Source: Candidatus Binatia bacterium (lineage in GTDB: Bacteria; Desulfobacterota; Binatia; HRBIN30). From it: a stretch of 64,000 nucleotides of DNA. Shown here piece after piece: positions 1 to 64,000 of this stretch. The position numbers and the translations under genes were made by a program. The notes under the pieces were generated by a model that did not search any database, was not told the DNA's origin, and saw nothing but the letters and a program-made list of their open reading frames with translations. Within the stretch, counting starts at the first letter, position 1. The number at the start of each line of letters is the position of its first letter. The DNA lies in assembly GCA_026415395.1 (NCBI GenBank), contig JAOAHD010000007.1, forward strand, positions 715,304 through 779,303, written 5' to 3'.

Positions 1-826
1 TCGCCCTAACGAGGGCTATGCTGAGGTCACGCTCGCGCTTTATCGCCCCGACGGTACAGCGCTGTTTCAGTATCAACGCCCCGCGATTACCGGCCACGAG
101 GCTTTGGACGCGGGCGGGATGCGGTTCGAGGTGCTGGAGCCAGCCCGGCATTTGCGAGTGAGTTACGCGGGGGCGGCGGTGTATTTGCAGCGGCCGTTGG
201 ATCTCGAAAATCCTCGGCAGGCCTTTACTTCCAATCCCTGGCGGCAAGTCGAATTGCAGCTCGACTATTACGGGTTGAGCCCAATGTATGGTGGAGAGAG
301 TCCGAGCGACGCGAAGAATACCGAGCTTGTGTTCGCGCGCGGCCACACCGAGCAGCACGTTCGTGCCGTGGGGGTGGTTACCGTCGATGGCGAAACGGTA
401 CCGATCAACGCCCTTGGCTTGCGCGATCACTCTTGGGGGCCACGCTCGTGGCAATCGCCGGCGTACTATCGGTGGCTGACGGCGGAGTTCGACGAGTCCT
501 TCGGTTTCATGGGCTCTTTCATTCATTTACAAAGCGGCGCGGACTTACAGTCGGGCTTCTTGTTCCGCAACGGCCGCAATGAGCTCGTCGACCGTGTCGA
601 CATCGAGACCGAGAGCGATCCGGCCACGGGTTACCACCGCAAGCTGCGCGCGCGATTACACACCGGCCGCGGTGCGGTGGAGGTCACGGGTGAGGTGATC
701 ACCATGCTCCCCCTGCGTAACCGGCGTGACGGGAAGGTCACCCGCATCGCCGAAGGGTTAACCCGTTGGCAGGTTGGCAACCAAATCGGGTACGGGTGGT
801 CGGAGTACTTGGATCAGGTCGCCTAA
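1..826 (+). CDS. hypothetical protein, 5'-truncated by window edge
   Basis: The reading frame is open from position 2 with no stop, and the TTG at 104 is internal. It ends at TAA 824-826. I recognise no family from the sequence (..RDHSWGPRSWQSPAYYRWLTAEF..). Confidence 0.5.
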   Translation, partial: RPNEGYAEVTLALYRPDGTALFQYQRPAITGHEALDAGGMRFEVLEPARHLRVSYAGAAVYLQRPLDLENPRQAFTSNPWRQVELQLDYYGLSPMYGGESPSDAKNTELVFARGHTEQHVRAVGVVTVDGETVPINALGLRDHSWGPRSWQSPAYYRWLTAEFDESFGFMGSFIHLQSGADLQSGFLFRNGRNELVDRVDIETESDPATGYHRKLRARLHTGRGAVEVTGEVITMLPLRNRRDGKVTRIAEGLTRWQVGNQIGYGWSEYLDQVA

Positions 827-1055
827 CGCCCGAGTACGTTGACGGCGAGCCCCTCCCCTGTGTGCCGTGGGGAGATCTCGGAACAGCGGGGCCGCATTTG
901 CCTCCGTTGCGTAGCCATTGGAGTCGCCGCGTTCGGAAATCGGGGTGGGAACGCGGGGTGTGCGTATGTTGATTGTTCCGGGCCGTGCTGCCATGGCTTG
1001 ACTCGTTTGGCTGCAAAGGGATTCCTGCGCTGAACTCTTTTTCACGGATACGTTT

Positions 1056-1075
1056 CGAAGCAATGAATTGCTTCG
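1056..1075. promoter_or_regulatory. perfect 9-bp inverted repeat CGAAGCAAT-GA-ATTGCTTCG (candidate operator or RNA hairpin) upstream of ssrA
   Basis: This is an exact palindrome in an intergenic region that is AT-richer than its surroundings. It lies between the upstream gene stop (826) and ssrA (1260). Confidence 0.3.
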
Positions 1076-1259
1076 CGAGGCCGTAGGACCGACGGTGCAG
1101 GACGTTGCTGGCAATGAGAATCCTCTCCCCACCCGCCGCTAGGTTGTGGGACTCAGAAGCCCGCGCGCGCTGGGGATTGCGGATTGGGATGCGAGGGATA
1201 TAGTGAAAAAGTGTTTCCTGCTGGCAATTCGGAAGTGCCGGTAGATTGTTCTTTGACAT

Positions 1260-1605
1260 GGGGGCGATTTGGGTTCGACGGGGGTCAGGAAGGTTGCGGT
1301 TGCGTGCTCGGGATCCTGGGTACCGGTCAACAACCCCAGGGCTGCTTAAACGCAGACGAACCACTTGCTTTGGCTGCCTAAGCGCAGTCACGTCTCACCA
1401 AGCCCGCGCCCGTAGGGCTGGCTGAGGCGACAGAATTCGGGCTAAGCGGCAGCGGTTGCTCATCCGCTGCCGACGAAAACCCCAGAGCTGGCCGACAGGG
1501 ATCCTGCCCGTGGGAGCCCTGCCGGCGAGAGCAAAACACGCGGCTACGCACGTAGACCCCGCCGCCGACCGCCTCCGGACGGGGGTTCGATTCCCCCCGC
1601 CTCCA
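1260..1605 (+). ncRNA. ssrA: tmRNA (transfer-messenger RNA, SsrA)
   Basis: The 5' GGGGGCG (1260-1266) pairs with the 3' CGCCTCC+A (1598-1605), including the G3:U wobble that marks tRNA-Ala identity. A T-arm GGTTCGATTCC lies at 1584-1594. The internal tag reading frame is AAC GCA GAC GAA CCA CTT GCT TTG GCT GCC TAA (1349-1381) = NADEPLALAA-stop. The 3' CCA is not encoded. Confidence 0.9.
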
Positions 1606-2285
1606 TTTCCGGTCGAAAAACCGGTTAGCGAGCGGCAGGCGAGCCGCCCGCAACAAGGCCCGGGGAGCTAGCTGGGACGCGGTTTTTTGTGTGCTGTTCA
1701 GCGAAGGTCTTGCCTCGGTAGGAGTGCAGTCGTCCTGCCCGCAGCACGACAATCATCCTGCATCCTGCTGCGGGCTACGGAATCGCCTCCTTCGGCTGCG
1801 CTCCGTCCCCGTGCTGTCACGCGCTTGACGCGCCCGGACGCGTGATGCTGCGAGCAATGCGTGCCCGCGCTCTTCGGGCGGACAAGACCACGTTCGTACG
1901 CCCCGGTTCAATACTCTCGGGCCGGCCCGATCTTGCGCCGGACAATTTCGCCGAGCGGATTCAGGCCGAGTCCCCGACGGTGAGGCCCTCGCGCCACGCG
2001 CACCCGAGGTCGTGCTGGGCAGGTCCCATGGGCCAAGGGCCTGCTCGAGTAAAGGCGACCAATGTGGTGGAACCTCGGGGACGCTAATCCGCTGAAATTT
2101 GCGAGCGAGGGCTTTGAGAACGAACAGCAGCAGATGCGCGTCACGGCATGTTTCCTCGAGCGCATCACGCTCGAGGTAGAATCCCGGCAGCAGTTTGTCA
2201 GCGCTGGCGAGGTGTGCCGCACGGTGGAGTTGCCTCGGCCGGCCATTGACATTGGTTGCGGCGCAGCCGTAGGCAGGTAGGGCCG

Positions 2286-3101
2286 ATGATTGTTGACGCA
2301 TGGATCCAGCACCCGAGCCCCGAGTTCCTACGGCACCCGCGCTTTGCCTCGCTGCGGCGCTGGGTGGGTGCCACTGAGCTGCCGGACGAAATCCCGCTGG
2401 AATTTACGCTCGCAGCGCTCGATGCCGCTGGTGTGGACCGTGCGCTGATCACTGCATGGTGGGGGCCGGAAGGGCCGGCCATCAGCAACGATGAAGTTGC
2501 CGAGCTCGTGCGCCGTGCGCCCGGGCGTCTCGTCGGCATTGCGTCCGTGGACTTGCGCTCCCCGATGGCTGCGGTGCGCGAGTTGCGTCGTTGCGTGCGC
2601 GAGCTGGGGATGCGCGGCCTTCGCGTTCTGCCCTGGCTGTGGGAACGCCCGCCGAATCACCGCTGGTACTACCCCCTTTATGTGGAGTGCATTGAGCTGG
2701 GCATCCCCTTTTGCCTTCAGGTGGGGCACACCGGGCCCTTGGGACCATCAGACCCTGGACGGCCCATTCCATATCTGGACGAGGTGGCGCTGGATTTTCC
2801 TGAGCTTGTCATCGTCGCCGGCCATATTGGCTACCCCTGGACGGAGGAGATGATCGCGCTCGCGACCAAGTACCCGAATGTTTTTATCGATACTTCGGCT
2901 TACAAACCAAAACGGTATCCACCGGCATTGCGCGAGTTTTTGCGCGGGCACGGCCGCTCCAAGGTTCTCTTTGGGAGCAACTACCCAATGATTTTCCCTG
3001 CCGACTGCCTCACCGAGATCGATTCTCTGGAACTCGACGAGCAAGCGCGCCGACTGTTTCTGGGCGAAAACGCTTGTCGCGTGTTTCGCCTCGCTGAGTG
3101 A
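2286..3101 (+). CDS. amidohydrolase-2 family (ACMSD/LigI-like metal-dependent hydrolase)
   Basis: The N-terminus reads MIVDAWIQHP..., with ..VLPWLW.. and the C-terminal ..AGHIGYPW..DTSAY..FGSNYP.. typical of PF04909. An RBS AGGTAGGG precedes the ATG at 2286; the alternative TTG at 2256 is less likely. Confidence 0.7.
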   Translation: MIVDAWIQHPSPEFLRHPRFASLRRWVGATELPDEIPLEFTLAALDAAGVDRALITAWWGPEGPAISNDEVAELVRRAPGRLVGIASVDLRSPMAAVRELRRCVRELGMRGLRVLPWLWERPPNHRWYYPLYVECIELGIPFCLQVGHTGPLGPSDPGRPIPYLDEVALDFPELVIVAGHIGYPWTEEMIALATKYPNVFIDTSAYKPKRYPPALREFLRGHGRSKVLFGSNYPMIFPADCLTEIDSLELDEQARRLFLGENACRVFRLAE

Positions 3102-3326
3102 ATCCACCGCCTGAAGCTGGGCCTTAGATTGCCAACAAATGGGGCGGCGAGTCATGGAACCCACGGTGCACACGCCTGTCACCGACGGCGCGTTGCCGTA
3201 CCAGGTGAGCTCAGTCAAATGGAGGCGAGGAGTGTCAGGCGAGTTCGTCGGGCCCGGGCATGGTGCGCCGGCGATCGCGGTGCGAAGCCAAGAGCTGCGC
3301 TGGACGACGGCCCGACTGCCCTCCCC

Positions 3327-4412
3327 TTACCGTCCCTGTTGTTTGCGGCTCGGTAACACGGCGGTCGGAAGGCTGCCGTGCTTGGCGATCAGTCGGCCAG
3401 AGAAGCTTAAAGTCGTGCGTGCGTGCTCCCAGGCAGTGCGCAGCGGTTTGCGAAACAACAGATTGAATTCCAGCATCGGGCCAACCACACACTGCGTGCA
3501 CGGCGTATCTCGGTCCCAGCTCTGCGTCCACTCCTCCGTGAGTAAATCGATGCCTTTGGTCTTGCCCTTGGTGTACGCGCAAGGGTAAGCGACACCCTGC
3601 GGGTCGATGTACAGGTAGCCGCGTCCTGCCGCGCAACGGACGTGAGCCTGATAGACTGCCGAGACTGCGAAGTCGGGCCAGGCACTCAATGCCTCCAGGT
3701 ACGGGGTCGAACTTGCGATCGGGCGGCCGCGGCGTTTTTCGTCGGCCAGCAGGCGCCAAAATTGTTGCCACTCCGCCGGTGACACCGATCCTGTCGGCTT
3801 GCCGCGCACCAGCTCGGTATCGACACACTGCGGCTGAAAATGCACTCGAAAACCGGCATCCTCGGCAATTTGGAGCAGCGGCTCGACCGCCGTGAGATTC
3901 CGTTCCGTTACGACGCAAATCGCCACCACCGGCACGCCAGCGCGAACTAAGGTGCGGGCAGCGTTGACGACACGGCCGGCGTTCGGGTCGCCCCGTGTTG
4001 CTGCGTGCACCGCCGGTGGGCCATCCAAACTCGTATACACGAGGTTGGCATCGTACAGGCAACTTCCTCGCCGCTCGAATAGCGATAGGTTCGAATTCAC
4101 GCTGATCCAGAAGCCGACTTCACGGGCCGTACGCACGATTTGTGGAAAATCGGCTCTGAGCAAGGGCTCGCCTCCCGCCAACCCTAGGCGTCGGATGCCC
4201 ATGCGGCGTAACCGCTGAAAGAGCAGGCGAATTTGCCCGAGATCGAGCTCGGTTGGATCGAGAAATGGGGAGTTACAGTAACTGCAGCGCAAGTTGCAGC
4301 GATTCGTGACCGCGAAGGTGGCAGAGAACGGGCGGGGGGAACCGTCGATGTAAAACGCCAACAGGCTCCGTGCGTAGGCAGAGGCGAGCGCAACTGTGTT
4401 AAACACCGACAT
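3327..4412 (-). CDS. radical SAM enzyme with C-terminal SPASM/twitch-like Cys cluster
   Basis: It carries the CxxxCxxC motif CNLRCSYC followed by GGEPLL. The C-terminal cysteines CAAGRGYLYIDPQGVAYPC...CTQC resemble a SPASM/twitch auxiliary cluster. Its start overlaps the upstream UbiA stop by 14 bp, which suggests an operon. Confidence 0.75.
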   Translation of the reverse strand: MSVFNTVALASAYARSLLAFYIDGSPRPFSATFAVTNRCNLRCSYCNSPFLDPTELDLGQIRLLFQRLRRMGIRRLGLAGGEPLLRADFPQIVRTAREVGFWISVNSNLSLFERRGSCLYDANLVYTSLDGPPAVHAATRGDPNAGRVVNAARTLVRAGVPVVAICVVTERNLTAVEPLLQIAEDAGFRVHFQPQCVDTELVRGKPTGSVSPAEWQQFWRLLADEKRRGRPIASSTPYLEALSAWPDFAVSAVYQAHVRCAAGRGYLYIDPQGVAYPCAYTKGKTKGIDLLTEEWTQSWDRDTPCTQCVVGPMLEFNLLFRKPLRTAWEHARTTLSFSGRLIAKHGSLPTAVLPSRKQQGR

Positions 4413-5268
4413 CCAAACGACTCAAAATGACGAGCCACAACCCACCAAAGTAAACTTTGGTGAGTAGCCACGCTGCGTTGCGGCTGGCGACGAGATAATA
4501 GGGGGCCACCGGTGTGAAGGCCGACAATGCCCCTCCCCACGGCAACTGGAAGTAGCCGGAGAGCACGACTGCCAAAAACCCACAGAGTACGAGGAGTGTG
4601 ATCGGTACAGCCGTCGCGGTGCGGGCGGCAATCGTGCCGATGCCGTTACGCGCGTCCACGCTGCGATCGACGAGGGTTTGATACACGTGGCACACCGCAG
4701 TCATAATGCCGACGAGCACAAGGATCTCGCTGCCTGTGCCGATCATGGCGGTGTAGGTGGCGCCCCAAATGCCGCACCAAATCACGTCGACGACGGGTAC
4801 GCCCTTGAGGACCAGGGAGTACGACACGTTGACAGCGAACAGCGCGACCACCGCCAGCAGCAGTGACGTGCCTCCTGCCGTGAGAGCGAGCAAGGCACAG
4901 AGCAAGTGTAACCCGACCAGTGCGGCCGCAGTGGCCGTACGCTGCGCTAGATACAACTCGACGAGCCAACGCTGCTTGCGGGGATTGTGGATGTCGGCTT
5001 TCGCGTCCCAGAAGTCGTTGAAGCCGTAAAGCGCAGCCAGGGTCAGTACCGAAAGGGCTGCCAACTGGGCCTTCGCCGCCAAGGTTCCACTGGCCACTGC
5101 CAGGAGGGATAAGTTGATCGCGAGCAATGCCCCCTCGAAGCGTTTGATCCGCTCCGCGAGCGAACCGAGGATTGCGAACGCGGCACGAGCTGCCCCAAGA
5201 AGTTCCGCATCGCTGGCGCCTTCGCGCTGGGCGCCACTTTTCGTCGCCGACTCGAGCACCGAGGCCAT
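4399..5268 (-). CDS. UbiA-family aromatic/isoprenoid prenyltransferase (polytopic membrane)
   Basis: The first Asp-rich motif is NDFWDAKAD (NDxxDxxxD) and the second is DRSVDARNGIGT. The protein has multiple hydrophobic helices. Confidence 0.7.
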   Translation of the reverse strand: MASVLESATKSGAQREGASDAELLGAARAAFAILGSLAERIKRFEGALLAINLSLLAVASGTLAAKAQLAALSVLTLAALYGFNDFWDAKADIHNPRKQRWLVELYLAQRTATAAALVGLHLLCALLALTAGGTSLLLAVVALFAVNVSYSLVLKGVPVVDVIWCGIWGATYTAMIGTGSEILVLVGIMTAVCHVYQTLVDRSVDARNGIGTIAARTATAVPITLLVLCGFLAVVLSGYFQLPWGGALSAFTPVAPYYLVASRNAAWLLTKVYFGGLWLVILSRLDVGV

Positions 5269-5376
5269 CGGACAGCCATGCTATGCCTTGACAAGATAAG
5301 TAATCAAGAGTCGCCTTGACCTTTTGCCACTCCCCATGCAGGGTGCGCATGTGCCGAGCCATGCAGTGTCCCGAGG

Positions 5377-6285
5377 ATGCACTGCGGCCGAAATGCCGCG
5401 AAAGCGGGGATGGCCTTGCTGCAACCAGCCATGCTTGCTCATGAAGGGACAACATTGACAGTTCAGTTACAACCGCCAGATACGGTGGGCATGCCCCGGC
5501 ATACAGAGGTACCGCGGGTCGACGCGGTCAGTGCGGAGGACTTCCGGCGACTTTACCTACGGCAACGCAAGCCGGTGGTTTTGCGCGGGCTCACGGTAGA
5601 CTGGTCCCCGCCAGCGTTCTGGACTTTCGATTCCCTGGCGGAGCGTTACGGCGATGCCCTCGTGGTGGCGGCGTTGCTTTCGGGCGGCACCCTCAAGGAG
5701 GATCCCCGATCCGGTGTCATCTTCGAACGTATCCTCTTGCGGGATTTCATGAGCAACGTGGCAACCCGCCGGGAGTCACACTACGTGATGGCGCCCGTGT
5801 GGAATTTTCCCGTCGAGCTTAAGCGCCACTACCGGATCCCGGTCTATTGCCAGAGTGCGCCGTACTTGCGAGCAAAACTGTGGCTCGGACGCGCGCATAC
5901 GGTGACACCGCTGCATTGGGACGTGCCGCACAATCTGATCGTGCAATTAGTGGGTCGCAAACGCTGGCTGCTTTTTCCTCGGTCAGCTTGGTTGGCGCTG
6001 TATCCTCGCGGGTTGCTCTCCGGAATGGCGAACTTTTCTCGGGTTGATCCAGAACAGCCCGATCTTCGCCGTTTCCCTCGGTTTCGTTCGGTGCAAGCTT
6101 TCGAGGCCATCGTAGAGCCCGGCGAAACCTTGTTTATTCCCCGCGGGTGGTGGCATCACACGCGGCTGTTGAACGATGCCGTCTCGCTCAACTTTTGGTG
6201 GGGCGGTTACGGTGTGGCGCTTGCCGCACGTGCTTCGCTGCTGTTCAAACGGCTACGCCGGATCCGCCAAAATGAGTGGGCGTAA
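5377..6285 (+). CDS. JmjC/cupin-8 domain protein (putative 2-oxoglutarate/Fe(II) oxygenase)
   Basis: It shows cupin-like features ..HWDVPHNLIVQLVGRKRWLLFP.. and ..LFIPRGWWHHT.. of the HxD/E...H type. The start is ambiguous (TTG 5377, or ATGs at 5410, 5431 and 5491). It is divergent from the UbiA operon. Confidence 0.6.
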   Translation: MHCGRNAAKAGMALLQPAMLAHEGTTLTVQLQPPDTVGMPRHTEVPRVDAVSAEDFRRLYLRQRKPVVLRGLTVDWSPPAFWTFDSLAERYGDALVVAALLSGGTLKEDPRSGVIFERILLRDFMSNVATRRESHYVMAPVWNFPVELKRHYRIPVYCQSAPYLRAKLWLGRAHTVTPLHWDVPHNLIVQLVGRKRWLLFPRSAWLALYPRGLLSGMANFSRVDPEQPDLRRFPRFRSVQAFEAIVEPGETLFIPRGWWHHTRLLNDAVSLNFWWGGYGVALAARASLLFKRLRRIRQNEWA

Positions 6286-6291
6286 ACTCTT

Positions 6292-8409
6292 TTAGCCGCA
6301 CGCTACGAGCCGCCAGCGCCGCGCATGGACACGCGGCTCCCAAGGTGCCTCGCTTAGCCGCGCTGCCCACACGTGACCGAGTCCAGCCCGATCCCAAACT
6401 TGGAACAACACCACCCCCGGATAAAACCTGCACAGGGACTTGCGCACATTGAAATCTTCCTCCAGGCCTGGGCTCCAAAACACCAAGTCCTTGCCATCGG
6501 CAACGAGTTGATCCACGGGCAGATGCGGCTGTTCGAGGCGCAAGTAGCCGACCGGCAAGGCCCAGCCGTACGCCGTCATCGGGCCCACGTACAACCAACG
6601 GACATCGTGGTGGAAGCCCGCGGGGTAGTCGATCACCACCGCGCGCGGTGCATCCCTGGGAGCCAAGCTTTCGAATGCAATCCCCGTAGAAGAGGCGCAC
6701 AACCACCGCTGCGGAATTTCATGACTGAGCAGCGCGCCGGCGGTGCAGCAGCCGAGCGAGGTAAGGGCCGCGACGAGGGGGCGCGTGGCATCAGGGATGT
6801 GCGCCAGTATTTGCCCCGCGCCGAGAGCTGCAATCAACGCGACCGGAACCCCCAAGCTTACAGCGTGCACCATATCGACCAAATCTACGGGCGACACGAA
6901 TGCGGGGCTCAACGCTGCGAGGAACAAGATCAACAGTTCGCGGGCTGTGGCACTGCGTTTGAAGTTGTGCACGCAGGCCAGCAAGCCAAGGGCAAAGAGG
7001 GTGGCTGTGAAGGGGTCGAAGATTGCATCGGTCCACAAACGGATGTGTAACCGGGGATGAGCAAAGGGCGCGAGCAGCGCGCCGAGAACAATATCGAGGG
7101 GGCGACGGATATCGACGCTGCGACTTCGCTCCATTAGCAGCACCGAGCCTTGACCGAGCAGTGCCCGATCGAGCGAGGCCGCAATCCCGTGGAACGAGAA
7201 GTGATGTGTACCTTCCCGCAGGGAAAATACCTCAGGTATTGCAGGCAACAGCGCAGCAGAAAAAATCAGTGCACCGGCAACCCAAGTGAGCCGATGCGTT
7301 CGCCATGTGGAGGGCCAGCGCGCGAGTACGGCAAGGCCGGCGACGCCAACAATGGGAACAACGCTTGGAAAGGTAAGGCCAAAGGCTGCGAGGGGACCAG
7401 TGCACACTAGGCTAGCCCGCGATCCGTTGAGACGAAATCGCCATACGGCAAGAAGCAGGGCCACCGTAACCACGGGGGCGAAAACAAACGGCGCAGGTAG
7501 AACTGCAAGATAATGAGTGAACGGCGAAAATAGAAATCCTGTGGTCCCAATCAGGGCCGGCAGTGCGCCTCCGATCCTCGTCGCGAGCAAAGCGAGGCCA
7601 GCGGCAGCTACCGCAAGCCAACTCATCTGTGCCAGCTGCATGCTCGCGAGGCTCGGCTCCACAAGCCCGAGTTGCCACAGGGGAACCCCCTGAAAGAGAA
7701 ACGGTAGTGCACCGAGATTGGGAAGCTCCGCATCGTATCGCTCTCCGAACAGTTTGCCGTTGCGGGCCGCGAACTGCAAAGCATCGACGAAAGCGCGCCA
7801 TTGGTCGACCGCGCGCGTCGCCTCTAGGCTGCCGAGTTCCACGCCGACAAAGAACCCGACCCAAGCGACGGTGACGAGGACGACCGGAAGTTGAGGCCGC
7901 AGGAGAGCGACTGCGGTTGGCGCAGACTGTTGTGGGCGTGGCGACGGCGACCAAAGACAGAGCGCCGGCACAAAGAGGCCGGCCAGGAACGCGAGCTGAC
8001 CGGGTAGCCCCGCGTGCTTGACCCAAGGGGCAGCGACGAACAAGGCAACCGCGAGACCTAGTGCCACGCGTTCTTGCCAAGCCGCCACGCTCGGGGTTGG
8101 GTGGAACTCGGCCGCGTCTTCAAAAGGGCGAAGATAGAAGCGGGCAAACAAGCAGGTGCAGAGCAGTAGTGCACTGAGCCGGGTTGCGATCCACCACGTC
8201 GGCACGCCTGGGAACAGCCTGCCGAGTACGTGCGCCTGCGGATTCCACTCGGTGAACTGTGCTGGAGGAGGCCACAAGAGGGGCAAAGCATAATAAAGGA
8301 ACAACAGGCCGATTATGAGAGGAACAGCCAATGGGAACCGCTTGCCGGATTGTCTCGTGCGCGATGGCTGCTTGATGGATCGCCCTGAGGGCACCTTGGC
8401 TCGTCGCAC
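6292..8409 (-). CDS. large polytopic membrane protein (>12 TM; possible GT-C-like glycosyltransferase, function unknown)
   Basis: The 705-aa protein is highly hydrophobic with many predicted helices and has a C-terminal soluble domain. I cannot assign a family. It lies downstream of Usp/TerC on the same strand. Confidence 0.45.
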   Translation of the reverse strand: MRRAKVPSGRSIKQPSRTRQSGKRFPLAVPLIIGLLFLYYALPLLWPPPAQFTEWNPQAHVLGRLFPGVPTWWIATRLSALLLCTCLFARFYLRPFEDAAEFHPTPSVAAWQERVALGLAVALFVAAPWVKHAGLPGQLAFLAGLFVPALCLWSPSPRPQQSAPTAVALLRPQLPVVLVTVAWVGFFVGVELGSLEATRAVDQWRAFVDALQFAARNGKLFGERYDAELPNLGALPFLFQGVPLWQLGLVEPSLASMQLAQMSWLAVAAAGLALLATRIGGALPALIGTTGFLFSPFTHYLAVLPAPFVFAPVVTVALLLAVWRFRLNGSRASLVCTGPLAAFGLTFPSVVPIVGVAGLAVLARWPSTWRTHRLTWVAGALIFSAALLPAIPEVFSLREGTHHFSFHGIAASLDRALLGQGSVLLMERSRSVDIRRPLDIVLGALLAPFAHPRLHIRLWTDAIFDPFTATLFALGLLACVHNFKRSATARELLILFLAALSPAFVSPVDLVDMVHAVSLGVPVALIAALGAGQILAHIPDATRPLVAALTSLGCCTAGALLSHEIPQRWLCASSTGIAFESLAPRDAPRAVVIDYPAGFHHDVRWLYVGPMTAYGWALPVGYLRLEQPHLPVDQLVADGKDLVFWSPGLEEDFNVRKSLCRFYPGVVLFQVWDRAGLGHVWAARLSEAPWEPRVHARRWRLVACG

Positions 8410-8414
8410 CCAGG

Positions 8415-9332
8415 TCAGTTCCGCGGGCGGGTAATTTCCACCGAGCAGCGTGCTCGAATTGCCATCGCGGCAGAAACGCTGCCGAGCAAAAAGCGTTGGA
8501 GAAAGTTCAGGCCGCGCGCTCCGACGAACATACAGTCTGCTCCGATGCGCTCCTGCTCTGCAATTAGCTCCCGTTTGGGATCTCCCTCAATGAGGTGGGA
8601 TGAGGCCGTGATGTTGGCCTCCCGGAGGCGTTGCTGCACGCTTTGCATCATGCGTTCGAAAGGGGCGCGGGCATCTCGATCGCGCGGGTCGAGCCACTGC
8701 CGCAGGGGAGAGTCCTCGGATGCGAGATCGCTCATCGTCCGCGGCTCGATCACCGCCACGACGAGCACCGTGGTGCCCAACGGCCAATGCCGCTGGGCGA
8801 TCGCAGCGAGGGCGGCTTCCGCGTACGGCGAGCCATCGTACGCCAGGAGAAGGCGGAGCTCGTTTGCTACTGGCTGTGGGCGAGGCCGGCCAATGCGCAC
8901 GGAGCAGTGCGCTTCGGTAGCCACCTTCAGGGAAACGCTGCCCAAGAACAGCCGGCTGGCAGCGCCCTTGCCGTGGGAGCCCACCACCAGCAAATCCGCA
9001 TTCCATTCCTCTGCCGCTTTGATCAGGCCCCATCCGGGTGAGTCGGCCCGCGCCTCCCACTGAACCTCCCAGCTCGGGAACTTTGCCCGCACGAGCCTCG
9101 CCCCGTCTTCTGCAAGCGCCGCAGCTTCGGCCAGTGCTTGCTTGGCGAGGGCTCGACCTTTGGAAACCGGATCGGGCAGCGGAATCTCGTTTTTCTCCGG
9201 CTCCGGTGGGAGCCAGACGTCGGCGACCGTGATGACTTTGGCAACCGATCCTGCCGGCAACCCGGCATAGGCAAGATCGTCCACCGCGTGGCGCGCACTG
9301 TCTGAACCGTCGTACCCAATGACAATTCTCAT
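8415..9332 (-). CDS. tandem universal stress protein (UspA x2)
   Basis: It contains two UspA modules (MRIVIGYDGS...VVGSHG..G..GSVS...; second ..LLLAYDGS...FVGARG..LGSVS..). Start at ATG 9332 is preferred over 9443. Confidence 0.75.
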   Translation of the reverse strand: MRIVIGYDGSDSARHAVDDLAYAGLPAGSVAKVITVADVWLPPEPEKNEIPLPDPVSKGRALAKQALAEAAALAEDGARLVRAKFPSWEVQWEARADSPGWGLIKAAEEWNADLLVVGSHGKGAASRLFLGSVSLKVATEAHCSVRIGRPRPQPVANELRLLLAYDGSPYAEAALAAIAQRHWPLGTTVLVVAVIEPRTMSDLASEDSPLRQWLDPRDRDARAPFERMMQSVQQRLREANITASSHLIEGDPKRELIAEQERIGADCMFVGARGLNFLQRFLLGSVSAAMAIRARCSVEITRPRN

Positions 9333-9342
9333 CTTGCCGCCC

Positions 9343-10356
9343 TTATGTGAGTGACCCCGTTTTTGCCGACGGAGTGGCTTCCGGAGCCCCGACGCGTTCC
9401 CCGCCAGGCTTTGTGCCGGCGACCCGCTCGACCTCGGCTCCACCCTCGCGTTTGGGAAACAGCAGCGATGCCAGGACGGCTACCGACAAGACTCCCGCGA
9501 CGACGGCCAGTGACCAACCGATAGGGATCTTGTAAAACTCCGACACGAGCATCTTTGTTCCCACAAAGGTGAGAACCACGGCAAGCCCGATTTGTAGGAA
9601 ACGAAACATGTCCATCACTCCGGCCAGCAGAAAGTACAGCGCCCTGAGCCCGAGAATCGCAAAGACGTTCGAGGTGTACACAATGAAAGGGTCTTTAGTG
9701 ACGGCAAAAATGGCTGGAATCGAGTCGAGAGCGAATACCAAATCCGTGGTTTCTACGACGATGAGGACGAGGAGCAAAGGCGTTGCCCACAGCCGCCTCT
9801 GGTCTCGGACAAAAAACGACTGCCCTCGGTAGTCCTCAGTCACGGGAATCACGCGGCGCACGAGCTTAACGACCGGGTTGCGCGCGGGCTCGACCTCTTT
9901 GTCCCCAGAAAACAAGAGGCGAATGCCCGTAACCACCAAGAAGCCGCCGAAGACATAGATCATCCAATGAAAGCGGTTCATCAACGCCACACCCGTCGCA
10001 ATGAAGATGCCCCGCATCACCAAGGCACCGAGAATTCCCCAGTACAGTACCCGGTGCTGATATATGGCGGGGACTGCAAAGTAACTGAAAATCATGAGAA
10101 AGACGAAGAGATTGTCGACGCTCAAGGACTTTTCGATGAGGTATCCGGTTAGAAACTCCAGTGCTCGCTCATATCCCCAGGCCCAATAAACGAGGCCATT
10201 GAAAGCCAATGCCAACACCACCCAAACCACGCTCCAGATGGCTGCTTCACGGAGGCTCACTGCGTGTGCCCGGCGGTGGAAGACACCAAGGTCAAGCGCC
10301 AACATCGCGAGCACGAAACAGTTGAAGCCGACCCAGAGAATCCAATGGTGTTCCAT
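9343..10356 (-). CDS. TerC family integral membrane protein
   Basis: It carries the TerC signature ..SLSVDNLFVFLMIF.. and ..ALDSIPAIFAVT.. with multiple TM helices. Confidence 0.8.
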   Translation of the reverse strand: MEHHWILWVGFNCFVLAMLALDLGVFHRRAHAVSLREAAIWSVVWVVLALAFNGLVYWAWGYERALEFLTGYLIEKSLSVDNLFVFLMIFSYFAVPAIYQHRVLYWGILGALVMRGIFIATGVALMNRFHWMIYVFGGFLVVTGIRLLFSGDKEVEPARNPVVKLVRRVIPVTEDYRGQSFFVRDQRRLWATPLLLVLIVVETTDLVFALDSIPAIFAVTKDPFIVYTSNVFAILGLRALYFLLAGVMDMFRFLQIGLAVVLTFVGTKMLVSEFYKIPIGWSLAVVAGVLSVAVLASLLFPKREGGAEVERVAGTKPGGERVGAPEATPSAKTGSLT

Positions 10357-10612
10357 GCCGTGTTCCGCCGCGCGCCGAAAGAGTGTGCTCTTCTTAGCTA
10401 CCTTTCATGCCTTTCGCAGGGGCCTCGGCTTGCCGTGAGCACTACCGCTGCGCGCGCCGCAGCCAGTGCTACGTGCTTTGCCGTCCCGCCCGACGGCTTG
10501 CGCAACGTGCGCGTCCCGCCGACGTGTCGCCCAACCGTTGTTCCTCCACCCGATCCTTGTTGCCGGTGCCTGGACATCAGCGCCACAAGAGGTGGGAATG
10601 TGTTTGGCGATC

Positions 10613-11185
10613 TCACGCACCCGAGGCCTGCGCCAGAGTATGCATTACCCACTCAAGGGCAAACGGCCAGGCGCCGAAGCCGGACTCGATATTGATATGC
10701 CCCGCGTTGGGAAGGATCTGAATCGGCACGCCGAGCCTCTGGGCAATTTCGTACGCTTCTCCGACCTCAATGTACGGATCGTCGTCCGACGTCACCAGGA
10801 GGCTGCGCGCGGCAACTGCCTCCCAGGCGCTGCGCACTTGCGGTGCTGGAAAAAAGCTCTGCACCGGCTCAAAGAGGAGATACGGCGAGGGCGGCGCCGC
10901 TAGGAGTGCCGCGCGAACTCCACGACTGCCGTGCTGCGCGAATAAGTGATCGATTGCCCAGCAGCCGAGAGAATGAGCGACAAACAGCACTGGGGTCGGT
11001 GCCTCGGCAACAATGGCCTGTAACTGCTCGACCCATTTGTTGCATTCTGGCCACTGCGGGTCGGGAAGCTCCGGAAACGTCGCAAGAATGCCGCGGCGCT
11101 GGAGCTCCGCGAAGAGCCAGCGTTGCCAGTGGCCGGGGGCAGATCCGTCGTAGCCGTGCACGAACACAACCATGCGGAGCATCAA
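10613..11185 (-). CDS. RBBP9/YdeN-family alpha/beta serine hydrolase
   Basis: It has VFVHGYDGS..W, the nucleophile elbow HSLGC, and a length of about 190 aa. Confidence 0.65.
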   Translation of the reverse strand: MMLRMVVFVHGYDGSAPGHWQRWLFAELQRRGILATFPELPDPQWPECNKWVEQLQAIVAEAPTPVLFVAHSLGCWAIDHLFAQHGSRGVRAALLAAPPSPYLLFEPVQSFFPAPQVRSAWEAVAARSLLVTSDDDPYIEVGEAYEIAQRLGVPIQILPNAGHINIESGFGAWPFALEWVMHTLAQASGA

Positions 11186-11308
11186 GCACGCGCGGCGGCC
11201 TCCCTCAACGCTACTGTCAACGCCGATTCATGACCACACCTTGCATGGTCCGTAGGGCGGAGACTATCGCTTTTGCCCACGCACGACTGAGGAAAGGATT
11301 TCGCCGAT

Positions 11309-12715
11309 ATGGACTTACGCTTTGCCTCCGCTGCTGACCTGGCGCGCATGATTCGCCGTGGGGATCTCTCGCCAGTAGAACTGATGCAGTTCACCCTCGA
11401 GCGCCTGGAACAAGTGAACCCGAAGCTCAATGCCTTCGTGGCGCAGCATCCTGCGGAGCGTCTGCTAGAGGCCGCGCGCGCGGTGGAGACGCGCCTTGCA
11501 CGCAAAGAAGAAGTGGGCCCTTTGGCGGGACTGCCGCTTGGCGTCAAAGATTTGGAAGACACTGTCGGCTTACCCACGACGCACGGCTCACTCCTGTTTC
11601 GTGATCGTGTGGCCACGCGGGATACGATCCAAGTGGCGCGCCTGAAACAAGCGGGCGCAATCGTGGTGGGCAAAACCAATACGCCAGAGTTTGGGTACAC
11701 CGCGTTTTCTAGTAATCGCGTCTTCGGAGCCACGCGCAATCCATGGGATTTAGAACGAACACCCGGTGGCTCCAGCGGGGGATCATCTGCAGCCGTTGCT
11801 GGTGGCCTGGTGCCCCTCGCGACTGCCTCCGACGGTGGCGGTTCGGTGCGTATCCCGGCGGCCTTTACTGGCTTGGTCGGGCTCAAGCCGTCGCAAGGGA
11901 GGATTCCATGGGGGCCGGAAGAGGCGTTGCGGTTCTCGCACTGCATTGTCAGCGGGCCGCTCACACGGACGGTGGAGGATGCTGCCTTGTGGCTCGACGT
12001 TACTGTCGGCCCTCACCCCGAGGACCCCTTCTCGCTGCCGCACCCAGGTATCTCGTACCAAGAGGTGATTCGTCGGGAGCCGCCGCGGCTGCGCATCGGC
12101 TACTCGCTCACGCTTGGGTATGCCCGTCCGGCGCGGGCGGTCGAGAACGCTGTGGAGGCGGCGCTGCGCGCGCTCGAGAAGGCGGGCCACGTGGTGGAGC
12201 CCGTGGAGGTGAAGCTTGAGGATATCGTGCTCGACTGGGCACGCCTCATGTCGGTGGAAGACTACGCGTTTCACGGCGCGCACTTTCATGACGAAGAACT
12301 CCTCGACCCTGGCTACCGCATGGGTGTCGAGTTGGCCAAGCACTTGCGGCCGGCGGACTTGGGCGATGTGTTGCGGCAGCGTGCGCGCCTGGTGTCCACC
12401 TTGGAGGAAATTTTGGCGCGCTACGATCTTCTGGCCACGCCGACGACGGCTGTTGAACCGTTCGCGGCGGAGGGCCCCATTCCCTTGGAGGTCGACGGCG
12501 AACCCGTCAGCACGCCGGGCGGTGCGATCGCCTACACGTATCCGTTCAATTTCTCGGGTCACCCGGCAATCTCCTTGCGTGCCGGACTTAGTCCAGCCGG
12601 CCTGCCCATTGGGATTCAGTTCGTGGCGCCACGGTTTCGCGAGGATTTGCTTTTGCAAGTGGCGGCCGAATTCGAGCAAATTTTGCCGTGGGCAAAAGAT
12701 TGGCCTCAGCTTTGA
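11309..12715 (+). CDS. amidase signature family enzyme (GatA-like)
   Basis: The amidase signature GGSSGGSSAAVAGG..ASDGGGSVRIPA is present and the protein is about 468 aa. Confidence 0.85.
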   Translation: MDLRFASAADLARMIRRGDLSPVELMQFTLERLEQVNPKLNAFVAQHPAERLLEAARAVETRLARKEEVGPLAGLPLGVKDLEDTVGLPTTHGSLLFRDRVATRDTIQVARLKQAGAIVVGKTNTPEFGYTAFSSNRVFGATRNPWDLERTPGGSSGGSSAAVAGGLVPLATASDGGGSVRIPAAFTGLVGLKPSQGRIPWGPEEALRFSHCIVSGPLTRTVEDAALWLDVTVGPHPEDPFSLPHPGISYQEVIRREPPRLRIGYSLTLGYARPARAVENAVEAALRALEKAGHVVEPVEVKLEDIVLDWARLMSVEDYAFHGAHFHDEELLDPGYRMGVELAKHLRPADLGDVLRQRARLVSTLEEILARYDLLATPTTAVEPFAAEGPIPLEVDGEPVSTPGGAIAYTYPFNFSGHPAISLRAGLSPAGLPIGIQFVAPRFREDLLLQVAAEFEQILPWAKDWPQL

Positions 12716-13140
12716 CGAGAGAACCCGTGGGCAAATTGCAGCGCGTGGCGAGGTATCGGGTGCTGTTTGCCGATTGCGACCCGATGCGAATCATGTACTA
12801 CGGGAGCTATTTTCGACTGTTCGAGCTCGGCCGCGCGGAGCTGTTTCGAACGCTTGGCCATCCCTTCCCGAAGTACATTGCGAGCGGTCTTTATCTAGCC
12901 GTGATCGAAACCCATTGCCGTTACGTGCGACCGGCAGTGTACGACGACGAGTTGGAAGTTCTTGCCGGCATCGTAGATGTGAGCGGAGTGAGGCTGCGCA
13001 TCGATTACGAGATTCGCAAGCCAGGGGGCGAGCTTGTTGCTACGGGTTTTACGCGGCACGCAGTAGTCAACGAGCAGGGTCGCCCGGTGCGCCTCCCGAT
13101 AGAGCTGCGGCGCATGCTGTCGGCAGGCACGTCGACCTAA
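12688..13140 (+). CDS. 4HBT/YbgC-like acyl-CoA thioesterase
   Basis: It has the hotdog-fold motif ..YRVLFADCDPMRIMYYGSYFRLFE.. and is about 140 aa. The exact start is uncertain because it overlaps the amidase 3' end. Confidence 0.6.
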   Translation: MGKRLASALTREPVGKLQRVARYRVLFADCDPMRIMYYGSYFRLFELGRAELFRTLGHPFPKYIASGLYLAVIETHCRYVRPAVYDDELEVLAGIVDVSGVRLRIDYEIRKPGGELVATGFTRHAVVNEQGRPVRLPIELRRMLSAGTST

Positions 13141-13248
13141 GAGCAACCTCAAGCCTGGCGGCCGCCGGGTCGGGCTGGGCCTACTTTACTGGTCGGTGTT
13201 CCCACAGTAGAAAAGCTGCACCACCAGCACGCAAACGGAGGCAGTGTC

Positions 13249-14406
13249 ATGGCAGCCGGCAATCGTGTGTTCGTCATCGGAGTCGGGATGACCAAGTTCG
13301 AACGCTGCGAGCGCGATGCCCGTGAGTTGGCCCAGGAGGCCGTGCTTGAGGCTCTAAAAGACGCAAGCATCGATTATGACAAAATCGAGCAAGCGTTTTG
13401 CGGCTACATCAACGGGATGAGTTGCCTCGGCCAGATCAGTTTGTACGGCATCGGCATGACCGGGATCCCCGTTTACAACGTCAACAATAACTGCGCCACC
13501 GGGTCCACCGCCTTGTACTTGGCGTATAACGCGGTGCGCTCGGGAATGAACCAGGCCGTGTTGGCTCTCGGCTTTGAGAAGATGCAAAAGGGACCCCTCG
13601 AAAACCAGCTCAAAGGCCTCGAACAGCTCAAAGAAGAAGCGGAGAAAGAAAATAAACCTCCAATTGCCGCGCGGATGTTTGGCGATGCGGGGCGCGATCA
13701 CATGGAAAAGTACGGCACGAAACCTGAAACTTTCGCCAAGATTGCCGTAAAAAATCACCGCCACTCGGTGAACAATCCGCGGGCGCAGTACCAGCAGGCA
13801 TTCTCCCTCGAGGAAATTCTCGCCTCTCGCATGGTCTATGACCCGCTGACCTTGCTGCAATGCTGTCCGACCAGCGACGGCGCCGCTGCAGCAGTGGTCG
13901 TGTCTGAGGAGTTTCTCCGCCGTCATCCGCATCCAGGTGCGATAGAAATTTGCGCGATGGCGATGGCCACGGATCGCATGGAGGATTGGTCGCGCGGTCG
14001 CATCGGCATGGTGGGGATGGGTATGACGGAACGGGCTGCACGTGCTGTGTACGAGCAAAGCGGCATCGGGATCGAAGACGTGCAGGTCGTGGAGCTCCAC
14101 GACTGCTTCAGCACAAATGAACTGATCACGTACGAAGGCCTCGGCATGTGCAAGGAAGGGGAAGGAGAGAAGCTGGTTGAAGACGAGGCAACGACGTACG
14201 GGGGCAAGTGGGTGGTGAACCCCTCGGGTGGCTTGTTGTCGAAAGGACACCCGCTCGGTGCGACTGGCTTGGCGCAGTGTGCAGAGTTGGTATGGCAGTT
14301 GCGCGGGCAAGCGGACCGCCGGCAAGTGGAGAACGCCCGCATTGGCTTGCAGCACAACCTCGGTCTCGGCGGGGCCTGCGTGGTTGCGATGTATAAGCGC
14401 CCGTAG
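13249..14406 (+). CDS. SCP2/SCPx-type thiolase (lipid-transfer-protein-like 3-ketoacyl-CoA thiolase)
   Basis: The N-terminus NRVFVIGVGMTKF and the nucleophile region NNNCATGSTAL are present, along with the C-terminal ..NPSGGLLSKGHPLGATG.. . Confidence 0.8.
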   Translation: MAAGNRVFVIGVGMTKFERCERDARELAQEAVLEALKDASIDYDKIEQAFCGYINGMSCLGQISLYGIGMTGIPVYNVNNNCATGSTALYLAYNAVRSGMNQAVLALGFEKMQKGPLENQLKGLEQLKEEAEKENKPPIAARMFGDAGRDHMEKYGTKPETFAKIAVKNHRHSVNNPRAQYQQAFSLEEILASRMVYDPLTLLQCCPTSDGAAAAVVVSEEFLRRHPHPGAIEICAMAMATDRMEDWSRGRIGMVGMGMTERAARAVYEQSGIGIEDVQVVELHDCFSTNELITYEGLGMCKEGEGEKLVEDEATTYGGKWVVNPSGGLLSKGHPLGATGLAQCAELVWQLRGQADRRQVENARIGLQHNLGLGGACVVAMYKRP

Positions 14407-14625
14407 ATTGAGCGAGCGGCACTCTCCCCGCGCAGACACCTTTGCCACAGCCGAGCGGGCGGATTCCCGCGCTCTAGCGTAAGGGGCGATGATTTTGCCC
14501 CGCGGCGTATGACCCAGCTACGGACTCCCGCTCGAATTTTCCCCGGCAGCAGTGCCCTTGCGTGGTGCGGCAGTTTGGGGATGGTCCGCACCGGGCGTTG
14601 CCCACGCGGGGAGCGGAAAGCTGCG

Positions 14626-16545
14626 CTAGCTCAGACCGAGGGCGGTGGCTGCGCGGTAGGTGAGGAAACTGGCGGCCCACGCCAGCGCGAGCATGTAGCT
14701 GAAGGCAAAGGCCGGCCAGCGCCAACTGCCTGTTTCCCGAGCCATGACGACCATCGTGGAGGTACACTGCAGGGCGAAGACAAAGAACACCATGAGGCTC
14801 AGTGCCGTAGGTAAACTAAAGTGTCGGCGCCCGGTTACTGGATCCACATCGCGGCGCAGTGCCTCGCGGAGTCCGTCATAGTCATCAGGATTGCCGACGG
14901 CGTGGATCTGCGCCAAGGTCGACACAATCACCTCACGCGCGGCTAAACTCGCCACGAGCCCCACGCCGATTTTCCAGTCGAAGCCAAGCGGCTGGATCAT
15001 GGGTTCAATGGCATGGCCGATACGGCCTGCCACGCTCTCTTCCAAATTCGCACGCGCTTGCTCAGCGGTAGACGCGCCAGGGATTTGCTGCGCCCGCGGA
15101 AAGGAGAGCAGTGCCCACATCACGATGCTGACCGCCAAGATGATGGTTCCTGCTCGCTTGAGAAATGCCGATGTGCTGCCCCAAACCTGCCGGAGCAATA
15201 AACGAAGGGTGGGCCACCGGTAGGGGGGCAATTCCATGTAAAATACCGAGGGCGTGCCTCGTAAGAGCGTCGAACTCAGCAGAGCTGCCGACGCCAGCGC
15301 AGTGCACGCGCCTAAAAGATAGAGGCCGAACATCACCAGCCCCTGGAGCCCAATCGGACCCCAGATCGCGCGCGCGGGCACGAATGCTGCGATCAACAAA
15401 GTGTAAACTGGCAACCTTGCGGAACAGGTCATGAAGGGAGCCACCAAGATGGTAGCCAGCCGCTCTCGTGGGGATGCAATCGTGCGGGTAGCCATGATTC
15501 CGGGCACCGCACAAGCAAAACATGAAAGTAGGGGCACGAAGCTCCGACCTTGCAGTCCGACCCAACCCATCACCCGGTCGACGACAAAGGCCGCGCGCGC
15601 CATGTAACCAAGGTCATTGAGCAAATGGATAAACGTGAACAGGATCACGATTTGCGGGAGAAAGACCAGCACCGACCCGACGCCAGTAACTACGCCGCCA
15701 GCCCAGAGCTCTGTGAGCCAACCCGGTGGCAGTACATCACGGCACAGTGCAGCGAGCTCCGTAAACAGTGCGTCGATGGCATCCATGGCCGGTGCCGCCC
15801 ACGTGAAGATGCTTTGGAAGAAAATCAGCAGCACCACGGCAAGCGTAAGAAGCCCGTACACCGGATGGAGCAACCAACGATCGATCCGGTCCGTGCGGCG
15901 GTCCGGTGCGAGGCGATCGGCGCCGACAGCCTTGCACACCGCGTCTACCCAGGCGAAGCGGCGAACTGGGTCTTCGTCGAGCGGAGGGCGTACTTTTGGC
16001 CGTGGCCATTTCCAGGGCTCGCGCACCAGCCGGATCACTTGATCGATCCCCACTCCTCGGTGGCCGACCACGCCGACAACCGGGATGCCCAGTTGACGCG
16101 ATAAGCCAGCGATGTCGAGCCGGCCGCCGCGAGCGCGAACCTCGTCGATCATGGTCAACACCAGGACCATCGGACGCCGATGTGCAAGAAGCTGCCGCAC
16201 CAATCCCAAACCGCGCCGCAGTGTGGTCGCATCGGCCACTGCAACCACGCCGTCCAGCTCGGGCTCTCCTGCCAGCTTGCCGTCGAGCACCTTTTCCACA
16301 ATGCGTTCGTCTGGCGACTCACCGCGCAGGGCGTACGTGCCCGGCAAATCCAAAATGATCACCTGGCCATTGCTGCCGCGCAGTGTGCCCTCGCGACGCT
16401 CCACGGTTACTCCAGCGTAGTTGCCGACCCGCGCACTCGAGCCAGTGAGTGCATTGAACAGCGTGGTTTTGCCCGCGTTCGGAGAACCCACGAGCGCGAC
16501 TCGGACCGGGCGTAAGGGTTGGGCAGCAGGTGCTGTGGCCGTCAT
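14626..16545 (-). CDS. feoB: ferrous iron transport protein B
   Basis: It has an N-terminal G-domain ([20 protein letters not shown]..) followed by a polytopic permease, and is about 639 aa. Confidence 0.9.
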
Positions 16546-16874
16546 GGTGCGGGTGGATCGTCCTCCAAAATCACACGGAACCCCCAGAGTTGTCGGCGGC
16601 GGAAGCAGAGCCTGGTTCCGCGGATTTCGATTTCCACTGGGTCGCCCAGCGGTGCGCGGCGCACGATTTTGAGCCGTGTGCCGGGCACGAAGCCGAGGTC
16701 GAGCAAACGATGCGAAACGTTTCGTGCCAAGTTGTCACTCAAACGAGCCCAACGGCCGACGGGTAAGTCGTCCAGAGGGATGCTGCCTTCCTCGCGACAA
16801 TGCTTTTCGGACACCTTGGCTGACCGTAGTTGCGATCTCTTGCCCGCGCGGCCGCTTCGCTGCGCGGTTGCCAC
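16542..16874 (-). CDS. feoA: FeoA domain protein
   Basis: A FeoA SH3-like segment ..[13 protein letters not shown]...[10 protein letters not shown].. is present. The stop overlaps the feoB start. The true start is probably internal, since FeoA is usually about 75-85 aa. Confidence 0.6.
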
Positions 16875-16894
16875 GGAACCGTAGCGTCAAGAGT

Positions 16895-18505
16895 TCAGCC
16901 TAGCCACCGGTGGGCGTCGATCATCTTTTCTTGAATCGGTACCCCGAGTGGGCACTTGCCAGCGCAAGGCGCAGCGCACGAAACGCAAAGCGAGGCATTC
17001 CGCTCGAGTTGAGCGTAAAGGCGACGTCCCTCGTACTCCCAGTGGTAGTCTTTGGCATACATGCGGTAACGCAAGATGTCGTGAATCGGCAGTTCGTGCT
17101 CGCAGGAATCCAGGCAAACCCCGCAGTGCGGCTGGCAATAATCGCCCGAAACGAGTTGGTCATACCGGCGCAGCAAGGCCACATCTTCGGGCCGCAACTG
17201 TGTGCCCGAGGCGTACAAGTATTCGTCGACCTGCCGCTGCTCGTAAATGGAAATCACCAAACAAGAGACGTTCGGGTTCGACAACACCCAGCGAAAGGCT
17301 GCTTGAGCGTACGAGTCAGCCTCGCGGCGAAACTCGGCAAGGTTGGTGTGCTTAGCCCCCTTGAGTGTCTTCATGGCCACCACCCCGACGTCTCGCGATT
17401 TGGCTTTCGCGAGGATGTGATCGAAGTTCGGCCACATGCCAAAGTGATAGGCCAACATGAGCACGTCGAAACGGCCCGAGTCGATCGCGGCGTTGGCAAT
17501 CTCCTCCAAGTTCGGCGTATGCGTGCTGACTCCCAAAAACCGGACCTTGCCTTGTTCCTTGAGGCGATCGAACGCTTCGTGGATGTTAGGTGCAAACAGC
17601 CGGTCGAGGCGGTCGCACGAATGGATATGAATGAGGTCGACGTAGTCGGTTTGCAGACGCCGCAAACTTCCCTCGACTGCCTCGATAATTTTGGGAACCG
17701 GCGTATCGTTCGGTAGGTGGCCGTCAGCCACGCAAAACTTGGTGGCCACGAACAGCTTGTCTCGATGCCCTTTCATGGCCTCGCCAAGTACACGCTCGGA
17801 GTTGGTGTCGGCGTAGTCGGGTGCTGTGTCGAAGTAGTTGATTCCGCGCTCGATCGCATACCGCGCCACGTTGGCGTTGTTGATGCGCGATGAGCCGAGA
17901 GAAATATCGGACACCATGGCGCCGGTGCGTCCGAGGCGGCGATAACTGCGCACGCGGGCTTCGCTCCACTCCGGTCGCGCCTGCGGGGCAATGGTTTCGA
18001 CCTTGGCGCTGAAGAAGTCACGCCCAACGGCAATCCAGCCGCGATTGCGGGCGACAGCCACCCCGACCCCGCCGATGATTGCGGCCATCTCCGTTCCTGC
18101 GGCTGCGACCACGCGGAGCGCTTGACGCCGGCCGAGCTGGTGCGCTTCGGCAGTGTCGAGGGAGCGAGCGATTTCGATCCAGCGTTCTCTTCCGCCCAAG
18201 CCGCAGGGCAGACACACAGGCACCCGCCAAGCGAAAAACTGCAAGGCCATTGCCGCAGAGAAGCACACCAACGGGATGGCGAGATGCCACCAGGGCAGCA
18301 AACTTCGCTGCACGCCTTCGACGAGATCGTGCAACAGATTCCCTCCCAGCCACCAAGCGAGGAAGAGCCCGAGCGCGTACAGAGCCCAAACATAGGGCCG
18401 CTTGATTTGTACGAAGCGGAGCTGAAGCTCGCCGCCGCAAGCACTGCACTGTTGCTGGTCCATAGCCGCCTCCTGTGTTCTTGGCAGTGTACGGCGGGGG
18501 CGCAC
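16895..18505 (-). CDS. aldo/keto reductase with C-terminal Fe-S Cys cluster and N-terminal zinc-ribbon/2-TM extension
   Basis: The AKR core has ..YRRLGRTGAMVSDISLGS.. and ..YVDLIHIHS.. . The C-terminus is Cys-rich (CQPHCGVCLDSC ... CVSCAAPCAGKCP), typical of Fe-S-containing AKRs. The first ~170 aa contain CSACGG...CLPCGLGG flanking two hydrophobic helices. Confidence 0.65.
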   Translation of the reverse strand: MRPRRTLPRTQEAAMDQQQCSACGGELQLRFVQIKRPYVWALYALGLFLAWWLGGNLLHDLVEGVQRSLLPWWHLAIPLVCFSAAMALQFFAWRVPVCLPCGLGGRERWIEIARSLDTAEAHQLGRRQALRVVAAAGTEMAAIIGGVGVAVARNRGWIAVGRDFFSAKVETIAPQARPEWSEARVRSYRRLGRTGAMVSDISLGSSRINNANVARYAIERGINYFDTAPDYADTNSERVLGEAMKGHRDKLFVATKFCVADGHLPNDTPVPKIIEAVEGSLRRLQTDYVDLIHIHSCDRLDRLFAPNIHEAFDRLKEQGKVRFLGVSTHTPNLEEIANAAIDSGRFDVLMLAYHFGMWPNFDHILAKAKSRDVGVVAMKTLKGAKHTNLAEFRREADSYAQAAFRWVLSNPNVSCLVISIYEQRQVDEYLYASGTQLRPEDVALLRRYDQLVSGDYCQPHCGVCLDSCEHELPIHDILRYRMYAKDYHWEYEGRRLYAQLERNASLCVSCAAPCAGKCPLGVPIQEKMIDAHRWLG

Positions 18506-18583
18506 GCAAGTCTAGCCAGAGGGGTTGGCGCACTGCGGCACGGTGGACACGTGCGTTGGCGACCGTTCGATTGCTCGCGAGAG

Positions 18584-19573
18584 CTAGCGACGACTCGCTG
18601 ACCACCTTGTGGCCGCCGTGTCAAGCCAACGCTGCAGCCGTTCGGCCCAAGGCAAGGCGCTCATCAACGCTCGTTTGAGTTCAGGGAGTGCCTGCCGAGC
18701 GGTCAAACGTCCGGCGTGGATCGCTTCACGGCTCAAGTGAAAGTCGAACAGGCCGAGACGAACAGGAACGTGAATCAGGAAGTCCGGTGGGTCATCACGC
18801 AGGCGGGCAGCGGCAATCCGCGCCTGCACGATAGTGCTGGCGCGCGAGAGGATTTCAACGAGGCCAAGCTCGGTGGCGGGGGTGCCGTTGGTTTCGGGTA
18901 GCAACCGGCTGGTCGAAAGCGGCGGTTTCTTCCAGCGCCGGCGCAAGCGCTCGCTCCATTGCTCGGTTAGGCTCGAGCGTGTCACCCGGCGTGGCAAAAC
19001 CGCTGGGTGAACTTGCAGCACACTCACGGCAATCACAAAGTCCGCCCCCAGAGCGCGGGCCACGTCTGCGGGGATGGGGTTCACGAGGCCACCATCCACC
19101 AGAATCCGCGGCCCCAAGCGCTGCGGGGTAAACAAGCCTGGAATGGCAATGCTGGCCCGCACAGCCTCCAGGACCGAACCAGATTGCAACACGACCTCCT
19201 CGCCCGTGTCGAGGTCCGTCGCCACTGCAGCAAACGCGATCGGCAATGCTTCGATCGTCGTGCCCAGGTGCGGGCGAACGAGCTCTAATGAGCGCCGCCC
19301 TTCGAGCAATCCGGCTTGCGGCCAAATGGGGTCGAACAAACGCAACACACGGGCGCGGGTCAGTTCGCACATGGTATTGCGGAATGCCTCCAGTTGCCCA
19401 TTGGCAAATGCCGCCCCGACCATTGCTCCGGCACTGGTACCAGCCACACAGCGAATCGGTAGCCCGGCGGCGACGAGCTCTTCGAGCACACCCACGTGAG
19501 CCATTCCGGCCGCGCCGCCACCACTGAGTGCGACGCCGATTTTCACAGAAGAAGTCGAGGTAAGGGCGGTCAT
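18584..19573 (-). CDS. patatin-like phospholipase
   Basis: It has the GxGxxG oxyanion motif GVALSGGGAAG and the GxSxG motif GTSAG. Confidence 0.8.
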   Translation of the reverse strand: MTALTSTSSVKIGVALSGGGAAGMAHVGVLEELVAAGLPIRCVAGTSAGAMVGAAFANGQLEAFRNTMCELTRARVLRLFDPIWPQAGLLEGRRSLELVRPHLGTTIEALPIAFAAVATDLDTGEEVVLQSGSVLEAVRASIAIPGLFTPQRLGPRILVDGGLVNPIPADVARALGADFVIAVSVLQVHPAVLPRRVTRSSLTEQWSERLRRRWKKPPLSTSRLLPETNGTPATELGLVEILSRASTIVQARIAAARLRDDPPDFLIHVPVRLGLFDFHLSREAIHAGRLTARQALPELKRALMSALPWAERLQRWLDTAATRWSASRR

Positions 19574-19606
19574 CGGCGCTCTCTATGCCAAAAGCACCCC
19601 GCGATG

Positions 19607-20335
19607 TCACTTCGTCGCGAGGCCGCTGATGGTCGCGAGCAAGCGGTCGACGTCGATGCTGGTTTCCGTCACCTGCGCCGCCTCCTGCGGGTCGAGCAAC
19701 GCGTTTTCCGAGTAAGGCACCGCGCCGAGTGGCTCCCCAAGCCACGCCCGCAACGCGTCAACATTGGTTCTTTGAGCCACCTCCGTAACTGGGATGGGGT
19801 GGTTCCAAACGTAGCCGAGCCAACGCGCCCCATGCATGCGAATGTTTTGTACTGTGAGCAACGCGTGATTTAGAGCGCCCAACCGATTGGCCACCACGAC
19901 GAGCGCATGCGCTCCAAGAGCAAGGGCGAGATCGGCAAAGGTCAGTTGCTCGGTGAGCGGTACCAGCCAACCACCTGCGCCTTCGACTAGCGCAAGATCG
20001 TAACTTCCAGCATGCGATGTAATGTGCTGGCAAAGCCAGCGAAAGTCGATCGATCGTCCCTCCCGCTGAGCAGCAATTGCCGGAGCCAGCGGCTCGGCGA
20101 AAACGTAGGGACAGACCTCTTCCAGTGGTTGCACGGCACCGGCAAATCCGCGCAGACGGACGGCATCCGCCGGCACCAGCTTGCCATCGGTGCCCGTGCT
20201 GCAGCCAGTTTCGGCTGGCTTGAACACACCGACCCGCAAACCCCGCGCATGCAGCGCAGCCACCAACCCGCAGCTCACGGTTGTTTTGCCGACGCCGGTG
20301 TCTGTGCCCGTAACAAAGACAATACGTGTGCTCAT
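19607..20335 (-). CDS. bioD: dethiobiotin synthetase
   Basis: The P-loop VFVTGTDTGVGKT is present and the length is about 242 aa. Confidence 0.85.
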   Translation of the reverse strand: MSTRIVFVTGTDTGVGKTTVSCGLVAALHARGLRVGVFKPAETGCSTGTDGKLVPADAVRLRGFAGAVQPLEEVCPYVFAEPLAPAIAAQREGRSIDFRWLCQHITSHAGSYDLALVEGAGGWLVPLTEQLTFADLALALGAHALVVVANRLGALNHALLTVQNIRMHGARWLGYVWNHPIPVTEVAQRTNVDALRAWLGEPLGAVPYSENALLDPQEAAQVTETSIDVDRLLATISGLATK

Positions 20336-20374
20336 GGAGTCTCGCTCGTTAAAACGTAGTAGGGCGAAAACGCC

Positions 20375-21745
20375 TCATGGGCGGCTCTGCTCTGTAACCT
20401 CCTGGATGCTCTCCCGCGCGACTGTGCACAGCTCTGCCAATTGATCGGCGGAGATGCAAAGCGGAGGCATAAGTACGATCACGTTACCAAGCGGGCGCAA
20501 AATAACGCCACGCCGCCGTGCCGCGAGAATCACTCGATGGCCGATGCGCAGCCCTGCGGGATAGGGCGCGCGGGTTTCCCGATCGGCCACGAGTTCAATT
20601 CCGACCATGAGCCCGCACTGCCGGACGTCGCCCACGTGCGGTAGCGGCGCAATCTCTTCGGCGAGGAGCCGTTCCAACTCCGCGGCCCGAGTCCTCACGC
20701 GATCCAGCACGTTTTCTTGCTCGAACACGGCAAGACTCGCGATCCCCACTGCACAGCCAAGTGGATTCCCGGTGTAGGTGTGCCCGTGGAAGAACGCCCG
20801 AAAAGCATCGTATGGCCCCAGAAACGCGGTGAAAATCTCCTCCCGCACGAGCGTGGCCGCGAGCGGCAAGTAGCCGCCCGAAATGCCCTTGCCTAGGCAC
20901 ATCAGGTCAGGCTCGACGGCGGCGTGTTCCACCGCGAACAAGCGCCCGGTGCGTCCGAAGCCCGTGGCCACTTCGTCGCAAATGAGCAGCACGCCATGGT
21001 GCGCGGTTAGCTCGCGGAGCGCGCGCAAATAGGCGGGATCGTGCGTCCACATTCCTGCTGCGCCTTGTACCAGTGGCTCGACGATCAATGCTGCCAGCCG
21101 AGCCCCGTGACGGCGAAACAATGCCTCCGCCTCAGCAATGGCTGCGTCGAGCGCTGCTGCGGCATCGAGCCCCCGCTGCCACCGGAATACATGGGGAGGG
21201 TCCAGCTTGTGGCAGGGGAATAAGAGTGGCTTGTGGAAACGGTGAAACGCCTCGGAGTAGCCGAGGCTCATCGCCCCAATGGTGTCGCCGTGATACGCCT
21301 CGGTAAGCGACACAAAGTCTGTTCGCTGCGGCTCGCCGACCAACTGCCAGTATTGCGCCGCAATTTTCAGCGCTACCTCAACGGCGGTCGCCCCCGAGTC
21401 GGAATAGAAAACCCGCGTGAGCGATGCAGGTGTGCGTTGGACAAGTTCCTTGGCAAGCGCAATAGCGGGCACGTTGCTGAGACCGAGCATGGTCGAGTGG
21501 GCCACCAAGTTGGCCTGCTCCTGCAACGCAGCGTCGAGCACCGGATGCCGGTGCCCGTGCACGTTGCACCAGAGCGAGGCGACGCCGTCGAGATAGCGGT
21601 TGCCGTGCACGTCGAAGAGGTAGGGTCCTTCGCCGCGCTCGATGATGAGCGGCGATTCGTTCAGCCACTCCGCCATTTGGGTGAACGGGTGCCAAAGAAA
21701 ACGGTGGTCCCATTCGGCTAACGTGTCAGGAGCGATCCGGGCCAT
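20375..21745 (-). CDS. bioA: adenosylmethionine-8-amino-7-oxononanoate aminotransferase
   Basis: It is a class-III aminotransferase with ..RGEGPYLFDVHGNRYLDG..WCNVHGH.. . The start is at the ATG of MARIAPD.. (21745); the alternative at 21790 is less likely. Confidence 0.85.
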   Translation of the reverse strand: MARIAPDTLAEWDHRFLWHPFTQMAEWLNESPLIIERGEGPYLFDVHGNRYLDGVASLWCNVHGHRHPVLDAALQEQANLVAHSTMLGLSNVPAIALAKELVQRTPASLTRVFYSDSGATAVEVALKIAAQYWQLVGEPQRTDFVSLTEAYHGDTIGAMSLGYSEAFHRFHKPLLFPCHKLDPPHVFRWQRGLDAAAALDAAIAEAEALFRRHGARLAALIVEPLVQGAAGMWTHDPAYLRALRELTAHHGVLLICDEVATGFGRTGRLFAVEHAAVEPDLMCLGKGISGGYLPLAATLVREEIFTAFLGPYDAFRAFFHGHTYTGNPLGCAVGIASLAVFEQENVLDRVRTRAAELERLLAEEIAPLPHVGDVRQCGLMVGIELVADRETRAPYPAGLRIGHRVILAARRRGVILRPLGNVIVLMPPLCISADQLAELCTVARESIQEVTEQSRP

Positions 21746-22913
21746 TTTGCTCTTCCTCGCTGAAAACCTTGGTGAACGCGCGTGCGGCAAACTCGAGATC
21801 GCGTGGCGAGTGCGTTGCCATCACGGTGATGCGCAGCCGTGATGTGCCCTCGGGTACGGTGGGCGGACGAATTCCTTGCACCCACACACCCTCCTCGAGC
21901 AAGCGCGCAGAGATCCGCATGGTGCGTGCCGGGTCACCGATCAGCACCGGGAGGATATGGCTCGCGTACGGGATGGTAGGGATGCCGGCGGCGCGAAGAG
22001 CACGCTGAAGGGAGGCAGCATTGGCAGAGAGTTGCTGCCGCAAATCGGGCCGGCTGCGCACCAGGCGCACGGCCGCCAGCGCTGCACCGACTACCGGTGG
22101 GGGCAAGGCCGTGGTGTACACCAAAGAGCGTGCGCGGTTGATCAACAGTTGGATCAAAGATCTCGCACCAGCGACATACGCACCGAAACAACCTAAGGCT
22201 TTTCCCAAGGTTCCCATTTGGACCGCAACCCGGCCGTGCAGTCCAAGCTCTTCGACCAGACCCGCGCCGGTGGGACCGAGAACCCCAGTGGCATGCGCTT
22301 CGTCGACCATGACCCACGCTCCAAAGCGCTGGGCCACTTCGCAAATCTCGACCAATGGGGCGCGATCGCCATCCATGCTGAACACCGAATCCGTGACGAT
22401 CAAGCGGTGGCGAGCAGGCGTGTGCGCAAGTTCGTACCCTAATCGGTCGACATCATTGTGCGGGTAGACCACCACGCGTGCACGGGAGAGCCGGCAGCCG
22501 TCGATGATGCTGGCATGATTCAACGCATCGCTGAACACGGCATCGCCCTCGCCAACGAGGGCGGCAATCGTGCCGACGTTGGCGTGGTAGCCGGAATTGA
22601 ACAGCACGGCCGCTTCCGTACCCTTCCAGCGGGCAAGTTCGGATTCGAGTTCCTCGTGTAGCGCGAGCGAGCCGGAGATCAGCCGCGACGCCCCCGCTCC
22701 CACCCCCCAGCGGGCTGCAGCATCGGCGGCCGCAGCCACGAGCTCCGGGTGATTTGCGAGCCCGAGGTAGTTGTTCGAACACATGAGCAAAGTGCGCCGG
22801 CCGGCCAGATCCACCCACGGAGCGACAGCGCTGCCGACGGGCCGCAGCGCGCGCAACAATCCTCGCTCCTGAAATGCTGCTAGGGTCTCGCTCGCGGCTC
22901 GTTCCAAATCCAT
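21726..22913 (-). CDS. bioF: 8-amino-7-oxononanoate synthase
   Basis: It is an alpha-oxoamine synthase with ..CSNNYLGLANHPEL.. and a PLP-lysine region. Confidence 0.8.
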   Translation of the reverse strand: MDLERAASETLAAFQERGLLRALRPVGSAVAPWVDLAGRRTLLMCSNNYLGLANHPELVAAAADAAARWGVGAGASRLISGSLALHEELESELARWKGTEAAVLFNSGYHANVGTIAALVGEGDAVFSDALNHASIIDGCRLSRARVVVYPHNDVDRLGYELAHTPARHRLIVTDSVFSMDGDRAPLVEICEVAQRFGAWVMVDEAHATGVLGPTGAGLVEELGLHGRVAVQMGTLGKALGCFGAYVAGARSLIQLLINRARSLVYTTALPPPVVGAALAAVRLVRSRPDLRQQLSANAASLQRALRAAGIPTIPYASHILPVLIGDPARTMRISARLLEEGVWVQGIRPPTVPEGTSRLRITVMATHSPRDLEFAARAFTKVFSEEEQNGPDRS

Positions 22914-23036
22914 GATCGAACATGTTTGCTAGCGAGAGCCAAAAACAAAGCCAACTCGCTGCGGCATCAACTTGACTTTGTTCCCTGTGAACTCCAAAAG
23001 GCGCCCTTCATTGCATTGGGCGTCCCGCCTCGAGTC

Positions 23037-24407
23037 ATGCGCCGATTTGTTACGATTGTTGTTGTTGGTTTGATCGCCATGGGCGCCGGGCTGGTTTGGA
23101 TGCAGTGGGACCGCGCGCCCACGGTGATCGCCGACGAAACGAGTCCGGTAATCGGTGCTGCCGCTCCTGTTCGCCTGAGTGTGCGGAGCCCGGGACCGGG
23201 ACTGGAGGCCGTGCGGCTCACTGCGCGGCGGGGAGAGCACACTTGGCCACTGTACGAGCGGCTGTTTGTTCGGAGCACGTGGCGCGGAAGCGGAGTCAAC
23301 GAATGCGTGATCGACACGGTACCGAATTGGGCCGGGCTGGGCGTGGGAGACGGCGAGCTGGAAGTGGAGTTGTGGGCTTCCACGTACGGGTGGCACTTGT
23401 GGAGAGCGGAACAGGTACTGGTGTGGCAGCGCAAAATTGTTTTGGACACCACGCCGCCCCGGTTGGAGCTTTTGACCAGCCAGCACAATGTCCGTTTGGG
23501 CGGGGTGGAACTGGCCATTTGGCGCCAGTCGGCGGACGCCGTGCAAAGTGGCGTGGAGGTGGGAGAATATTTCTTCCCTGCAGTCCGTGGCTTCTTTGCT
23601 GACGCACAGTTGACAATGGGACTATTTGCGATTCCGCAGGATCTCGATGGCACTGCGCAACCGCGCGTGGTTGCATGGGATCACGCCGGCAATCGCAGCC
23701 AAGTTGCGATTCCAGTGGTCATTCAGATGCGCCGCTTTGCCGAGAGGATGTTGAACCTAGACGACGACTTCCTTGCCCGTAAGGTTCCGGAAATCGAGGC
23801 CGCCAATCAGTTGCCGGCCACAGGCACGCTGGTCGAGCGCTACCTGCGCATCAACCGTGACCTGCGGCGACAAAACGAAACGACCCTCCGGCAACTTGCA
23901 AGCAAGAGTCAGGCGACGCCCCACTGGTTTGGCACCTTTCACCGGCAATCGAACACTGCGCCGCTGAGTTCCTTTGCCGATCGGCGAACGTACGTGTATC
24001 GGGGTGAGCAGATCGACCGCCAGGTGCATTTGGGGTTCGATCTAGCTTCGATCAAGGCCAGCCCGGTCGAGGCGGCCCAGAAGGGCACCGTGGTGTTTGC
24101 TGGCAACTTGGGAATTTACGGCAACACGGTCGTCGTCGATCATGGGCTCGGCGTTTTTACGTTGTACGGGCACTTGCGAGCCATCGATGTGAAGCCAGGG
24201 GATTTGGTGGAACGGGGCCATCAGCTTGGCCTCACGGGAGAGACCGGCCTCGCCGCGGGCGATCACTTGCACTTTTCCGTGATGCTGTGGGGCGTGCATG
24301 TCGATCCCGTCGAGTGGTGGGACGGGAGTTGGATTCGCAAGCATCTGCTGGCAAAAATCGAAGCGTTTCCTCGCGCCTCTGTGAGTGAAGGGCAAGGGAG
24401 TCCATGA
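23037..24407 (+). CDS. M23 family metallopeptidase (EnvC/NlpD-like) with N-terminal signal anchor
   Basis: The C-terminal M23 motifs HLGFD (HxxxD) and HLHFSV (HxH) are present. The N-terminus MRRFVTIVVVGLIAMGAG is hydrophobic. An alternative TTG start lies at 22926. Confidence 0.75.
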   Translation: MRRFVTIVVVGLIAMGAGLVWMQWDRAPTVIADETSPVIGAAAPVRLSVRSPGPGLEAVRLTARRGEHTWPLYERLFVRSTWRGSGVNECVIDTVPNWAGLGVGDGELEVELWASTYGWHLWRAEQVLVWQRKIVLDTTPPRLELLTSQHNVRLGGVELAIWRQSADAVQSGVEVGEYFFPAVRGFFADAQLTMGLFAIPQDLDGTAQPRVVAWDHAGNRSQVAIPVVIQMRRFAERMLNLDDDFLARKVPEIEAANQLPATGTLVERYLRINRDLRRQNETTLRQLASKSQATPHWFGTFHRQSNTAPLSSFADRRTYVYRGEQIDRQVHLGFDLASIKASPVEAAQKGTVVFAGNLGIYGNTVVVDHGLGVFTLYGHLRAIDVKPGDLVERGHQLGLTGETGLAAGDHLHFSVMLWGVHVDPVEWWDGSWIRKHLLAKIEAFPRASVSEGQGSP

Positions 24408-25615
24408 GCAAGCAAGCACATGAACGGGTGTTGGAAAAAGGAGAAGGGCTGTTGCGCTCGTGGGGGTTACACCCATCCTCGCCGTTGAGCGACTTGGCCG
24501 CGAGAATGGGGCGTGATGCAGCCGCGGATGCGGCTCTTGCGCATTGGCTCGGAAGCCGCCCGGAGGCTGAAGCGGTGGCGCTCCTAGAAAAGCTCGCTGC
24601 GGCCGAGGATAAAACGGTACGTCGCGAAGCGCGCCGTGCTTTGTACCGGCTCGAGCAACGTGGCCTGGTTTCGCGAGCTGCGCCCCAGGAGGTTGTGGCG
24701 CGGCCGTTTCTGGAGGCAGAACCAGCGGTAACCGAGGCATATTTCTCCCAATATTTCAGCACGGGTGAACGTGAACTGTTCTTTGTGCGCAAGGGATCGG
24801 CGCGTTTGCTCGTCTTATTTGCCATAACGCGCGACTACGATCACTCCTTGCGGGAGCTCAGGCGGGTTGAGCTATCCAGAAAACAGTGGCGAGCGTCTCT
24901 CGAAGACAGCGCCCGCGGCGGTTACCCGCTCGCGAAAGGAGATGCTGCCCACTGCGACGCCCTGCTGTGGCGCGCGTATGAGAACGTGTCTTCTGTAGGG
25001 CAGCCAATCAGCGTGGACTATGCCGCCGTTCGCAGCGAATTCTTTCAGGGCCCGCCCCTCGCGACCGCTTCCCACCCTCTCACCCAGATTTATCCAGAGG
25101 CAGAACTCGCAGAGGTCCCGATCGCCGCGAGGCAAATCGGTGAGAGACTCTTGAACGAGAAGGCCGTTCTCTCGCTTGCCGCTGGCCTGCTGGACCGGTT
25201 GAGGGAGTTCGTCGAGCGTATTCGCGAGGTGCAGGCAAGCCCACTGGTGTTAACCGACGTTCAAAAGCAGGAACGGCAAGCGCAAATCGTTGCGCAGGCC
25301 ATCGACACCGTTTTTGCGCCTGCGGAGCGCCCGTCGTGGGTCCATCGTCTACGAGAAGTGGGCTACTACGTGCACCTCATGGGCAAGAGCTCCGTTGCCC
25401 GTGAGCTTGCGGCGACGGCCTTTGCGTTGGAGAAGCCAGGGATCGATCCAAAACAGGTAGCGTTTTGTCGGGCGGCAGTAGAAACCTTGATTTTTATTGA
25501 GCTTTATGAGCGCGAGCTCGCGGAAGCGGAGAGGGCGAAGGAGTCCCTAATCGTCACGCCCGACCGGCTCGTGCGCGCTGCTCGCGCTGCTAAGGAACGC
25601 ACCCCACGTCGTTGA
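24404..25615 (+). CDS. hypothetical protein (403 aa), translationally coupled to the M23 peptidase
   Basis: ATGA start/stop overlap with the peptidase, preceded by a strong RBS AAGGGAG. I recognise no family. Confidence 0.55.
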   Translation: MSKQAHERVLEKGEGLLRSWGLHPSSPLSDLAARMGRDAAADAALAHWLGSRPEAEAVALLEKLAAAEDKTVRREARRALYRLEQRGLVSRAAPQEVVARPFLEAEPAVTEAYFSQYFSTGERELFFVRKGSARLLVLFAITRDYDHSLRELRRVELSRKQWRASLEDSARGGYPLAKGDAAHCDALLWRAYENVSSVGQPISVDYAAVRSEFFQGPPLATASHPLTQIYPEAELAEVPIAARQIGERLLNEKAVLSLAAGLLDRLREFVERIREVQASPLVLTDVQKQERQAQIVAQAIDTVFAPAERPSWVHRLREVGYYVHLMGKSSVARELAATAFALEKPGIDPKQVAFCRAAVETLIFIELYERELAEAERAKESLIVTPDRLVRAARAAKERTPRR

Positions 25616-25748
25616 ACGACGGAATGCTGATACCGTCAGTTGGCGACGGATCCGCCCTCGTCGACCGCAAGCAGAAAAATTTGCTTTGACTAGGTGGCGG
25701 CTGGTGGCTTAAGCTTCGCGGCAGTCTTCCGAACTGGGGGTCGGTCGG

Positions 25749-26897
25749 TTGCGAGCGAGGAGCCGTGCAAAGGGAACTGGCCGGGCTAAGCCCAAGCAGC
25801 GCCAGTGGAAAACCTGGTTCGAGTGGTTGCCGATTCCGGCTTGGGTTGAGTCCCAGAGCAAATTGCTGCACGCGAATCAGGCGGCGATCGCCGCATTTGG
25901 AGCGCGCTCCCTCGAGGAGTTGCAACAGGCTTGGAGACGGGTTCACCCTTGCCTTGACCGCAAGTTGCCACTGCGAGGGGACGCGATGGGGACCTCGGCG
26001 GAGGGACCCTTGGAAGTGGAAGCGCGGCATGTAGACGGGCGGCCCCTGTTCTTGGTCATGTTCGCCTCCCTCCTGCCGGCTCGACCACGAGCCATTCTGG
26101 TTGTGGCATGCGCTCGGCAACTCTCGGAAAAGGTCACCCTGGAATTACAGAAGGAGCGGGCCGCCCGAGAAAAGGCCGAGTCGGAGCTTCGGGATCAAAG
26201 CCTCTGGTCCGCACTGGGTACGTTGGTGGGGCGGGTGGCTCATGACATTCGCAACCCCCTGTTTGGAATGCTGGCCACGATCGATGCCCTGGAAGCCAAG
26301 ATTGGCGCGCCTGATGTGCAAGAGTATTTCAACGTCTTGCGGAGCGAGGGGCACCGCTTGAACCGGTTGCTAGAGGAGCTGCTCGCGTTCGGACGCGGGG
26401 GGAGGGCCCGGCGCCGCGAGATTGTGGAGCTCGGCGGCGTCGTTGGGGAGGCGATGCGGCAGTGTGAGCAACTGGCCAAGGAACGAGGTGTTACCTTAAA
26501 AATCGTGCACCGTGCCGCGAGCGCCCGCGTGAATGCGGATGAGGAACATTTGGTGCAGGCGGTGCAGAACATCGTGCAAAACGCCGTCCAGCATTCGCGT
26601 CCAGGGAGCGAAGTGGCGGCATTTACGTCGGTGTTGAAGCGAAAAGGCGGAGGCATGGCGGTGTGCGAGGTGTGGGACGCCGGCCCAGGTTTTCGCCCCG
26701 AGGACCTCCCGCACGTGTTCGAACCGTTCTTTTCGCGGCGCTCTGGGGGTACCGGTCTTGGCCTGGCCATCGCTGCGCGGATCGTGAGCGATCACGGGGG
26801 AACCATCCGCGTGGGCAACCGCCCGCGTGGCGGGGCGTGGGTGCGCATAGAAATTCCGGTGGCGCGAGAAAGAAGAAGCTCAGGCCCAAGCGAATGA
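25749..26897 (+). CDS. cytoplasmic sensor histidine kinase (PAS-like N-terminus, HisKA, HATPase_c)
   Basis: The H-box is ..VAHDIRNPLFGMLATIDAL.. and the G-boxes are ..GPGFRPEDLPHVFEPFFS..GTGLGLAIA.. . The start is uncertain (TTG 25749; first ATG about 240 nt downstream). Confidence 0.75.
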   Translation: MRARSRAKGTGRAKPKQRQWKTWFEWLPIPAWVESQSKLLHANQAAIAAFGARSLEELQQAWRRVHPCLDRKLPLRGDAMGTSAEGPLEVEARHVDGRPLFLVMFASLLPARPRAILVVACARQLSEKVTLELQKERAAREKAESELRDQSLWSALGTLVGRVAHDIRNPLFGMLATIDALEAKIGAPDVQEYFNVLRSEGHRLNRLLEELLAFGRGGRARRREIVELGGVVGEAMRQCEQLAKERGVTLKIVHRAASARVNADEEHLVQAVQNIVQNAVQHSRPGSEVAAFTSVLKRKGGGMAVCEVWDAGPGFRPEDLPHVFEPFFSRRSGGTGLGLAIAARIVSDHGGTIRVGNRPRGGAWVRIEIPVARERRSSGPSE

Positions 26898-28276
26898 GTT
26901 TGCGGGTGCTCGTTGCTGACGACGAAGATACAGTGCTGTTTGCCTTGCGAGAATATTTAGGATCGCGAGGCTGGCAGGTCACAGAGGCACGGAGCGCGGC
27001 AGAACTCTGGCGGGCAATCGAACAGGGACTGCCAGATGTCGTCCTGCTCGATTACCAGCTCCCGGATGCTACTGCGCTCGACATTCTTGCGGCGCTACGG
27101 GAAAGAATCCCGACGGTACCGGTGATCATCCTCACCGGATTTGGTTCGATCGAACTTGCGGTTAAGGCCATGCAATTGGGGGCAAAACAGTTTCTGACCA
27201 AGCCGCTCGATTTGCCGACCTTGGCTACGCTCATTGAGCGGGTGGATAGCGAGCGGCGAGCGGAGGCGTTGTATCTTGTTAGCCGCGAGTCGCAGGTGCG
27301 CCGCGAGGCCAATCCGTTTGTCGGGACCAGCCAGGCCATCCGTCGTGTGGAACAGTTGGCAAAGAAAATTGCTCGGTCCGATGCGGCGGTGTTACTCACT
27401 GGCGAGACGGGTACGGGCAAAGGCGTGCTTGCGCGTTGGCTACATGCTCAAGGCCCGCGCCGAGGGAACCCATTTGTCGACATTAACTGCGCTGGACTGG
27501 GTGGCGAGTTGCTCCACGCTGAACTGTTTGGGTACGAAAAGGGTGCCTTCACAGGGGCGGTGGAACGTAAGCTTGGCCTGGTGGAGCTTGCCCACCGTGG
27601 CACACTGTTTCTCGACGAGATTGGCGACATGGACCTGGCCGTGCAGGCGAAATTGCTCAAGGTGCTGGAAGAGCGTCGCTTTCGGCGCTTGGGCGCCGTT
27701 GCCGATGTCCAAGTCGACATTCGCTTGATCAGTGCCACGCACCATGACCTGACACAGGCCGTGGTGCGTGGCAGTTTTCGCTCGGACCTATACTACCGCA
27801 TCGCCGTGGTCACACTCGAGCTGCCGCCCCTCCGCGAGCGCAAGGAAGACGTTCCTTTGTTGGCCGAGGAAATGCTTCGGCAGTTCGCGCCAGCAGGAAG
27901 GGATGGTCCTTGGAGACTTTCGCCGGAAGCGATTCAGGCTCTGGTGAGGTATTCCTGGCCGGGAAATATTCGGGAGCTGCGAAACGTGCTCGAACGAGCG
28001 ACGTTACTCGCCAATGGGCCCACCATTGGCGCGGAACACTTAGCCGTTGGGGTGGCTGGCTTCGTGGCCGCCCCGAACGTAATGGCTGTAGAGGAGAACG
28101 CGGACCTGCCATTGGCCGAAGTGGAAAAGCGCCACATTCTGCGGGTCTTCGATGCAGTGGGGGGGGATGTGGCCCGAGCTGCCGAGCGCTTAGGGGTGCC
28201 GCGCAGCACGCTGTATCAGCGGTTGCAAAGCTACGGAGTGCAGCCGCGGCGTCCGCGCAAGGCCCGGCGTTCCTAA
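26894..28276 (+). CDS. sigma-54-dependent NtrC-family response regulator (REC + AAA+ sigma54 activator + Fis HTH)
   Basis: The receiver is VLVADDEDTV...VVLLDYQLPD. Walker A is GETGTGKGVLARWLH. The GAFTGA loop reads ELFGYEKGAFTGAV. A C-terminal HTH is present. The ATGA overlaps the HK stop. Confidence 0.85.
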   Translation: MSLRVLVADDEDTVLFALREYLGSRGWQVTEARSAAELWRAIEQGLPDVVLLDYQLPDATALDILAALRERIPTVPVIILTGFGSIELAVKAMQLGAKQFLTKPLDLPTLATLIERVDSERRAEALYLVSRESQVRREANPFVGTSQAIRRVEQLAKKIARSDAAVLLTGETGTGKGVLARWLHAQGPRRGNPFVDINCAGLGGELLHAELFGYEKGAFTGAVERKLGLVELAHRGTLFLDEIGDMDLAVQAKLLKVLEERRFRRLGAVADVQVDIRLISATHHDLTQAVVRGSFRSDLYYRIAVVTLELPPLRERKEDVPLLAEEMLRQFAPAGRDGPWRLSPEAIQALVRYSWPGNIRELRNVLERATLLANGPTIGAEHLAVGVAGFVAAPNVMAVEENADLPLAEVEKRHILRVFDAVGGDVARAAERLGVPRSTLYQRLQSYGVQPRRPRKARRS

Positions 28277-28515
28277 CCGCAATCCTGCCGCGGCTGCGGC
28301 GGGGCTGGAACTGGGCAACGGGGAATCGGAGGGTCGCAGCCATGTTCCGGTATCGCCCGCTGCTACGGCACCTCCCTGCCGGTCTCTCCCAGATTCCAGA
28401 TTCCAGAAGTGAGAAGCGTTCGCGCAAATCGCCGCCAGAAGACGCGGGCCCGCAGCGCACGGGCTGGTTGGCATGTTGGTCGCTCTTGTCGGTGGACAGA
28501 GGTCCAAGTTTCACC

Positions 28516-28977
28516 ATGAAAGATATTTGGGACGAAAGAACAAGGATTCTGGTCATTGCGCCACGGTGCTCGGCTACGCAGGCAATTGTTCGGCGCTTGC
28601 GTAGCGAGGGATTTGTGGTGGATGTCGCACCAACCCCGCAACAGGCGTTCGCCCGGGTTGATCTGGTCCGGTACGATATCGTCGTTGGCCACCAGCGCAT
28701 CGACCGGAGCCGACGCGAAATGCTGGCAGAGCTGGCCCGCTTCGTTCGCCGTCGCCGCCCACAAGCAGGCTTGATCGAGATCTCCGGCTGCACAAGCGGG
28801 CCGGGCGACGAGTGTTGCGAGGCGGCACCGTTTCGCGCGCGCTCTCTGGCTTGCCGCGGAGCCAACTCCTTGTTGGTTCAGTCCGTGCTGGAACTCATCC
28901 AGCGTGCGGTGTCAGCAGCGGGATGTTCGTCGCCGCATGAGCCTTGTTCAGATGAGTTCAAGGCGGCGAATTCATGA
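28516..28977 (+). CDS. degenerate (pseudo-)receiver domain protein
   Basis: It has a CheY-like fold pattern, but the acidic pocket is replaced (ILVIAPRCS in place of ILVVDDD) and the phospho-acceptor Asp position is YDIVVGHQ, with G where LLD has D. The ATG is at 28516; the upstream part of ORF 27910.. overlaps the sigma54 regulator and is rejected. Confidence 0.5.
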   Translation: MKDIWDERTRILVIAPRCSATQAIVRRLRSEGFVVDVAPTPQQAFARVDLVRYDIVVGHQRIDRSRREMLAELARFVRRRRPQAGLIEISGCTSGPGDECCEAAPFRARSLACRGANSLLVQSVLELIQRAVSAAGCSSPHEPCSDEFKAANS

Positions 28978-29363
28978 GCCGCCTGCTGGTGGTTGAAGAC
29001 TCGGACGCGCTTCGCTTTGCGATGCGAGAGTTCTTTCAGAACCGTGGCTATACGGTCGACGAAGCGAGCAGCTTGGCGGAGGCGCTGCGGCATATCGCTC
29101 GGAGGTCTTATGCAGCGGTTCTGTTGGATTGGTCGCTAACGCCGGACGGAGCGGAGGGGGCGGAGGTTCTCCGTTATCTCCGCGGCGGCAAGGTGCGGAA
29201 GCCGCCACTTGCCGTGGTGGTGACGGCCCTGCGGGATGCCGAAGTGGAGCGAATGGCACGATCACTTGGCGCGCAGCATGTTCTGTGGAAGCCGGTCGAC
29301 CTCAGCCAGCTCGCAGCCCTGTTGCCCCCGCCAAGGCCGACGTCTGCCAAGCCAAAGAAGTGA
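28974..29363 (+). CDS. single-domain response regulator (CheY-like receiver)
   Basis: It has LLVVEDSD, the phospho-Asp context AVLLDWSL, T in VVVTAL and K in LWKP. ATGA overlaps the previous gene. Confidence 0.75.
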   Translation: MSRLLVVEDSDALRFAMREFFQNRGYTVDEASSLAEALRHIARRSYAAVLLDWSLTPDGAEGAEVLRYLRGGKVRKPPLAVVVTALRDAEVERMARSLGAQHVLWKPVDLSQLAALLPPPRPTSAKPKK

Positions 29364-29394
29364 TTGAAATCAGCGCGGAACGAAGCAGAGGAAA

Positions 29395-30222
29395 ATGTCG
29401 AACGGCAAACAAGCGGACCCGCAAAATCGCTGGCAAAACAATGCTGAGACGAATCTCCGGGAAACCCACGCGGACGAGGAGCGGGGAGCAGCACAACCGG
29501 ACCTCACGCCCCGAGAAGCCGAGATTGAGAGGCTGCGTGCAGAGCTCGAGGAGACCCGCCGCGCGTTTGACCACTTTGCATGCGCTGTGGCCCATGACTT
29601 GCGTACACCGCTGCGTCACATCGAAGCGTTCGCTCACTTGATCCAAAAGGAGGTTCCCGACGCGAGCGCGGTTGCGCAGTCGTACTTGGTAAGCCTGAGA
29701 AATGCGGTGGCCGACATGCGGGAATTGCTCGAGGCCTTATTGCGCCTCTGCCGCGCGGGCCATGCCCCGTTGGCGCGCCGGCGCGTGGACCTCAAGCAGA
29801 TGGTGCTGACCATCCTGGCCAGATTCCAACGCCGCTTCCCACAGCGCGTAACCCAAGTCACGTTCCGCGGCGATCTCGAAGCCTCTGCGGACCCAGACTT
29901 GACGTATCTCCTCCTCCACGCGCTTCTCGACAATGCATGGAAGTACGCGCAACCCCGGCCAACTACGACGCTCGAAGTTGGGGAGCGGCTTTGCGGAAGT
30001 CACCGCGTGTATTACGTGCGCGATTTCGGAGTAGGTTTTCCGCAGGAGCAGGCCCAAGAGCTGTTCAAGCCCCTGCGCCGCTTGCACTCCAGCGCCGAAT
30101 TCGAGGGCGTCGGGCTAGGGCTGGCGTTAGCCAAGCGGATTGTCGAACGGCACGGCGGGGAGATCTGGGCCGAAGGAGAAGTCGGCCAGGGGGCTTGCTT
30201 CTACTTCACGTTAGGTGCGTAG
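29395..30222 (+). CDS. cytoplasmic histidine kinase (HisKA + HATPase_c)
   Basis: The H-box is ..AVAHDLRTPLRHIEAF.. and the ATPase region is ..DFGVGFPQEQAQELFKP..GVGLGLALAKRIV.. . Confidence 0.8.
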   Translation: MSNGKQADPQNRWQNNAETNLRETHADEERGAAQPDLTPREAEIERLRAELEETRRAFDHFACAVAHDLRTPLRHIEAFAHLIQKEVPDASAVAQSYLVSLRNAVADMRELLEALLRLCRAGHAPLARRRVDLKQMVLTILARFQRRFPQRVTQVTFRGDLEASADPDLTYLLLHALLDNAWKYAQPRPTTTLEVGERLCGSHRVYYVRDFGVGFPQEQAQELFKPLRRLHSSAEFEGVGLGLALAKRIVERHGGEIWAEGEVGQGACFYFTLGA

Positions 30223-32066
30223 CCCGGCCTCGCCATCAGCGGCGCGCAGTTAGAGGGTGGAGCCGGCTCTAGGCGTGCAACCTGGGCTGGTGGGAGAAGT
30301 TGGTTACGTACCGCCACGCGTGTAGCATCCCGAGCGATGACCTCGTAGTGTCCTGGTAGTACTGCGTCGAGATTTTGTCCCGGCCGGAGTGGATCCGATA
30401 TCCAGATGAGCGGCCGCTCTTCCCACCAGCGCTGGAGCGTGGCGGCGTCGATGAACAAACGGTCGCCGTGAGGCTCGAGGTATGTCGGCAGCACGAAATC
30501 ACGCGGCGGCAAAATTTCAATGCGCCGGCGCAAGTAGTAGTTGAGCCCGGCACACGTTTGGTACTCCTCGGGAGCTTGGTAAACGACCGTCACGTTTGCC
30601 CCTTCCAAGTGTGGGCTGATTTGCTGAGCTAACGGGAACGTAGAATTGTTGGGGGCCACGAGGGCAAGCCCCCGGCAAAACAAGGGGACCACCGCGGCAA
30701 AGGTCACGGCAACAGCCACCGGTGCCAAGCGTCGTGCCCCGATCCACCAGAGCAAGAGGGCGACCACGCCAGCCAAGCTCAAACCGCCAAACGCCTGAAT
30801 TGCAATGCCGATAAACTCGTGCGTAGGCCCCAGCCACTCCTCTTCCCGCAGTAAACGCGGCACGACCCAGAGCCCGTTCACGAAAACGAATGCAGCGAAA
30901 ACCCAATGAACCCAGGTTGCGGCCGCCCAGCGCGGAGAAAGCGTTTCGGCACGCCCGAGGTATGCTGCCACAAGCAGCGCCAGGGGTGGCAGCGCCGGCA
31001 AAGAGTAGTGTTCCAAGCGCGACGATGCAGCCGAGAACAGGGCAAGCACCGCGAGGCTCCAGGCGAGGAGGAGAACGGCAATTGTCCGCTCCTCGCGTGT
31101 CGGGAGTTTGCCCACCGCCACGCCAACGGCTGCGGGAACGAACACGCTCCACGGAAAGAGACGCATGGCGAAAGCTGCCCAAAACATGGGTAACGAGATC
31201 GGGATCGAGTCGCGCGGAAACTTTTTGTCGAAGAAAAACAACAGGTGCTGGTTGATCACATAGTCCCAAAGAAAGCCCGAGTGCACAAAGCTCATTGCCG
31301 CGTGCCACGGTCCGACGATGGCAAGCCACAACCACCAAGCGCGCGGATGAAAGAAAGGAAGGAGAAGCCGCCAACGGCGCTCCGCCACGACGGCTGCAAG
31401 TAACGCGAAGGCGGGCAGTAGGAGCGCGAGCATGCCTTTGGCGAGGAGCCCGATGGCGAGCCCCACCTGCCATAGAGCGAGCGGTGTCGACCAGCGCCAC
31501 AAGCGCTCCTCAGGTCGTTCCAAAAGCTCCCACAGCGCGGAAATCGCCAGCGTGAGACCAAGCACGAGCCAAAGGTCGGGGCGCACCAGGTGCGTTTCCA
31601 CGAAAAAGCCGCCCATCGAAGCCAAGATCCCGGCGGCCAGGCAGCCGACAAACGGGTTGAATGCGCGCCAGCCCCACACCAGGACAATCAGAATGGTTAG
31701 CCACGCGGCAACCGCCCCGGGCAAGCGGGCGGCAGCTTCGTGGATTCCCCAGAGCTCGTACACCCAGGCGATCCCCCAATAGGCGAGCGGCGGCTTGTTC
31801 AAGAAGATTACGTAATTGAGCTGCGGGCTCAGCCAGTCGCCGCTTTCGATCATTTCCCGTGCGACCTCTGCGTACTGGGCCTCGTTCGGGTCGTCGAGCA
31901 GTGGGAAGCTCCCGAGCCGATGCGTGAAGGCCCAGGCAGTCACGACGAGGATCAACACCGCGACGGCCACGGCCAGCCTCGATCCTTGGTCTCTCGTCTC
32001 GGCCATTGCCCGAGGGGCGATGGCCGGCCTGTTCGGTGGGTGCACCTGTGCCATAGCGATGTGCAA
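30201..32066 (-). CDS. glycosyltransferase family 39/83 (ArnT/PMT-like lipid-linked sugar transferase)
   Basis: ..DDPNEAQYAEVAREMIESGDWLSPQLNYVIFLNKPPLAYW.. is diagnostic of ArnT/PMT, followed by many TM helices. Confidence 0.8.
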   Translation of the reverse strand: MHIAMAQVHPPNRPAIAPRAMAETRDQGSRLAVAVAVLILVVTAWAFTHRLGSFPLLDDPNEAQYAEVAREMIESGDWLSPQLNYVIFLNKPPLAYWGIAWVYELWGIHEAAARLPGAVAAWLTILIVLVWGWRAFNPFVGCLAAGILASMGGFFVETHLVRPDLWLVLGLTLAISALWELLERPEERLWRWSTPLALWQVGLAIGLLAKGMLALLLPAFALLAAVVAERRWRLLLPFFHPRAWWLWLAIVGPWHAAMSFVHSGFLWDYVINQHLLFFFDKKFPRDSIPISLPMFWAAFAMRLFPWSVFVPAAVGVAVGKLPTREERTIAVLLLAWSLAVLALFSAASSRLEHYSLPALPPLALLVAAYLGRAETLSPRWAAATWVHWVFAAFVFVNGLWVVPRLLREEEWLGPTHEFIGIAIQAFGGLSLAGVVALLLWWIGARRLAPVAVAVTFAAVVPLFCRGLALVAPNNSTFPLAQQISPHLEGANVTVVYQAPEEYQTCAGLNYYLRRRIEILPPRDFVLPTYLEPHGDRLFIDAATLQRWWEERPLIWISDPLRPGQNLDAVLPGHYEVIARDATRVAVRNQLLPPAQVARLEPAPPSNCAPLMARPGYAPNVK

Positions 32067-32226
32067 ACTGAACCGCGCCGTTTAGCGAGAATGAGCGCGT
32101 TTGCCAAATCGCCCGACACCGAGCGCGTCGGGGGCGGTGCCTCGAACCCCCAATGCTCGGGCCTACTTCCCGGACTGACCACTCCGCAACGGAGACTGAG
32201 AAGTGCGCGGTGGCGCGGCTGCAGAC

Positions 32227-33003
32227 TCAGCCCCGCGCGCGCAACGCGCGCACTGCCTCGACTAACGCGGGGAGCGCCTCTCCAGCCGGAGTGCGGATAA
32301 CCACGCTGCAAAACGGCGTGAGGTCAGTTTCGTACGGATTGATCTCCACCAGCACACCGCCGCGTTGGTGAACGTCCAAGGGAAGGCCCGCGGCCGGGTA
32401 CACGGTGGCTGAGGTGCCGACGACGAGCATACAGTCTGCCCGAGCGGTCTCCGCTTGGCAGCGGCCTAGCACATCGCTCGGAATCGGTTCCCCAAACGAC
32501 ACCGTGTCGCTTTTCAACAGCCCACCGCACTCCCGACACAGCGGCGGGAGCTCAGTCAAATCCACTGCCTCGAAGGGCATGCGATGCAAGCACGACAAGC
32601 AGCGCACTAACGTGGCATTGCCGTGAATTTCGGCCAGACGTTCACTGCCGGCGCGGCGATGCAAATTGTCCACATTTTGCGTGATCGTGCAGCGCAGGAT
32701 TCCCATGCGCTCGAGCTCGACCAAACCGTAATGCCCGGAATTGGGCTCGGCGCGCGCCAACGTTTCCCAGAGCTCGCGCATGGGCCCGCTCGGGTTCAGG
32801 CGCTCCTCCCAGGCTCTTTTCGGATCCGCCAAAAACCGCTGAAAGCCGTTCATGGGTGGCTCGCCATATTTGGTCCACAACCCGCCTGGCCCCCGAAACG
32901 GCGGGATGCCGCTTTCCACAGAGAGCCCCGCTCCGGTGAGGGCCACGACGTACTTTGCTTTGTGAATCGCTTGAGCCGCGCGTTGGATTTCGTCGTTGTG
33001 CAT
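32227..33003 (-). CDS. cobB: NAD-dependent protein deacylase, Sir2 family
   Basis: It has ..GAGLSVESGIPPFRGPGGLW.. and the Zn-Cys pairs CLSC...CREC. Confidence 0.85.
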   Translation of the reverse strand: MHNDEIQRAAQAIHKAKYVVALTGAGLSVESGIPPFRGPGGLWTKYGEPPMNGFQRFLADPKRAWEERLNPSGPMRELWETLARAEPNSGHYGLVELERMGILRCTITQNVDNLHRRAGSERLAEIHGNATLVRCLSCLHRMPFEAVDLTELPPLCRECGGLLKSDTVSFGEPIPSDVLGRCQAETARADCMLVVGTSATVYPAAGLPLDVHQRGGVLVEINPYETDLTPFCSVVIRTPAGEALPALVEAVRALRARG

Positions 33004-33116
33004 AGGAAGTCCTTCAACAAGCCGTGCATTGAGCGCTTAATTCATGTCGTTTATACGGGCAAGCCGCTGCAAGCTTGTGTTGTTTTTTGGACGTGGAGGA
33101 GCCTTATGGGTCAGCG

Positions 33117-33639
33117 TTGGTGGAGTTTTGCTGTCGTTCTGGTTGCAGTGGGTACTCTCGCGGGACGAGTCGCAGCGCGGGACCCGGTTCCGGTGCGGGA
33201 CAAAAGCGGCAAGGTGTGGGCTGAAGTGGTGGTGTGCAACGACTGCAAAAATCCTGGCGAGGCGAACTGCTTTGATGGTGCGGAAAGCGGCTGGCTGAAC
33301 GGCCGGCCGTGCGGCAAGTGCTTCGTCGACAAAAATTACGGGAAGCTCGTGCCGGTGCCCTACGACGTGCACTTCGTCGGCACGCTAGTGGATAGCCAGG
33401 GCGCACCGGTGAAGGACCGCTTCGTCAAGCTCTTCGTGCAAAATGGGTGGGGGCATCGCACCGCTACGCGGCCCGACGGCCAGTTTCGCATTATCATTGG
33501 TGCTGTGGGCGACCGGAAGTCCAATGAGCCCATCGTTGTGGACTTAGGGCGAATCGTCGATCAGCAGAAAGATTCGAACGACCGTTACTTTGCCTTGTTC
33601 CTGTTGGCGCCGGATCACACGCCGTGCGACCCTCAATAG
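33117..33639 (+). CDS. secreted Cys-rich protein with carboxypeptidase-regulatory-like (transthyretin-fold) C-terminal domain
   Basis: An RBS GGAGGA precedes ATG 33117. The signal peptide is MGQRWWSFAVVLVAVGTLAGRVAA, followed by CNDCKNPGEANC..CGKC and ..VHFVGTLVDSQGAPV..TRPDGQFRI.. . Confidence 0.5.
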
Positions 33640-33774
33640 TCGCCGTGCGGGGACAACGTCGATTGCCCGAGTGCGCTGTGCCAGGAAGCACGTTCGGTTT
33701 GCTCCGAATGCTGAATCGAGCATTGCGCGTATGCTTCCCTTAGGTTGGTGCGCGGTGCTAGGGAATAAGCCACC

Positions 33775-34761
33775 ATGGCCGCAGGCGAGGGAGAAACTGC
33801 GGAAACGATCGGCGTAGGAGCTCTGGCTGGCATAGCGGAGTCCCCCGTTGCCGTGCGTCTGCCGGCGGCAGTGTTGCGGCCGTTGCAGCAGGTGCGTCCG
33901 TTCCGTGCCTGCGCGGCACTCGCCTCGACGTGGGGACTCATCGCCGCGAGCGTGGGAGCCGCGTTGGTGATCCCGCATCCAGTGACCTGGATCTTGGCAT
34001 GCTTGATTGTCGGCCGCTGCCAACATGCGCTTGCGGTGCTGATGCACGATGCAGCGCATCACCGCTTGTTCCAGCATCGCTGGTGGAACGACTTTATCGG
34101 GCATTGGCTTTGTGCCCGCCCCATCGCCAGCCATCTGTTGGCGTACCGAACGGTTCACTTGCGGCATCACAAATACTTGCTCACGGAGCGCGATCCTGAC
34201 TTATCCCTGTCGCTTCCGTTTCCCTGCGGCCGCGCGAGTTGGTGGCGGAAGCTCCTCCGCGACGCCACAGGGATTTCTGCTCTGACCATGCGCGGCTATC
34301 TGGTGGTGGACCGCACCACGGGCAAGCTGCGCCTTGGCCCCGGAAACTTGTTGCGTCGCTGGAGTTGGTCGACGGGGACCCAACGTGCGCTCGTTGCTGC
34401 GAGTGTGGGGTTGCTGTTTTGGCTGGGATACGGGCTCGCGTTTGTCGTGTTGTGGTGGCTTCCGCTGATGACCGTGTACCAAGTCATTTTGCGGGTGCGC
34501 GGCGTGTTGGAGCACGCGGCGGTGCCCGACCGCGGCGACCCGTTGCGCAACGCCCGCACGATTGTCACTCGGAATCCGATTGCGAAGTTCTTTTTGAACC
34601 CCCATCACGTTGCCTACCATTTGGAGCATCATCTCTACCCGGGGGTGCCTCATTATAATTTGCCGGCGTTGCACTGCGCTTTACGGGAATCCGGGAAGTT
34701 CGACCGAGCTTTAGTGGAAAGCGGCTACCGCCCCGCGCTCCAGGCGGTGATCGGTGGCTGA
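33775..34761 (+). CDS. membrane fatty-acid desaturase family protein (three His boxes)
   Basis: The His boxes are HDAAHHRLF, HLRHHKY and HLEHHLYPGVPHYNL, separated by hydrophobic helices. Confidence 0.7.
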   Translation: MAAGEGETAETIGVGALAGIAESPVAVRLPAAVLRPLQQVRPFRACAALASTWGLIAASVGAALVIPHPVTWILACLIVGRCQHALAVLMHDAAHHRLFQHRWWNDFIGHWLCARPIASHLLAYRTVHLRHHKYLLTERDPDLSLSLPFPCGRASWWRKLLRDATGISALTMRGYLVVDRTTGKLRLGPGNLLRRWSWSTGTQRALVAASVGLLFWLGYGLAFVVLWWLPLMTVYQVILRVRGVLEHAAVPDRGDPLRNARTIVTRNPIAKFFLNPHHVAYHLEHHLYPGVPHYNLPALHCALRESGKFDRALVESGYRPALQAVIGG

Positions 34762-34794
34762 GCCCGATCGAGAAGAGTTGCAAGGAGTAGGGGA

Positions 34795-35286
34795 GTGAAC
34801 GGACGCTTGGTTGCGGGTGTAGTCGGATTGGTTGTTTTCGCCTTCGGTCTCGCAGGATTGCTATACCCGGAGCGGGTCATGCACTACGCGGGCTTTGCGG
34901 TGGCCTCCACTGCCAGTCTTGCGCAGGCCACGGCCGAGACGCGGGCCATTTACGGGGGGCTGTTTGTCGTGTTGGCGATGTGGATCATGTACGCCGCCTT
35001 CATGCAATCACGCCAGCTCCTACTGTTTGCCGCCACGCTTTTTCTCGGCGCTGCGGCCGGTCGACTCGGGGGTGCGTATGTGGCGGGAAGCCCCGGGCTC
35101 TGGGGCTGGATTGGAGTGATTATCGAGACCGCTTTGGGTGTTGCCCTGCTAGCAGCGGCTTTGTCGGTGGGTCGCACGGAAGAATGGGCCGTGGGCTCGA
35201 CGGTCGCCCCCGCCGGACCAGGGGGCGACGCCTCCTCAGCCCCGGCATCATCAGCTCCGCCTACCTCAGGTGCGACCACCCCGTGA
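34795..35286 (+). CDS. small membrane protein (DUF4345-like)
   Basis: It has four hydrophobic helices and a low-complexity Ala/Ser/Pro tail. Confidence 0.5.
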   Translation: MNGRLVAGVVGLVVFAFGLAGLLYPERVMHYAGFAVASTASLAQATAETRAIYGGLFVVLAMWIMYAAFMQSRQLLLFAATLFLGAAAGRLGGAYVAGSPGLWGWIGVIIETALGVALLAAALSVGRTEEWAVGSTVAPAGPGGDASSAPASSAPPTSGATTP

Positions 35287-35301
35287 GGCGGCAAACCGGC
35301 C

Positions 35302-35649
35302 ATGGGTGAGCCGGCTGCAAACTTCGATGTGTATCGGTTGCTTGCCGAACTGCCTGCAGGTCAACTCGGATTCGGTGGCTTGGCCGGTTTGGTTGCCGGT
35401 TATGCAGCTAAGAAAGTTGCCAAGCTGATCGCGCTGCTTTTGGGCGTGCTATTTTTCACTTTGCAGATTCTCGCCTATCAGGGTTGGATCACCATCCATT
35501 GGCAAGAGGTGCAACGCACCGCCGATGAAGTGTGGCGCGAGGCGCAACACCAAGGCTGGCTAGAGCAAGCTTGGGGGATCGTGACTGGGAATCTGCCGTT
35601 CGGCAGTGCCTTTGCAGCCGGATTTGTCCTGGGTTTCAGACTTGGCTGA
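35302..35649 (+). CDS. FUN14 family membrane protein
   Basis: ..GGLAGLVAGYAAKKVAKLIALLLGVLFFTLQ.. is typical of FUN14. Confidence 0.55.
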   Translation: MGEPAANFDVYRLLAELPAGQLGFGGLAGLVAGYAAKKVAKLIALLLGVLFFTLQILAYQGWITIHWQEVQRTADEVWREAQHQGWLEQAWGIVTGNLPFGSAFAAGFVLGFRLG

Positions 35650-35659
35650 AGCTTAGCCG

Positions 35660-36970
35660 CTAGCGGGCTGCCGCCGAGATTGCTCCGCCGCCCCAGGTCG
35701 GCCGAGGTAGCACCAAAGGTGGGGGTTCGAGTTCCACCAGATACTCGAACTGCCGGCGGAACTCCTCGGGCGTGAGGTGCGCCACACGTGCGAAGCGCGC
35801 AATTTCCTCGTCGCGCTCAAAGTCGTCACGCCGCAGGCGGATCATGTAGCGTCGAGCAATCGCGTAGCGAGTCGAGTACACGTCGACGAGGCGAACACGA
35901 GTGCGACCGGTTTGCGGATCGAGCAAGTGTCCAAACGGAATTGGCACGAACTGCCCTGCCTGCAGCGACACCATCACTTGGTCCCCGCCCTCGAGCAAGT
36001 ACTTAGCGGCGCAGTAACCAAGATCCCGCGTGTACTCCAAATCGTAAGGAATGGGGTCTGCGCATCGCAGTTCGTAGCCAATGTTTTTGGCGGTCAGCGT
36101 AATTTTGATGCCAAGCTGGGCGAGGCGCTGAGCAACCGCGCGCTTGACGGTGTCTCCAAGGTCGATTTCCGAAAGGCGCACATGGCCGTGCTCATCGCGC
36201 TCCACGTGTTCGAGACCTGCTACGTCCCTTGGATCCATATCCAGCACCACCCCTTCAGCAATGACGGCCACACCATCCCGCCGGCCGTCGGCCAGACGTT
36301 TGATTATGGCGCCCGCCAAAATGTCCGCGATGTGTTGCAGGCGAATGGGTCGGCCCAGGAACTCTTCTAAGATCAGCGTCAGCGTTGCCCCGGCCGCCTT
36401 CCCAATGCCAAGTGCTAAATGGCCGGCTTTTCGCCCCATTGTGACCACGATGTACCAGCGAGAGGTGGTGTAGGCGTCGACCATGAGGTTTTTTACCAAC
36501 TCGACGCCGACGTGGCGCGCGGTTTGGAAGCCAAAGGTGTCGACGTGCGGTGGTAAGTCCAAGTCGTTGTCGATGGTTTTCGGAACGTGCACGATGCGCA
36601 ATCGACCGGCCGCTTGCTGCGCGAGGCGCATTGCGGAATAGGCAGTGTCGTCGCCGCCGATGGTAATGAGCCGGTCGATGCCCAGGGCGTCGAGCGCGTG
36701 TACGCAATGCTCGAGCTGCTCGGTGCTCTTCGTCGGGTTCGCGCGTGAGATTCCGATCATCGAGCCGCCGCGGAAGTGCATGCGGCTGACTTTGTCGATT
36801 GTTAGGGGCTCCACCTGATCCGTGCGCCCCTGCATGATGTGTTCGAAGCCGTCGCGGATGCCGAGCACAGGCACGCCCTCGAGAACAGCACGGATGGTGG
36901 CAGCGCCAATGACACTGTTAATTCCCGGGGCAGGACCACCACCAACCAAGATTCCCATCTTCTTTTCCAT
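35660..36970 (-). CDS. pfk: 6-phosphofructokinase, probably PPi-dependent type
   Basis: It has GILVGGGPAPGINSVI and GGDDTAYSA (GGDD rather than GGDG). An RBS GGAGGAAGAG sits 9 nt upstream of the ATG at 36970 (MEKKMGIL), so the start at 37015 is rejected. Confidence 0.8.
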   Translation of the reverse strand: MEKKMGILVGGGPAPGINSVIGAATIRAVLEGVPVLGIRDGFEHIMQGRTDQVEPLTIDKVSRMHFRGGSMIGISRANPTKSTEQLEHCVHALDALGIDRLITIGGDDTAYSAMRLAQQAAGRLRIVHVPKTIDNDLDLPPHVDTFGFQTARHVGVELVKNLMVDAYTTSRWYIVVTMGRKAGHLALGIGKAAGATLTLILEEFLGRPIRLQHIADILAGAIIKRLADGRRDGVAVIAEGVVLDMDPRDVAGLEHVERDEHGHVRLSEIDLGDTVKRAVAQRLAQLGIKITLTAKNIGYELRCADPIPYDLEYTRDLGYCAAKYLLEGGDQVMVSLQAGQFVPIPFGHLLDPQTGRTRVRLVDVYSTRYAIARRYMIRLRRDDFERDEEIARFARVAHLTPEEFRRQFEYLVELEPPPLVLPRPTWGGGAISAAAR

Positions 36971-37113
36971 CGGGCTCTTCCTCCATGCGCTACCGCTGCC
37001 ACGTACGGTCCCCATATTTGCAGGGCAACAACTCGTTTCCAGGGAGCACGGCGAGGCCCTGGCAGCGCGCCTCGACGGGGCAACCGCGATCGAAGCTCAG
37101 CGGGCGTCGGAAA

Positions 37114-38544
37114 TCAGATGTTCAACGGACGGCCATCAACGGCCAGCGCCGCTTCTCGCAGGGCCTCCGGCAAGGTTGGGTGCGCGTGGCACGTGCGTGC
37201 GAGATCTTCGGCGCTGGCGCCAAACTCTATGGCTAACGCAGCCTCGGCAATTAGGTCGGAAGCGCGGGGGCCGAGGATGTGGACGCCGAGAATGCGATCC
37301 GTTTTCGCATCGGCAATCACTTTGACCTGACCATCGGTCTCGCCCAAACAGCGCGCGCGCCCGTTGGCAAGAAAGGGAAAGGTGCCTACGCGCACGTCGA
37401 GCCCTCGTTCTTGCGCCGCCTCCTCCGTGAGCCCCACGCCGGCTAGCTCGGGCGCCGTGTACACCACATTCGGCACCGCGTCGTAATTCACGTGGCCGGC
37501 GATTCCATTCATCCGTTCCACCGCGGCGACGCCCTCTTCCTCGGCCTTGTGGGCCAACATGGGCCCCGGAATGACATCGCCAATGGCGTAAATTCCGGGC
37601 ACGCTCGTTTGGTAGTTCTCGTCGACCGTGATAAACCCACGCCGATCGCGCTCAACGCCGAGCGCTTCTAGCCCCAAGCCGTCAGTGTACGGTCGCCGGC
37701 CCACAGCCACGAGCACGCGGTCCACCTCGACCACGCTGGTTTGCCCGCGCTGATCCAACGTGACGCGCACCCCGTTTTCCACTGGCTCGGCCGAGCGCGC
37801 GGTGGTTTGCAACTGGATCCGCAATCCTTGCCGTTGCAAGCTCTTGTGCAATAGCTCGGCCAGCTTTCGGTCCATCCCGGGAAGGATGCGATCGAGGAAT
37901 TCCACAACCAACACTTCGGCTCCGAGACGCGACCACACCGAGCCGAGCTCGAGGCCCACCGCGCCGGCACCGACGACAAGGAGTTTGCGCGGCACTTGGG
38001 TAAAGGCCAGGGCTTCGGTGGACGATACAATCCGTTCCCCGTCGAATGGGAGACCAGGCAACGCGGCTGGCACACTGCCGGTGGCGATGAGGATCCGCGA
38101 TGCAGTCAGTTCCCGCTCACTGCCGTTGCTGTTTACGACCACTCTCCCAGGGGCCGCGATGCGGGCGACGCCATGAACTCGTTCGATCCCGTGCTTCTTG
38201 AACAAGCCCGCAATCCCTTGAGTGAGCACCTTGACTACGCGCTCCTTGCGCGCCATCAGGGCAGGGAGGTCGAGTTCCACATCACGCACGAGAACACCGT
38301 GCGCTGCGAACTGATGCTTCGTCTGGTAGTAGATCTCGCTTGAGTCGAGCAGCGCTTTACTGGGGATGCAGCCAATGTTCAAACAGGTGCCCCCGAGCGG
38401 CGTTTCCTTTTCCACGCAGGCCACGCGCATCCCCAATTGGGCGGCTCGAATGGCGGCAATGTAGCCACCAGGTCCTGCGCCGATGACGACAAGATCAAAC
38501 CCTTGCGTCGCTTTGCTGCGGTTGCTCTGCGCCATTTCTGTCAC
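37114..38544 (-). CDS. lpdA: dihydrolipoyl dehydrogenase (E3)
   Basis: The FAD motif is FDLVVIGAGPGGY and the redox-active disulfide is GGTCLNIGCIPSK. Confidence 0.9.
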   Translation of the reverse strand: MTEMAQSNRSKATQGFDLVVIGAGPGGYIAAIRAAQLGMRVACVEKETPLGGTCLNIGCIPSKALLDSSEIYYQTKHQFAAHGVLVRDVELDLPALMARKERVVKVLTQGIAGLFKKHGIERVHGVARIAAPGRVVVNSNGSERELTASRILIATGSVPAALPGLPFDGERIVSSTEALAFTQVPRKLLVVGAGAVGLELGSVWSRLGAEVLVVEFLDRILPGMDRKLAELLHKSLQRQGLRIQLQTTARSAEPVENGVRVTLDQRGQTSVVEVDRVLVAVGRRPYTDGLGLEALGVERDRRGFITVDENYQTSVPGIYAIGDVIPGPMLAHKAEEEGVAAVERMNGIAGHVNYDAVPNVVYTAPELAGVGLTEEAAQERGLDVRVGTFPFLANGRARCLGETDGQVKVIADAKTDRILGVHILGPRASDLIAEAALAIEFGASAEDLARTCHAHPTLPEALREAALAVDGRPLNI

Positions 38545-38618
38545 CTCGTCCTTCTCCCCGCATTCGCCAACTCAGGTTTCACGTTGGCGCTGCCAGCAGC
38601 CTGGGCGTGCCTTCCGGG

Positions 38619-39953
38619 TTACACGCCCAGCAACAAGCGCGCCGGATCCTCGATGCGTTCCTTCACGCGGACGAGAAACGTCACCGCTTGCTCTCCATCG
38701 ACGAGCCGATGGTCGTAGGACAACGCTACATACATCATCGGGCGAATGACAATTTGGTCGTCCACTACCACGGGGCGTTTTTCGATTTTGTGCATCCCGA
38801 GGATCCCGCTTTGTGGTGGGTTGAGAATTGGCGTAGATAACAACGAGCCGAACACGCCGCCGTTGGTGATGGTGAAGGTGCCGCCGCTGATTTCTTGGAT
38901 GCTCAGTTTCCCTTCGCGCGCTCGTGTGGCTAGCCGCTCGATTTCGGCTTCGATCTCGGCAAACGATCGCTGGTCGGCATAGTGGATCACGGGCACGACC
39001 AGGCCACGTTCCGTGGCCACGGCAATGCCGAGGTGCACGTGCTTGTGGTAGACGATGTCGTCGCCGTCGATAAACGCGTTGACCACGGGAATTTCTTGCA
39101 GCGCGGCCACGCAGGCTTTGGCGAAAAACGACATGAAGCCGAGGCTAACTCCGTAGCGTTTTTGAAATCGCTCGCGGTATTGGGAACGCAAGGCCATGAC
39201 CGCACTCATATCGATTTCATTGAAGGTGGTGAGGATGGCGGCGGTGTGCTGCGCTTGCACCAATCGTTCGGCAATGCGCTTGCGCAGGTGGGTCATGGGT
39301 ACGCGCTCCTCCTCTGCGGCTGCCGGGCGCGGGATGGTTGGAGATGGTGGTGGGGGCTGAGGTGGGGCTTCCGCCCGCGAGGGCTCTCCGGAGAGCGCCG
39401 GGCTTGGAGGGGGTGAGCCCGGCGCCGCTGGCGCGGCGGCCGCCACTTTGGGCCCAGGCGCAGTCTCACGTCGTTGGTCGAGGTAGGCGAGTACGTCGGC
39501 TTTTGTCAGACGGCCTCCTTTGCCAGTGCCGGGAATTTGGCTGGCATCGAGCCCATGCTCTTCGATGAGCCGGCGCACGGCTGGACTGAGCAAGTGTGCC
39601 GCACTTCTTCCCTCGCTTGGGGGGCCTTGGGTTGCTTCTGCCGAGGCTGGCGCTCGCGCTACGTCCCTCGGCGGAGCCGCAAGCTCGGTTGGCGGTGACG
39701 TGGCAAGGCCTTCTCCCGCCTGGGTGTCGATGGTTGCGACCACTGCACCCACCTGCACCGTGGATCCTTCCGGCTGAACAATGTGCAGCACGCCGGCGGC
39801 GTTTGCCGGAATCTCTACGCTCGCCTTGTCGGTTTCGAGCTCCAAAATGGGCTCGTCAACCTGAACGCGCTCCCCTTCCTTCTTGATCCACCGTACGATC
39901 ACGCCTTCGGTGATCGACTCGCCTAACGACGGAATCCGTACCTCAACGGGCAT
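38619..39953 (-). CDS. sucB: 2-oxoglutarate dehydrogenase E2, dihydrolipoyllysine succinyltransferase
   Basis: It has an N-terminal lipoyl domain (..[12 protein letters not shown]..), an Ala/Pro linker, and a catalytic domain ..DHRLVDG.. . Confidence 0.9.
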
Positions 39954-42753
39954 AGGTCCTCCGCAACGCAGCGTTGATCAGCTCCTGCTCCTCGCTTTGG
40001 TGCACCTTGTAGACGCCGGTTGCGGGGCTCGCCGCTGGCTTCCTACCCGCGTAGAGGATCGGTCGATCTTTCCCGACCATGCGCAAAAGATGTCGAAACA
40101 TTTCGTTCCACGCACCCATATTTTGCGGCTCTTCCTGTGCCCACATGAGCTCAGCGCGCTCGGGGTAGAGGTCCAGAAACGTGCGCAGCTCCTTTTCCGG
40201 AAAGGGGTAGAGTTGTTCGATCCGAACAAAGGCGATGTCATCGATATCGCGCTCGCGGCGCGCGACGAGCAGGTCGTAAAAAATTTTGCCACAACACAAA
40301 ATCACTCGGCGCACCTTGGCGGGGTCGATCGGGTCGACGTCGCCGAGAACCGGTTGGAAGGTACCCTCGGTGAAATCCTTTACCGGGGAGACGCACAGTT
40401 TGTGGCGGAGCAAGCTCTTCGGTGTCATGAGCACGAGCGGCTTGCGGAAATTGCGATGAATTTGTCGGCGCAGTGCGTGGAAGTACTGTGCCGGCGTTGT
40501 GAGGTTGCATACTTGAATGTTTTTCTCAGCGCAGAGTTGCAGGAAACGTTCGAGCCGTGCGCTGGAGTGTTCGGGTCCTTGGCCTTCGTAGCCGTGCGGT
40601 AGCAGGAGCACGAGCCCGCTCATCTTTTGCCACTTGGATTCGGCCGCCACGATGAATTGATCGATCATCACCTGGGCGTTGTTGGCGAAATCGCCAAACT
40701 GTGCTTCCCACAGGACCAAGTTGCGCGGGTCAGCAGAGCTGAAGCCGTACTCGAACCCAAGAACGGCGAGTTCCGATAGCATCGTATCGATCACCGTGAA
40801 GCGCCCTTGCCGCTCCGCCAGGTGATCGAGGGGGACGTAGCGGGAGCCGTTTTGCACGTCGTACCAAACGGCGTGGCGCTGACTGAATGTGCCGCGCCCG
40901 CTGTCTTGCCCGGCGAGCCGCACATGGGTCCCTTCCAACAGCAGGGAGCCGAAGGCGAGCATCTCTGCCGTTGCCCAGTCCACTTGCCCTTCGCCGTGCA
41001 ACATCTCGATGCGTTGTTCGTATAGGCGGCGCACTTTGGGATGCACCGCAAATCCCTCCGGGGCGAGGGCCGCTTTGCGGACAATTTCTTCGAGCCGCTC
41101 GCGCGGCACCGCGGTGTGCGCGCTCCAGTCATCACCGGCCCAACGCATGCCTTTCCAAACGCCGCCGAACACAAACACTTGCTGCCGGGGCATGAAGTCC
41201 CGCGCGTAATTCAAGGCGTCTTCGAACAACTCGCGTAGCGAGGCAGCGTATCCTTCCAATTCCTTCTCTTGGACCACTCCGGCGGCCAGCAAGCGCTGCG
41301 CGTACAATTTCCGCACCGTAGGGTGTGCCTCGATCTGGCGGTAGAGAGTGGGTTGCGTGAAGGTGGGGTCGTCGGTTTCGTTGTGACCGTGTCGACGATA
41401 ACACACCAGGTCAATAAACACGTCTTTCTTAAACCGTGCCCGGAACGCTGCGGCTAACCGGGCGGCTTGAATCGCTGCTTCAGGATCGTCGGCGTTCACA
41501 TGGAAAATCGGTGCGTGGAGGAACTTGGCGAGGTCGGTGGGGTAGCGGGTGGGCCGGAAGTACTCGGGCGGCGTCGTGAAGCCAATTTGGTTGTTGATGA
41601 TGATGTGAATGGTTCCGCCCGTGCGGTAGTCGCGGAGCTCGGAAAGGGCGAGGGTTTCTGCCACGATTCCCTGGCCGCAAAACGCGGCATCCCCGTGCAG
41701 CACGACCGGCTGCACGCGCGAGCCATCGGTGTCGCCCATGTAGTGCTGTTTCCCGCGCACGATGCCTTCGACCACCGGATCGATGGCTTCCAAGTGGCTC
41801 GGGTTCGAGCACAAGGAAAGATGCATCTTGTGGCCGCTGCGGGTAACGATGTCCTTCGAGTAGCCCAGGTGATACTTCACGTCGCCATCGCCCGGCACGT
41901 GCGCCGGCAGGCGCGTACCCTCGAATTCGGCAAAGATCATCTCGTAAGGCTTGCGCAAAATGTGGGCGAGTACATTGAGCCGGCCGCGATGCGGCATGCC
42001 CATGACAATTTCCTCTACGCCCTGCCGCCCGGATTCCTCCACAATCTCGTCCAGCAGCGGGATCAGGGCTTCGGCACCTTCTAAGGAAAAGCGCTTTTGG
42101 CCCAGGTACTTCACTTGCAAAAACTGCTCGAAACTTTCCGCTTGGGTCAGGCGCTGGAGAATGTATTTGCGATCCTCGTTGGACAGCTCAGGTTCGTTCA
42201 GCGAGGGTTCCATGCGCTCTTGCAGCCAAGTGCGCTGTTCCTTGTCGTCGGTGTGCATGTACTCCACACCCAAGGTGCGGCAGTAAATGGCGCGCAGTCG
42301 CTCGATCACGTCCCGCAGGCGCCCGCGGGGAAAGCCCTTCAGCATGGGCGTTTCCACCACTCGGTCGAGATCGCCGTGAGAAAAACCGAACTCCGCTGGT
42401 TCTAGCAAAGGATGAGAGGACAGGTTGTTCCCCAAAGGGTCGAGGTTGGCAATTAAGTGGCCAATTTCGCGGTAGGAGTGCACGAGGTTGTACACGCCGA
42501 TGTGCTGCGCGGGCGGAACCGCGATCTCGGCCGGCCGTCTGGCCGGCTCGCGGCGAGCCAGTTCGAAGCCGGCGAAAAACAGCGCCCATGACGAGTCCAC
42601 CGAATTCGGGTCACGTTGGTAGCGCTGGTACATCTCCTCGATGTATTCGGCATTGGCGCGGGAAAGGAAGTCGAGCTTTGTCACCGTTTGCCTCCTCGGT
42701 TCCCGAACATAGCAGCGGCCAACGCAATCAAAGCAGCTTGCCTCCATGGCCAT
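39943..42753 (-). CDS. sucA: 2-oxoglutarate dehydrogenase E1 component
   Basis: It is 936 aa with a TPP-binding region and directly precedes sucB with an overlapping stop/start. Confidence 0.9.
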
Positions 42754-43207
42754 CGTGGCTGCGCACGACGGCCAAAACCTCGGCTGGCGACGACGACCGT
42801 TTCAGTTCTGCCCGACAGCGCTCCGACTGCAGGAGCAGCGACAAGGACGACAAAAACTGCAGGTGTTCGGTTGCCAAGCTGTGCGCCGAGAGCACGAGCG
42901 CCACGATGGAGATCGGTAGGCCAAAGGCTACTTCGTACACAGCTCGCGGAGCGACCGCCAATGCGCAAGTAATGCGTTGCACGGCAGGGGTACGGACGTG
43001 GGGAATGCTTACGCCAATGTCCACCATCGCCGTACTGCTTTGGCGCTCACGCTGACAGATCGATGCGAGGGTTTCTTCCACCGCATCGGCCGGCAGTTCC
43101 GCAGTGGCAACGAGCCGCTCCAGCAGAGCTCGGACAGTACTCTCGAAGTCCGGCCACGATTGCCCGACAACCACCGCGCGCTCGTCTAAAACCTCGGCCA
43201 ACCGCAT
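42728..43207 (-). CDS. ptsN: PTS EIIA-Ntr-like (PtsN family) regulatory protein
   Basis: It has ..LDERAVVVG.. and ..GVSIPHVRT.. around the phospho-His region. ATG 43207 is preferred over TTG 43387, which overlaps a perfect palindrome. Confidence 0.6.
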   Translation of the reverse strand: MRLAEVLDERAVVVGQSWPDFESTVRALLERLVATAELPADAVEETLASICQRERQSSTAMVDIGVSIPHVRTPAVQRITCALAVAPRAVYEVAFGLPISIVALVLSAHSLATEHLQFLSSLSLLLQSERCRAELKRSSSPAEVLAVVRSHDGHGGKLL

Positions 43208-43382
43208 GAGTTTTCCGTTTGCCTGCAACCCCAAGAGAACGCAATTTTGCCGTGCGTTGCAAGGGACCGAACACCGCCGCCTCCACGAAGGCACTCCGTC
43301 AGCTGTTCTCCCTGCCGCAAAGAGCAGCGCCAGGCGCACCGACCCATTGCCCGAATCGTCGCGCCAGCGTTTGACGGCGAGA

Positions 43383-43396
43383 GGCAAACGTTTGCC
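43383..43396. promoter_or_regulatory. perfect palindrome GGCAAACGTTTGCC upstream of ptsN-like gene
   Basis: It is an exact 14-bp palindrome in the intergenic region between the Ada-Zn membrane protein stop and ptsN. Confidence 0.3.
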
Positions 43397-43420
43397 TGTC
43401 GCTCGGAGCGCTAGTTGGGG

Positions 43421-43792
43421 CTAACGGCTCGGGTCGTCCCCGCTGCCGGATGAGGGCGGTTCGACCTCGGTGTCCGCGCAGGTGCCACCGCACACCTTAC
43501 ACGGTACGCCACCGCTTGCTTTCGCCTGCGCGCGTTTGATCTTGATGCAGTTGCGCGTACACTTCAGCGCCCACTCGCACTTCAAGCAGTGGTATTTGAG
43601 CGAGCTCGTGTTGAAGGCGACGATTTCGTCATCGCTGTTCGTAGCCAGCGATGTGGCCGACGCGAGCCACACGAGAGCAACGATAGCAACGATCAGGTAA
43701 AAAATTTGCCGGCCCAGGGCTTTGCCGGGCGTTGGGCTCTGACCCGAGATCCGACGGTTCTGCCGTACACGAGTCACTGCTCCATCCCTCAT
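43421..43792 (-). CDS. membrane-anchored protein with Ada-type zinc-binding domain
   Basis: A TM helix IFYLIVAIVALVWLASATSLA is followed by ..KYHCLKCEWALKC...AKASGGVPCKVCGG, which resembles the Ada N-terminal metal-binding motif (YH..C....PC+.C). The longer start at 43942 is possible. Confidence 0.45.
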   Translation of the reverse strand: MRDGAVTRVRQNRRISGQSPTPGKALGRQIFYLIVAIVALVWLASATSLATNSDDEIVAFNTSSLKYHCLKCEWALKCTRNCIKIKRAQAKASGGVPCKVCGGTCADTEVEPPSSGSGDDPSR

Positions 43793-44024
43793 GGTGCGCT
43801 CGAGTGCTGGGCAACATCCAGCGCACAAGTGGCGCCCGCTGACAATTTGTTTTTTAGTTTCGTTCGGGGCGCTGACTTGCCTCTGGTGATGCGGTTGGCA
43901 CTGGAGCGCCGGGCTAGACGAAATTTTTTCGCGAACTTGCATTACATGGGCGTGGCCGCCGGCCTATGCATCCCGCCACAGAGGCTCGGGAGGCCAATAC
44001 TTTCTAGGGGCAAAGGATAGGAGC

Positions 44025-45818
44025 ATGGCGGGAGGTGAGCAGATAGCACGGGGTGCCGGTGTGGACACGTCCTTTGTGCTGCTGGGACACGATCGCCAGG
44101 AAGGCAGGTGGGTTCCCCAGCTCTTGGTGCAGGAGGGGAGTAGAGCGCGTTGTGCGCCTCGTTGGCGAGGCTTCGTTGCCGTGCTCGCTGTGTCTTTTGT
44201 TTTGGCGGCAGTAGCCGAAGGTCAGCTAATTTTTGTGAACGCGGCCGCAAGTGGGGCCAATAATGGATCGACGTGGAGCGACGCATTTACCAAGCTGCAA
44301 GATGCTCTTGCCGCGGCCTCCGCTGGGCAAGACATTTGGGTTGCCCGCGGCGTGTATTACCCGGACGAAGGTGGGGGGCAAACCAACAACGACCGCCTCG
44401 CCACCTTCCAGCTCAAAAATGGGGTGGGCGGCTTCGCCGGCGGGGAAAGTAGCCTCGCCCAACGCAACCAAGCCGTGAACATCACTGTTCTCAGTGGGGA
44501 CATCGACCAAAACGACACCGTCGATGCGAATGGCATCGTGTTGTCACATGCCGACATTGCCGGGGACAACAGTTATCAGGTCGTTAGAGGCAGCAACACG
44601 AACGCGTCCGCCACAGTCGATGGCTTCACGATCACGGGCGGACTGGCCAACGGGAGTGTCACTCCGTGTGGTACCGTGTGCGGGGCGGGAATGCTGAACG
44701 ACAACGGGAGTCCGACTCTGTTCAATCTCGTGTTTGCGGGTAATTTCGCGGCCAATGCAGGTGGGGACATGGCGAATGTCAATGGCAGTAGCCCGGTTTT
44801 AACGAACGTGAGGTTTTTTCAGAACCGCGCCGGGCAAGGGGGGCGGGATGGCAAATTTGGACGGGAGTAGCCCAGTGCTCCGTCAGGCGGTGTTTGTGGG
44901 CAATTTGGCCCAAGTCGGCAGCGGGGGGAACGGTGGGGGGGGATGTTCAACCTCAACTCCAGCCTGCCCCAGTTGACCAACGTGAACTTTGTCGGCAACG
45001 AGACGCTCGTGAATGGTGGGGGTATGTTCAACCAAAACAGCAGCGCTGCAACGCTCGAGAATACCGGATTTTTCGGCAACAGGGCGAGTTTCGGTGGTGG
45101 GCTTTACAACCTCGGGAGCAGCGACGCCGAGCTGGTGAACGTGGTGTTTTCGGGCAACTTGGCGTTTCGCTCTGGGGGCGGTAGCGGCGGGGGAATGTTG
45201 AACAACAGCAGCAGTCCGGTGCTGACCAACGTCACTATCGCGGGCAATGTGGCTGCGGGGTCCATCCAGCAAGGTGGAGGGATGCTGAATGGGAACGCTA
45301 GCCAGCCTGTGCTCGTGAATGTCATTTTGTGGGGGAATGTTGCGGCGAGCGCCAAGGAGATGTCGAACGTCGGGGGCAGTATGCCGCAAATTTCGTTCAG
45401 TCTCGTCGAGGGCTCGGGTGGGAGCGGGATTGGGTGGAATACTGCCTTTGGTGCAGATGGTGGGGGCAACTTGGATGCGGACCCCCTGTTTTCCGACCCT
45501 GATGGAGCAGACAACACGCCGGGCACGTTGGACGACGATTTGCGTTTACGATCCGGGTCACCAGCGATCGACGCCGGAAATAATAGCGCCCCTGGACTGG
45601 CCGGTATCACCACCGATTTTGCGGGTGGGCTTAGGTTCATGGAGGATCCGCTCACGTTCGACACGGGGCAGGGCTTGCCTCCAGTGGTGGATATGGGTGC
45701 CTTCGAGTTCCGCCGTGCGTTATCTGCTCGTGTTCCGGTGCAGAGCTTGTTCGCGCTGGTGCTCGGCGTGCTTGCGCTGCTCTTGGTGGCGCAGCGGAAA
45801 CTGTGGGCGAAAGGTTAG
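44025..45818 (+). CDS. Pmp-repeat / right-handed beta-helix (choice-of-anchor-type) surface protein, interrupted by two compensating frameshifts at poly-G tracts
   Basis: About ten 27-aa repeats of the form GGGM(L/F)N..SSP.LTNV.F.GN.A.. occur. The as-given frame 0 hits TAG at 44868. The repeat continues in the +1 frame (GGMANLDGSSPVLRQAVFVGNLAQVGSGGNGGGG) between G6 (44838-44843) and G8 (44935-44942), then returns to frame 0 at ATG 44943. The C-terminus reads ..DMGAFEF + hydrophobic helix + QRK. Confidence 0.7.
44690..45360 (+). repeat. tandem ~81-bp coding repeats (Pmp-type 27-aa units)
   Basis: Recurring ..ggcggggg(a)atgttcaac..agcagc..gtgctgaccaacgtg.. units occur within the beta-helix gene. 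They are protein-coding, not CRISPR. Confidence 0.6.
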
Positions 45819-45993
45819 AGTGGTGGTGACTCGCGCCGCGCCGGTGGTGGCGCGTGGCGTTGAAATTCAGAGGAAAAAGATAGGCTGAGCGAGCAGGGGG
45901 TAGCTCGAGATGCTGGCCCGCTGTGCTGCCCACGCGGGATCGGGATAGGGCGAGGGTAGGGTGGGGTGTTTCATAGAGCCCCTCTTGCCTGAG

Positions 45994-46013
45994 GGCGAAA
46001 ATTTGGCGAAAAC
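45994..46013. promoter_or_regulatory. direct repeat GGCGAAAA-N3-GGCGAAAA (GAAA-N7-GAAA) immediately upstream of imuA; candidate SOS/LexA-type operator
   Basis: It is an AT-rich direct repeat with 11-bp periodicity, 7-26 nt before the imuA start. It resembles the GAAC-N7-GAAC direct-repeat LexA boxes known upstream of imuA-imuB-dnaE2 cassettes in some lineages. Confidence 0.3.
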
Positions 46014-46019
46014 TGGGAC

Positions 46020-46739
46020 ATGCCCACGTTACCACAGTTTGCTCCAGCGGAATCGCGAGAAGAGCTGCTTCGGGCAATTGCCAAGGTACAGCGGGGATTG
46101 GTGGAGGAACCGATTGCCCGCTTGCCCTGTGGTGTGGCAGCCATCGATACCCTGCTCCAAGGTGGCTGGCCGCGCGGGCGGCTGAGCGAACTTTACGGCA
46201 CGCGTTCCTGTGGGAAGACCACTTTGGCTTTGCACCTGCTTGCGGCAGTGACGGGCCGGAGAGAAATCGGTGCATGGATCGATGCGGCCGATGCTGTTCA
46301 TCCGTTGTCGCTCGTGGCTGCGGGGGTGGATTTATCCCGCGTGCTTTGGGTGCGTCCGCGTTCGTTCCCGGAAGCGCTCCGCAGTGCCGAGGTTGTACTT
46401 TCTACGAAGGGGATTGCATTAGTGGTTCTCGACTGCGGTGAGCGCGCAGCGCGTTTCCCCAGTCGTGCCGCTTGGCTGCGGTTGCAACGTGCCGCAGCAC
46501 GGTCGCACGCTGTGTTGTTGCTGCTTGCGCCGCACAGTTTGGCTGGCAGTTTTGCTGCGTTGCGCTTGCGCCTACAAGCCAATGGAGGGCAGTGGGTGCG
46601 GGCTGGCCAGAGAGAGTTTTTAGAAGGGCTGCGGGCTTTTGTTGTTGTCGAGCGCAACCGCATCGGGCGTGAAAACCAGCGGCTCGGTTGGGAGGTGCGT
46701 TGGCCGTCTGCTGTCGGTAGCGCGGGGCTGGGTGTGTAA
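46020..46739 (+). CDS. imuA: ImuA (SulA/RecA-fold protein of the mutagenesis cassette)
   Basis: It has ..LPCGVAAIDTLLQGGWPRGRLSELYG..GKTTLALHLLA.. . It is the first gene of the cassette and is followed by imuB and dnaE2. Confidence 0.75.
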   Translation: MPTLPQFAPAESREELLRAIAKVQRGLVEEPIARLPCGVAAIDTLLQGGWPRGRLSELYGTRSCGKTTLALHLLAAVTGRREIGAWIDAADAVHPLSLVAAGVDLSRVLWVRPRSFPEALRSAEVVLSTKGIALVVLDCGERAARFPSRAAWLRLQRAAARSHAVLLLLAPHSLAGSFAALRLRLQANGGQWVRAGQREFLEGLRAFVVVERNRIGRENQRLGWEVRWPSAVGSAGLGV

Positions 46740-46775
46740 GCGTGCACGCGAGGTGTTTTCCTGGAGGCAGGGGCT

Positions 46776-48257
46776 GTGCGGATTGCCTGTCTTTATGTTC
46801 CCGAATTTCCCTTGGCTGCGTGGCTGCGCGCCGAACCCGAACTGCGCACGCAAGCAGTCGTTGTTGTGGAGCGACTCGATCCGCGCAGCCCCCTGTTAGC
46901 AACATCGCGCGCTGCATGGCGCTGGGGCATTGGCCCCGGCATGCGACTCAGCCAAGCACAGAGCCTGTGCCGCACGTTGGTGGTTCGGCCCTGCAGTCGC
47001 TTGTTGCAAGAAAGTGCCCGCGCCGCACTGATGGACGCCGCTAGTTCTTGCTCTCCCTTGGTCGAGCCCGCAGAGGACGGCGTGGTGTACATCGGTCTAG
47101 AAGGGCTCATTGGCCACTGGTGTCGTACGGAGACCCAATGGGCAAGCCAACTCTCTGCACGTTGCGAACGCCTCGGCGTGCCGGCCCGCGTAGCAGTAGC
47201 CAGCACGAAAACGGCAGCCTTGCTGGCTGCGATGCGCCGAGAAGGCGTAACGGTGTTGGACCCAGCGGAAGAAGCCACTTTTCTTGCGCCGGTACCGATT
47301 GCGGCTTTGCGCCCGAGCCCACCCTTGCTTGCTACCTTGGAGCGCTGGGGTATCCACACCATCGGCCAACTCGTGCAACTCCCCTTGGAGGCTGTAGGCA
47401 CGCGCTTGGGGCCGGAGGGGATTGCGCTGATCCGCCGCGCTCGCGGAGAAGAGCTCCAGCCATTGCAACCGCGTCCGTGTCCAATGGTGTTTGAGGAGGG
47501 CATGGAGTTCGATTACGAGATCGACTCTCTCGAACCTTTAACCTTCGTGCTGCGAGCGCTGCTCGACCGAGTCACGGCGCGCCTGGTAGCACGTGGGTTT
47601 GCCTGTGCAGCCTTGCAACTGGGCATGCATTTGTCGGGCACAGGTTGGGAGGATCGCACAGTTGCCGTGGCATACCCAAACAACGAGGTCAAAGCCCTGC
47701 TCGCCTTGTTGCGTGTGCATCTCGAGCAGCAGCCTCCGCAAAATGCCATCGATGCCGTACGGTTGCGGGCGCGCCCCGAGATGCTGCGTGCAAGTCAGCT
47801 CGACTTATTTCGCCCGCCAGGCCCACCCTCGGCTAGCCTGGCCGCCATGCTCGCACAACTTTCCGCTTTGTGTGGCAGCGAGCGCGTGGGAAGCCCAACG
47901 GTGTTGGCCACGCATCGTCTCGACGGTGACGGCATGGTCCCCTTCGGCACGCGCGGGAACTGGCAGAGCGCCGCGCCTCCCCCGAGCGCACTACCACCAC
48001 TGGCCTTGCGCCGTTTTCGCCCGCCGCTTCCCGTGAAAGTGTTTTCCGAGCGTGAACGGCCGGAGTTCGTGCGCGGTCCTGGATTCGGTGGTCGCGTAGT
48101 GTCCTGGGGTGGCCCGTGGCGCATCCGTACGGAGTGGTGGAGCGAAGCGACGTATGTGCGCGATTACTACGACGTGCAACTGAGCGACGGTGGGCTTTAC
48201 CGCCTCTTTCGCGATGAGCAACGGCAACAATGGTTTGCGGATGGGGTGTATGACTGA
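46776..48257 (+). CDS. imuB: ImuB (catalytically inactive Y-family polymerase-like protein)
   Basis: The N-terminus MRIACLYVPEFPLAAWLRAEPELRTQAVVVVE is typical of ImuB, with Y-family fold spacing. It is 493 aa. Confidence 0.8.
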   Translation: MRIACLYVPEFPLAAWLRAEPELRTQAVVVVERLDPRSPLLATSRAAWRWGIGPGMRLSQAQSLCRTLVVRPCSRLLQESARAALMDAASSCSPLVEPAEDGVVYIGLEGLIGHWCRTETQWASQLSARCERLGVPARVAVASTKTAALLAAMRREGVTVLDPAEEATFLAPVPIAALRPSPPLLATLERWGIHTIGQLVQLPLEAVGTRLGPEGIALIRRARGEELQPLQPRPCPMVFEEGMEFDYEIDSLEPLTFVLRALLDRVTARLVARGFACAALQLGMHLSGTGWEDRTVAVAYPNNEVKALLALLRVHLEQQPPQNAIDAVRLRARPEMLRASQLDLFRPPGPPSASLAAMLAQLSALCGSERVGSPTVLATHRLDGDGMVPFGTRGNWQSAAPPPSALPPLALRRFRPPLPVKVFSERERPEFVRGPGFGGRVVSWGGPWRIRTEWWSEATYVRDYYDVQLSDGGLYRLFRDEQRQQWFADGVYD

Positions 48258-48302
48258 CAGCGCTCGTGTTCGGGACATGCTTTGCCGGAAAGGGCAGCAA
48301 CG

Positions 48303-51300
48303 ATGAACTACGTCGAGCTCCGCTGTCATTCGGCATTTCACTTTCTCGCCGCCGCTTCCTTGCCGGAAGACCTCGTTGCCCGCGCGGCTGCTCTCGGGTA
48401 CGACGTGTGTGCTCTAGGCGATGCCGACGGCGTGTACGGTGCCCCGCGCTTTTACCGGGCCGCACGCGAGGCTGGGATCCGGCCGTTAGTGGGCTGTGAG
48501 TTGACACTACGGCGCTGGGGTGAGGAAGGCCAATCCACGCGCCGCCCGCCCACACACTTGTATGTGTTGGTGGCTACTCGCACAGGTTACAGCAATCTGT
48601 GCCGTTTAATCACCCAGAACAAGCGCAAGTTTCCCAAGGGGGCAGCCGTGCTCACATGGGAAGAATTGACGGGGTTTACCGATGGGCTCATTTGTCTGGC
48701 CCGCGACGCATTGTTTCCCGAACCGTTTTGCTTTGCCCCCGAAGCCCTGCAAACACTTCGCCGCTTGTTCCCTGGCCGTTTGTATCTCGAACTCCACCGC
48801 CACGGTGATCCGGCAGAGGAGCGCCACAACCGCATTCTGTGCGACGTGGCAGCCCGCTTCGGTGTGCCCCTCGTGGCCACCAACGACGTGCGTTACGCCG
48901 TACCCGAGCTGCAATCCCTCTGCGACGTGCTCACCTGCATTCGCCACCACACCACGATCGATGCCGCCGGATGGCTGCTCGAGCGCAATGCCGAGCGTTA
49001 CCTCAAACCGCCAGCAGAGATGGAGCAACTGTTCAGCGATTTTCCGGCGGCCGTCCGCAATACACGGGCGATTGCCGAGCAATGCGAATTTACCCTCGCC
49101 AACTTGGGTTATCGTTTCCCGGAATATCCCGTGCCGGCAGGGCAAACAGCGCAAGAGCATTTGCGGGAGTTGGTCTACCGCGGTGCGCGTGAAAGTTACC
49201 GTTGCCTGACGGCAAAAGTGCGGGGCCAGCTCGAACACGAGCTGCATGTAATCGGCAAACTCGGGTTAGCAGGATATTTTTTGATCGTTTGGGACATTGT
49301 TCGCTTTTGCCGCGAGCAAGGAATCCTCGCACAAGGGCGCGGCTCTGCCGCCAACAGTGCCGTATGTTACGCCTTGGGGATCACGGCAGTCGATCCGGTG
49401 GGGATGGAGCTTCTCTTCGAACGCTTCCTTTCGGAAGAACGGGGTGAATGGCCGGATATCGACATTGACCTTCCAAGCGGCGACCAGCGCGAGCGCGTGC
49501 TGCAGTATGTGTATGGCCGTTACGGTCCTCATGGCGCTGCCATGACCGCCAATGTGATCACCTACCGCTTGCGCAGTGCCGTGCGGGAAGTGGGGAAAGC
49601 GTTGGGGTTTTCGTTGGAGCAGCTCGACCGTTTGGCCAAGTTCCTTCACCGCTTCGAATTCCGTGATGCGCACGACAACGACCTCCCGGCTCACATGCAT
49701 GCGGCTGGGCTCGACCCACAGGCCCCCCGATCGCGTTTGCTCGTGCAACTCGTCGAGCGCATTTTGCACCTCCCGCGCCACTTGGGTCAGCATTCTGGCG
49801 GAATGATTATCGCGGCCGGGCGGCTCGACGAAATCGTGCCCTTGGAGCCCGCGCGCATGCCCGGGCGTGTGGTCGTGCAGTGGGACAAGGACGATTGTGC
49901 CGACCTTGGAATCATCAAGGTCGACTTGCTCGGCCTCGGCATGATGGCCGTTTTGGAGGAAGCGTTACCGCTGGTCCGCCAGCACGAAGGCGTGGAGATC
50001 GACCTCGCTCACTTGCCCCCCAACGACCCCAAAACTTACGCGCAACTGCAGCAAGCCGACACGGTCGGCGTCTTCCAAGTAGAAAGCCGCGCGCAGATGG
50101 CCACGTTGCCGCGTCTCCGGCCACGGTGTTTTTACGACTTGGTGGTGGAGGTGGCCCTGATCCGCCCCGGACCGATTGTTGGTCAAATGGTGCATCCTTA
50201 CCTGCGCCGCCGCGCCGGACGCGAACCGATTACGTACCCCCATCCGTCGCTCGAACCTATTCTGCGGCGCACCCTTGGGGTGCCGTTGTTTCAAGAACAG
50301 TTGCTACGTATTGCCATGACGGTGGCCGGCTTCTCGGGTGGCGAAGCCGAAGAGCTCCGGCGGGCCATGGGGTTTAAGCGCTCGCTCGAACGGATGCGCG
50401 CCATCGAAGCCAAACTGCGTGCCGGCATGGCTGCCCGCGGCATCGTCGGCAAAACGGCGGAAGAAATCGTGCGCAGCATTACCTCGTTTGCTCTTTATGG
50501 GTTCCCTGAATCACATGCTGCCAGCTTTGCCTTGTTGGCGTATGCTTCGGCATACCTCAAGGCACACCATCCCGCAGCGTTTACTTGCGCCTTGCTGAAC
50601 AATTGGCCCATGGGTTTTTATCACCCCGCTACCATTGTGAAGGATGCCCAACGCCACGGGGTGCGGGTGCTGCCGATCGATGTGACCCGCTCGACGTGGC
50701 GGTGCAGCTTGGAGCGGATGGCGGCTGGGGAGGGAAGCCGGCTTTGCTTGCGGCTCGGGCTCAAGTACGTGCGGGGTTTGCGCGCAGAAGCAGGCGAGCG
50801 CATTGTGCGGGAACGAGAAACAAAACCCTTTGCCTCGCTGGAGGATTTTGTTCATCGCTGTGCTTTGCGCGAGAGCGAGCTTGCCACGCTGGCGGAAATC
50901 GGGGCATTGGCAGCGTTCGGACACACGCGCCGGAGTGCCTTGTGGCAAGCCGCTGCTGTTGCGCGTGGCCCGCTGTTTGCCGCTGCAACCGAGCAAGACC
51001 ACAATAATGAAGTCGAGCCGAGCCCTCTGCCAGAGATGCTCCCCGTGGAGCGTACTTTGGCAGACTTAAAGGGAAGTGGCGTTACCGTTGGCCCGCATCT
51101 CATGGCACATTGGCGAGCGCAGCTCGAGGCACGAGGCTTTGTACCGGCACGCACTCTACCCCACTGCCACCACGGACAGTGGGTGAAAGTGGCGGGGCAT
51201 GTCATCGTCCGCCAACGCCCAGGTACAGCCAAGGGCTTTTGTTTTCTCACGCTGGAAGACGAAACTGGCTTGGCCAATGTGGTTCTGACCCCGGCATTCT

Positions 51301-51458
51301 TCGAACGGCACCGTACCTTGTTGCTCACCGCACCTTTGCTGGAAGTAGAAGGTTATTTGCAGCACGTCGATGGGGTCATTCACGTTCGTGCGCAAAGATT
51401 GCATCGCCTTGCGCTCTCCCAGGCACTCACCTCCTCTGAGCTCACAAGCGACGCATGA
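48303..51458 (+). CDS. dnaE2: error-prone DNA polymerase DnaE2 (ImuC)
   Basis: It starts with the PHP domain MNYVELRCHSAFHFLAAAS.. and is about 1050 aa of Pol III alpha homolog without a tau-binding tail. ATG 48303 is preferred. Confidence 0.9.
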   Translation: MNYVELRCHSAFHFLAAASLPEDLVARAAALGYDVCALGDADGVYGAPRFYRAAREAGIRPLVGCELTLRRWGEEGQSTRRPPTHLYVLVATRTGYSNLCRLITQNKRKFPKGAAVLTWEELTGFTDGLICLARDALFPEPFCFAPEALQTLRRLFPGRLYLELHRHGDPAEERHNRILCDVAARFGVPLVATNDVRYAVPELQSLCDVLTCIRHHTTIDAAGWLLERNAERYLKPPAEMEQLFSDFPAAVRNTRAIAEQCEFTLANLGYRFPEYPVPAGQTAQEHLRELVYRGARESYRCLTAKVRGQLEHELHVIGKLGLAGYFLIVWDIVRFCREQGILAQGRGSAANSAVCYALGITAVDPVGMELLFERFLSEERGEWPDIDIDLPSGDQRERVLQYVYGRYGPHGAAMTANVITYRLRSAVREVGKALGFSLEQLDRLAKFLHRFEFRDAHDNDLPAHMHAAGLDPQAPRSRLLVQLVERILHLPRHLGQHSGGMIIAAGRLDEIVPLEPARMPGRVVVQWDKDDCADLGIIKVDLLGLGMMAVLEEALPLVRQHEGVEIDLAHLPPNDPKTYAQLQQADTVGVFQVESRAQMATLPRLRPRCFYDLVVEVALIRPGPIVGQMVHPYLRRRAGREPITYPHPSLEPILRRTLGVPLFQEQLLRIAMTVAGFSGGEAEELRRAMGFKRSLERMRAIEAKLRAGMAARGIVGKTAEEIVRSITSFALYGFPESHAASFALLAYASAYLKAHHPAAFTCALLNNWPMGFYHPATIVKDAQRHGVRVLPIDVTRSTWRCSLERMAAGEGSRLCLRLGLKYVRGLRAEAGERIVRERETKPFASLEDFVHRCALRESELATLAEIGALAAFGHTRRSALWQAAAVARGPLFAAATEQDHNNEVEPSPLPEMLPVERTLADLKGSGVTVGPHLMAHWRAQLEARGFVPARTLPHCHHGQWVKVAGHVIVRQRPGTAKGFCFLTLEDETGLANVVLTPAFFERHRTLLLTAPLLEVEGYLQHVDGVIHVRAQRLHRLALSQALTSSELTSDA

Positions 51459-51564
51459 ACCACACCTTTCCCTGCGTCACACTGATGCCGATCGGACTCT
51501 TAGTGATGCCATTTTTGCCGCGATCGTACCTGCGGCGCTTGGCGCTGGTGTGCATTTGCCGGGG

Positions 51565-51750
51565 ATGGCCTATGCGGAACGGATTCTGCATCCCGTGGCC
51601 ACTATCATGCACATGCCTCAAACCTTAAAGCGCACCTTTGCCAAAGTGCACGTTGTTCCCGAGGAGCACCGGGAGCAGATTTGGGTTGCGCTTCTCCTGG
51701 TGGCGCTGGCGGTCATTACGCTGTTTATCTCCGTTCCGGTGATGCGCTAG
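51565..51750 (+). CDS. possible small membrane protein (61 aa)
   Basis: It reads MAYAERILHPV...EQIWVALLLVALAVITLFISVPVMR with one TM helix and a weak RBS. It is a low-confidence call. Confidence 0.2.
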   Translation: MAYAERILHPVATIMHMPQTLKRTFAKVHVVPEEHREQIWVALLLVALAVITLFISVPVMR

Positions 51751-51884
51751 CCGCGCCTGTGTCCGCCCACGCGGCCCTCGCTGCGAGCGAAAGCCAGCGA
51801 GTCCCTGCGCGGAGAAAGCTCCTGCATTCCGGACCGCAAGGAACGTGCTGAAGGCGACCGGCCCTTCCCGCCCCGCGGGGAAGC

Positions 51885-52796
51885 GTGCGTATAGCCGCGG
51901 CCGGAGGGCGCCGCGGACGGGATGGCCTGGGCAGCCTCGCCCGCGACGGGAGCGCGGGCGGGCCGGTGGATTGGTTGCGGTTTGGCGTCGCGTGCTGTAG
52001 CAGGCAGTGCGTGAAAGAAAGGCTGCGTCCGCTCAAGGCGCTGAGAGCCCTGCGTTACGCGCGGCAAGTGGCCAATTGGCCGGATGTGTTTCGCGCCTAC
52101 CTCCGCAACCGCGATGTGCAACGTTTAGTGCTGCGGAGCGGAGTGCGATGGCAAGCCCACGGGAATGTGCCGTTGATGGGGCTCTTTAACGAAGTGTGGC
52201 GGCACGATTGTTACCGCCTTCGCCAAGCGCCGCTTGCGGGGGAGGCCACGGTCATCGACATCGGCGCCAACGTCGGCGTATTTGCGGTGCTCGTGGCCAC
52301 GGAACTTCGAGCGCGTCGGGTTTATGCCTTTGAACCAAGCCCTCAAGCTGCCGATGACCTAGCTGCGAACGTGGCAGCGAATAAGCTCGAGGACAAGGTT
52401 TTCATCCGCCGCATGGCCGTGGCCGGATCCCGTGACACGCGCGCGTTCGCTGTGACCGAGTCGCAGGTTATGAATCGCATCGTTGCCTCAGGTGAAGCCA
52501 ACAAACAGGCAGTGCTAGTGCCCACCACCACGCTCGAGGCCATCTTTCGGGACGAAGGAATCGAATGGTGCGATTTCCTGAAGGTGGACTGCGAGGGGTC
52601 TGAATATGAGATCGTTTTAACCGCGCCCGACTGGGTATTGAGGAGGGTTGGCCGGATCGCCCTGGAATGGCATCGCGTGAAGGGGCATGGTCCGTGGGAG
52701 ATTGCAGAAAGATTGCGGCGCACGGACTTCAAGGTCGAGGTGGATGAGCGCCCCGGCGCGTGGCTGGGCTACATTTTCGCAACGGGCGTCGCCTGA
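51885..52796 (+). CDS. FkbM-family SAM-dependent methyltransferase
   Basis: It has ..VIDIGANVGVFAV..RVYAFEPSPQAADDLAANVAAN.. . The start is uncertain (TTG 51885, or GTG about 52011). Confidence 0.65.
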   Translation: MRIAAAGGRRGRDGLGSLARDGSAGGPVDWLRFGVACCSRQCVKERLRPLKALRALRYARQVANWPDVFRAYLRNRDVQRLVLRSGVRWQAHGNVPLMGLFNEVWRHDCYRLRQAPLAGEATVIDIGANVGVFAVLVATELRARRVYAFEPSPQAADDLAANVAANKLEDKVFIRRMAVAGSRDTRAFAVTESQVMNRIVASGEANKQAVLVPTTTLEAIFRDEGIEWCDFLKVDCEGSEYEIVLTAPDWVLRRVGRIALEWHRVKGHGPWEIAERLRRTDFKVEVDERPGAWLGYIFATGVA

Positions 52797-52940
52797 CGCC
52801 GAGGGGCTACGGTTGGTTTGGATTCATCTGGGTTGCGTGTGCGAAAGTTTTTTGTGCCAAACAAGCGGCATCCACTGCCCTTGCGCGAGAGCGTGCAAGC
52901 AGGATTAACGGCGTGCGGAACCACAGGAAGGAGAATGTGA

Positions 52941-53357
52941 ATGAAGCCATTACCACTGCAACGCTGGCATACGGGTGTGGAGGCGCGATCACTGGCCGAG
53001 ATTGAGGAGTTGTTGGAGGACGAGGCGGTGTTCTTTTCGCCGATCGTCTTCACTCCGCAACGGGGAAGAGAGCTCGTGAAGCTGTACCTTGCGGGCGCCA
53101 TGCAAGTCATTGCCAATGAGAACTTCCGCTACGTGAAAGAAATTGTCGGCCCTCATAGTGCGGTGTTGGAATTCGAGACCACGATCGACGGTGTATACGT
53201 CAACGGAGTCGACATCCTCACCTGGGACGACGCCGGTAAGCTCGTGGAAATCAAGGTGATGCTGCGGCCCCTCAAAGCGATCCAGCTCGTGCACGAACGC
53301 ATGGCAGCCATGCTCGCCGCACTGCAGAGCGACTCGGCCCAGTGTCAGGCTCGATAG
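52941..53357 (+). CDS. NTF2-like/SnoaL-like domain protein
   Basis: An RBS GGAAGGAG precedes the ATG. The alpha+beta cone pattern of about 138 aa is weakly recognisable. Confidence 0.45.
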   Translation: MKPLPLQRWHTGVEARSLAEIEELLEDEAVFFSPIVFTPQRGRELVKLYLAGAMQVIANENFRYVKEIVGPHSAVLEFETTIDGVYVNGVDILTWDDAGKLVEIKVMLRPLKAIQLVHERMAAMLAALQSDSAQCQAR

Positions 53358-53619
53358 CACTGGGCGGAAGCGCCCGACGAGAAGGGTGCCGCGATGAGTG
53401 GCAGAGCCACGGGTTGCCAGCAGCGGCGTGCGCGAAGGCTCGTGTTGCGGGACCGTGTGGAGAGGTCGCAGCGCCGGTGTGGTCGAGCGGTCACTGGTGG
53501 ACTGCCCGCAACCAGTAGTCGGGCACCGTATGCAACGGCACGCCTGGGTAGATGGTCAGGCCACGATGTCGACGTGCCGCGGTCGATGTGGTAGCCGATA
53601 CCGGGCGAGACCAGAGTTT

Positions 53620-54177
53620 ATGAAGCGTTGGTTTGCTTTATCGGCAATCGGACCCGATCGCCCCGGAATCGTCGCGGATCTAGCGGAGCTCATTTATGAG
53701 TGTGACTGCAACCTCGAAGACTCCAGCATGACCGTTTTGGGCAGCGAATTTGCCGTGTTGCTGTTGCTCACGGGCGAGGGAGAAGACTTGGAGCGGCGGT
53801 TGTCGTCGGCATGTAAGCGCTTGGAGTGGGAGAAACGCCTCACCGTCTTCTTCCGGCCGCTCGAAGGGGAACCCGTGCCCTACCGTTTGGCTACAGGGGC
53901 CCGGCCTTACGCGTTGCAGGCGACCGGTGTGGACAAGGCAGGAATCGTGGCGCGCATCGCCCGTGTGCTGGCCGAGCACGGGGTGAACATCACCAAAATG
54001 GAAACAACGTCGCGCCCGGAGCCGGGTACCGGGACACCGATTTACCAAATGTCGATTGCCATGGATGTGCCGGCGCGCACAGACGAAGCGAGGCTGCGCG
54101 CCGATCTCGAGCGGGCTGCGGCGGAACTCCTCATCGATGTACAGCTCGAGCCCGTGCAAGCCACGGCCACACGGTAG
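53620..54177 (+). CDS. tandem ACT-domain protein (GcvR-like regulator)
   Basis: Two ACT-like units are present (..LSAIGPDRPGIVADLAELI.. and ..LQATGVDKAGIVARIARVLAEHGVNI..). The ATG at 53620 is the real start; the long upstream extension from 53398 is rejected. Confidence 0.6.
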   Translation: MKRWFALSAIGPDRPGIVADLAELIYECDCNLEDSSMTVLGSEFAVLLLLTGEGEDLERRLSSACKRLEWEKRLTVFFRPLEGEPVPYRLATGARPYALQATGVDKAGIVARIARVLAEHGVNITKMETTSRPEPGTGTPIYQMSIAMDVPARTDEARLRADLERAAAELLIDVQLEPVQATATR

Positions 54178-54266
54178 CGGCGAAGCCCATGGGTATTTTT
54201 AGCGTGGGACTGTTTCCGCTCGTGGCTTGTCCTGCTAGCTAACACGGGCACAAAAGGAGGCCGCCC

Positions 54267-54461
54267 ATGTTTGGATTAGGGGTTCCCGAACTCATCATCA
54301 TCCTGGTGGTGGCGTTGATTATCTTTGGGCCGGGTAAACTTCCGGAGATTGGGGGAGCACTCGGCCGTGGTATCCGCGACTTCAAGCGCAGCTTTGAAGG
54401 TCGAGACGAAGAGCCGAAAAAAGTCGAGAACAACGGCGAAAAAGGCGGCCCTGCGGCGTAG
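54267..54461 (+). CDS. tatA: twin-arginine translocase subunit TatA/E
   Basis: An RBS AAGGAGG precedes it. It reads [43 protein letters not shown]. Confidence 0.85.
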
Positions 54462-54471
54462 TGGTGTGTGA

Positions 54472-55662
54472 TCACCCGCGGGGTAACCCCAAAAGGCGCT
54501 GGGCGATGATGTTGCGCTGGATTTCCGAAGTGCCGGACGCGATTGTCATGGCCCGGGCCATCAGCCAGGCATGCTGCCACGCGCCGTCGCGCAGCACCCG
54601 TTCGTCTCCTCGCCACAGTTGGGCGTAGGGTCCCTGTGCGGTCAGGGCGAAGTCGAGAAAGCGCTGGGCGAGCTCTGATCCATAAAGCTTAAGGAGCGAC
54701 ACATCGGTGGGCGTGCGGCCGTGTTGTAGGTCGCTGACCAGCGCTAGGCCGTGAAAGCCCATAATTGCCACCTCGGTCCAAAACTCGGCAAAGCGCTGGC
54801 GTACGAGTGGATCACCTGCCCGACCGCTGGACTGCAACCATCGGCGTAACTCTTCGAGCTCTACTTGCCGCCGCACGTGATCGACGAGCAACAACGTACC
54901 GCGCTCGTGGCCGAGCGCGGTGAGAATGACTTGCCATCCATTGTGCAATTCGCCGACCAAGTTGGTGACCGGCACTTGCACATTTTCAAGGAACACTTCG
55001 TTAAAGTCGCTGTCTCCGGTAATTTCACGCAGCGGCCGCACAGTTACTCCTGCACTGCGCATGGGCAAAATCAGGCAGCTAATGCCCTTGTGTGGAGCGG
55101 CCTGCGGGCCGGTACGCACGAGAAAGAGCCCGTAATCGGCTTGCTTGGCATAAGTCGTCCACACCTTCTGACCGTTGACCACAAAAACATCTCCACGCTG
55201 CTCGGCGCGTGTTCGGAGGGAGGCTAAATCCGAGCCAGCATTGGGTTCGGAGAAGCCGAGGCACCAGAGTTCCTCGGCGGACAACAGCGGCGGTAGATAC
55301 CGCTGGCGCTGTGCAGGAGTGCCGAACACGAGCAAGGTGGGAGCGAAAATGCTGACGGCCGCACCGTTCACCAGTGGAGGTCCATCAGCACGCGCTAATT
55401 CTTGCTGCACAGCCAAGTGCTCGAGCAGCGAAGCCCCTCGTCCGCCGACTTCCTCTGGAAAGTGGACGGCGACCCAACGCTCTTGTTGCAAGGCCCTCTG
55501 CCAGGCGCGGAGAAACTCCACCCGCGCGCCCATGTCCTGGCTGTGGCGCAAGCCTCTCCACTCCGCGCACGCACTTTGGTGCGCCATGAGCCACCGGCGA
55601 AACTCACAGCGGGTTTGCTCCACGCGTTCGAGGGGTTCAAAATCCATGGCGGCGTGAGTCAA
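54472..55662 (-). CDS. acyl-CoA dehydrogenase
   Basis: It has the ACAD fold (..GFSEPNAGSD..FVVNGQKVWTT..) and a C-terminal catalytic-base region. It is 396 aa. Confidence 0.8.
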   Translation of the reverse strand: MTHAAMDFEPLERVEQTRCEFRRWLMAHQSACAEWRGLRHSQDMGARVEFLRAWQRALQQERWVAVHFPEEVGGRGASLLEHLAVQQELARADGPPLVNGAAVSIFAPTLLVFGTPAQRQRYLPPLLSAEELWCLGFSEPNAGSDLASLRTRAEQRGDVFVVNGQKVWTTYAKQADYGLFLVRTGPQAAPHKGISCLILPMRSAGVTVRPLREITGDSDFNEVFLENVQVPVTNLVGELHNGWQVILTALGHERGTLLLVDHVRRQVELEELRRWLQSSGRAGDPLVRQRFAEFWTEVAIMGFHGLALVSDLQHGRTPTDVSLLKLYGSELAQRFLDFALTAQGPYAQLWRGDERVLRDGAWQHAWLMARAMTIASGTSEIQRNIIAQRLLGLPRG

Positions 55663-55735
55663 TCAATCGATTGACGCGAAATATGCGAAATGGTAGCCGA
55701 AGTCAAATTGCCAGATTTTCACGGGAGGAAGGGTC

Positions 55736-56653
55736 ATGCTGCTGGAAGGTCGAGTTGCTGTAGTCACTGGAGCGGGCCGCGGCGTGGGTCGCGGTATTGC
55801 TTTGGAGTTAGCGCGCAACGGAGCCAAGGTCGTTGTGAACGACCTCGGGTGTGGGGTCGATGGCCAAGGGAAGGCAGAAGACCCGGCCATGCAAGTGGTG
55901 GAAGAGATTCGCGCGATGGGCGGGCAGGCGGTGCCCAACTACGACTCCGTGGCTTCGTTCGAAGGGGCCAAGCGGATTATCGATACGGCGCTCGAAAATT
56001 TTGGCAGGATCGACATCCTTGTGAACAATGCCGGTATTTTGCGTGACCGCACGATGGTGAAAATGACGGAGGAGGATTTCGACGCGGTCATTGCCGTCCA
56101 TCTCAAGGGAACGTGGAATTGCGGCCGGCACGCGATCCCGCACATGCGCGAACAAAACTACGGCCGCATCATCAATATCACTTCGAGCGCGGGGCTGCGG
56201 GGGAATTTCGGGCAAAGCAATTACGGGGCGGCGAAGGCTGGGATCATGGGCCTGACCCTGTGTTGGGCGCTGGAGCTTGCTCGCTACGGCATCACCGTGA
56301 ACGCAATGGCGCCAGCTGGCCTCACCCGAATGGTGGCAACGATGCCGGGAATGGAAAACAAGGAGCCGCCGCACGAAATGCACCCGGATCGCAATGCCCC
56401 CATGGTGGCGTTTCTCGCATCGGAAAAAGCCGCCCATGTGAACGGCCAAATTTTTGGGCGGCGGGGGTACGGATTTACCCTGTTCCAGCAACTGCGGCCG
56501 ATTGCCATGATGTACAAGCCGGGAGGGCTCACGGCCGAGGAAATTGCGGCCAACTTCGATGGGGTCTTCCTCGAACATTTGCAGCCCATTGGCATCCCGC
56601 AGTTGCGTCGCGACGACAACAAAAAGGAAGAGAAAAAGGAAGAAAAGAAGTAG
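55736..56653 (+). CDS. MFE-2 (HSD17B4)-type (3R)-hydroxyacyl-CoA dehydrogenase, SDR family
   Basis: It has GRVAVVTGAGRGVGRGIALELARNGAKVVVNDLG and ..NNAGILRDR..SSAGLRGNFGQSNYGAAKAG.., which closely mirror the MFE-2 dehydrogenase domain. Confidence 0.75.
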   Translation: MLLEGRVAVVTGAGRGVGRGIALELARNGAKVVVNDLGCGVDGQGKAEDPAMQVVEEIRAMGGQAVPNYDSVASFEGAKRIIDTALENFGRIDILVNNAGILRDRTMVKMTEEDFDAVIAVHLKGTWNCGRHAIPHMREQNYGRIINITSSAGLRGNFGQSNYGAAKAGIMGLTLCWALELARYGITVNAMAPAGLTRMVATMPGMENKEPPHEMHPDRNAPMVAFLASEKAAHVNGQIFGRRGYGFTLFQQLRPIAMMYKPGGLTAEEIAANFDGVFLEHLQPIGIPQLRRDDNKKEEKKEEKK

Positions 56654-56662
56654 GGAAGCCAG

Positions 56663-58096
56663 ATGCGTGAAGTAGGAATTCGGTCGCAAGCCGCCTACAT
56701 CCCCATGTTGCGCTTGTCGCTGGGGGCGATCAGCGGCGGGCGCAAGGCCAGTGGCGGGAGTGGCGAGCGGGCAGTGGTGTACTTTGATGAAGATCCCGTC
56801 ACCATGGCCGTGGCAGCCGGTATGGCTTGTCTTGAGGGAATCGACCGCACGGAGGTGGACGCTCTTTATTTTGCTTCTACCTCCTACCCGTACCGGGAGA
56901 AGCAAGGAGCGGCATTAATTGCCAAGGCTTTGGATTTGCGCCGCGATGTGATGACTGCGGACCTGACGGACTCCACGCGTGCGGGCACCGCAGCGGTTCG
57001 GGCTGCGATGGATGCGGTGCGGGCTGGCAGTGCCCGCAATGCCCTGGTGATTGCGGCGGACGCGCGCCCGGCTCCTCCCCGGAGCCCACTGGAACGCAAC
57101 TTCGGTGATGCTGCAGCCGCCTTTTTGATCGGGGGCGACGACCTTGCAGCGGTGTTCGAAGAGCAGGTGTTCCTGGCTGAAGAGATCATCGATGTGTGGC
57201 GCACGGAGTGGGATCGCTTCGTGCGCTCGTGGGAAGACCGCTTTGTCGTGGAACGCGGCTACAGCGAAAACATCGTTGAGGCCATTCGCGCCCTGTTGAA
57301 GAAAACTGGAACCGCGCCGGGAGATTTCTCGAAGCTCGTAGCGTACACCCCGGATGCCCGCAGCTTGGCGGGTGTGGCACGGGCGACCGGGTTCGAGGCG
57401 AAGACCCAGGTGCAAGATGCGCTGTTTGGCAAGGTGGGAAACTGCGGGGCCGCCTTTGCTCCGCTGCTGCTGGCCGCGGCCTTAGAACAAGCTCGTGACG
57501 GCGAGCGTTTGCTGTGGGCGAATTATGGCGACGGGGCCGATGCAATGCTGGTGCGTACTACCGACAAGGTAGCGAGTTTGGGTAAACGTCGTGGCGTGCA
57601 GTGGCACCTGGCGCGGCGGCGCGAGTTCGCGGACTACGACCGCTATTTGAATTACCGGAACCTTTACCCAAGCGAGAGCGACCGGCGCGCCGGCCAAGGT
57701 GTGTCGGCAACGGTGCATTATCGTGACCGCAACGAGGACATCGCTTTCCACGGTTACCGCTGCCGCCGCTGTCGGACGGAGCAGTTCCCGTTTCAGCGAG
57801 TCTGCTTTCAGTGTTTTGCGCGCGACGACTTCGACGAAATCCGCTTGGCGGAGCGCCACGGGAAGGTGATGTCGTATACGTTCGACTATTTCGCAGGCAG
57901 CCCTGACCCACCGTTGATCGTAACGACCATTGAAATTGACGGCGGCGCGAGGGTGTACTTGCAAATGACCGATGCCACACCGACAGAGGTCAAGCTGGAT
58001 ATGCCCGTGGAGTTCACCTTTCGGAAGATTCACGAGTATGGGGGCACGCCCAACTATTTTTGGAAGTGTACCCCGGTCAGGAATATCGCCTGGTAA
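56663..58096 (+). CDS. HMG-CoA-synthase-like (thiolase-fold) domain fused to DUF35 Zn-ribbon/OB-fold domain
   Basis: The N-terminal ~340 aa have HMGCS-like topology (..ALYFASTSYPYREKQGAALIAKALDL..). The C-terminal CRRCRTEQFPFQRVCFQC + OB fold is typical of DUF35 scaffolds. The gene is followed by an SCP2-type thiolase. Confidence 0.65.
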   Translation: MREVGIRSQAAYIPMLRLSLGAISGGRKASGGSGERAVVYFDEDPVTMAVAAGMACLEGIDRTEVDALYFASTSYPYREKQGAALIAKALDLRRDVMTADLTDSTRAGTAAVRAAMDAVRAGSARNALVIAADARPAPPRSPLERNFGDAAAAFLIGGDDLAAVFEEQVFLAEEIIDVWRTEWDRFVRSWEDRFVVERGYSENIVEAIRALLKKTGTAPGDFSKLVAYTPDARSLAGVARATGFEAKTQVQDALFGKVGNCGAAFAPLLLAAALEQARDGERLLWANYGDGADAMLVRTTDKVASLGKRRGVQWHLARRREFADYDRYLNYRNLYPSESDRRAGQGVSATVHYRDRNEDIAFHGYRCRRCRTEQFPFQRVCFQCFARDDFDEIRLAERHGKVMSYTFDYFAGSPDPPLIVTTIEIDGGARVYLQMTDATPTEVKLDMPVEFTFRKIHEYGGTPNYFWKCTPVRNIAW

Positions 58097-58129
58097 CCAG
58101 GAAGTGACCAGCGCAAGCGGAGGGCAACG

Positions 58130-59287
58130 ATGAACGCAGAAGCAATCCGCGACAAGGTAGCGATCGTTGGCATGGGCTGTTGCAAGTTCGGGGAGAACTG
58201 GGACAAGGCCCCGGAAGACATGATTGTCGAGGCGGCCTTCGAGGCGTACGAAGATGCGGGCATCGAAGACCCGCAAAAGCAAATCGAAGCCGTGTTTTGC
58301 GGGGCGGTGTATCCATCGAAAGGCACAGCGGAGGTGGCCGATGCCCTCAAGCTTTTCGGGCGTCCGGTGAGCATGGTCCAAAACTATTGTGCCACCGGAA
58401 CCGACGCCCTGCGGTACGGAGTGTTCGCCGTCGCGTGCGGGATGTACGACACGGTGATGGTGGTGGGCTTCGATAAGCCGAAAGACCGCGGTGTGAGCGG
58501 TCCGAGCGCAGTCACCACCGGGGTGCGGGGGCTCCCCATGACACCCGCGGGCTGGTTTGCCTTATGCGCCGCACGTTACTTCGAAACTTACGGGGCTACC
58601 CGCGAGGATTTGGCCAAAATCGCGGTGAAGAACCACCATAACGGCACACTGGCCCCGAAGTCGATGATCAAGAAAGAAATCACGGTCGAAGATGTGTTGC
58701 AGGCGCCGATTATCTCGTGGCCCTTCGGTCTTTACGATTGCTGTGCACAGTCGGACGGAGCGGCCGTAGCAATTCTCACTCGTCGCGACTTGGCGAAAAG
58801 TTTTCGCGACGATTACGTCCTCATTCGGGCGATTTCCATCGCCTTGGGCCCGAACCCGCAGTCGGATCCGTCGTTTGATTTCCTCCGCTGGAAACCAACG
58901 ATCTATGCAGCGCAAGACGCTTACCGGCAAGCAGGCATCGCGAATCCGGCTAAGGAAATCCACGTGGCGCAGGTGCACGACTGTTTTACCCTGACCGAGT
59001 TGCTGACCTATGAGGACTTGGGGTTTGCGGAAAAGGGCTCTGCAAAAGAGCACATTGCCGCCGGAACCTTCGAACTGGGTGGGGCGCTGCCGGTGAACAC
59101 CGACGGTGGATTGAAGAGTTTCGGCCATCCGACCGGTGCGACCGGAATTCGCATGCTGTACGAGAACTATAAACAGCTTCAGGGAAAAGCCGGACCCCGG
59201 CAGGTGAAAAACGCCACCGTGGCGTTGAGCCACAACCTGGGCGGTGCTCCGCAAACTTGTGGTGTGGCGATTGTCACAATGCCCTGA
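58130..59287 (+). CDS. SCP2/SCPx-type thiolase
   Basis: It has VAIVGMGCCKFGE, the nucleophile region QNYCATGTDAL, and the C-terminal ..DGGLKSFGHPTGATG.. . Confidence 0.8.
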   Translation: MNAEAIRDKVAIVGMGCCKFGENWDKAPEDMIVEAAFEAYEDAGIEDPQKQIEAVFCGAVYPSKGTAEVADALKLFGRPVSMVQNYCATGTDALRYGVFAVACGMYDTVMVVGFDKPKDRGVSGPSAVTTGVRGLPMTPAGWFALCAARYFETYGATREDLAKIAVKNHHNGTLAPKSMIKKEITVEDVLQAPIISWPFGLYDCCAQSDGAAVAILTRRDLAKSFRDDYVLIRAISIALGPNPQSDPSFDFLRWKPTIYAAQDAYRQAGIANPAKEIHVAQVHDCFTLTELLTYEDLGFAEKGSAKEHIAAGTFELGGALPVNTDGGLKSFGHPTGATGIRMLYENYKQLQGKAGPRQVKNATVALSHNLGGAPQTCGVAIVTMP

Positions 59288-59450
59288 ACCGCGCGTGGTT
59301 GGGCCTAAGCTCGGTTAGCCGAGAGCTGCTCGTTGGTGGAATCGTCCGAAAAGGCTGGACTGAATACGTTCGAGCGGGGCTCGGTAGCTCTGCGTCGTGT
59401 AGGTACGTTTCCCTCACGGCAAAGGGCCGTGGTTTGGAAGGCTCCACGCG

Positions 59451-60710
59451 CTAAAGCGCAGCCGCTCGGGGCCGTTTCTCCATGGCGAGCACGACGACGG
59501 GCAGTAATACCGCCGCCATCAAAATGGAGTAACTCCTCCACACCAACGCGTAGCTGCCGAAGTGGTCGAACATGGCGGCGGAGTACACATTTGCCAGCAT
59601 GGTGCTGCCCATGCACACCATCATGGCCACCCCAAGCCATCGGCCGATGCGGGCGGCGCCGAAGAGTTCGGTTAGAAGCAGGGCGAGAAGCGCTACGATG
59701 CCACTGTTGACGAGTCCGTAGAAGATTGCCCACGCGAACCAGGCAGCGGAGCTGTGTAAGTTCCACAGGAGGACGGAAGCGAGCGTCAACCCGGCGATGG
59801 TGCCTACGAGTGCGGGGCGAGCACCCCAGCGGCCCGAGATGCCGCCAACGAGCGGCGCGCCGAGGGCACCGACAAGAAGCTGCGTACTCAAGACTTGCGA
59901 GGCTTGAGCCTGGGCAAACCCGAGGTCGGTGAGGTGCGCGTGCAAGTGAAGCTGCACAGAGGTCACGAAGGCGTACACGCCGGCGTAGACCACGAGTAAA
60001 AGTAGAAACGAGCGCCAAGGAGTGGCCGGTTCTGTTGCTTGGCGGGTTGAGGTTTGAGCACGGACGTGTTGGTCGCGGCCGTCATCTGCGCGCATGGTGG
60101 CGAGCACGATTAGAGCAAGGGCGAGGTAGGCCCCTCCCAACGCCAAGAGCGCGGCTTGCCAACCACGGTGCTGGAGAATTGCCGCGATGGCCAGGGGGAT
60201 CATCGCGTTTAGCAAGTTGTCCCCACCGTTGAGCACGCCGACAGCCCATCCGCGCCGCTTGGTGAAGTGGCGGACGACTAAGGCTGAAGCTGCAACCGAG
60301 CCGATCGCTGCTTGCCCCGGCCCGATGAGCGCCATGGTGGGGTACAGCCACGACACCGACGGAATCCACGCCAACGCGAGCGTGCACGTTCCCACGATTA
60401 GCGCGCCGCTGGCGAGCACGGTCCGTGCCCCAAACCGGTCTGTGGCGAGCCCAGCAAGGCTCATCGCGCCCACCATGAGAAGCATGCGTAGGCTCATTGC
60501 CGAGGCGAACGTGGTGCGGTCGATCTGCCATGCCTGGGTCATAGGCTTCATCAGCACGGCGAAGGCGAGCGAGGAAGCGGACTGGGCGCTGACGGCACAC
60601 ACCCCAACAGCGAGCAAGAGCCAGGAGCGCAAGGGCTCGCCCCACAACGTCGACACGGCTGCCGGTGGCAGGGATTGGGGATCAGTCGAAGTAGTGCCCC
60701 GCATTGACAT
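59451..60710 (-). CDS. MFS transporter
   Basis: It has 12 predicted TM helices and the MFS loop motif ..GLATDRFGART.. . Start at MSMRGTT (60710) avoids overlap with the upstream SDR. Confidence 0.7.
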   Translation of the reverse strand: MSMRGTTSTDPQSLPPAAVSTLWGEPLRSWLLLAVGVCAVSAQSASSLAFAVLMKPMTQAWQIDRTTFASAMSLRMLLMVGAMSLAGLATDRFGARTVLASGALIVGTCTLALAWIPSVSWLYPTMALIGPGQAAIGSVAASALVVRHFTKRRGWAVGVLNGGDNLLNAMIPLAIAAILQHRGWQAALLALGGAYLALALIVLATMRADDGRDQHVRAQTSTRQATEPATPWRSFLLLLVVYAGVYAFVTSVQLHLHAHLTDLGFAQAQASQVLSTQLLVGALGAPLVGGISGRWGARPALVGTIAGLTLASVLLWNLHSSAAWFAWAIFYGLVNSGIVALLALLLTELFGAARIGRWLGVAMMVCMGSTMLANVYSAAMFDHFGSYALVWRSYSILMAAVLLPVVVLAMEKRPRAAAL

Positions 60711-61461
60711 CGAGGGCTTGGCCAGTGACAGCACGCGACAAATCGGAGGCGAAGAACACAACGGTGTCCGCCACTTCATCCGAGTCGGGAATGTGATTTA
60801 AGCAAGTGCGGCTAGCGATGTCGTCGCGCACTTCCTCGAAGGTGCGATTTTGTTGCTTTGCTAACCAGCGGAAATAGCCGGCGAGCTTTTCGCTCCAAAT
60901 GTAGCCGGGTACGATCGAGTTCACCCGGATGCCGTAAGGCCCGAGTTCTTTCGCGAGTGTGCGGGCTGCGATCAATAGAGCGCCCTTGGATGCTGCGTAG
61001 CCACCCATGCCCGGCTCAATCACCCGGGCTGACATCGAGTTGACGAAGATGATCGAGCCCCCGCCTTGTTTGCGCATGTGTGGCACCACGCTCTGCGTGA
61101 GCTGCAACGACCCGAACACATTGACTTCGAACACCTCCCGCCACTGCTGCAAATCGACTTCTTCGAAACGGGGTTCCACGCCGCCACGGAAGGCATTGTT
61201 GACCAGCACGTCAATGCGCCCGAATTTGTCGATCACTGCTTCCACCAGGTCGGTGCACGCCGAAGATGACGCAATGTCCGCCGGTAGCGCCACAGCCTGC
61301 CCGCCGCGCAGACTGATTTCACCAGCAACCTCTTCGAGGTATTCCCGGTTGCGGGCCGCCAACGCCACACGCGCCCCTTCACGCGCGCAGGCAAGCGCAA
61401 CGCTGCGCCCGAGACCTGGCCCGACACCCGATACCAGCACGACCTTTTGCGCGAGCAACAT
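60682..61461 (-). CDS. short-chain dehydrogenase/reductase (classical SDR)
   Basis: It has VVLVSGVGPGLGRSVA and the catalytic YAASK, and is about 260 aa. Confidence 0.75.
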   Translation of the reverse strand: MLLAQKVVLVSGVGPGLGRSVALACAREGARVALAARNREYLEEVAGEISLRGGQAVALPADIASSSACTDLVEAVIDKFGRIDVLVNNAFRGGVEPRFEEVDLQQWREVFEVNVFGSLQLTQSVVPHMRKQGGGSIIFVNSMSARVIEPGMGGYAASKGALLIAARTLAKELGPYGIRVNSIVPGYIWSEKLAGYFRWLAKQQNRTFEEVRDDIASRTCLNHIPDSDEVADTVVFFASDLSRAVTGQALDVNAGHYFD

Positions 61462-61676
61462 GGGGACCCTGCGCCGCCGTAAATCAGGAAACGCATGGTC
61501 ATTCAACAACGGTGCTCAGGAACAAGGCTCCACGGGAGCTTTCCCTCCAAGCCCAACCCGGTCGAGCGGTTGCACCCCGGGGGATGGGGCGATGGGATGG
61601 GGTAGGCATCCTTGCCACGATCTAGCAGGGCAAGGTAAGTTGCGTTTCCGACGTGTCTGGAGGGAAGGATCGAAGA

Positions 61677-64000
61677 ATGTCGTGTTCAAAGTGGCGGTGT
61701 TTGCTTTTGATTGGGCTGCTGCTGGCCGGAGCGGGGTGCGGGAGCGACGGAGAACCTGCTGGTCCCGTAGGCGTTCCGGGAGGAGCAAACGCATGTGGCG
61801 AGCGCTGCGTGATTTTGTCTCCTGGAGATGACGACCTGGAAACGATTCAGCGTGCGCTCATCGAAGCGCGGCCGGGCGATACGATTTTGCTCCGCGCCGG
61901 GAGGTATAACCTCACTGGCCAGCTTTCGCTGGACGTGGACAATGTGACCATTCGTGGAGAGGGGCACGACAAGACCGTTCTGTCCTTCCGGAATCAGGCT
62001 GCGGGCGCTGAGGGGTTTCTGGTGACCGCCAATGATTTTACGATTGAGGACCTGGCGCTCGAGGACAGTCCTGGGGATTTGCTCAAAATTCTCGGCGGCA
62101 ACAACATTACCATTCGTCGAGTGCGCGGGGAGTGGACGCGGGGGCCCAATACGAACAACGGAGCCTACGGCTTTTATCCAATCGAGTGCACCAACGTATT
62201 GATCGAGGACTCGGTGGTGCGCGGCGCGTCGGATGCCGGCATTTACGTCGGTCAGTGCCACAATATCATCGTGCGCCGAAACTACGTATACGAAAACGTG
62301 GCTGGTATTGAGATCGAGAACTCGACGGACGCGGATGTCTACCAAAACACAGCCACGAGGAATACCGGTGGAATTCTCGTGTTCAACCTGCCGGGATTGC
62401 CGTTTATCGATGGCCGACGCACGCGCGTCTTCGACAACGACATTGTCGAAAACAACACCGCCAATTTTGCCGCGCCAGGGACGACGGTGAGTGCGGTACC
62501 GAAGGGGACCGGATTGATGATCCTCGCTAACGATGAGGTGCAGGTGTTTGGCAACCGCTTTCGAGGTAACGGCACAAGCCAAGTGCTGATCATCAGTTAC
62601 AACACCGCGCAAATTATTGGGAACCTGCGCGGCAACGATCCGCGCTACGACAAGTATTCGGAAACGCTGTTCATTTACGACAACACCTACGAAGATGGCG
62701 GAGCGGATCCGGATCCCGACACGGGAGCGCTGATCGGTCCGATCACCGGTGTGCCCCTGCCCGACATCTTGATCGACGGTTTCGAGGATCCACGCAAGTA
62801 CGTGGATGGGAAGTTACCGGATGCGTTGCGGATTTGTGTCCAAGACCCTCAGGCACGCTTGTTCAACGTGGATCTCCCGCGCTTTGGAGGCCGAGCGAGT
62901 AGTGACCGAGCGCCCTACGATTGCCGTTTTCCCTTGTTGCCGAAGGTAGTCATCCTGGGCGTAGGTGAGGAAGCGCCCCAACCCTTGCCATTCCCTTCGC
63001 CACCACCGGCCACGCCGACGCCGGTTGCGGGCAACGTGGAAACTCGATGTGCCGTCGGTCCGGGAAACGGGGTGAACTTTGACGTGCAGGATGAGCCGTG
63101 TGAATTCCTCTCCAGCTATCGCTTCTTTGTTGGCCGGATGCGCGAGTTGCAGCCCAATCGGGGCGTGGTGCCGTACGACCTCAACACACAACTCTTCTCC
63201 GACTACACGAACAAACATCGCTTCGTGTACTTGCCCCCTGGCACCAAGGCCCACTACGACTCGCAGGCAGCGTTCGACTTCCCGGTGGGAACCGTGATCA
63301 TTAAGAACTTTGCCTATCCCTACGACATGAGGGCCCCGCATGCAGGAGAGCGTTTGCTGGAGACGCGTTTGCTCGTGCGGCGCGAAGATGGCTGGATTGG
63401 CTTGCCTTATGTGTGGAATGCAGAGGAAACCGAAGCGCGGCTGCGCGTTCTGGGAACGCCGTTGCGTGTGTCAGCCATCCAGCAGGACGGGCAGGAGCGC
63501 ACGTTTGACTATAACGTTCCGAACGCAAACCAGTGTAAAGAATGCCACCGCGAGAGTTTCAAGAACACGGGCCCAATCGGCACGAAAGCACGAAACCTGA
63601 ACAAGACGTTCAACTACCCAAGCGGGCCTGAAAATCAGCTTACGTACTGGACGCGGATTGGGATCCTGCAAGGAGCTCCGGTAGATCCAGAGACCGTGCC
63701 CCGAGCCGCAGTACTGGAGGACCCGAGCACTGGTACGGTGGAAGAGCGGGCACGAACTTACCTCGATGTGAATTGCGCGCACTGTCACAACCCCGCTGGA
63801 GCTGCACGGACGACCGGGCTCTACTTAGGCATCTCGGAAACCGAGCCCTTGCGCTTGGGCATTTGTAAGTCTCCGGTAGCTGCGGGGCGGGGCACGGGTG
63901 GGTTCCGTTACGATATTGAACCGGGCAAGCCGGATCAGTCAATCTTGCTGTTCCGGATGATTTCGCTGGACCCGGGTATTGCCATGCCAGAGCTCGGTCG
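61677..64000 (+). CDS. lipoprotein: parallel beta-helix repeat domain fused to diheme c-type cytochrome domain (3'-truncated by window edge)
   Basis: An RBS GGAGGG/AAGGA precedes ATG 61677, and the signal plus lipobox is LLLAGAGC. Beta-helix repeats are present (..NNITIRRVRGEW.., ..GIYVGQCHNIIVRRNYVYENVAGIEIENSTDADVYQNTA..). Two CxxCH heme-binding motifs, CKECH (~63536) and CAHCH (~63775), follow. The frame is open to the window end, so it is missing from the ORF track. Confidence 0.75.
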   Translation, partial: MSCSKWRCLLLIGLLLAGAGCGSDGEPAGPVGVPGGANACGERCVILSPGDDDLETIQRALIEARPGDTILLRAGRYNLTGQLSLDVDNVTIRGEGHDKTVLSFRNQAAGAEGFLVTANDFTIEDLALEDSPGDLLKILGGNNITIRRVRGEWTRGPNTNNGAYGFYPIECTNVLIEDSVVRGASDAGIYVGQCHNIIVRRNYVYENVAGIEIENSTDADVYQNTATRNTGGILVFNLPGLPFIDGRRTRVFDNDIVENNTANFAAPGTTVSAVPKGTGLMILANDEVQVFGNRFRGNGTSQVLIISYNTAQIIGNLRGNDPRYDKYSETLFIYDNTYEDGGADPDPDTGALIGPITGVPLPDILIDGFEDPRKYVDGKLPDALRICVQDPQARLFNVDLPRFGGRASSDRAPYDCRFPLLPKVVILGVGEEAPQPLPFPSPPPATPTPVAGNVETRCAVGPGNGVNFDVQDEPCEFLSSYRFFVGRMRELQPNRGVVPYDLNTQLFSDYTNKHRFVYLPPGTKAHYDSQAAFDFPVGTVIIKNFAYPYDMRAPHAGERLLETRLLVRREDGWIGLPYVWNAEETEARLRVLGTPLRVSAIQQDGQERTFDYNVPNANQCKECHRESFKNTGPIGTKARNLNKTFNYPSGPENQLTYWTRIGILQGAPVDPETVPRAAVLEDPSTGTVEERARTYLDVNCAHCHNPAGAARTTGLYLGISETEPLRLGICKSPVAAGRGTGGFRYDIEPGKPDQSILLFRMISLDPGIAMPELG

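Follow-up and report, generated by a model that had tools for sequence, protein, structure and literature searches.

What would a UbiA-type membrane transferase, a radical SAM (rSAM) enzyme and an Fe(II)/2-oxoglutarate oxygenase make together when their genes lie side by side? The question is raised by the window analysed here, a 64,000-nucleotide stretch of a Candidatus Binatia bacterium contig, in which the three genes occupy positions 3327–6285. The original prediction took them as a compact module in which a SPASM-type rSAM enzyme modifies a prenylated, quinone- or lipid-like small molecule. They belong to a conserved, previously uncharacterised four-gene set (UbiA, rSAM, JmjC oxygenase and a GT-C glycosyltransferase) that extends to position 8409 (Table 1). 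None of the four gene products belongs recognisably to a pathway already characterised, and no published paper on the UbiA–rSAM pairing was found. We tentatively favour a module that modifies the cell envelope by way of a lipid-linked intermediate, with the first three proteins making and tailoring a polyprenyl-linked donor inside the cell and the GT-C enzyme transferring it outside.

Table 1 Features of the module, in coordinates of the window
Feature	Position	Strand	Evidence
Radical SAM enzyme, 361 aa	3327..4412	-	PF04055, E 6.9e-18
UbiA-superfamily membrane transferase, 289 aa	4399..5268	-	PF01040, 52.7 bits vs cut-off 34.2
Divergent intergenic region, UbiA start to probable Cupin_8 start	5269..5490	.	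Sequence and homologue N-termini
Cupin_8/JmjC Fe(II)/2-oxoglutarate oxygenase, longest ORF 302 aa	5377..6285	+	PF13621, E 8e-43
GT-C fold glycosyltransferase, 705 aa, ~13 TM helices and C-terminal periplasmic α/β domain	6292..8409	-	

The rSAM ATG (4412–4410) lies within the 3′ end of the UbiA gene, whose TAA stop occupies 4401–4399. The resulting 14-nt overlap, ATGTCGGTGTTTAA (4399–4412, minus strand), suggests translational coupling, as had been proposed, and the rSAM N-terminus is co-linear with those of 13 homologues, so the start at 4412 is correct. An identical overlap (UbiA end = rSAM start + 13) recurs in L011, L014, L015, each of L080–L087 and two other places. Conserved synteny, the test named in the original prediction, was also found: UbiA lies directly upstream of rSAM on one strand in 16 of 17 orthologous loci (46–62% identity) from Binatia, ‘Deltaproteobacteria’ MAGs, Acidobacteriota and Chitinophagales/Bacteroidia (Bacteroidota). 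Because this order is kept across three phyla, the arrangement is far beyond chance. Short overlaps of adjacent genes are frequent in compact, GC-rich genomes, and the genes could on that ground be unrelated neighbours with an incidental overlap; this reading is effectively refuted by the synteny data, with order and overlap repeated in three phyla amid wholly different flanking genes, and is further opposed by a Cupin_8–UbiA fusion protein. The comparisons support UbiA and rSAM as a coupled functional pair.

Profile searches bore out the family assignments proposed for the UbiA and JmjC-like proteins (Table 1). In alignments the oxygenase carries the invariant HxD...H plus Lys of Cupin_8, with Fe ligands H180, D182 and H260 and with K195, and its conserved C-terminal helix is hydrophobic. 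In about 17 of 23 loci its gene lies within about 10 kb of the pair; six loci have none within 8 kb. In natural fusions (P0259 and P0310, on 6 and 5 contigs, respectively) Cupin_8 is N-terminal to a UbiA-subfamily domain, which ties the oxygenase to the substrate or product of UbiA at the membrane. Proximity and fusion together support the assignment of this gene to the pair. Homologues and PDB matches begin at residue 39–44 of the longest ORF, so translation probably starts at M39 (5491, giving 264 aa) or alternatively at 5410. The predicted divergent arrangement of the UbiA and oxygenase genes therefore stands, but the shared region of 110 bp does not: 108 nt is obtained solely with the longest ORF, and the region otherwise probably measures ~140–220 nt. 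Promoters for both genes are presumed to lie there; it includes an AT-richer stretch (5281–5330), and a consensus scan of the region gave no sigma-70-like match.

The module is wider than was predicted. The adjoining ORF, previously unannotated, is part of the same set and encodes a GT-C enzyme of a formerly unrecognised family. The first external loop of its GT-C core contains the invariant residues D202, W183 and W204. Its top structural matches are ALG12, PMTs and ArnT, all of which use polyprenyl-phosphate-monosaccharide donors; EmbA/B, AftB, AftD and AftA are also among the matches. GT-C-like proteins are encoded near the pair in almost all loci, as orthologues of the 705-aa protein (L003, L007, L080 and L086), PMT_2 proteins (L013, L083, L085 and the P0094 place), a YfhO-like protein (the P0091 place) or polytopic-plus-TPR proteins (L001, L003, L004, L006, L014 and L015). 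The minimal conserved unit, present in the window, L080, L086 and L007, is UbiA, rSAM, Cupin_8 and GT-C.

Several larger clusters add ArnC-like GT2, B12-rSAM and flippase-like (PF03706/TIGR00374) genes, GDSL esterases, an ABC2/Wzt exporter and a DegT sugar aminotransferase; the best NCBIfam model for the GT2 enzymes is ArnC (141 and 90 bits), which transfers Ara4FN to undecaprenyl phosphate. The GT2, flippase-like, exporter and aminotransferase genes are the remaining components known from classical systems of periplasmic glycosylation. The GT-C, GT2, B12-rSAM, GDSL and flippase-like partners place the pair in periplasmic lipid-linked envelope glycosylation.

The same clusters are also rich in lipid-type tailoring genes (Asp_Arg_Hydrox of the LpxO/OlsC family, PhyH, FA_hydroxylase, GDSL and B12-rSAM), and their combination of GT2, B12-rSAM and an LPG_synthase_TM protein is reminiscent of hpnI/hpnJ/hpnL. 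The product could be a specialised isoprenoid lipid, an explanation that we regard as possible though unlikely. UbiA would then be a classical two-Mg, prenyl-diphosphate-using prenyltransferase, acting by O- or C-prenylation on the backbone or head group of a lipid; the rSAM enzyme would cyclise the prenyl chain, cross-link it as Tes/GrsA do or add a 5′-deoxyadenosyl radical as HpnH does; Cupin_8, Asp/Asn-hydroxylase-like, PhyH and FA_hydroxylase proteins would hydroxylate, B12-rSAMs would methylate, and GT2 and GT-C enzymes would merely decorate the finished lipid. HMG-CoA reductase or thiolase/HMGCS-like genes adjoin the pair in L085, L086 and the P0094 place, consistent with a demand for isoprenoid, which would also suit the favoured explanation, and Tes (GDGT-MAS) is among the sequence matches to the rSAM core. 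However, the minimal unit has no lipid-backbone, cyclase or GGGP-synthase-like gene, and the need of its GT-C enzyme for a lipid-linked donor would go unexplained. The cluster B12-rSAMs fall far below the HpnJ/HpnR cut-offs, HpnH is absent from the best 25 NCBIfam matches of the rSAM enzyme, and we know of no reports of isoprenoid ether lipids from these phyla.

The UbiA protein bears on both explanations. It belongs to a small, divergent and patchily distributed subfamily (only 88 representatives at E ≤ 1e-30 among 1.84 billion), in whose alignments R40, E45-G46, Y81, N84-D85-xx-D88-xxx-D92, K98, N147, Y150-S151, K155, D161, H194, Q197 and D201-xxx-D205 are invariant. The solved structure nearest in sequence is Rv3806c (E 2e-6, N-terminal half only), a polyprenyl-phosphate phosphoribosyltransferase whose PRPP-binding helical bundle is spanned by the match (Y81=Y70, N84=N73, D88=D77, K98=K87, Y150=Y138 and K155=K143; roles of the aligned residues from PMC10994848). 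The second Asp-rich motif, H194xxQxxxD201xxxD205, lies outside this HMMER match and aligns with the classical motifs of UBIAD1 (E 0.004, this motif included), Escherichia coli UbiA and MenA. Both Asp-rich motifs are intact and align with those of classical prenyltransferases, so membership of the phosphoribosyltransferase family is not demonstrable; with the DPPR-synthase NCBIfam models the protein reaches 27 and 23 bits (cut-offs 234 and 207). The Rv3806c site is positively charged and binds one Mg, with K208 (PMC10994848), and its TM1 R22/K28 motif has no recognisable counterpart in the module protein. With the second motif kept and these features unmatched, UbiA may be a true prenyl-diphosphate-using prenyltransferase, and on this point the lipid-product model fits at least as well as the favoured one.

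Alignment with classical prenyltransferases also bears on the quinone half of the original prediction. In such a quinone or redox-cofactor pathway, comparable to MqnP with MqnE/MqnC, the rSAM enzyme would make or modify an aromatic head group, Cupin_8 would hydroxylate it and UbiA would attach the prenyl chain. JGI auto-annotation names the UbiA homologues ‘4-hydroxybenzoate polyprenyltransferase’, the second motif aligns as above, and ring hydroxylation by an oxygenase is compatible with quinone chemistry. We nevertheless consider this reading very improbable: the UbiA, MenA, MqnP, MqnE and MqnC NCBIfam models are absent among the matches listed for either protein, genes of the chorismate, futalosine or UbiD/UbiX/UbiE type are not recurrent in any of ~23 neighbourhoods (one weak UbiE-like methyltransferase match occurs at the P0091 place), the constant partners are GT-C enzymes, and so small and patchy a subfamily is unlike a core respiratory function. 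Of the predicted substrate, the lipid-like half is retained: a lipid-linked small molecule is the most reasonable class.

The rSAM enzyme departs from the prediction in its C-terminal domain. It starts with a hydrophobic/amphipathic helix (residues 3–21), carries the CX3CX2C motif as C39/C43/C46 and ends in a 26-residue tail without conservation. In alignments the C-terminal domain has only four conserved cysteines (C260-x12-G-x4-C278 and C305-x2-C308), C196 is invariant and C166 is nearly so. Pfam SPASM matches over model positions 1–22 of 67 only (16.4 bits, below the cut-off of 21.5), and with the four-Cys pattern this indicates a Twitch-like domain, half of SPASM, and not a full SPASM enzyme; the pattern could ligate one auxiliary cluster. 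NCBIfam matches all stop well short of the respective cut-offs (the top one is TIGR03961, 75 bits versus 306). An AF2 model (pLDDT 80.5) has SkfB, SuiB, anSME, MoaA, DesII, PqqE and viperin as Foldseek neighbours, with peptide maturases as numerous as sugar enzymes. Distant paralogues (25–30% identity; CPR, Firestonebacteria and Planctomycetia) lack UbiA, and some are still accompanied by B12-rSAMs, a PMT_2 GT-C (L018) or a GT2 (L023); the wider rSAM clade therefore appears in glycan-type contexts.

These neighbours, together with the oxygenase, raise the case of protein or peptide modification, RiPP-like or in surface-protein maturation, in which Cupin_8 would hydroxylate a residue, the rSAM enzyme would modify the polypeptide, UbiA would prenylate it or supply a lipid, and TPR-bearing GT-C enzymes would glycosylate it in the periplasm. 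The PDB relatives of Cupin_8 are JMJD5 (3e-31), FIH (2e-23) and TYW5, the nearest of which hydroxylate proteins or tRNA, not sugars or lipids, and among the top rSAM matches are SkfB and SuiB, which mature RiPPs, and anSME, which modifies proteins. Many partner GT-C enzymes carry TPR domains, as do the protein O-mannosyltransferases TMTC1–4, and in L086 a secreted β-helix protein with an IPTL-CTERM-like tail is encoded between the Cupin_8 and UbiA genes. Against this, the rSAM core begins at residue 27, which leaves no space for an RRE or leader-binding domain, and no RRE was found in the protein. The predicted absence of a precursor-peptide ORF was upheld: none was found in the window, no conserved small ORF was detected near the pair or in the intergenic DNA of five Bacteroidota loci, and the 73-aa ORFs predicted in L086 run antisense to a larger gene. 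Neither a peptidase nor a PCAT-type exporter is a recurring neighbour of the pair, the fusion places the oxygenase on a membrane enzyme, and we know of no UbiA-family enzyme that prenylates peptides. With no NCBIfam match near cut-off, no RRE and no precursor peptide, the rSAM enzyme is not a known cofactor or peptide maturase, and we judge a polypeptide substrate improbable.

The analysis establishes the domain families, the intactness of the catalytic motifs, the GT-C fold, the gene coupling, the cross-phylum synteny and the Cupin_8–UbiA fusion; for the favoured envelope-modification module, we infer the nature of the lipid and its head group, the chemistry and order of the steps and the acceptor as follows. 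UbiA, with its active site at the cytoplasmic face, would couple a polyprenyl (isoprenoid) lipid with a head group that is diphosphate-activated or bears a phosphate, yielding a polyprenyl-linked precursor. The head group would then be tailored by the Twitch-type rSAM enzyme through H-atom abstraction (for example, epimerisation, oxidation, dehydration or C–C bond formation), in the role that DprE1/E2, ORF13 or ArnD takes in known pathways, and would be hydroxylated by the membrane-associated Cupin_8 oxygenase. After flipping, the GT-C enzyme, or a PMT_2- or TPR-type protein elsewhere, would pass the group to a glycan or protein acceptor in the periplasm or envelope. Several observations weigh against this scheme besides the second Asp-rich motif: the window has no phosphatase or flippase gene, Cupin_8 is missing near the pair in six loci, and the relatives of the oxygenase and of the rSAM enzyme do not single out sugar or lipid substrates.

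Known systems resemble parts of this scheme. The futalosine enzymes MqnP (UbiA type) and MqnE/MqnC (rSAM) likewise unite these two enzyme types in a single pathway, whereas the module shows no detected sequence kinship to the Mqn families, has an rSAM enzyme of a different clade and lacks a quinone context, its constant partner being GT-C. The side-chain genes of bacteriohopanepolyol, hpnH (rSAM), hpnI (GT2), hpnJ (B12-rSAM) and hpnL (LPG_synthase_TM family), also centre on an isoprenoid lipid and encode rSAM, GT2 and B12-rSAM enzymes together with a flippase-like membrane protein, but hpn clusters are without UbiA and GT-C enzymes, no squalene-hopene cyclase accompanies the module, and HpnJ/HpnR matches are far under cut-off. 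The sugar-modifying Twitch/SPASM-clade enzymes BtrN, DesII, BlsE, AprD4 and AbmM, and MoaA, share the radical SAM core and a short auxiliary-cluster domain with four ligands in a Cys...Cys...CxxC pattern, which is that of the BtrN auxiliary cluster. BtrN and AprD4 are sugar-modifying enzymes that resemble the module rSAM, and DesII, BlsE, AbmM and MoaA are among its structural or sequence matches; identities are only 13–22%, without a family-level match, and SkfB, SuiB and anSME, with peptide or protein substrates, score equally well or better.

The ArnC/ArnD/ArnEF/ArnT and GtrA/GtrB/Gtr* systems also use an undecaprenyl-phosphate sugar, on-lipid tailoring, a flippase and a GT-C enzyme, but there a GT2 makes the lipid-linked sugar, whereas the constant partner here is UbiA and the minimal module has no GT2. 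The mycobacterial decaprenyl-phospho-arabinose pathway (Rv3806c, Rv3807c, DprE1/DprE2 and Emb/Aft GT-Cs) has the proposed order of events, in which a UbiA-fold enzyme makes a lipid-linked sugar that undergoes redox remodelling in its lipid-bound form before GT-C enzymes use it, and its EmbA/B, AftB, AftD and AftA match the 705-aa protein in structure; the one-Mg, positively charged PRPP site of Rv3806c is absent from the module UbiA, a radical SAM/2OG pair stands in place of the flavin/NADH pair, and the phyla are other ones. In three-component periplasmic pentofuranose glycosylation systems, a UbiA-like enzyme synthesises polyprenyl-phosphoribose and is combined with a flippase and a GT136 GT-C enzyme, alongside auxiliary epimerases (Kelly et al., PNAS 2024, PMC11127046). 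The module differs from them in that its UbiA keeps the second Asp-rich motif and has no recognisable TM1 Arg/Lys motif, in that no HAD/PAP2 phosphatase or MATE/SMR flippase gene was found in the window, in its Twitch rSAM enzyme and JmjC oxygenase in place of an SDR epimerase or DprE1/E2, and in its GT-C enzyme from another, unannotated family. In both, a UbiA-superfamily membrane enzyme is genetically linked to a GT-C enzyme and extra cytoplasmic enzymes are present, here proposed to remodel the lipid-linked group before export, and the N-terminal half of the module UbiA is, among solved structures, nearest to the PRTase branch.

The genes for the radical SAM (rSAM) enzyme and the UbiA protein overlap: the ATG of the former (4412) lies 14 nt inside the 3′ end of the latter, and the overlap string, ATGTCGGTGTTTAA, was read in the window sequence, as the original prediction had it. 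The rSAM start is taken to be correct because the N-terminus of the protein is co-linear with those of its homologs. The same prediction placed a shared promoter region of about 110 bp between UbiA and the divergent Cupin_8/JmjC gene. The longest Cupin_8 open reading frame (ORF) does start 108 nt from the UbiA start, but its orthologs and PDB matches begin at residue 39–44 of this ORF, so that the true start is probably 5491 and the divergent region about 220 nt, in which a scan found no consensus promoter.

Coordinates of the four-gene module and its immediate neighbours in the window, and of mevalonate-pathway genes beside the UbiA–rSAM pair in homologous loci of other genomes
Feature	Sequence	Positions	Strand	Basis
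Amidohydrolase_2	Window	2256–3101	+	ORF and domain match
Radical SAM	Window	3327–4412	-	ORF and domain match
UbiA	Window	4399–5268	-	ORF and domain match
Cupin_8/JmjC	Window	5377–6285	+	ORF and domain match
705-aa membrane protein	Window	6292–8409	-	ORF; without Pfam or NCBIfam match
Tandem-Usp protein	Window	8415–9443	-	ORF and domain match
TerC/Alx	Window	9343–10356	-	TIGR03718, 444 bits
HMG-CoA reductase	L085	7675–8931		
HMG-CoA reductase	P0094 place	7719–8867		
Thiolase and HMG-CoA-synthase-like/DUF35 fusion	L086	11963–14552		

The tandem-Usp and TerC/Alx genes (8415–10356, minus strand) come after the gene for the 705-aa membrane protein, described below as a GT-C protein. The order TerC–Usp–GT-C–Cupin_8–UbiA–rSAM recurs in the homologous loci L080 and L081 and is absent from L086 and L007, which makes Usp and TerC probable lineage-specific neighbours of the module. 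The listed Usp and TerC ORFs overlap by 101 nt, and the true Usp start is therefore probably downstream of 9443; no riboswitch reaching the Rfam gathering score was found upstream of TerC. The Rfam search of the window returned a tmRNA gene alone (RF00023, 149 bits, full length; 1260–1608, plus strand), about 1.7 kb from the module, and the many ORFs listed across it are spurious. At the window edge, a DUF7064/DUF7065 protein (104–826, plus strand) weakly matches the Rv3169 family and has no link to the module. The genes between 10.6 and 21.8 kb (amidase, thioesterase, thiolase, FeoAB, BioD/BioA and others) were rejected as module members, being unrelated housekeeping genes; those at 14626–21790, encoding FeoA/FeoB iron transport, an aldo-keto reductase fusion, a patatin-like phospholipase and BioD/BioA-like proteins, look equally ordinary.

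Synteny of the UbiA–rSAM pair, on which the original prediction depended, is conserved across genomes. A scan of one genome per GTDB species yielded 79 loci, 17 of them with full-length rSAM orthologs (46–62% identity), from Binatia and ‘Deltaproteobacteria’/‘Polyangiaceae’ MAGs, two Acidobacteriota and six Bacteroidota (Chitinophagales, Bacteroidia). In 16 of these, UbiA lies upstream of rSAM on the same strand and its end is no more than about 30 nt from the rSAM start; L012, where a GDSL gene sits between the two, is counted among the 16. In the seventeenth, L010, the contig stops just upstream of rSAM and the UbiA position is absent from the data. The exact 14-nt overlap recurs in L011, L014, L015, L080–L087 and two places returned without DNA, and the genes flanking the pair are entirely different between lineages. 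Distant rSAM relatives (25–30% identity; CPR, Planctomycetia, Myxococcota and others) have no adjacent UbiA. The minimal conserved set, found in the window, L080, L086 and L007, consists of the GT-C, Cupin_8, UbiA and rSAM genes. Naive ORF calling at loci of 70–74% GC gave wrong antisense frames, and tblastn and pre-called genes were used instead. Gene calls for the pair in public MAGs are error-prone: a 382-aa UbiA ‘fusion’ with the start of the rSAM gene (P0209; ENA, 55.9-kb contig) and a split UbiA gene in a long-read MAG (L005, 7236–7987) are both apparent sequencing frameshifts.

The rSAM protein matches PF04055 with 65.8 bits, and the cysteines of its CX3CX2C motif (C39, C43 and C46) are invariant, as is C196, with C166 nearly so in the family alignment. 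It had been predicted to be of SPASM type, which proved correct for part of the domain only. When the C-terminal domain was searched in isolation, the SPASM model (PF13186) scored 16.4 bits against a cut-off of 21.5 and aligned over model positions 1–22 of 67, that is, the first hairpin only; in place of the seven-cysteine motif that holds two auxiliary clusters (CX9-15GX4C...CX2CX5CX3C...C), this region has C260, C278, C305 and C308 only. A full SPASM domain is thereby ruled out. The pattern C260-x12-G273-x4-C278, followed by C305-x2-C308, with predicted strands at residues 252–259, 266–269 and 274–276 forming a β-hairpin, is that of a shortened, Twitch-type domain, predicted to bind one auxiliary cluster; the four cysteines are comparable to the four ligands of BtrN. 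SkfB and MoaA are among the top sequence and structure matches, the structure model having been built on a shallow alignment (at least 56% identity). The NCBIfam search gave 57 weak matches, none of them near its cut-off among the best 25 listed, which rules out a known rSAM family and, with it, the concern that the enzyme is a familiar cofactor maturase.

The rSAM core begins at residue 27, leaving no room for a leader-peptide-binding RRE domain, and its locus has neither the N-terminal RRE/PqqD-like domain nor the adjacent precursor peptide gene of RiPP maturases. None of the small ORFs inspected in the window is precursor-like, as first suggested, and comparison by tblastx of the intergenic regions from five Bacteroidota loci gave no cross-locus matches that would indicate a conserved small ORF. 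Modification of a protein or RiPP, to which the relatives of Cupin_8 and rSAM and the TPR-bearing GT-Cs near the pair could point, is very unlikely, given loci with no RRE domain, precursor peptide, export gene or peptidase gene. Two 73-aa ORFs of L086 were rejected as precursors; they are antisense to a frameshifted gene and look spurious. That gene (L086 7761–9899, plus strand; KatS3mg077 Binatia), between Cupin_8 and UbiA, encodes a secreted parallel-β-helix-like protein; frameshifts or errors of assembly spread it over several frames, and its end encodes a sorting tail resembling IPTL-CTERM, IPAVREWGVMLLMVVLL...RRR. The module might act on this protein, or the two may have nothing to do with each other.

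A repeated two-rSAM cassette occurs among the distant relatives: in L018 (362–9892; Daviesbacteria, CPR), three consecutive pairs of a B12-rSAM (about 500 aa) and a Twitch rSAM (about 344 aa, 25–29% identical to the window enzyme) lie beside a PMT_2 GT-C. Such pairs are also found in L019 and L021, and in L023 a distant rSAM lies beside a GT2–methyltransferase fusion.

The family identities predicted for UbiA and Cupin_8 were borne out by HMM searches. UbiA belongs to the PF01040 superfamily (52.7 bits against a cut-off of 34.2), and hydropathy predicts four to nine transmembrane segments in its orthologs. The first and second Asp-rich motifs, N84-D85-xx-D88-xxx-D92 and D201-xxx-D205, are invariant in alignments of 16 and 18 sequences, as is the Y-S...K motif of the subfamily. 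In a profile search of 1.84 billion representatives, 1085 proteins reached E ≤ 1e-3 but only 88 reached E ≤ 1e-30; the subfamily is small and well separated.

Two solved structures only are matched by UbiA, Rv3806c (E 2e-6) and UBIAD1 (E 0.004). The match to Rv3806c (8j8j) spans profile positions 66–163 only, corresponding to the N-terminal bundle, which binds PRPP in that enzyme (PMC10994848). Several of its PRPP/diphosphate ligands correspond to invariant UbiA residues (Rv3806c/UbiA: Y70/Y81, N73/N84, D77/D88, K87/K98, Y138/Y150 and K143/K155). Q135 of Rv3806c is replaced by N147, which was discarded as a marker of phosphoribosyltransferases because E. coli MenA shares this Asn. R90 lacks a conserved counterpart, and the Arg/Lys motif of TM1 (R22/K28) is not recognisable and cannot be aligned. 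The DPPRS equivalogs NF008977 and NF008978 scored 27.3 and 22.9 bits, far below their cut-offs of 234 and 207. The pocket of Rv3806c holds one Mg and is positively charged (K208), where that of classical UbiA enzymes has negative charge and two Mg (PMC10994848). The window protein retains an intact second motif, D201xxxD205, which aligns with those of UBIAD1 (whose match takes it in), E. coli UbiA and MenA, whereas the HMMER match to Rv3806c stops short of it; the one-Mg, positively charged pocket was not recovered. Judged by these residues, the active site resembles one that binds diphosphate with two metals, and membership of the phosphoribosyltransferase family is not established, because the TM1 motif is unrecognisable, R90 is not conserved and the second Asp motif is intact.

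The Cupin_8 protein (PF13621, E 8e-43) has JMJD5, FIH and TYW5 as its nearest solved relatives. The facial-triad residues H180, D182 and H260 and the predicted 2OG-binding lysine K195 are invariant in 11 sequences, so that the protein looks like an active Fe/2OG oxygenase. In about 17 of 23 loci, a Cupin_8 gene is found no more than about 10 kb from the pair. In P0259 (531 aa, six contigs) and its variant P0310 (five contigs), Cupin_8 is naturally fused to the UbiA subfamily with all motifs retained, which ties the oxygenase to the membrane enzyme and argues for a shared membrane-bound substrate. In the Acidobacteriota locus L009 (4871–7205), two genes directly precede UbiA–rSAM, one for a 546-aa protein whose C-terminal domain is of the Rieske [2Fe-2S] type, the other for a 220-aa protein; both stand before the pair in L008 as well, and they may replace Cupin_8 as the oxygenase.

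The 705-aa protein belongs to a family of 16 members only, all labelled hypothetical, and its identity was resolved by structure prediction only. The confident AlphaFold model (pLDDT 89.5, pTM 0.91) returned only GT-C glycosyltransferases as top matches in both fold searches (the top 15 in Foldseek), and the protein is thus assigned the GT-C transmembrane fold; the best structural matches use polyprenyl-phosphate monosaccharides. An invariant residue, D202, flanked by W183 and W204, lies in the first external loop, after helix 166–190, and is a candidate for the acidic catalytic residue that GT-C enzymes conserve in this loop. The PMT_2/ArnT-like model (PF13231) does not match the protein, and scores 17.7 bits against 26.1 for the L007 ortholog; hhalign against PMT_2-type neighbours gave 56% probability over 54 columns. 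Orthologs are encoded directly downstream of rSAM (L007), beside Cupin_8 (L003, L080) or about 4 kb upstream of the pair (L086).

Glycosyltransferases also recur among the wider partners of the pair, as PMT_2 or YfhO-type GT-Cs, polytopic proteins with C-terminal TPR repeats, and GT2 enzymes best matching ArnC, the undecaprenyl-phosphate sugar transferase. They are accompanied by an ABC2/Wzt exporter, a DegT aminotransferase, several B12-binding rSAMs, GDSL esterases, sulfatases and oxygenases (Asp/Asn-hydroxylase-like, PhyH and FA_hydroxylase). A flippase-like PF03706/TIGR00374 protein is confined to the Bacteroidota clusters. In L011, L012, L014 and L015 (Bacteroidota) the pair lies in clusters of about 15 genes, with several copies each of Asp/Asn-β-hydroxylase-like, GDSL, B12-rSAM and PhyH genes, an FGE-sulfatase-domain protein, a multihaem cytochrome c fragment and three polytopic families of 460–580 aa lacking a Pfam match (clusters 7, 8 and 10). 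Proteins of cluster 7 have a suggestive ‘KPPLY’, recalling ArnT/PMT enzymes, and an N-terminal Asp/Glu motif; a relationship of clusters 7, 8 and 10 to PMT_2-type neighbours was set aside, hhalign being not significant on such shallow alignments.

HMG-CoA reductase or thiolase/HMGCS-like genes directly adjoin the pair in three lineages. With the many lipid-type oxygenases of the neighbourhoods and the intact second Asp motif of UbiA, these mevalonate-pathway genes favour the main alternative to a glycosylation system, a specialised isoprenoid lipid, in whose synthesis UbiA would serve as a genuine prenyltransferase using prenyl diphosphate, with the prenyl chain as the rSAM substrate. The constant GT-C partner of the minimal module would then be unexplained, and we regard this alternative as unlikely, if a serious contender. 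In L086, lytB/ispH lies about 8 kb away; because of it and the thiolase/HMG-CoA-synthase-like genes, Binatia of this type may carry both isoprenoid routes. The quinone substrate originally put forward finds no contextual support in any neighbourhood and is highly improbable; the futalosine proteins MqnP, MqnE and MqnC are absent from the NCBIfam matches listed for UbiA or rSAM (for rSAM, the best 25 of 57).

That the module is a real, conserved, uncharacterised system is well supported, and it is best placed with lipid-linked periplasmic glycosylation; its UbiA subfamily is new, its Twitch rSAM clade unassigned and its GT-C family unannotated. Observation covers the domain identities, motifs, GT-C fold, gene coupling, synteny and Cupin_8–UbiA fusion; the lipid, its head group, the acceptor and the chemistry we infer, the last as three steps: UbiA would make a polyprenyl-linked precursor, the Twitch rSAM and Cupin_8 would tailor it, and the GT-C would transfer the tailored group to an envelope acceptor. 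These steps are proposed because GT-C enzymes require lipid-linked donors and because the logic matches that of three-component, DPA and Arn systems; as a whole the reading is tentative, falling a little short of an even chance. A further reading, a new biosynthetic route in which a classical two-metal UbiA prenyltransferase, the Twitch rSAM and the JmjC protein act together, possibly as a membrane complex, to create a new class of lipid-linked donor or isoprenoid glycolipid, is decidedly doubtful. UbiA might then couple a polyprenyl diphosphate directly to a phosphorylated or hydroxylated head group, for example, and the rSAM might form a C–C bond by radical chemistry in the manner of HpnH, which adenosylates an isoprenoid; the product would be attached to the envelope by the new GT-C family in Binatia, Acidobacteriota and Chitinophagales. 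A radical SAM step on a polyprenyl-linked glycosyl donor would be without known precedent.

Lipid-linked donors of GT-C enzymes underlie mycobacterial arabinan (the target of ethambutol and benzothiazinone), polymyxin resistance (ArnT) and O-antigen diversity, and in every characterised case that we know of, remodelling of the donor falls to flavin, NAD or hydrolytic enzymes. The three-step reading, if true, would add radical SAM and 2OG-oxygenase chemistry as donor-remodelling routes, together with one new UbiA subfamily and one new GT-C family, and would give a testable function to a gene set conserved in abundant, uncultured soil and hot-spring lineages (Binatia, Acidobacteriota, Chitinophagales). 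Automatic labels such as ‘4-hydroxybenzoate polyprenyltransferase’ and BchE-like B12-rSAM could mislead reconstructions of Binatia towards quinone or bacteriochlorophyll synthesis. In full-text literature searches, no paper was found that connects UbiA with radical SAM and GT-C enzymes or that treats the UbiA–rSAM pair in Binatia.

The closest known logic is that of the three-component systems, in which a UbiA-like polyprenyl-phosphoribose synthase, a flippase and a GT-C cooperate (PMC11127046), the first and last recalling the UbiA and GT-C of the module. No flippase gene of the GtrA/SMR, MATE or ArnEF type was found in the first 22 kb of the window. Three-component systems have auxiliary epimerases that act on the lipid-linked sugar, and the paper describing them makes no mention of radical enzymes (PMC11127046). 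The lipid-linked-donor logic proposed here for the module is also that of the mycobacterial DPA and Arn pathways, the former being the route to decaprenyl-phospho-arabinose.

Follow-up and report, generated by a model that had tools for sequence, protein, structure and literature searches.

A predicted Tat-exported, membrane-anchored Fe-S aldo/keto reductase encoded upstream of feoAB in a Candidatus Binatia bacterium

The reductase gene and its domains

The window, by which we mean the whole 64,000-nucleotide stretch of DNA analysed here, carries on its minus strand the coding sequence of a predicted membrane-anchored Fe-S aldo/keto reductase (AKR; 16895..18463, stop codon at 16895-16897), followed on the same strand by feoA (16542..16814) and feoB (14626..16545). 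FeoA matches PF04023 (E 7e-14), with a conserved GTG start at 16814 and a longest open reading frame from 16874, and FeoB matches TIGR00437 above cutoff (464 bits) as well as the Pfam models FeoB_N, Gate and FeoB_C. These matches, and the lack of a predicted terminator-like site in the spacer between the AKR gene and feoA, bear out the juxtaposition on one strand given in a preliminary description of this DNA. The 20-bp distance stated there applies to the longest feoA reading frame only, and the conserved start leaves 80 nt between the AKR stop and feoA (16815..16894, minus strand). This spacer has a conserved sequence, ACGCTACGGTT, that aligns with the loci of the three closest genomes (L001-L003).

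The open reading frame from which a 536-residue product had been described is present (16895..18505, minus strand), with a shorter likely coding sequence. The gene most likely starts at ATG 18463, which has a ribosome-binding site, AGGAGG (18469-18474, minus strand), 5 nt upstream and is equivalent to the position at which all homologues begin in the alignment, so that the product has 522 residues and not 536. GTG 18505 falls within a conserved promoter-like element upstream of the coding sequence, TAGACT-N17-TACACT (18486..18514, minus strand), which is shared in the form TnGACT-N17-TACACT by the window, L001 and L002. This element scored under threshold in a consensus scan and may be the promoter of the AKR gene. 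A protein 100% identical to the predicted product (P0001) is annotated as 'aldo/keto reductase [Candidatus Binatia bacterium]'.

Residues 172-438, approximately (17150..17950, minus strand), match PF00248 (E 1.7e-33; 116.4 bits, cutoff 24) and have the (beta/alpha)8 barrel fold by which the AKR superfamily is recognised. Asp212, Tyr217, Lys242 and His281, assigned as the catalytic tetrad through the motifs DTAxxY, TK and IH, are invariant in 21 homologues. The cofactor-contact motifs, which we take to be GxSN, Q and E-N in AKRs, read GVSTH, A and E-Y in the window alignment, and similar substitutions occur in L-galactose dehydrogenase, an NAD+ binder. Comparison with named AKR equivalogs (YdjG, DkgA/B, Kv-beta, YghZ and KidO) gave no assignment, the best NCBIfam score being 53.8 bits against a cutoff of 550; all equivalog scores were at most 54 bits, against cutoffs of 244-550.

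The barrel is followed by an eight-cysteine, ferredoxin-like tail (16952..17137, minus strand) in which Cys443, Cys447, Cys450, Cys454, Cys493, Cys496, Cys500 and Cys504 are all invariant. Their spacing, Cx3Cx2Cx3C and then Cx2Cx3Cx3CP, fits Fe-S-containing AKRs. The tail matches Fer4_7 weakly (16.9 bits; cutoff 27), and some homologues carry precomputed PF12838 or PF13187 annotations. The combination of an AKR barrel with a Cys-rich C-terminus, as described earlier, is thus confirmed by the Pfam match, the tetrad and the invariant cysteines in the pattern given.

A helical hairpin flanked by two CxxC knuckles, both predicted on the cytoplasmic side, precedes these domains (all coordinates on the minus strand). 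The first knuckle (Cys6 and Cys9; 18437..18448; at least 90% conserved) is immediately followed by a strand at residues 12-20 in the AF2 model. TM1 (residues about 22-44; 18332..18400) has its hydrophobicity minimum at 26-44 and is an AF2 helix at 22-48, and TM2 (about 59-79; 18227..18289) has its minimum at 61-79 and is a helix at 59-76. Between them lies a short, conserved and predicted periplasmic loop, HDLVEGxQRSLLPxW (residues 45-58; 18290..18331), in which Glu49, Gly50, Leu56 and Pro57 are invariant and His45, Arg53 and Ser54 at least 90% conserved in the homologue alignment; Cys-less, Myxococcota-type members keep an EG.DRS.LP version of it. In the second knuckle (18203..18214), Cys84 is invariant and Cys87 at least 90% conserved.

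Across 21 full-length homologues the four cysteines show no or almost no variation, and both pairs are found in 40 of 80 genomic loci of the family. AF2 places strands 12-20 and 78-84 at pLDDT 70-86, and no Pfam zinc-ribbon model matched residues 1-168. The knuckles probably form a Zn or Fe(Cys)4 site that clamps the hairpin in Binatia-type members. The layout reported earlier for the first ~170 residues, CxxC-two TM-CxxC, stands as far as these motifs go; it missed a third hydrophobic segment and an invariant twin-arginine motif.

Read from the sequence, the AKR gene encodes a single fused, membrane-tethered polypeptide and not two coupled genes. The preliminary description had allowed that the N-terminal part might be a gene in its own right, for a small membrane or zinc-ribbon protein, with translational coupling to an AKR gene that starts near 17980-18000, a reading that draws on the modular look of the protein and that we find scarcely credible. 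The fused frame is free of stop codons and of conserved internal starts, and the search for a start with a ribosome-binding site ahead of the AKR domain turned up, among the ATG, GTG and TTG codons between the second CxxC and the twin-arginine motif, only an unsupported TTG (Leu89). The complete architecture, as full-length proteins of ~520 residues, recurs in more than 120 protein clusters and at least 74 of the 80 loci, over 51-88% identity, with an uninterrupted reading frame wherever contig ends do not cut the locus. Conservation also runs across the junction, for example at Trp143, Phe151, Val155 and Trp166.

An internal twin-arginine motif and the predicted topology

The twin-arginine motif, Gly111-Arg112-Arg113-Gln-Ala-Leu116-Arg117 (18113..18133, minus strand), is followed by a third helix (residues 118-138) that is Gly/Ala-rich and weakly hydrophobic and ends in basic Arg139-Asn-Arg141 (18041..18112, minus strand). 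Arg112, Arg113 and Leu116 are unchanged across the 21 homologues, and the motif, which takes the forms GRRRFLxG, TDRRGFL and TRRxxLR in the family, lies 61-65 residues ahead of the AKR domain in 64 of 65 scorable loci spanning 51-88% identity. The Tat consensus consists of S/T-R-R-x-F-L-K, an uncharged h-region and a basic c-region. The window segment, GRRQALR followed by VVAAAGTEMAAIIGGVGVAVA and RNR, fits this layout without the consensus Phe.

The order of two hydrophobic helices, twin arginines and third helix holds in all scorable loci, and at 48 of 64 loci the third helix ranks last in hydrophobicity. Its Hessa-scale sum in the window is 4.3, versus 2.0 for TM1 and 2.5 for TM2, and the family medians are 3.35 versus 0.95 and 1.5; these values are plain sums of the scale and not the output of a calibrated deltaG predictor. 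The basic flank is conserved as (G/A)RNRGW in Binatia-type members and contains Arg or Lys in most others. With the arginines at residues 112-113, behind two helices, the signal is not N-terminal. Excised segments scored 15.1, 13.7 and 10.8 bits with TIGR01409 (cutoff 16.7), and that of the window matched only formate_TAT (9.2 bits). The window also encodes a TatA-family component of the Tat translocase (54267..54461, plus strand; PF02416, E 4.4e-20), and no tatC was seen in it.

The simpler relatives of the protein put the motif in context. About 100 of the 149 best representatives are Fe-S AKRs of 385-470 residues with a canonical N-terminal Tat signal such as MNRRQFLRD or LSRRNFIKK. These relatives (for example P0123 and P0134-P0268) are 33-57% identical to the window protein over residues about 160-521, and in an alignment of 43 of them the twin arginines and the eight cysteines are invariant or nearly so. 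The internal twin arginines of the window protein occupy the position equivalent to their N-terminal signals. They share with it a barrel with the Asp/Tyr/Lys(/His) site, the AMKT(L)xGA signature, the eight-Cys tail and an RR at equivalent distance before the barrel, but have neither its two-helix hairpin nor its Cys4 site. Their signals are N-terminal and in several cases apparently cleavable, and the proteins are annotated only as 'aldo/keto reductase'. We propose that a hairpin of two helices was added ahead of a formerly N-terminal Tat signal, which would have made the twin-arginine motif internal.

Given the invariant twin arginines and these relatives, the most fitting reading of the window protein is that of an Fe-S AKR exported by Tat, in front of which a two-helix anchor (with or without Cys4) has been added. 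The conserved RR before the third helix suggests that the enzyme faces the periplasm, and the protein is a candidate for dual Sec/Tat insertion from a family absent from the published list of such proteins. The fusion, the domains, the conserved motifs, the homology to Tat-signal relatives and the lack of a conserved Feo linkage are seen in the sequences themselves; how the protein is exported and oriented, which metals it binds, what it acts on and where its electrons go are our inferences. In the proposed scheme, Sec/YidC would insert TM1 and TM2 co-translationally, so that the N-terminus and the two CxxC pairs stay cytoplasmic. The barrel and the ferredoxin-like tail would fold and receive their Fe-S clusters in the cytoplasm. 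Tat would then recognise the RR and the weakly hydrophobic third helix and move the folded domain to the periplasmic side, with the three helices keeping the enzyme anchored.

The intact tetrad leads us to propose a periplasmic redox enzyme for a carbonyl or alcohol-type substrate, which would pass electrons through its two Fe-S clusters to or from a partner in the periplasm or the membrane. The periplasm has none of the NAD(P)H that classical AKRs require, so a periplasmic AKR would need a tightly bound cofactor or other chemistry. The loci of the three-helix subfamily revealed neither an operon nor an electron partner that is conserved, the commonest neighbour being a housekeeping gene at 10 of 80 loci. 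Some of the soluble Tat-signal relatives share operons with DUF362 (another Tat-signal protein), a membrane polyferredoxin with an internal RR, and DUF6599, none of which was seen near members of the three-helix subfamily.

The protein could instead be a cytoplasmic Fe-S AKR held on the inner membrane face by its hairpin, with a third segment that does not span the membrane and an RR that is a relic or has another role. The cytoplasmic location of the usual cofactor and the Tat model scores under threshold would agree with this, but an arginine pair kept without change, and at constant spacing to the AKR domain, across such divergence is unlike a relic, and N-terminal Tat signals of textbook form occur in the closest of the simpler relatives. 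The weak hydrophobicity of the third segment and the basic residues on both its sides might also be taken to favour a cytoplasmic enzyme; weak hydrophobicity with a basic C-terminal flank is, however, the very signature of Tat-dependent final helices. We therefore consider a cytoplasmic location unlikely.

Relation to feoAB

The preliminary description tied the reductase to Feo, and as a functional partner of FeoAB transcribed from one promoter it would reduce ferric iron or ferric chelates for FeoB or act as a redox sensor gating Feo. On the predicted periplasmic side the Fe-S domain would be well placed for this, and the common strand and the arrangement kept in the window, L001, L002 and L003 agree with such a role; adjacency retained in four genomes of the lineage makes a local functional link with feoAB possible. 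Among the 80 family loci, however, the adjacency is found only in L001-L003, which are the closest genomes (87-88% identity). Neither feoA nor feoB lies within 7-8 kb at any of the other 77 loci or at any of 82 loci of Tat-signal relatives, and the linkage looked for in related genomes thus recurs in 3 of 80 and 0 of 82 cases. Of the refuting pattern named in the preliminary description, only one half is observed: orthologues keep the N-terminal extension, but outside this one lineage they are never beside feoAB. In L004, L006 and L009, the AKR gene is directly followed by a convergent thiolase gene that in the window lies beyond feoB, and feoAB therefore looks like an insert between the two.

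The conserved promoter-like element upstream of the AKR gene and the 80-nt spacer free of predicted terminators would allow one transcript, but the spacer is itself conserved in sequence and contains a palindrome in L001 and L002, so feoAB may be controlled separately. The Fur box sought upstream of the AKR gene was not found, the best match there being 9 of 19 positions of the E. coli consensus, which may not apply to this phylum; an 11/19 match at 16796, close to where feoA starts, is no better than chance, the window having 84 of them. A TonB-dependent receptor-ExbB-ExbD-TonB cluster immediately precedes the gene of the distant relative P0134, yet this is a single case, and methanogens on pyrite co-induce cytoplasmic AKRs with feoAB, yet the authors propose no direct FeoAB role (PMC9124975). 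We regard a functional partnership with FeoAB as quite unlikely and the adjacency as a lineage-specific arrangement, not a family property, with co-transcription possible in the window. Still less probable, and very doubtful as a whole, is the boldest combination, in which the three-helix Fe-S AKRs form a fifth Sec/Tat family, drawn here into one transcription unit with feoAB as a periplasmic ferric or ferric-chelate reductase feeding Fe(II) to FeoB, with the Cys4 site as a metal or redox sensor.

In summary, we assign a probability of roughly 0.6 to the reading that the window protein belongs to a large family of Tat-exported Fe-S AKRs, is anchored by its three helices, faces the periplasm and lies next to feoAB through a lineage-specific gene arrangement. 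If this is true, the family would be a widespread fifth candidate, of simple 3-TMD layout, next to the four membrane-protein families established as needing both Sec and Tat (PMC5449189), and a natural test of the handover rules, for which 'before and after' relatives with N-terminal and internal Tat signals are available. It would also indicate a large unstudied family of Fe-S AKRs predicted to act outside the cytoplasm; with no free NAD(P)H there, such enzymes must use an unusual cofactor strategy or electron partner. For annotation, the adjacency to feoAB should not be taken as a functional link.

Comparison with known systems

Proteins inserted by both Sec and Tat include the actinobacterial Rieske protein Sco2149 (3 TMDs), the haem-MoCo protein Sco3746, the polyferredoxin Q1NSB0 and the YkuE family (Keller et al. 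2012, PMC3471235; PMC5449189), and Sec hands such a protein over to Tat because its final helix is weakly hydrophobic and is followed by basic residues (Tooke et al. 2017, PMC5449189). Like the window protein, they have an even number of Sec-type helices, a conserved RR immediately ahead of a weakly hydrophobic final helix, basic residues past this helix and a C-terminal cofactor-binding globular domain, which in the window protein is the predicted Fe-S domain; the Rieske case matches its 3-TMD layout. The predicted exported AKR barrel with its ferredoxin-like tail falls outside the four published dual families ('aldo' occurs 0 times in PMC5449189), and none of the published dual Sec/Tat proteins has an equivalent of the putative cytoplasmic Cys4 clamp of the hairpin.

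The tetrad and the PF00248 domain are common to the window protein and the classical NAD(P)H-dependent AKRs (AKR11/13/14, L-galactose dehydrogenase 9w6y/7ezi and Kv-beta AKR6), from which it differs by its added Fe-S and membrane modules and its predicted extracytoplasmic location. The glucose-fructose oxidoreductase of Zymomonas mobilis, a periplasmic, Tat-exported enzyme with tightly bound NADP, provides a precedent for a periplasmic nicotinamide oxidoreductase whose cofactor is carried across in the folded protein. Unlike the window protein, it has a GFO/IDH/MocA Rossmann fold, no Fe-S and no membrane anchor, and the likeness is one of analogy only.

Extent of the gene and anatomy of its product

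The open reading frame of the aldo/keto reductase (AKR) is present in the window at 16895..18505(-), as stated in the preliminary description, but its start has to be moved. Because AGGAGG is found 5 nt upstream of ATG 18463, the aligned Met is the start in all full-length homologues (n = 21) and GTG 18505 falls within a promoter-like element that close relatives share, the coding sequence is likely to be 16895..18463(-), with a product of 522 aa. A database entry 100% identical to the window protein is named 'aldo/keto reductase [Candidatus Binatia bacterium]'. The N-terminal part had alternatively been proposed to be a separate coupled gene. We rejected this possibility since the frame is uninterrupted, conservation continues across the junction between the N-terminal part and the AKR, and proteins of ~520 aa were found in >120 clusters, the ~520-aa frame also recurring in genomic loci without contig-end cuts.

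The window protein matches the Pfam family Aldo_ket_red (E 1.7e-33) and, weakly, Fer4_7. Named AKRs in NCBIfam match it only far below threshold, a Pfam search of residues 1-168 retrieved no family and residues 1-110, used as the sole query of a word-index protein search, gave no matches. An alignment of 21 full-length homologues (64-88% identity) defines its anatomy. The N-terminal C6xxC9, encoded like the rest of the gene on the minus strand, precedes a conserved hydrophobic helix (TM1), a short and strongly conserved loop (HDLVEGxQRSLLPxW), a second conserved helix (TM2) and C84xxC87. A variable linker leads to the invariant R112-R113-x-x-L116-(R117), followed by a conserved G/A-rich segment and RNRGW, the AKR barrel with invariant D212, Y217, K242 and H281, and a C-terminal tail, Cx3Cx2Cx3C...Cx2Cx3Cx3CP, with eight invariant Cys. 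The alignment and, for the AKR, Pfam agree with the CxxC-helices-CxxC, barrel and Cys-rich C-terminus described previously. Both CxxC pairs are present in 40 and absent in 34 of the 80 loci surveyed; the pairs are thus an accessory of one subfamily.

Genomic context and the proposed coupling to Feo

The feoA and feoB genes, identified using Pfam and NCBIfam, follow the AKR gene on the same strand. The feoA start kept in relatives is GTG 16814, which yields a spacer of 80 nt after the AKR stop codon and not the 20 bp initially reported. Read-through transcription from the AKR gene into feoAB is possible because a terminator scan detected no terminator-like site in this spacer. Directly after the AKR stop codon, two of the closest genomes carry a perfect palindrome, TTGAAAAnGCTTTTCAA (L001:8560-8590 and L002:8570-8600), which is deleted in the window (aligned position about 16880-16894); the neighboring ACGCTACGGTT is kept in all four genomes. 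The region comprising the palindrome and ACGCTACGGTT may serve as a feoAB operator or promoter.

The preliminary description suggested from this arrangement a coupling of the AKR to Feo, a reading that the comparative evidence does not support. Using tblastn with the window FeoA and FeoB, we found them adjoining the AKR gene in 3 of 80 family loci, namely those of the closest genomes (L001-L003, 87-88% identity), in 0 of the 77 other family loci (L004-L080) and near a Fe-S AKR in 0 of 82 loci of relatives bearing N-terminal Tat signals. A convergent thiolase-like gene comes directly after the AKR gene in L004, L006 and L009, and a thiolase gene is the conserved downstream neighbor in Binatia genomes without the feoAB insertion. 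The window holds such a gene (Thiolase_N and Thiolase_C_1) at 13249..14406(+), beyond feoB and convergent to it. Since the thiolase-like gene adjoins the AKR gene in L004, L006 and L009, feoAB appears to have been inserted between the two in one lineage; the base composition of feoAB has no sign of foreign DNA. A local, lineage-specific functional link between the AKR and feoAB may exist, its sole support being adjacency. The Fur-box consensus scan, advised as a check of the Feo coupling, identified nothing above chance, with a best match of 9/19 upstream of the AKR gene and a chance-level 11/19 at 16796. In summary, the original observation holds with a corrected start codon and spacer, and its interpretation as Feo coupling lacks comparative support. 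An amidase gene (PF01425) is also convergent to feoB, and the region with the amidase and thiolase-like genes spans 11309..14406(+).

Upstream of the AKR gene, 18584..22913(-) encodes a patatin-like phospholipase, which is RssA-like with a score of 191 bits against an equivalog cutoff of 272, followed by ORFs resembling bioD (Pfam AAA_26), bioA and bioF, the last two of which we take to be such from reading their sequence. L001 and L002 likewise have bioD and patatin genes upstream. A sigma-70 promoter scan returned 0 sites. The promoter-like TAGACT-N17-TACACT at 18486..18514(-) recurs in L001 and L002, with the conserved form TnGACT-N17-TACACT. This element suggests transcription of the AKR gene, and perhaps of feoAB too, independently of the patatin gene upstream. 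Across the family loci we identified no conserved operon partner: the neighbors are variable and housekeeping, including gyrA/gyrB/dnaN, a thioredoxin-domain protein, LOG and NAD synthase.

An internal twin-arginine motif and its likely origin

We surveyed the layout in assemblies from Binatia, Myxococcota and further MAGs, covering 80 loci at 51-88% identity. The two hydrophobic helices, the RR motif and the third segment are kept in every scorable homologue, with motif forms GRRRFLxG, TDRRGFL and TRRxxLR and 61-65 aa between the motif and the AKR domain. Hydrophobicity was computed as a 19-residue Hessa-scale sum per helix, a higher sum denoting a less hydrophobic helix. In 48/64 loci the third segment has a lower hydrophobicity than either of the two helices before it; its median is 3.35 versus 0.95 and 1.5 for the other two, and the corresponding sums in the window protein are 4.3 versus 2.0 and 2.5. 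Taken together, the RR motif, the G/A-rich stretch of low hydrophobicity and the basic flank resemble an internal Tat signal; excised segments scored below the threshold of the curated Tat-signal HMM TIGR01409. The window contains a TatA/TatB/TatE-family gene at 54267..54461(+) (64 aa, PF02416, E 4.4e-20), and tatC was not detected within it using E. coli TatC as a query.

We searched 1.84 billion representative proteins exhaustively and retrieved 391 matches below 1e-30, of which ~100 of the best 149 are Fe-S AKRs of 385-470 aa. These begin with textbook N-terminal Tat signals (MNRRQFLRD, MKRRDFI, LSRRNFIKK, ISRRDFLKK) and align to the window protein from residue ~160 on. An alignment of 43 such relatives shows an RR pair and eight Cys with little or no variation; loci were scanned with a 12-sequence subset, the 43-sequence alignment being too diverse. 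Because these relatives carry an N-terminal RR and share the eight Cys, the best explanation for the internal RR in the window protein is an ancestral Tat signal in front of which a two-helix hairpin was added. Two tandem-duplicated Fe-S AKRs, P0228 (729 aa) and P0238 (775 aa), comprise two AKR and Cys-tail units per chain without any signal peptide, and are presumed to be cytoplasmic representatives of the broader family.

Some Tat-signal relatives belong to same-strand clusters with the apparent operon order Fe-S AKR, DUF6599, DUF362 protein and membrane polyferredoxin (L083-L093, L098, L157, L160 and L162; for example L092:7872-12609), in which DUF6599 is found at 12 loci, DUF362 at 5 and the polyferredoxin at 3. 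The DUF362 protein has its own Tat signal, and the polyferredoxin is a membrane protein with Fer4_5, Fer4 and an internal RR motif, resembling the polyferredoxin that Tooke et al. 2017 (PMC5449189) describe as dual Sec/Tat-inserted. Neither the window nor L001-L080 contains any of the three partners. The gene for another, distant Tat-signal Fe-S AKR, P0134, comes immediately behind a TonB-dependent receptor-ExbB-ExbD-TonB cluster of the same orientation (L081:1576-7203), a context with no second case among 161 other loci.

The intact catalytic tetrad points to AKR-type chemistry at a carbonyl or alcohol group, and the eight Cys point to a pair of Fe-S clusters passing electrons. In the predicted location, free NAD(P)H is an unlikely co-substrate. 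For the Tat-signal relatives, the apparent operons with DUF6599, DUF362 and the membrane polyferredoxin suggest electron supply through the membrane. The window protein is most likely a periplasm-facing redox enzyme, its biogenesis route being better supported than its catalytic role.

Comparison with dual Sec/Tat-inserted proteins

In some membrane proteins the first helices need Sec and the last helix Tat (Keller et al. 2012, PMC3471235; Tooke et al. 2017, PMC5449189), with the handover driven by the low hydrophobicity of the last helix and the positive charges after it (Tooke et al. 2017, PMC5449189). The families listed are Rieske proteins (3 or 5 TMDs), the Sco3746 haem-MoCo protein, a polyferredoxin and YkuE, with no mention of AKRs (Keller et al. 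2012; Tooke et al. 2017), and our literature searches retrieved no characterised Fe-S or Tat-exported AKR. The window protein displays every sequence-level feature of this class but falls outside the families listed. This likeness is of greater interest than the Feo coupling, as it makes the window protein family, on computational grounds, a candidate new dual Sec/Tat-inserted family, derived from Tat-exported Fe-S AKRs.

Follow-up and report, generated by a model that had tools for sequence, protein, structure and literature searches.

The 64,000-nt stretch of DNA from Candidatus Binatia bacterium analyzed here, hereafter the window, carries on its forward strand five co-directional signaling ORFs, HK1, EBP, g3, REC, and HK2 (table 1), as a first-pass annotation made from the sequence had described. 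According to that annotation, the five genes are joined by ATGA overlaps or gaps of less than 35 bp. This holds for HK1/EBP and g3/REC, both coupled by ATGA overlaps, and for REC and HK2, which are 31 bp apart, but not for EBP and g3, which are separated by 239 bp.

Table 1. Coordinates of the genes and DNA elements of the signaling cluster in the window
Feature	Position	Strand	Remarks
AT palindrome AAGCA-N8-TGCTT	25669..25686		5' of HK1; function unsupported
HK1, soluble histidine kinase	25749..26897	+	TTG start; Pfam HisKA 8.6e-12, HATPase_c 2.9e-26
EBP, NtrC-type response regulator	26894..28276	+	Pfam Sigma54_activat 1.1e-64, Response_reg 3.9e-25, AAA_lid_14, HTH_8
Candidate upstream activating sequence TTCCAGATTCCAGAAGTGAGAA	28394..28415	+	TTCYRGAA-type repeats; distance to the -24 element, 54-75 nt
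Sigma-54-type promoter, -24 TGGCAT / -12 TCGC (TGGCAT-N5-TCGC)	28469..28483	+	GG-N10-GC spacing; conserved
Probable g3 ribosome-binding site AGAGG	28498..28502	+	CAGAGG 10-13 nt before ATG in the window, L001, and L005
g3, stand-alone Asp-less pseudo-receiver, 153 aa	28516..28977	+	A15-P16 for DD, G58 for D, no K
REC, canonical single-domain receiver, 129 aa	28974..29363	+	Pfam Response_reg 2.9e-16; ATGA overlap with g3
HK2, sensor-less soluble histidine kinase	29395..30222	+	Pfam HisKA 5.3e-8, HATPase_c 5.6e-20

Both kinases combine HisKA and HATPase_c domains and neither has a TM-like segment, in agreement with their initial description as soluble. HK1 consists of a divergent PAS-like N-terminus (approximately residues 20-125), a DHp domain, and a CA domain. 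Matches of this N-terminus to PAS_8 were below threshold in all six orthologues (best, 8.4e-5). The H-box histidine H165, within HDIRNPL, and the N, G1, and G2 boxes of HATPase_c are present, and the motifs HDIRNPL, QNAVQH, DAGPGF, and GGTGLGL are conserved in six orthologues. Five orthologues align over the full 382 aa, and the public gene model of 303 aa is too short. The Pfam architecture of EBP likewise bears out its assignment as an NtrC-type activator: a receiver with a complete quintet (D9, D10, D53, T81, and K103), an AAA+ sigma-54 interaction domain with the motifs GETGTGKG and EKGAFTGA, and a C-terminal Fis-type HTH. HK1 and EBP share their domain order, catalytic residues, GAFTGA motif, and Fis-type HTH with NtrB/NtrC, AtoS/AtoC, and ZraS/ZraR, and among NCBIfam families they match AtoS/ZraS and AtoC/NtrC best, respectively; a PEP-CTERM regulator also ranks among the top matches of EBP. 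However, all of these matches score far under the equivalog cut-offs (for AtoC, 380 bits vs. 714), and the pair is therefore not orthologous to any of the named systems (NtrC, AtoC, ZraR, and the like). HK1 also differs from the NtrB, AtoS, and ZraS types in being soluble and in its short divergent PAS-like domain.

The distal genes encode a second kinase and a second receiver. In HK2, a coiled N-terminus of 55 aa precedes the DHp (H67) and CA domains. HK2 orthologues are 241-276 aa long. At its 3' end, the HK2 gene shares 22 bp with a convergent gene for a PMT-family glycosyltransferase. REC is the canonical single-domain receiver that had been proposed, with a complete quintet (E8, D9, D52, T84, and K106) conserved in four orthologues. 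Single-domain CheY-like receivers serve as phosphate sinks or connectors. REC resembles them in its size, its complete active site, its lack of an output domain, and its position beside a kinase; unlike them, it ends in a conserved Pro/Arg/Lys-rich tail and has no chemotaxis or other partner genes nearby.

The third gene, g3, was initially read as a receiver lacking the acidic pocket and the phosphorylatable aspartate, and the alignment of all g3 orthologues with REC and the EBP receiver leads to the same description: AP replaces DD, G, A, or V replaces D, S or A occupies the T position, and the lysine is missing. Helix alpha4 is probably absent as well. Three residues, C18, H59, and C92, are nearly invariant. 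Pfam, including PF00072, gave no match for the g3 of the window, and one orthologue reached E=0.0011 with PF00072, below the cut-off. A phmmer search with g3 against 1.8 billion proteins retrieved bona fide receivers at E values of 5e-7 to 5e-4, and the first three beta-alpha units are predicted with confidence. g3 belongs to a tiny, fast-evolving family with an apparently receiver-like fold and no Pfam model. An ORF of 151-155 aa was found in nine lineages, down to 35% identity and with approximately 18-25 invariant residues. Four of these lineages lack all four neighboring signaling genes. g3 is a genuine gene of its own and not a frameshift fragment of a neighbor. An in-frame ATG at 28342, which would shorten the gap to 65 bp, is not supported as the start, since the orthologues all begin at MK..WDER and the gap shows no coding bias in its codon positions. 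The codon-position GC of g3 itself resembles that of its neighbors and differs from that of the gap. Constraint on g3 is weak, as its dN/dS is approximately 0.8 between close relatives, compared with 0.13-0.19 for EBP, HK2, and M23; for the L006/L017 pair, it is 0.28.

The EBP-g3 gap is present at every locus carrying both genes (115-239 bp). The first-pass annotation had stated that the sigma-54-dependent target of the EBP was not evident in the window. In fact, a -24/-12 element lies inside the cluster, 33 nt ahead of the g3 start, which would place the transcription start near 28494-28496. TGGCAY-N5-TYGC matches once when both strands of the window are scanned, and 1.19 matches are expected by chance, so that the argument for a promoter rests on its position and conservation. 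An equivalent element precedes the g3 start by 19-33 nt in nine of nine lineages; the degenerate pattern has a background density of approximately 5e-5 per strand-bp. Across 56 aligned columns from seven deep lineages, conservation is confined to TGGCa-N6-t.GC. The cluster is thus divided into two and three genes by a conserved gap containing a conserved sigma-54-type promoter, and the proposed single operon with gaps of less than 35 bp is not supported. No rpoN gene was seen within the window.

Upstream of this promoter, a TTCYRGAA-type element is conserved in position in all five-gene lineages (GATTCTAGAATCGAGAA in L001, GATTCCAGAATCGAGAA in L002, and GATTCTGGAAATTGCAA in L005). With zero mismatches, TTCYRGAANNKRSAA matched nowhere in the window but at 28394-28415, and there on both strands. 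At loci where g3 stands without its neighbors, an AT-richer variant occupies the same place: the element is of the type GATTCYRGAA..GAGAA where EBP is present and YTCYAAAAWTTG where it is absent. [quoted passage not shown] The adjacent EBP may be the protein that acts at this candidate site. The element could instead be architectural, IHF-like.

The first-pass annotation had also pointed to an AT palindrome upstream of HK1. The palindrome exists, and its pattern matches once in the window, but this is statistically unremarkable, as at least one match also occurred in 13 of 100 shuffles, and the palindrome is missing at all 17 related loci. The regions upstream of HK1 do not align (mean column identity, 40%), no sigma-70-like promoter was scored around the palindrome, and its RNA fold z-score is 0.05.

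The five-gene order is conserved in four lineages related to this Binatia bacterium, all with the g3/REC ATGA overlap. In one of them, L001, the block is intact while both flanks are rearranged. Conversely, one clade (L006/L012, L017, L008, and L016) keeps g3 and the -24/-12 element with none of the other four genes adjacent: HK1-EBP and REC-HK2 were lost, and g3 was retained with its promoter. The partners encoded in the cluster are thus not strictly needed by g3.

We propose, with moderate confidence, that the cluster consists of two coupled transcription units forming a two-tier sigma-54 cascade. The cytoplasmic HK1 would autophosphorylate on H165 upon some intracellular cue perceived by its PAS-like sensor and pass the phosphoryl group on to EBP, its translationally coupled partner, at D53. 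Phosphorylated EBP would oligomerize on the TTCYRGAA-type element and open the sigma-54 holoenzyme complex at the downstream promoter, giving a g3-REC-HK2 transcript. As HK2 has no sensor domain, its activity might be set mainly by its amount and its protein partners. REC is its presumed phospho-acceptor, with an output through protein contacts or the basic tail. g3, which is not phosphorylatable, would most likely be a receiver mimic docking on HK2, HK1, or REC, thereby modulating phosphotransfer and providing feedback to the pathway. In favor of this cascade are the domain content and catalytic residues, the gap that splits the ATGA-joined pairs, the confinement of conserved columns in this gap to the -24/-12 element, the position-conserved element upstream of it, the frequent co-localization of EBP genes and their target promoters, the persistence of the five-gene block in L001 between differing flanks, and the precedents described below. 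Arguing against it are the clade in which g3 has no adjacent EBP, the in-frame stop codon carried by the EBP gene of L001, where the promoter and g3 are intact, the possible read-through from EBP into g3, the absence of rpoN from the window, and the weak constraint on g3.

The five genes might alternatively be transcribed as a single operon from upstream of HK1, and their products might form a branched phosphotransfer network: REC would act on HK1-EBP as a phosphate sink, or HK2 would feed it as a second input, and the pseudo-receiver would be an adaptor. This reading, which we consider rather unlikely, is compatible with an internal promoter. In its favor, the genes are co-directional, they move as one block in L001, and the stretch between EBP and g3 yielded no terminator, so that read-through co-transcription is possible. 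Branched transfer would also fit the 35-41% identity between REC and the EBP receiver and their similarity in helix alpha1, the main kinase-recognition surface (LRFAMREFF..RGY vs. VLFALREYL..RGW). However, below the phospho-His, the DHp domains of the two kinases carry different residues (FGMLATIDAL in HK1 vs. RHIEAFAHLI in HK2), which suggests different partners. The conserved sigma-54 promoter points to separate control of g3, REC, and HK2, and the palindrome, the supposed operator, lacks conservation. Strictly speaking, the term phosphorelay (multistep His-Asp-His-Asp) used in the first-pass annotation is not supported, since Pfam detects in the five proteins neither an Hpt domain nor a hybrid kinase with a fused receiver.

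The g3 promoter could also be controlled by a different EBP encoded elsewhere, with HK1-EBP regulating other, distant sigma-54 promoters and its adjacency to g3 being historical. In the g3-only clade, the -24/-12 element and the upstream AT-rich dyad are retained with no adjacent EBP, so that another EBP must serve the promoter there, and the L001 promoter has been kept despite the stop codon in EBP. We nevertheless regard this explanation as unlikely, as the adjacency of EBP and promoter is kept in four lineages, including the one with rearranged flanks. The switch in upstream element type with the presence or absence of EBP would fit a change of activator after loss, although phylogeny confounds this comparison. 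Finally, that g3 is a decaying, functionless receiver remnant whose ORF persists by chance in a GC-rich genome is highly improbable: its high dN/dS, very small family, and lack of a Pfam match would fit, but its ORF is intact across nine divergent lineages with shared invariant residues, neighbor-like codon-position GC, a dN/dS of 0.28 in one pair, conservation of its promoter, of its ribosome-binding site, and of the ATGA overlap with REC, a confidently predicted partial fold, and retention in the clade that lost the four neighbors.

The two-tier cascade is best read as similar to one described in Geobacter sulfurreducens, with an added stand-alone pseudo-receiver. There, the kinase and EBP pair GnfL/GnfM directly activates the RpoN promoter of gnfK through sites just upstream, and GnfK, a sensor-less kinase, in turn phosphorylates GnfR as the second response regulator (PMC2995071). 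The Binatia cluster, as read from its sequence, likewise combines a kinase and NtrC-type EBP pair, a -24/-12 promoter, and a sensor-less kinase predicted to be induced. Unlike in the Gnf system, the genes of the proposed second tier directly follow EBP, the place of the ANTAR antiterminator as second regulator is taken by a single-domain receiver ending in a basic tail, and the unit predicted to be induced begins with the additional Asp-less g3.

Pseudo-receivers have been described in other contexts. Those of ShkA and CikA bind DHp domains and inhibit autophosphorylation, and the two-component operon CmrRST contains a pseudo-receiver gene, CmrT (PMC12632262). Like CmrT, g3, whose fold appears receiver-like, lacks the phospho-Asp and is embedded in a two-component cluster. 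Unlike CmrT, RitR, and the pseudo-receivers of CikA and ShkA, it stands alone without an output domain and is not caught by the Pfam receiver model. It further differs from them in lacking DD and K besides D, in the probable loss of helix alpha4, and in having its own predicted sigma-54 promoter. Cys-based redox control has precedents in RitR and HP1021 (PMC12632262, PMC4395418). Instead of a linker or the alpha1-beta2 loop, the conserved cysteines of g3 occupy former active-site loops: Cys18, His59, and Cys92 are placed in the beta1-alpha1, beta3-alpha3, and beta4-alpha4 loops, respectively. Divergence of g3 is concentrated locally, in helices alpha1 and alpha3, and forms an allelic patch between near-identical genomes. 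It is conceivable, if very unlikely, that g3 is the first of a new class of sensor pseudo-receivers acting in trans; the pocket would have been rebuilt with these three residues to hold a metal or a redox-sensitive disulfide. State-dependent docking on the DHp domain of HK2 or another sensor-less kinase would then supply the missing input in trans, and the rapid local divergence would reflect co-evolution with changing partners.

If the two-tier model is correct, the cluster represents a compact, self-contained cascade in which two two-component modules are linked through transcription. The regulator, the sigma-54 promoter, and the induced second module would lie side by side, which would open the wiring of a cluster from an uncultured phylum (Binatia) to direct tests in a heterologous host. 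The cluster also adds a family of stand-alone pseudo-receivers invisible to current domain models. A 2025 review called the on-off switching of bacterial pseudo-receivers "a mystery" (PMC12632262), and g3, small, single-domain, and with a defined promoter and neighbors, may be a convenient system for this question. The public annotation of the locus can be corrected at three points: the start of HK1, the receiver-like nature of g3, and the internal sigma-54 promoter.

Using HK1 orthologues together with a profile of the g3 family, we gathered 17 related loci representing about nine lineages. The order HK1-EBP-g3-REC-HK2, whose conservation the first-pass annotation had left to be checked, is shared by the window, L005, the L002 group, and L001. 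The cluster lies, in the window, L005, and L002, between an M23 peptidase gene, with or without a 403-aa HEAT-like ORF, and a convergent PMT-family glycosyltransferase gene plus SIR2. In L001, both flanks have changed (OmpA-like on one side and imuB-dnaE2 on the other), and the five genes are still together. L001 is labeled Fimbriimonadales in its record; its imuB-dnaE2 flank nonetheless resembles the Binatia window, which has an error-prone polymerase cassette of imuB (IMS family) and dnaE2 (46776-51455), 17 kb from the cluster.

Features of the signaling cluster, with positions in the window
Feature	Position	Strand	Description
HK1	25749-26897	+	TTG start, 382 aa
EBP	26894-28276	+	460 aa
Candidate upstream element, TTCYRGAA type, TTCCAGATTCCAGAAGTGAGAA	28394-28415		54-75 nt upstream of the -24 element
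Putative sigma-54-type promoter, TGGCAT-N5-TCGC	28469-28483		EBP-g3 gap, ends 33 nt before the g3 ATG
g3	28516-28977	+	153 aa
REC	28974-29363	+	129 aa
HK2	29395-30222	+	275 aa

Four further lineages (L006, identical to L012 and labeled "bacterium HR30", L017, L008, and L016) carry g3 only, with flanks as in the window. No relics of HK1, EBP, REC, or HK2 were found at these loci at E ≤ 1. A tree built from 1241 aligned columns of the proteins on the flanks has the topology (L002,(window,(L005,(L006,L008)))); the g3-only state is therefore a derived loss in a single clade. At the g3-only loci, no convincing ORF is found in the roughly 700 nt before g3 or the 450-570 nt after it (L006:5273-6000 and 6463-6910; L008:5233-6000 and 6427-6993), which are unusually long noncoding stretches for such compact genomes.

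According to Pfam, HK1 and HK2 each contain HisKA and HATPase_c domains, REC a Response_reg domain, and EBP, the NtrC-type activator, Response_reg, Sigma54_activat (1.1e-64), AAA_lid_14, and HTH_8 domains. The nearest NCBIfam models of the HK1/EBP pair are AtoS/ZraS and AtoC/NtrC, both matched far under the equivalog cut-offs. The catalytic residues can be read from the sequence: phospho-His H165 in HK1 and H67 in HK2, the quintet D9 D10 D53 T81 K103 with the GETGTGKG and GAFTGA motifs in EBP, and the quintet E8 D9 D52 T84 K106 in REC. Neither HK1 nor HK2 has a membrane-spanning segment. The HK1 N-terminus is conserved from about residue 18 among five orthologues and gives sub-threshold PAS_8 matches in all six sequences; it is therefore predicted to be a short, divergent, PAS-like cytoplasmic sensor. 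A profile of this region retrieved no match among PDB sequences. The public gene model of HK1, 303 aa long and named "HAMP domain-containing," leaves out window positions 25749-25985. We found no HAMP domain in HK1, and the orthologues back the 382-aa ORF with a TTG start; the public model is therefore too short. The N-terminus of HK2 consists of 55 coiled residues and lacks a sensor domain. REC ends in a Pro/Arg/Lys-rich tail, LLPPPRPTSAKPKK (29320-29363), which is kept in all REC orthologues and reaches up to 25 residues in L002. This tail, unusual among single-domain receivers, could serve as an output that binds nucleic acid, membrane, or protein.

The g3 protein is matched by neither Pfam nor NCBIfam. 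The possibility that this degenerate receiver is a frameshift fragment of a neighboring gene can be dismissed, as it is an intact ORF of 151-155 aa in nine of nine lineages. The orthologues share about 18-25 invariant residues, the GC content by codon position is of coding type, and ATGA coupling of g3 to REC occurs in all four five-gene lineages. A word-indexed homologue search with g3 alone returned only itself, and the family surfaced solely with an exhaustive HMMER search. It is tiny, with six members at E<1e-10 in a set of 1.84 billion cluster representatives and seven clusters in a set of 5.8 billion proteins. Next among the phmmer matches, at E 5e-7 to 5e-4, come genuine Pfam receivers, whose alignments span g3 residues 8-100. 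The AlphaFold model, based on a six-sequence alignment, has a pLDDT of 74.3 and predicts the order b1-a1-b2-a2-b3-a3-b4-(loop)-b5-a5; this model has no helix alpha4, and its residues 90-115 are of low confidence. Compared with REC and the EBP receiver, the acidic pair is replaced by Ala-Pro, the phospho-Asp by Gly, Ala, or Val, and the Thr by Ser or Ala, and the Lys is absent. One residue, C92, is invariant, and two others, C18 and H59, are nearly so (neither is present in L008); by alignment, they map to the three loops that make up the receiver active site. Following the definitions in PMC12632262, g3 thus appears to be a stand-alone aspartate-less pseudo-receiver missed by the Pfam model.

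The five genes had been described as a single operon with ATGA overlaps or gaps of less than 35 bp. This holds for HK1/EBP and g3/REC, which overlap by ATGA, and for REC and HK2, 31 bp apart, but not for EBP and g3, which are separated by 239 bp in the window and by 115-239 bp across the five-gene lineages. An alternative g3 start at ATG 28342, with GGAGG 9 nt upstream, would give a protein of 211 aa. We rejected it: the extension is not common to the orthologues, gap lengths differ between loci by non-multiples of three, and the gap lacks the coding GC-by-codon-position pattern seen in the genes. The orthologues always start at the MK..WDER position. Directly 3' of the EBP stop codon, a GC-rich hairpin without a U-run, CCUGCCGCG..CGGCGGGG (28283-28304), may act as a partial terminator or stabilize the transcript.

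The EBP-g3 gap contains a -24/-12 element. Matches to the sigma-54 consensus with two mismatches occur in the window at chance frequency (81 observed versus 93 expected), and this count alone therefore carries no weight. Similarly, the exact pattern TGGCAY-N5-TYGC is found only once in the window, both strands counted, with 1.19 expected by chance. The element alone is insignificant, and its weight comes from its position and conservation. It is located 19-33 nt before the g3 start in every lineage, as TGGCAC-N5-TCGC in most, TGGCAC-N5-TGGC in L008, and TGGCGT-N5-CTGC in L016, and the background of the degenerate pattern is about 5e-5 per strand-bp in 150 kb of related loci. In a stack of seven deep lineages anchored on the element, the columns kept in at least six of the seven, out of 56, spell TGGCa......t.GC only. 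In three lineages, the element is followed by a suitably spaced ribosome-binding site, CAGAGG. On the basis of this position and conservation, the earlier statement that no sigma-54 target is evident in the window is overturned, and the best candidate target is the putative promoter of g3-REC-HK2.

The candidate activator site upstream of this promoter occurs only once in the window. It has position-conserved equivalents in L001 (GATTCTAGAATCGAGAA), L002 (GATTCCAGAATCGAGAA), and L005 (GATTCTGGAAATTGCAA). At the g3-only loci, an AT-richer variant takes its place, in two copies about 33 nt apart in HR30. Most EBP sites lie less than 100 nt from the promoter, and EBP genes are commonly colocalized with the promoters that they target (PMC4641369). 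The geometry of the predicted element and promoter fits such sites.

The AT palindrome AAGCA-N8-TGCTT (25669-25686), highlighted upstream of HK1 in the first-pass annotation, is present. We rejected an operator or terminator role for it: none of the 17 related loci has it, 13 of 100 shuffles contain a match, and it forms no stable structure. The regions upstream of HK1 do not align among relatives. A structured RNA or riboswitch in the two intergenic regions was similarly rejected (fold z-scores 0.05 and 0.32), the sole Rfam match being SNORA70 at a chance level (E=0.33). No sigma-70 promoter was detected by scanning positions 24000-31000.

These data are most economically read as a cascade of two tiers. 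HK1 would sense a cytoplasmic cue and phosphorylate EBP, a step proposed with high confidence from homology and translational coupling. With moderate confidence, based on conserved adjacency and footprints, EBP~P would switch on the sigma-54 promoter that immediately follows the EBP gene, leading to the production of g3, REC, and HK2. HK2 lacks a sensor domain and would therefore be controlled by its abundance and partners. The same was shown for Geobacter GnfK, in which case GnfL (kinase) and GnfM (EBP) switch on the RpoN promoter of the gnfK gene (PMC2995071). REC is the likely phospho-acceptor of HK2. More tentatively, g3 might be a receiver mimic docking on a kinase DHp or a receiver partner and tuning phosphotransfer. 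Receiver mimicry is known from ShkA and CikA, whose pseudo-receiver domains act in cis, and has been proposed for CmrT of the CmrRST system (PMC12632262).

Several observations stand against this cascade. The g3-only clade retains the promoter without an adjacent EBP, read-through from HK1-EBP is possible, and rpoN was not seen in the window. Furthermore, in the L001 EBP (L001:7686-9068), an in-frame TAG at about position 8331 replaces the Glu right before GAFTGA (ELFGY*KGAFTGA), while g3, REC, HK2, and the -24/-12 element are all intact. This TAG could be a true nonsense mutation or an assembly error. Of the two arrangements initially proposed for the cluster, a phosphate sink may apply; the label of branched phosphorelay is unwarranted, as both an Hpt and a hybrid kinase are absent.

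HK1/EBP belongs with the NtrB/NtrC systems, Geobacter offers a precedent for the cascade design, and pseudo-receivers are already known. A stand-alone, Pfam-undetected family of putative pseudo-receivers, its own predicted sigma-54 promoter, and the conserved HK-EBP/PsR-REC-HK arrangement appear not to be described in the literature searched, where no paper joins a pseudo-receiver with sigma-54 and nothing relevant concerns Binatia.

The g3 gene evolves rapidly. Between L002 and both L013 and L014, its dN/dS is about 0.8, against 0.13-0.19 for M23, EBP, and HK2 and about 0.5 for REC, with a dS equal to that of its neighbors. The changes concentrate in helices alpha1 and alpha3 and could reflect weak constraint or partner coevolution; the lasting retention of the ORF and promoter argues against pseudogenization. 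Between L006 and L017, M23, the HEAT-like gene, and the 3' flank are 99-100% identical, whereas L006:5780-6300 and L017:2700-3250, covering the AT-rich elements before g3 and the initial two thirds of the gene, share 79-89% identity (dS 0.30 in g3 versus 0.01 in the flanks; g3 dN/dS 0.28). Transitions of every kind make up most of the differences, and adenines are not preferentially affected; mutagenesis by a diversity-generating retroelement was therefore rejected. This patch looks like a recombinational allelic replacement or a mosaic metagenome assembly of coexisting alleles.

Two other gene pairs were observed in the window. The M23 peptidase gene and the 403-aa ORF (weak HEAT_2 match, no family), at 22926-25615, overlap by ATGA; they are linked in the window, L005, L006, L008, and L017, and the 403-aa gene is missing in the L002 group. 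Adjacent ORFs of 281 and 291 aa without Pfam match (44025-45818) sit in the 2-kb stretch of highest GC skew (0.193).

Follow-up and report, generated by a model that had tools for sequence, protein, structure and literature searches.

LexA motifs differ between phyla, and their definition, lineage by lineage, precedes the prediction of SOS regulons. The Binatia, from which the locus described here originates, are widespread, uncultivated bacteria of soils, sediments and sponges. The closest described system is that of the alphaproteobacteria, whose LexA box GTTC-N7-GTTC (the same as GAAC-N7-GAAC) has also been reported for Acidobacterium capsulatum; Gram-positive bacteria and actinobacteria use the Cheo box, CGAAC-N4-GTTCG (GAAC-N4-GTTC) (PMC4951493). 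Direct-repeat LexA motifs have furthermore evolved independently in the Balneolaeota (TTACACATATTTTWTACATA) and the Patescibacteria, where they were found by motif discovery in lexA promoters together with comparative genomics and validated by EMSA (PMC7739468).

In the following, we describe a direct repeat in front of an imuA-imuB-dnaE2 operon, which is very probably the LexA operator (SOS box) of the class Binatia (also Desulfobacterota_B or Binatota), with the link to lexA coming from related genomes. It lies in a 64,000-nt stretch of DNA that was analysed as a whole, here referred to as the window (Table 1). We found no published description of such a box in the searchable literature: a literature search gave no papers mentioning LexA together with Binatia, and a full-text search for the string GGCGAAAA returned irrelevant primer and siRNA matches only.

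Table 1. Positions of the features discussed in the text, numbered from the first nucleotide of the window.
Feature	Position	Strand	Description
AT-rich inverted repeat CGAAA-TTT-TTTCG	43919..43931	.	about 94 bp 5' of the beta-helix ORF; judged to lie outside the SOS system
-35-like hexamer TTGCCT	45985..45990	+	within the clade-conserved block CCCTCTTGCC (45980-45989)
Putative LexA operator (SOS box)	45994..46012	+	core GGCGAA-N5-GGCGAA, 11-bp period
-10-like hexamer GAAAAC	46008..46013	+	3' part of the second repeat; 17-nt spacing from the -35-like hexamer
imuA	46020..46739	+	Pfam RecA/AAA_25; mutasome accessory protein with a RecA fold; opens the operon
imuB	46776..48257	+	Pfam IMS and IMS_C; inactive Y-family polymerase
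dnaE2 (imuC)	48282..51458	+	Pfam PHP, DNA_pol3_alpha, finger, HHH_6 and OB; error-prone Pol III alpha homologue

A conserved direct repeat at imuA and dnaE2

The sequence GGCGAAAATTTGGCGAAAAC (45994-46013) contains an exact 8-nt direct repeat, GGCGAAAA-TTT-GGCGAAAA, on the forward strand (45994-46012) with a period of 11 bp. It ends about 7-8 nt 5' of the imuA ATG (46020), the codon at which the conservation of the ImuA protein begins. The original prediction had located the repeat correctly, and Pfam confirms the assignment of the three genes behind it; the predicted half-site, GAAA-N7-GAAA, came close to the conserved core without matching it, as the latter reads GGCGAA-N5-GGCGAA, i.e. CGAA-N7-CGAA.

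The window and the loci L002, L004, L007, L011, L014, L015, L132, L136 and L139 share all 16 specified bases without exception 5' of imuA or dnaE2. Seven distinct imuA orthologues, encoding ImuA proteins of 44-71% identity, are preceded by the identical 16 bases, while the intergenic DNA flanking the box is not conserved and cannot be aligned among these relatives. ImuA homologues were located in imuA-imuB-dnaE2 cassettes, and the relatives with a box at imuA represent two different genomic contexts; in L011 and L014, imuA is found in an unrelated context and without an adjacent dnaE2, and the box is still identical. Overall, it was seen at imuA in eight distinct loci and at the stand-alone dnaE2 genes of L136 and L139. 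Judged by this conservation, and not by statistics within the window, the repeat is far beyond chance.

The surroundings of the box resemble a promoter. Every imuA and dnaE2 promoter compared has TTGCC, TTGAC or TTGCT at a fixed distance of 3-4 nt 5' of the box, a motif that would be suited to act as a -35 element. In the window, GAAAAC is separated from the imuA ATG by 6 nt; relatives have GAAAAT, GAAAAG or GAAAAA in the matching register, with the start codon 6-9 nt further on. We assign GAAAAC to the -10 element of the window only with great caution, as it has no T at position 6 and a consensus sigma-70 scan called no promoter at imuA. If the assignment is right, its position 6 nt before the ATG would make the imuA mRNA leaderless or near-leaderless.

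We built a 25-nt position matrix from 66 conserved sites, which themselves score 13-39 bits. None of the 66 departs from the half-site period of 11 bp, the GGCG part of the half-site is as invariant as the A-tract, and a palindromic (inverted) version of the box does not occur among them. With 28.7 bits, the repeat at imuA is the sole site in the window above 10 bits. Across 598 kb of sequence from related loci, matches of at least 12 bits are essentially confined to lexA, imuA and dnaE2 promoters, a specificity that is partly circular since the same sites served to train the matrix. A scan of the genome collection with the strict 16-base pattern returned at least 120 stretches, mostly by chance; the matches at SOS genes among those listed belong to an imuA-imuB-dnaE2 operon (L132, Binataceae), to dnaE2 (L139 and L136, where phmmer places the start of dnaE2 right after the box) and to lexA (L143). 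Several of the others were rejected as coding sequence, among them those in L150, L153, L204 and L211, with near-identical flanks that, read by eye, apparently encode GIGEKTAKK. Viral contigs, scanned as a background control only, gave 82 stretches with no SOS context, made up of unrelated tandem 11-bp repeats, a redundant phage cluster and coding matches.

Recurrence of the box at lexA in related genomes

Searches with phmmer found neither lexA nor recA in the window or the imuA loci, and no recA is present in any related locus sequence analysed. The promoter of lexA, where the original prediction had proposed to look for the motif, was studied in related genomes. A first example is provided by L143, from a Binataceae MAG, in which the box precedes a canonical lexA by 34-52 bp; by eye, the VAAG cleavage site and the GQSM and VKK motifs can be recognized in the sequence of its product. 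We assembled 80 loci (75 of them non-redundant) whose LexA proteins are 52-99% identical to that of L143, with LexA_DNA_bind (PF01726) and Peptidase_S24 (PF00717) on all matches. The lexA locus with the tetranucleotide usage closest to that of the window is L277.

The core used in this comparison, GGCGAA-N5-GGCGAA, was defined from imuA sites only and is therefore not circular. In 55 of the 75 non-redundant Binatia-type loci, it is found no more than 200 nt upstream of lexA, compared with one match in 322,570 nt elsewhere in the lexA loci, which bears out the expectation that the motif recurs at lexA. The lexA boxes have one orientation throughout, opposite to that at imuA, and the 17-nt spacer from TTGnnn to nAnnnT (for instance, TTGCGT and CATCAT), which we regard as putative -35 and -10 elements, is taken up exactly by the box in 58 of 67 lexA promoters. 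Only 39 loci have a divergent ferredoxin gene next to lexA; since the box is kept where this gene is absent, it tracks lexA and not the neighbour. Its place in the promoter spacer and this persistence across changing neighbours form the classic signature of LexA autoregulation, and its occurrence both with and against the direction of the gene fits steric repression, not oriented activation.

The recognition helix of LexA, SLATVHKHLKNLE, is invariant across the box-positive lexA loci. Presumably it is similar to that of Bacillus subtilis (...SSSTVHGHLARLE...), and we take it to be closer to the Gram-positive type than to the alphaproteobacterial one. The box-negative loci, with LexA proteins of at most 60% identity, have the same helix, and only a wing residue distinguishes the two groups (NHSR versus NRSR). 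The helix alone thus does not explain specificity, and its covariation with the box is uninformative as a test of LexA specificity.

Alternative explanations and the palindrome upstream of the beta-helix gene

The conservation of the box, its position and its co-occurrence at lexA, imuA and dnaE2 were observed across different genomes. In principle, they could also be brought about by another regulator, distinct from LexA and acting on lexA and the mutasome genes alike, such as a dedicated damage-response repressor, a WYL/PafBC-like factor or an XRE-type factor. DNA-damage regulators other than LexA are PafBC in Actinobacteria, DdrO in Deinococcus and DriD in Caulobacter, so that there are precedents in other phyla; moreover, the box-negative lexA loci retain the same recognition helix. 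We nevertheless consider such a regulator unlikely, because the box occupies the lexA promoter spacer in most loci and accompanies lexA despite changing neighbours, and because no candidate regulator gene is conserved beside imuA or lexA. Its presence in both orientations within a 17-nt spacer also speaks against an oriented activator. For a core promoter or DNA-bending element consisting of two phased A-tracts, or for an RNA element at the 5' end of imuA, the prospects are poorer still. AAAA tracts with an 11-bp period are able to bend DNA, and the conservation may partly reflect promoter function, as the presumed -10 element partly coincides with the second repeat. However, GGCG is as invariant as the A-tract, the repeat at lexA has the opposite orientation and lies between well-formed -35 and -10 hexamers, which is at odds with a -10 element or a strand-specific RNA, and a 5' RNA element is disfavoured by the lack of an Rfam match and by the location of the repeat, which does not extend beyond the likely transcription start. 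We thus judge this explanation very improbable.

The original prediction had gone further, in that it related the repeat to a palindrome at 43919-43931, CGAAATTTTTTCG, via a shared CGAAA(A)TTT core, and suggested that both are SOS boxes and that the gene next to the palindrome, encoding a surface protein, is under DNA-damage control. The palindrome is found at this place, but it is a 5+5 inverted repeat with the arms CGAAA/TTTCG around a 3-nt spacer, and not palindromic over its full 13 nt. It is intergenic, about 94 bp upstream of an ORF for a right-handed beta-helix protein, and its region can be read as GACGAA-N7-CGCGAA, two direct hexamers that resemble the half-site in five of six positions. 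These hexamers, however, are 13 bp apart, as opposed to the strict 11 bp in all 66 sites, and the best matrix score of the region, -8.5 bits, is exceeded at 276 positions of the window and falls far below the training minimum of 13. The syntenic locus L002 has no counterpart, neither upstream of the beta-helix orthologue nor after the PTS-EIIA gene, and CGAAA-N3-TTTCG is absent from the related loci checked. Nor does the shared core relate the two motifs, as it is not enriched: CGAAAWTTT occurs three times in the window (the third copy inside a dehydrogenase gene) against an expectation of 1.11, and three copies are reached in 11 of 100 shuffled sequences. A model with two SOS boxes is accordingly one to which we give hardly any credence. 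What appears to hold is the half that concerns the imuA-proximal repeat, which is invariant at imuA and dnaE2, recurs in most related lexA promoter spacers and is, on this basis, the likely SOS box of the lineage.

The palindrome itself is most likely just an AT-rich piece of intergenic DNA where promoters diverge, unrelated to the SOS box and probably due to chance. CGAAA-N3-TTTCG occurs twice in the window, compared with 0.12 expected, and the second copy resides inside a thiolase-like gene. The hairpin of the palindrome is no more stable than those of shuffled sequences (z = 0.66), and neither motif has a meaningful Rfam match or a terminator-like site, for which reasons we rejected an RNA-element or terminator reading for both. 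Nothing supports SOS control of the beta-helix gene, and the box at imuA, being located downstream of it, cannot regulate it. This removes a false lead, namely the neighbouring surface beta-helix gene as a member of the SOS system.

A putative LexA switch and its relation to described boxes

If the repeat is the LexA operator, as we favour, its position suggests a simple mechanism. The operator fills the space between TTGCCT and the imuA start and overlaps the -10-like hexamer, so that a LexA dimer sitting on it would deny access to RNA polymerase and thereby silence the imuA-imuB-dnaE2 mutasome operon. Once DNA is damaged, LexA would cleave itself under stimulation by RecA and free the imuA promoter, and the transcript would start at the ATG or a few nucleotides from it. 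Likewise, the inverted box in the 17-nt spacer of the lexA promoter in related genomes would mediate the autoregulation of lexA. In the organism from which the window derives, DNA damage probably induces the error-prone ImuA-ImuB-DnaE2 mutasome.

In its architecture, the Binatia box corresponds to the alphaproteobacterial one: both are direct repeats of the form tetranucleotide-N7-tetranucleotide with an 11-bp period, located in lexA and imuA-imuB-dnaE2 promoters (PMC4951493). The conserved letters, by contrast, are GGCGAA-N5-GGCGAA (CGAA-N7-CGAA) instead of GAAC, and we therefore do not assign it to the GTTC-N7-GTTC type. The position that corresponds to the essential G of GTTC varies in the downstream repeat (A18/C3/G21/T13), in the other repeat A predominates when the GGCGAA strand is read (T when the GTTC strand is read), and GCC, which belongs to the spacer in the alphaproteobacterial box, is invariant in the Binatia box. 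With the Cheo box, it shares the CGAA core of the half-site and the location at lexA and mutasome promoters; yet its half-sites are direct and not inverted, at a distance of 11 bp from centre to centre. As all Binatia sites are direct repeats, membership in the GAAC-N4-GTTC type was likewise rejected.

The motifs of the Balneolaeota and Patescibacteria are unrelated in sequence, but offer a precedent for a repeated switch of LexA to direct-repeat recognition, and they were discovered by the same approach; while they are validated by EMSA, the Binatia box is predicted from sequence. It would fill a gap in the map of LexA motifs and add another case to the direct-repeat operators, which have turned up repeatedly for this repressor and still lack a structural explanation (PMC7739468). 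The 66-site matrix lends itself to the in silico reconstruction of SOS regulons for hundreds of Binatia MAGs.

Taken together, these likenesses and differences allow a more specific reading, which we offer tentatively, as quite possible without calling it probable: the Binatia may have undergone a further independent switch of LexA from a palindrome to a direct repeat. A helix of the Gram-positive type and the CGAA half-site of the Cheo box would have been kept, the half-sites would have come to lie head-to-tail at a distance of one helical turn, and the operator would double as the -10 element of a leaderless promoter at imuA and dnaE2. If so, the Cheo box and the Binatia box would be a natural pair for comparing how a symmetric LexA dimer engages asymmetric direct repeats.

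Two motifs around the beta-helix and imuA genes

Both strings that the original prediction took for related operators, and possibly the SOS box of this lineage, are present in the window at the coordinates it gave. Motif 1, upstream of the gene for a right-handed beta-helix protein, reads CGAAA-TTT-TTTCG, with inverted arms of 5 nt each, while motif 2 repeats GGCGAAAA exactly and in direct orientation, as GGCGAAAA-TTT-GGCGAAAA, with 7 nt between its end and the imuA ATG. In the window (G+C ~61%), their common core, CGAAAWTTT, occurs three times versus 1.11 expected, a count equalled by 11 of 100 shuffles, and CGAAA-N3-TTTCG twice versus 0.12 expected; the additional copies of both patterns lie within coding sequence. 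In 64 kb, it is also not unusual for an 8-nt sequence to recur at a short fixed distance. Window statistics alone show neither relatedness of the two motifs nor an excess over chance, and the question was therefore decided by conservation.

Features of the window and of related loci
Locus	Feature	Position	Strand	Remark
Window	sucA-like 2-oxoglutarate dehydrogenase E1	39943-42753	-	
Window	PTS-EIIA-like gene	42728-43387	-	
Window	173-aa ORF	43421-43942	-	no Pfam match; overlaps motif 1
Window	motif 1	43919-43931		
Window	right-handed beta-helix protein gene	44025-45818	+	ORFs 44025-44870 and 44943-45818, one common frame
Window	in-frame TAG	44868-44870		
Window	10-nt block CCCTCTTGCC	45980-45989		
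Window	TTGCCT	45985-45990		-35-like
Window	motif 2	45994-46012		
Window	GAAAAC	46008-46013		-10-like
Window	imuA	46020-46739	+	
Window	imuB	46776-48257	+	
Window	dnaE2	48282-51458	+	
L002	beta-helix orthologue	7917-9773		618 aa
L009	CRISPR adaptation module (Cas4-Cas1 fusion and Cas2)	813-2814		~5 kb upstream of imuA in this one relative
L132	Binataceae imuA-imuB-dnaE2 cassette			match to 16-base pattern
L136, L139	two stand-alone dnaE2 genes			same -35/box/start architecture
L143	site at canonical 201-aa lexA	34-52 bp upstream		Candidatus Binataceae MAG
L143	2Fe-2S ferredoxin gene	4232-4621	-	
L295	two boxes	582-634		
L296	two boxes	1195-1247		
L297	two boxes	2911-2963		

Conservation of motif 2 at imuA, dnaE2 and lexA

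The window's ImuA matches a protein encoded on a 1.28-Mb contig of a Candidatus Binatia MAG at 100% identity. At every imuA locus compared (ImuA 71, 67, 58, 58, 45 and 44% identical to that of the window), GGCGAAAA-N3-GGCGAAAA stands directly 5' of the start codon, with 16/16 specified bases identical amid unalignable intergenic DNA. By this comparison, motif 2 is a strong phylogenetic footprint. At L011 and L014, imuA has a wholly different neighbourhood, following MTHFR and formyltransferase genes and without an adjacent dnaE2, and the motif is therefore tied to the gene rather than to its locus. The shared architecture is TTG(C/A)Cn, 3-4 nt, the repeat, 6-9 nt and ATG; in the window, a 17-nt spacer separates TTGCCT from GAAAAC, which is without the usual final T, and the ATG follows after 6 nt. 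Since conservation of the ImuA protein starts at this ATG, the 5' untranslated region would be very short or absent. The block CCCTCTTGCC, which takes in the -35-like element and begins 5 nt before it, is kept at the same position in L002 (as CCCTCTTGCT), L004, L007 and L015; it is confined to the window's own clade, with no conservation in more distant imuA promoters.

A scan of a genome collection with the 16-base pattern returned at least 120 matches, mostly due to chance, of which four among those listed lie at SOS genes (L132, L136, L139 and L143). The L143 LexA then served as query for 80 metagenome loci (52-99% identical), and the repeat is found upstream of lexA in almost all of them. 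In a non-circular test, the core GGCGAA-N5-GGCGAA, derived from the imuA sites alone, was searched at lexA: among 75 non-redundant loci, 55 have it at most 200 nt upstream (14,697 nt searched), always oriented TTCGCC...TTCGCC on the lexA strand, and once in 322,570 nt of the same loci outside these regions. Inspection of the lexA promoter, the check proposed with the original prediction, thus recovered the same motif in related genomes. Of 67 lexA promoters, 58 have the box exactly filling the 17-nt spacer between TTGnnn (TTGCGT, TTGCAG and others) and nAnnnT (CATCAT, CATGAT, CATTAT, TATACT and others), the placement expected of a repressor competing with RNA polymerase. In only 39 of the loci does lexA have a divergent 2Fe-2S ferredoxin gene upstream, and the two genes then have the box-bearing intergenic region in common; the box is also found at lexA loci lacking this neighbour, and tracks lexA rather than the neighbouring gene.

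The LexA proteins of these loci have LexA_DNA_bind and Peptidase_S24 domains, and the motif-positive loci all encode one and the same recognition helix, SLATVHKHLKNLE. Five lexA loci at 55-60% identity are without the box (L287, L289, L290, L292 and L293); they encode the same helix but differ in a wing residue (NRSR instead of NHSR), and degenerate look-alikes of the box, such as TTACGT-N5-TTCGCC, are found in their promoter spacers. The most distant loci (L295-L297; LexA 52-55% identical, one from a 46% G+C contig) have two boxes ~28 bp apart in opposite orientations, with a relaxed half-site, GCGAA(A/G), and one of the two within the promoter spacer (TTGACT-17-TATATT/TATACT).

A predicted LexA operator

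Sites at lexA (55) and at imuA or dnaE2 (11) yielded a 25-nt matrix with the consensus nATGGCGAAAATnnGGCGAAnnnGC; G-G-C-G-A-A is essentially invariant in each repeat, and all 66 sites have an 11-bp period. In the window, position 45991 alone scores (28.7 bits; the runner-up, at 8.5 bits, lies within a gene). Across 598 kb of related loci, matches scoring 12 bits or more fall essentially only in lexA, imuA and dnaE2 promoters; since these same sites had served to train the matrix, the test is in part circular. Several phage or viral contigs (L031, L038/L074, L065, L089, L116 and others) contain three or more tandem 11-bp units with GGCGAAAA, which look like iterons unrelated to SOS genes. The strict 16-base pattern also occurs in unrelated genomes with near-identical flanks (L150, L153, L204 and L211), where it appears to fall within coding sequence; the conserved peptide encoded there, GIGEKTAKK, is probably the helix-hairpin-helix motif of Pol I-type 5'-3' exonucleases. 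Such matches would account for part of the chance background of the scan.

We predict that motif 2 is very probably the SOS box of this lineage, so that the original prediction is supported in part: for motif 2, conserved at imuA, dnaE2 and lexA promoters, and not for motif 1. LexA would bind the imuA promoter at its two half-sites, which lie head to tail at a distance of one helical turn, and would thereby occlude RNA polymerase and repress the imuA-imuB-dnaE2 operon; upon DNA damage, RecA-stimulated self-cleavage of LexA would lift this repression. The second repeat would itself supply a -10-like GAAAAn hexamer at imuA and dnaE2, where the ATG only 6-9 nt on suggests that the transcript is leaderless. 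At lexA, the box is inverted between well-formed hexamers, followed by a normal leader with GGAGG. Function in either orientation would fit a site of steric repression.

LexA motifs differ by lineage: Firmicutes and Actinobacteria have GAAC-N4-GTTC, Gammaproteobacteria CTGT-N8-ACAG, Alphaproteobacteria the direct repeat GTTC-N7-GTTC and Verrucomicrobia TGTTC-N4-GAACA (PMC4951493). Direct repeats have more than one origin; Balneolaeota are an example (PMC7739468). With the alphaproteobacterial box, the Binatia box has in common the direct-repeat architecture and N7 spacing, and with the Gram-positive one the CGAA core of the half-site; being identical to neither, it is assigned to neither. In the searchable literature, we found no paper naming LexA together with Binatia or Binatota.

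Motif 1 and the beta-helix gene

Motif 1 reaches at best -8.5 bits, versus a training minimum of 13 bits, and is outscored by 276 window positions. Read as GACGAA-N7-CGCGAA, it has a 13-bp period, versus 11 bp in 66/66 sites. In the syntenic relative L002, neither the region 3' of the PTS-EIIA gene nor that 5' of the beta-helix orthologue has a counterpart, and none is present in the other related loci that were checked. On these grounds, we reject motif 1 as part of the SOS-box system, and the proposed DNA-damage control of the surface-protein gene through it is unsupported; nor can the imuA box regulate that gene, because it lies downstream of it. A terminator or RNA element was likewise rejected: the stability of the hairpin does not exceed that of shuffled sequence (z = 0.66), and no terminator-like or Rfam match explains the motif. 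Most simply, motif 1 belongs to the AT-rich DNA of a divergent promoter region.

The gap between the PTS-EIIA-like and beta-helix genes measures ~640 bp, and the 173-aa ORF within it is probably spurious. Because the L002 PTS-EIIA orthologue has only 159 aa, the true intergenic region probably spans ~43390-44024 or more. A single in-frame TAG breaks the beta-helix gene, across which the L002 orthologue aligns in one frame at 63% identity; the gene could be a pseudogene or subject to read-through, or the stop could be a sequencing error, the stretch being G-rich.
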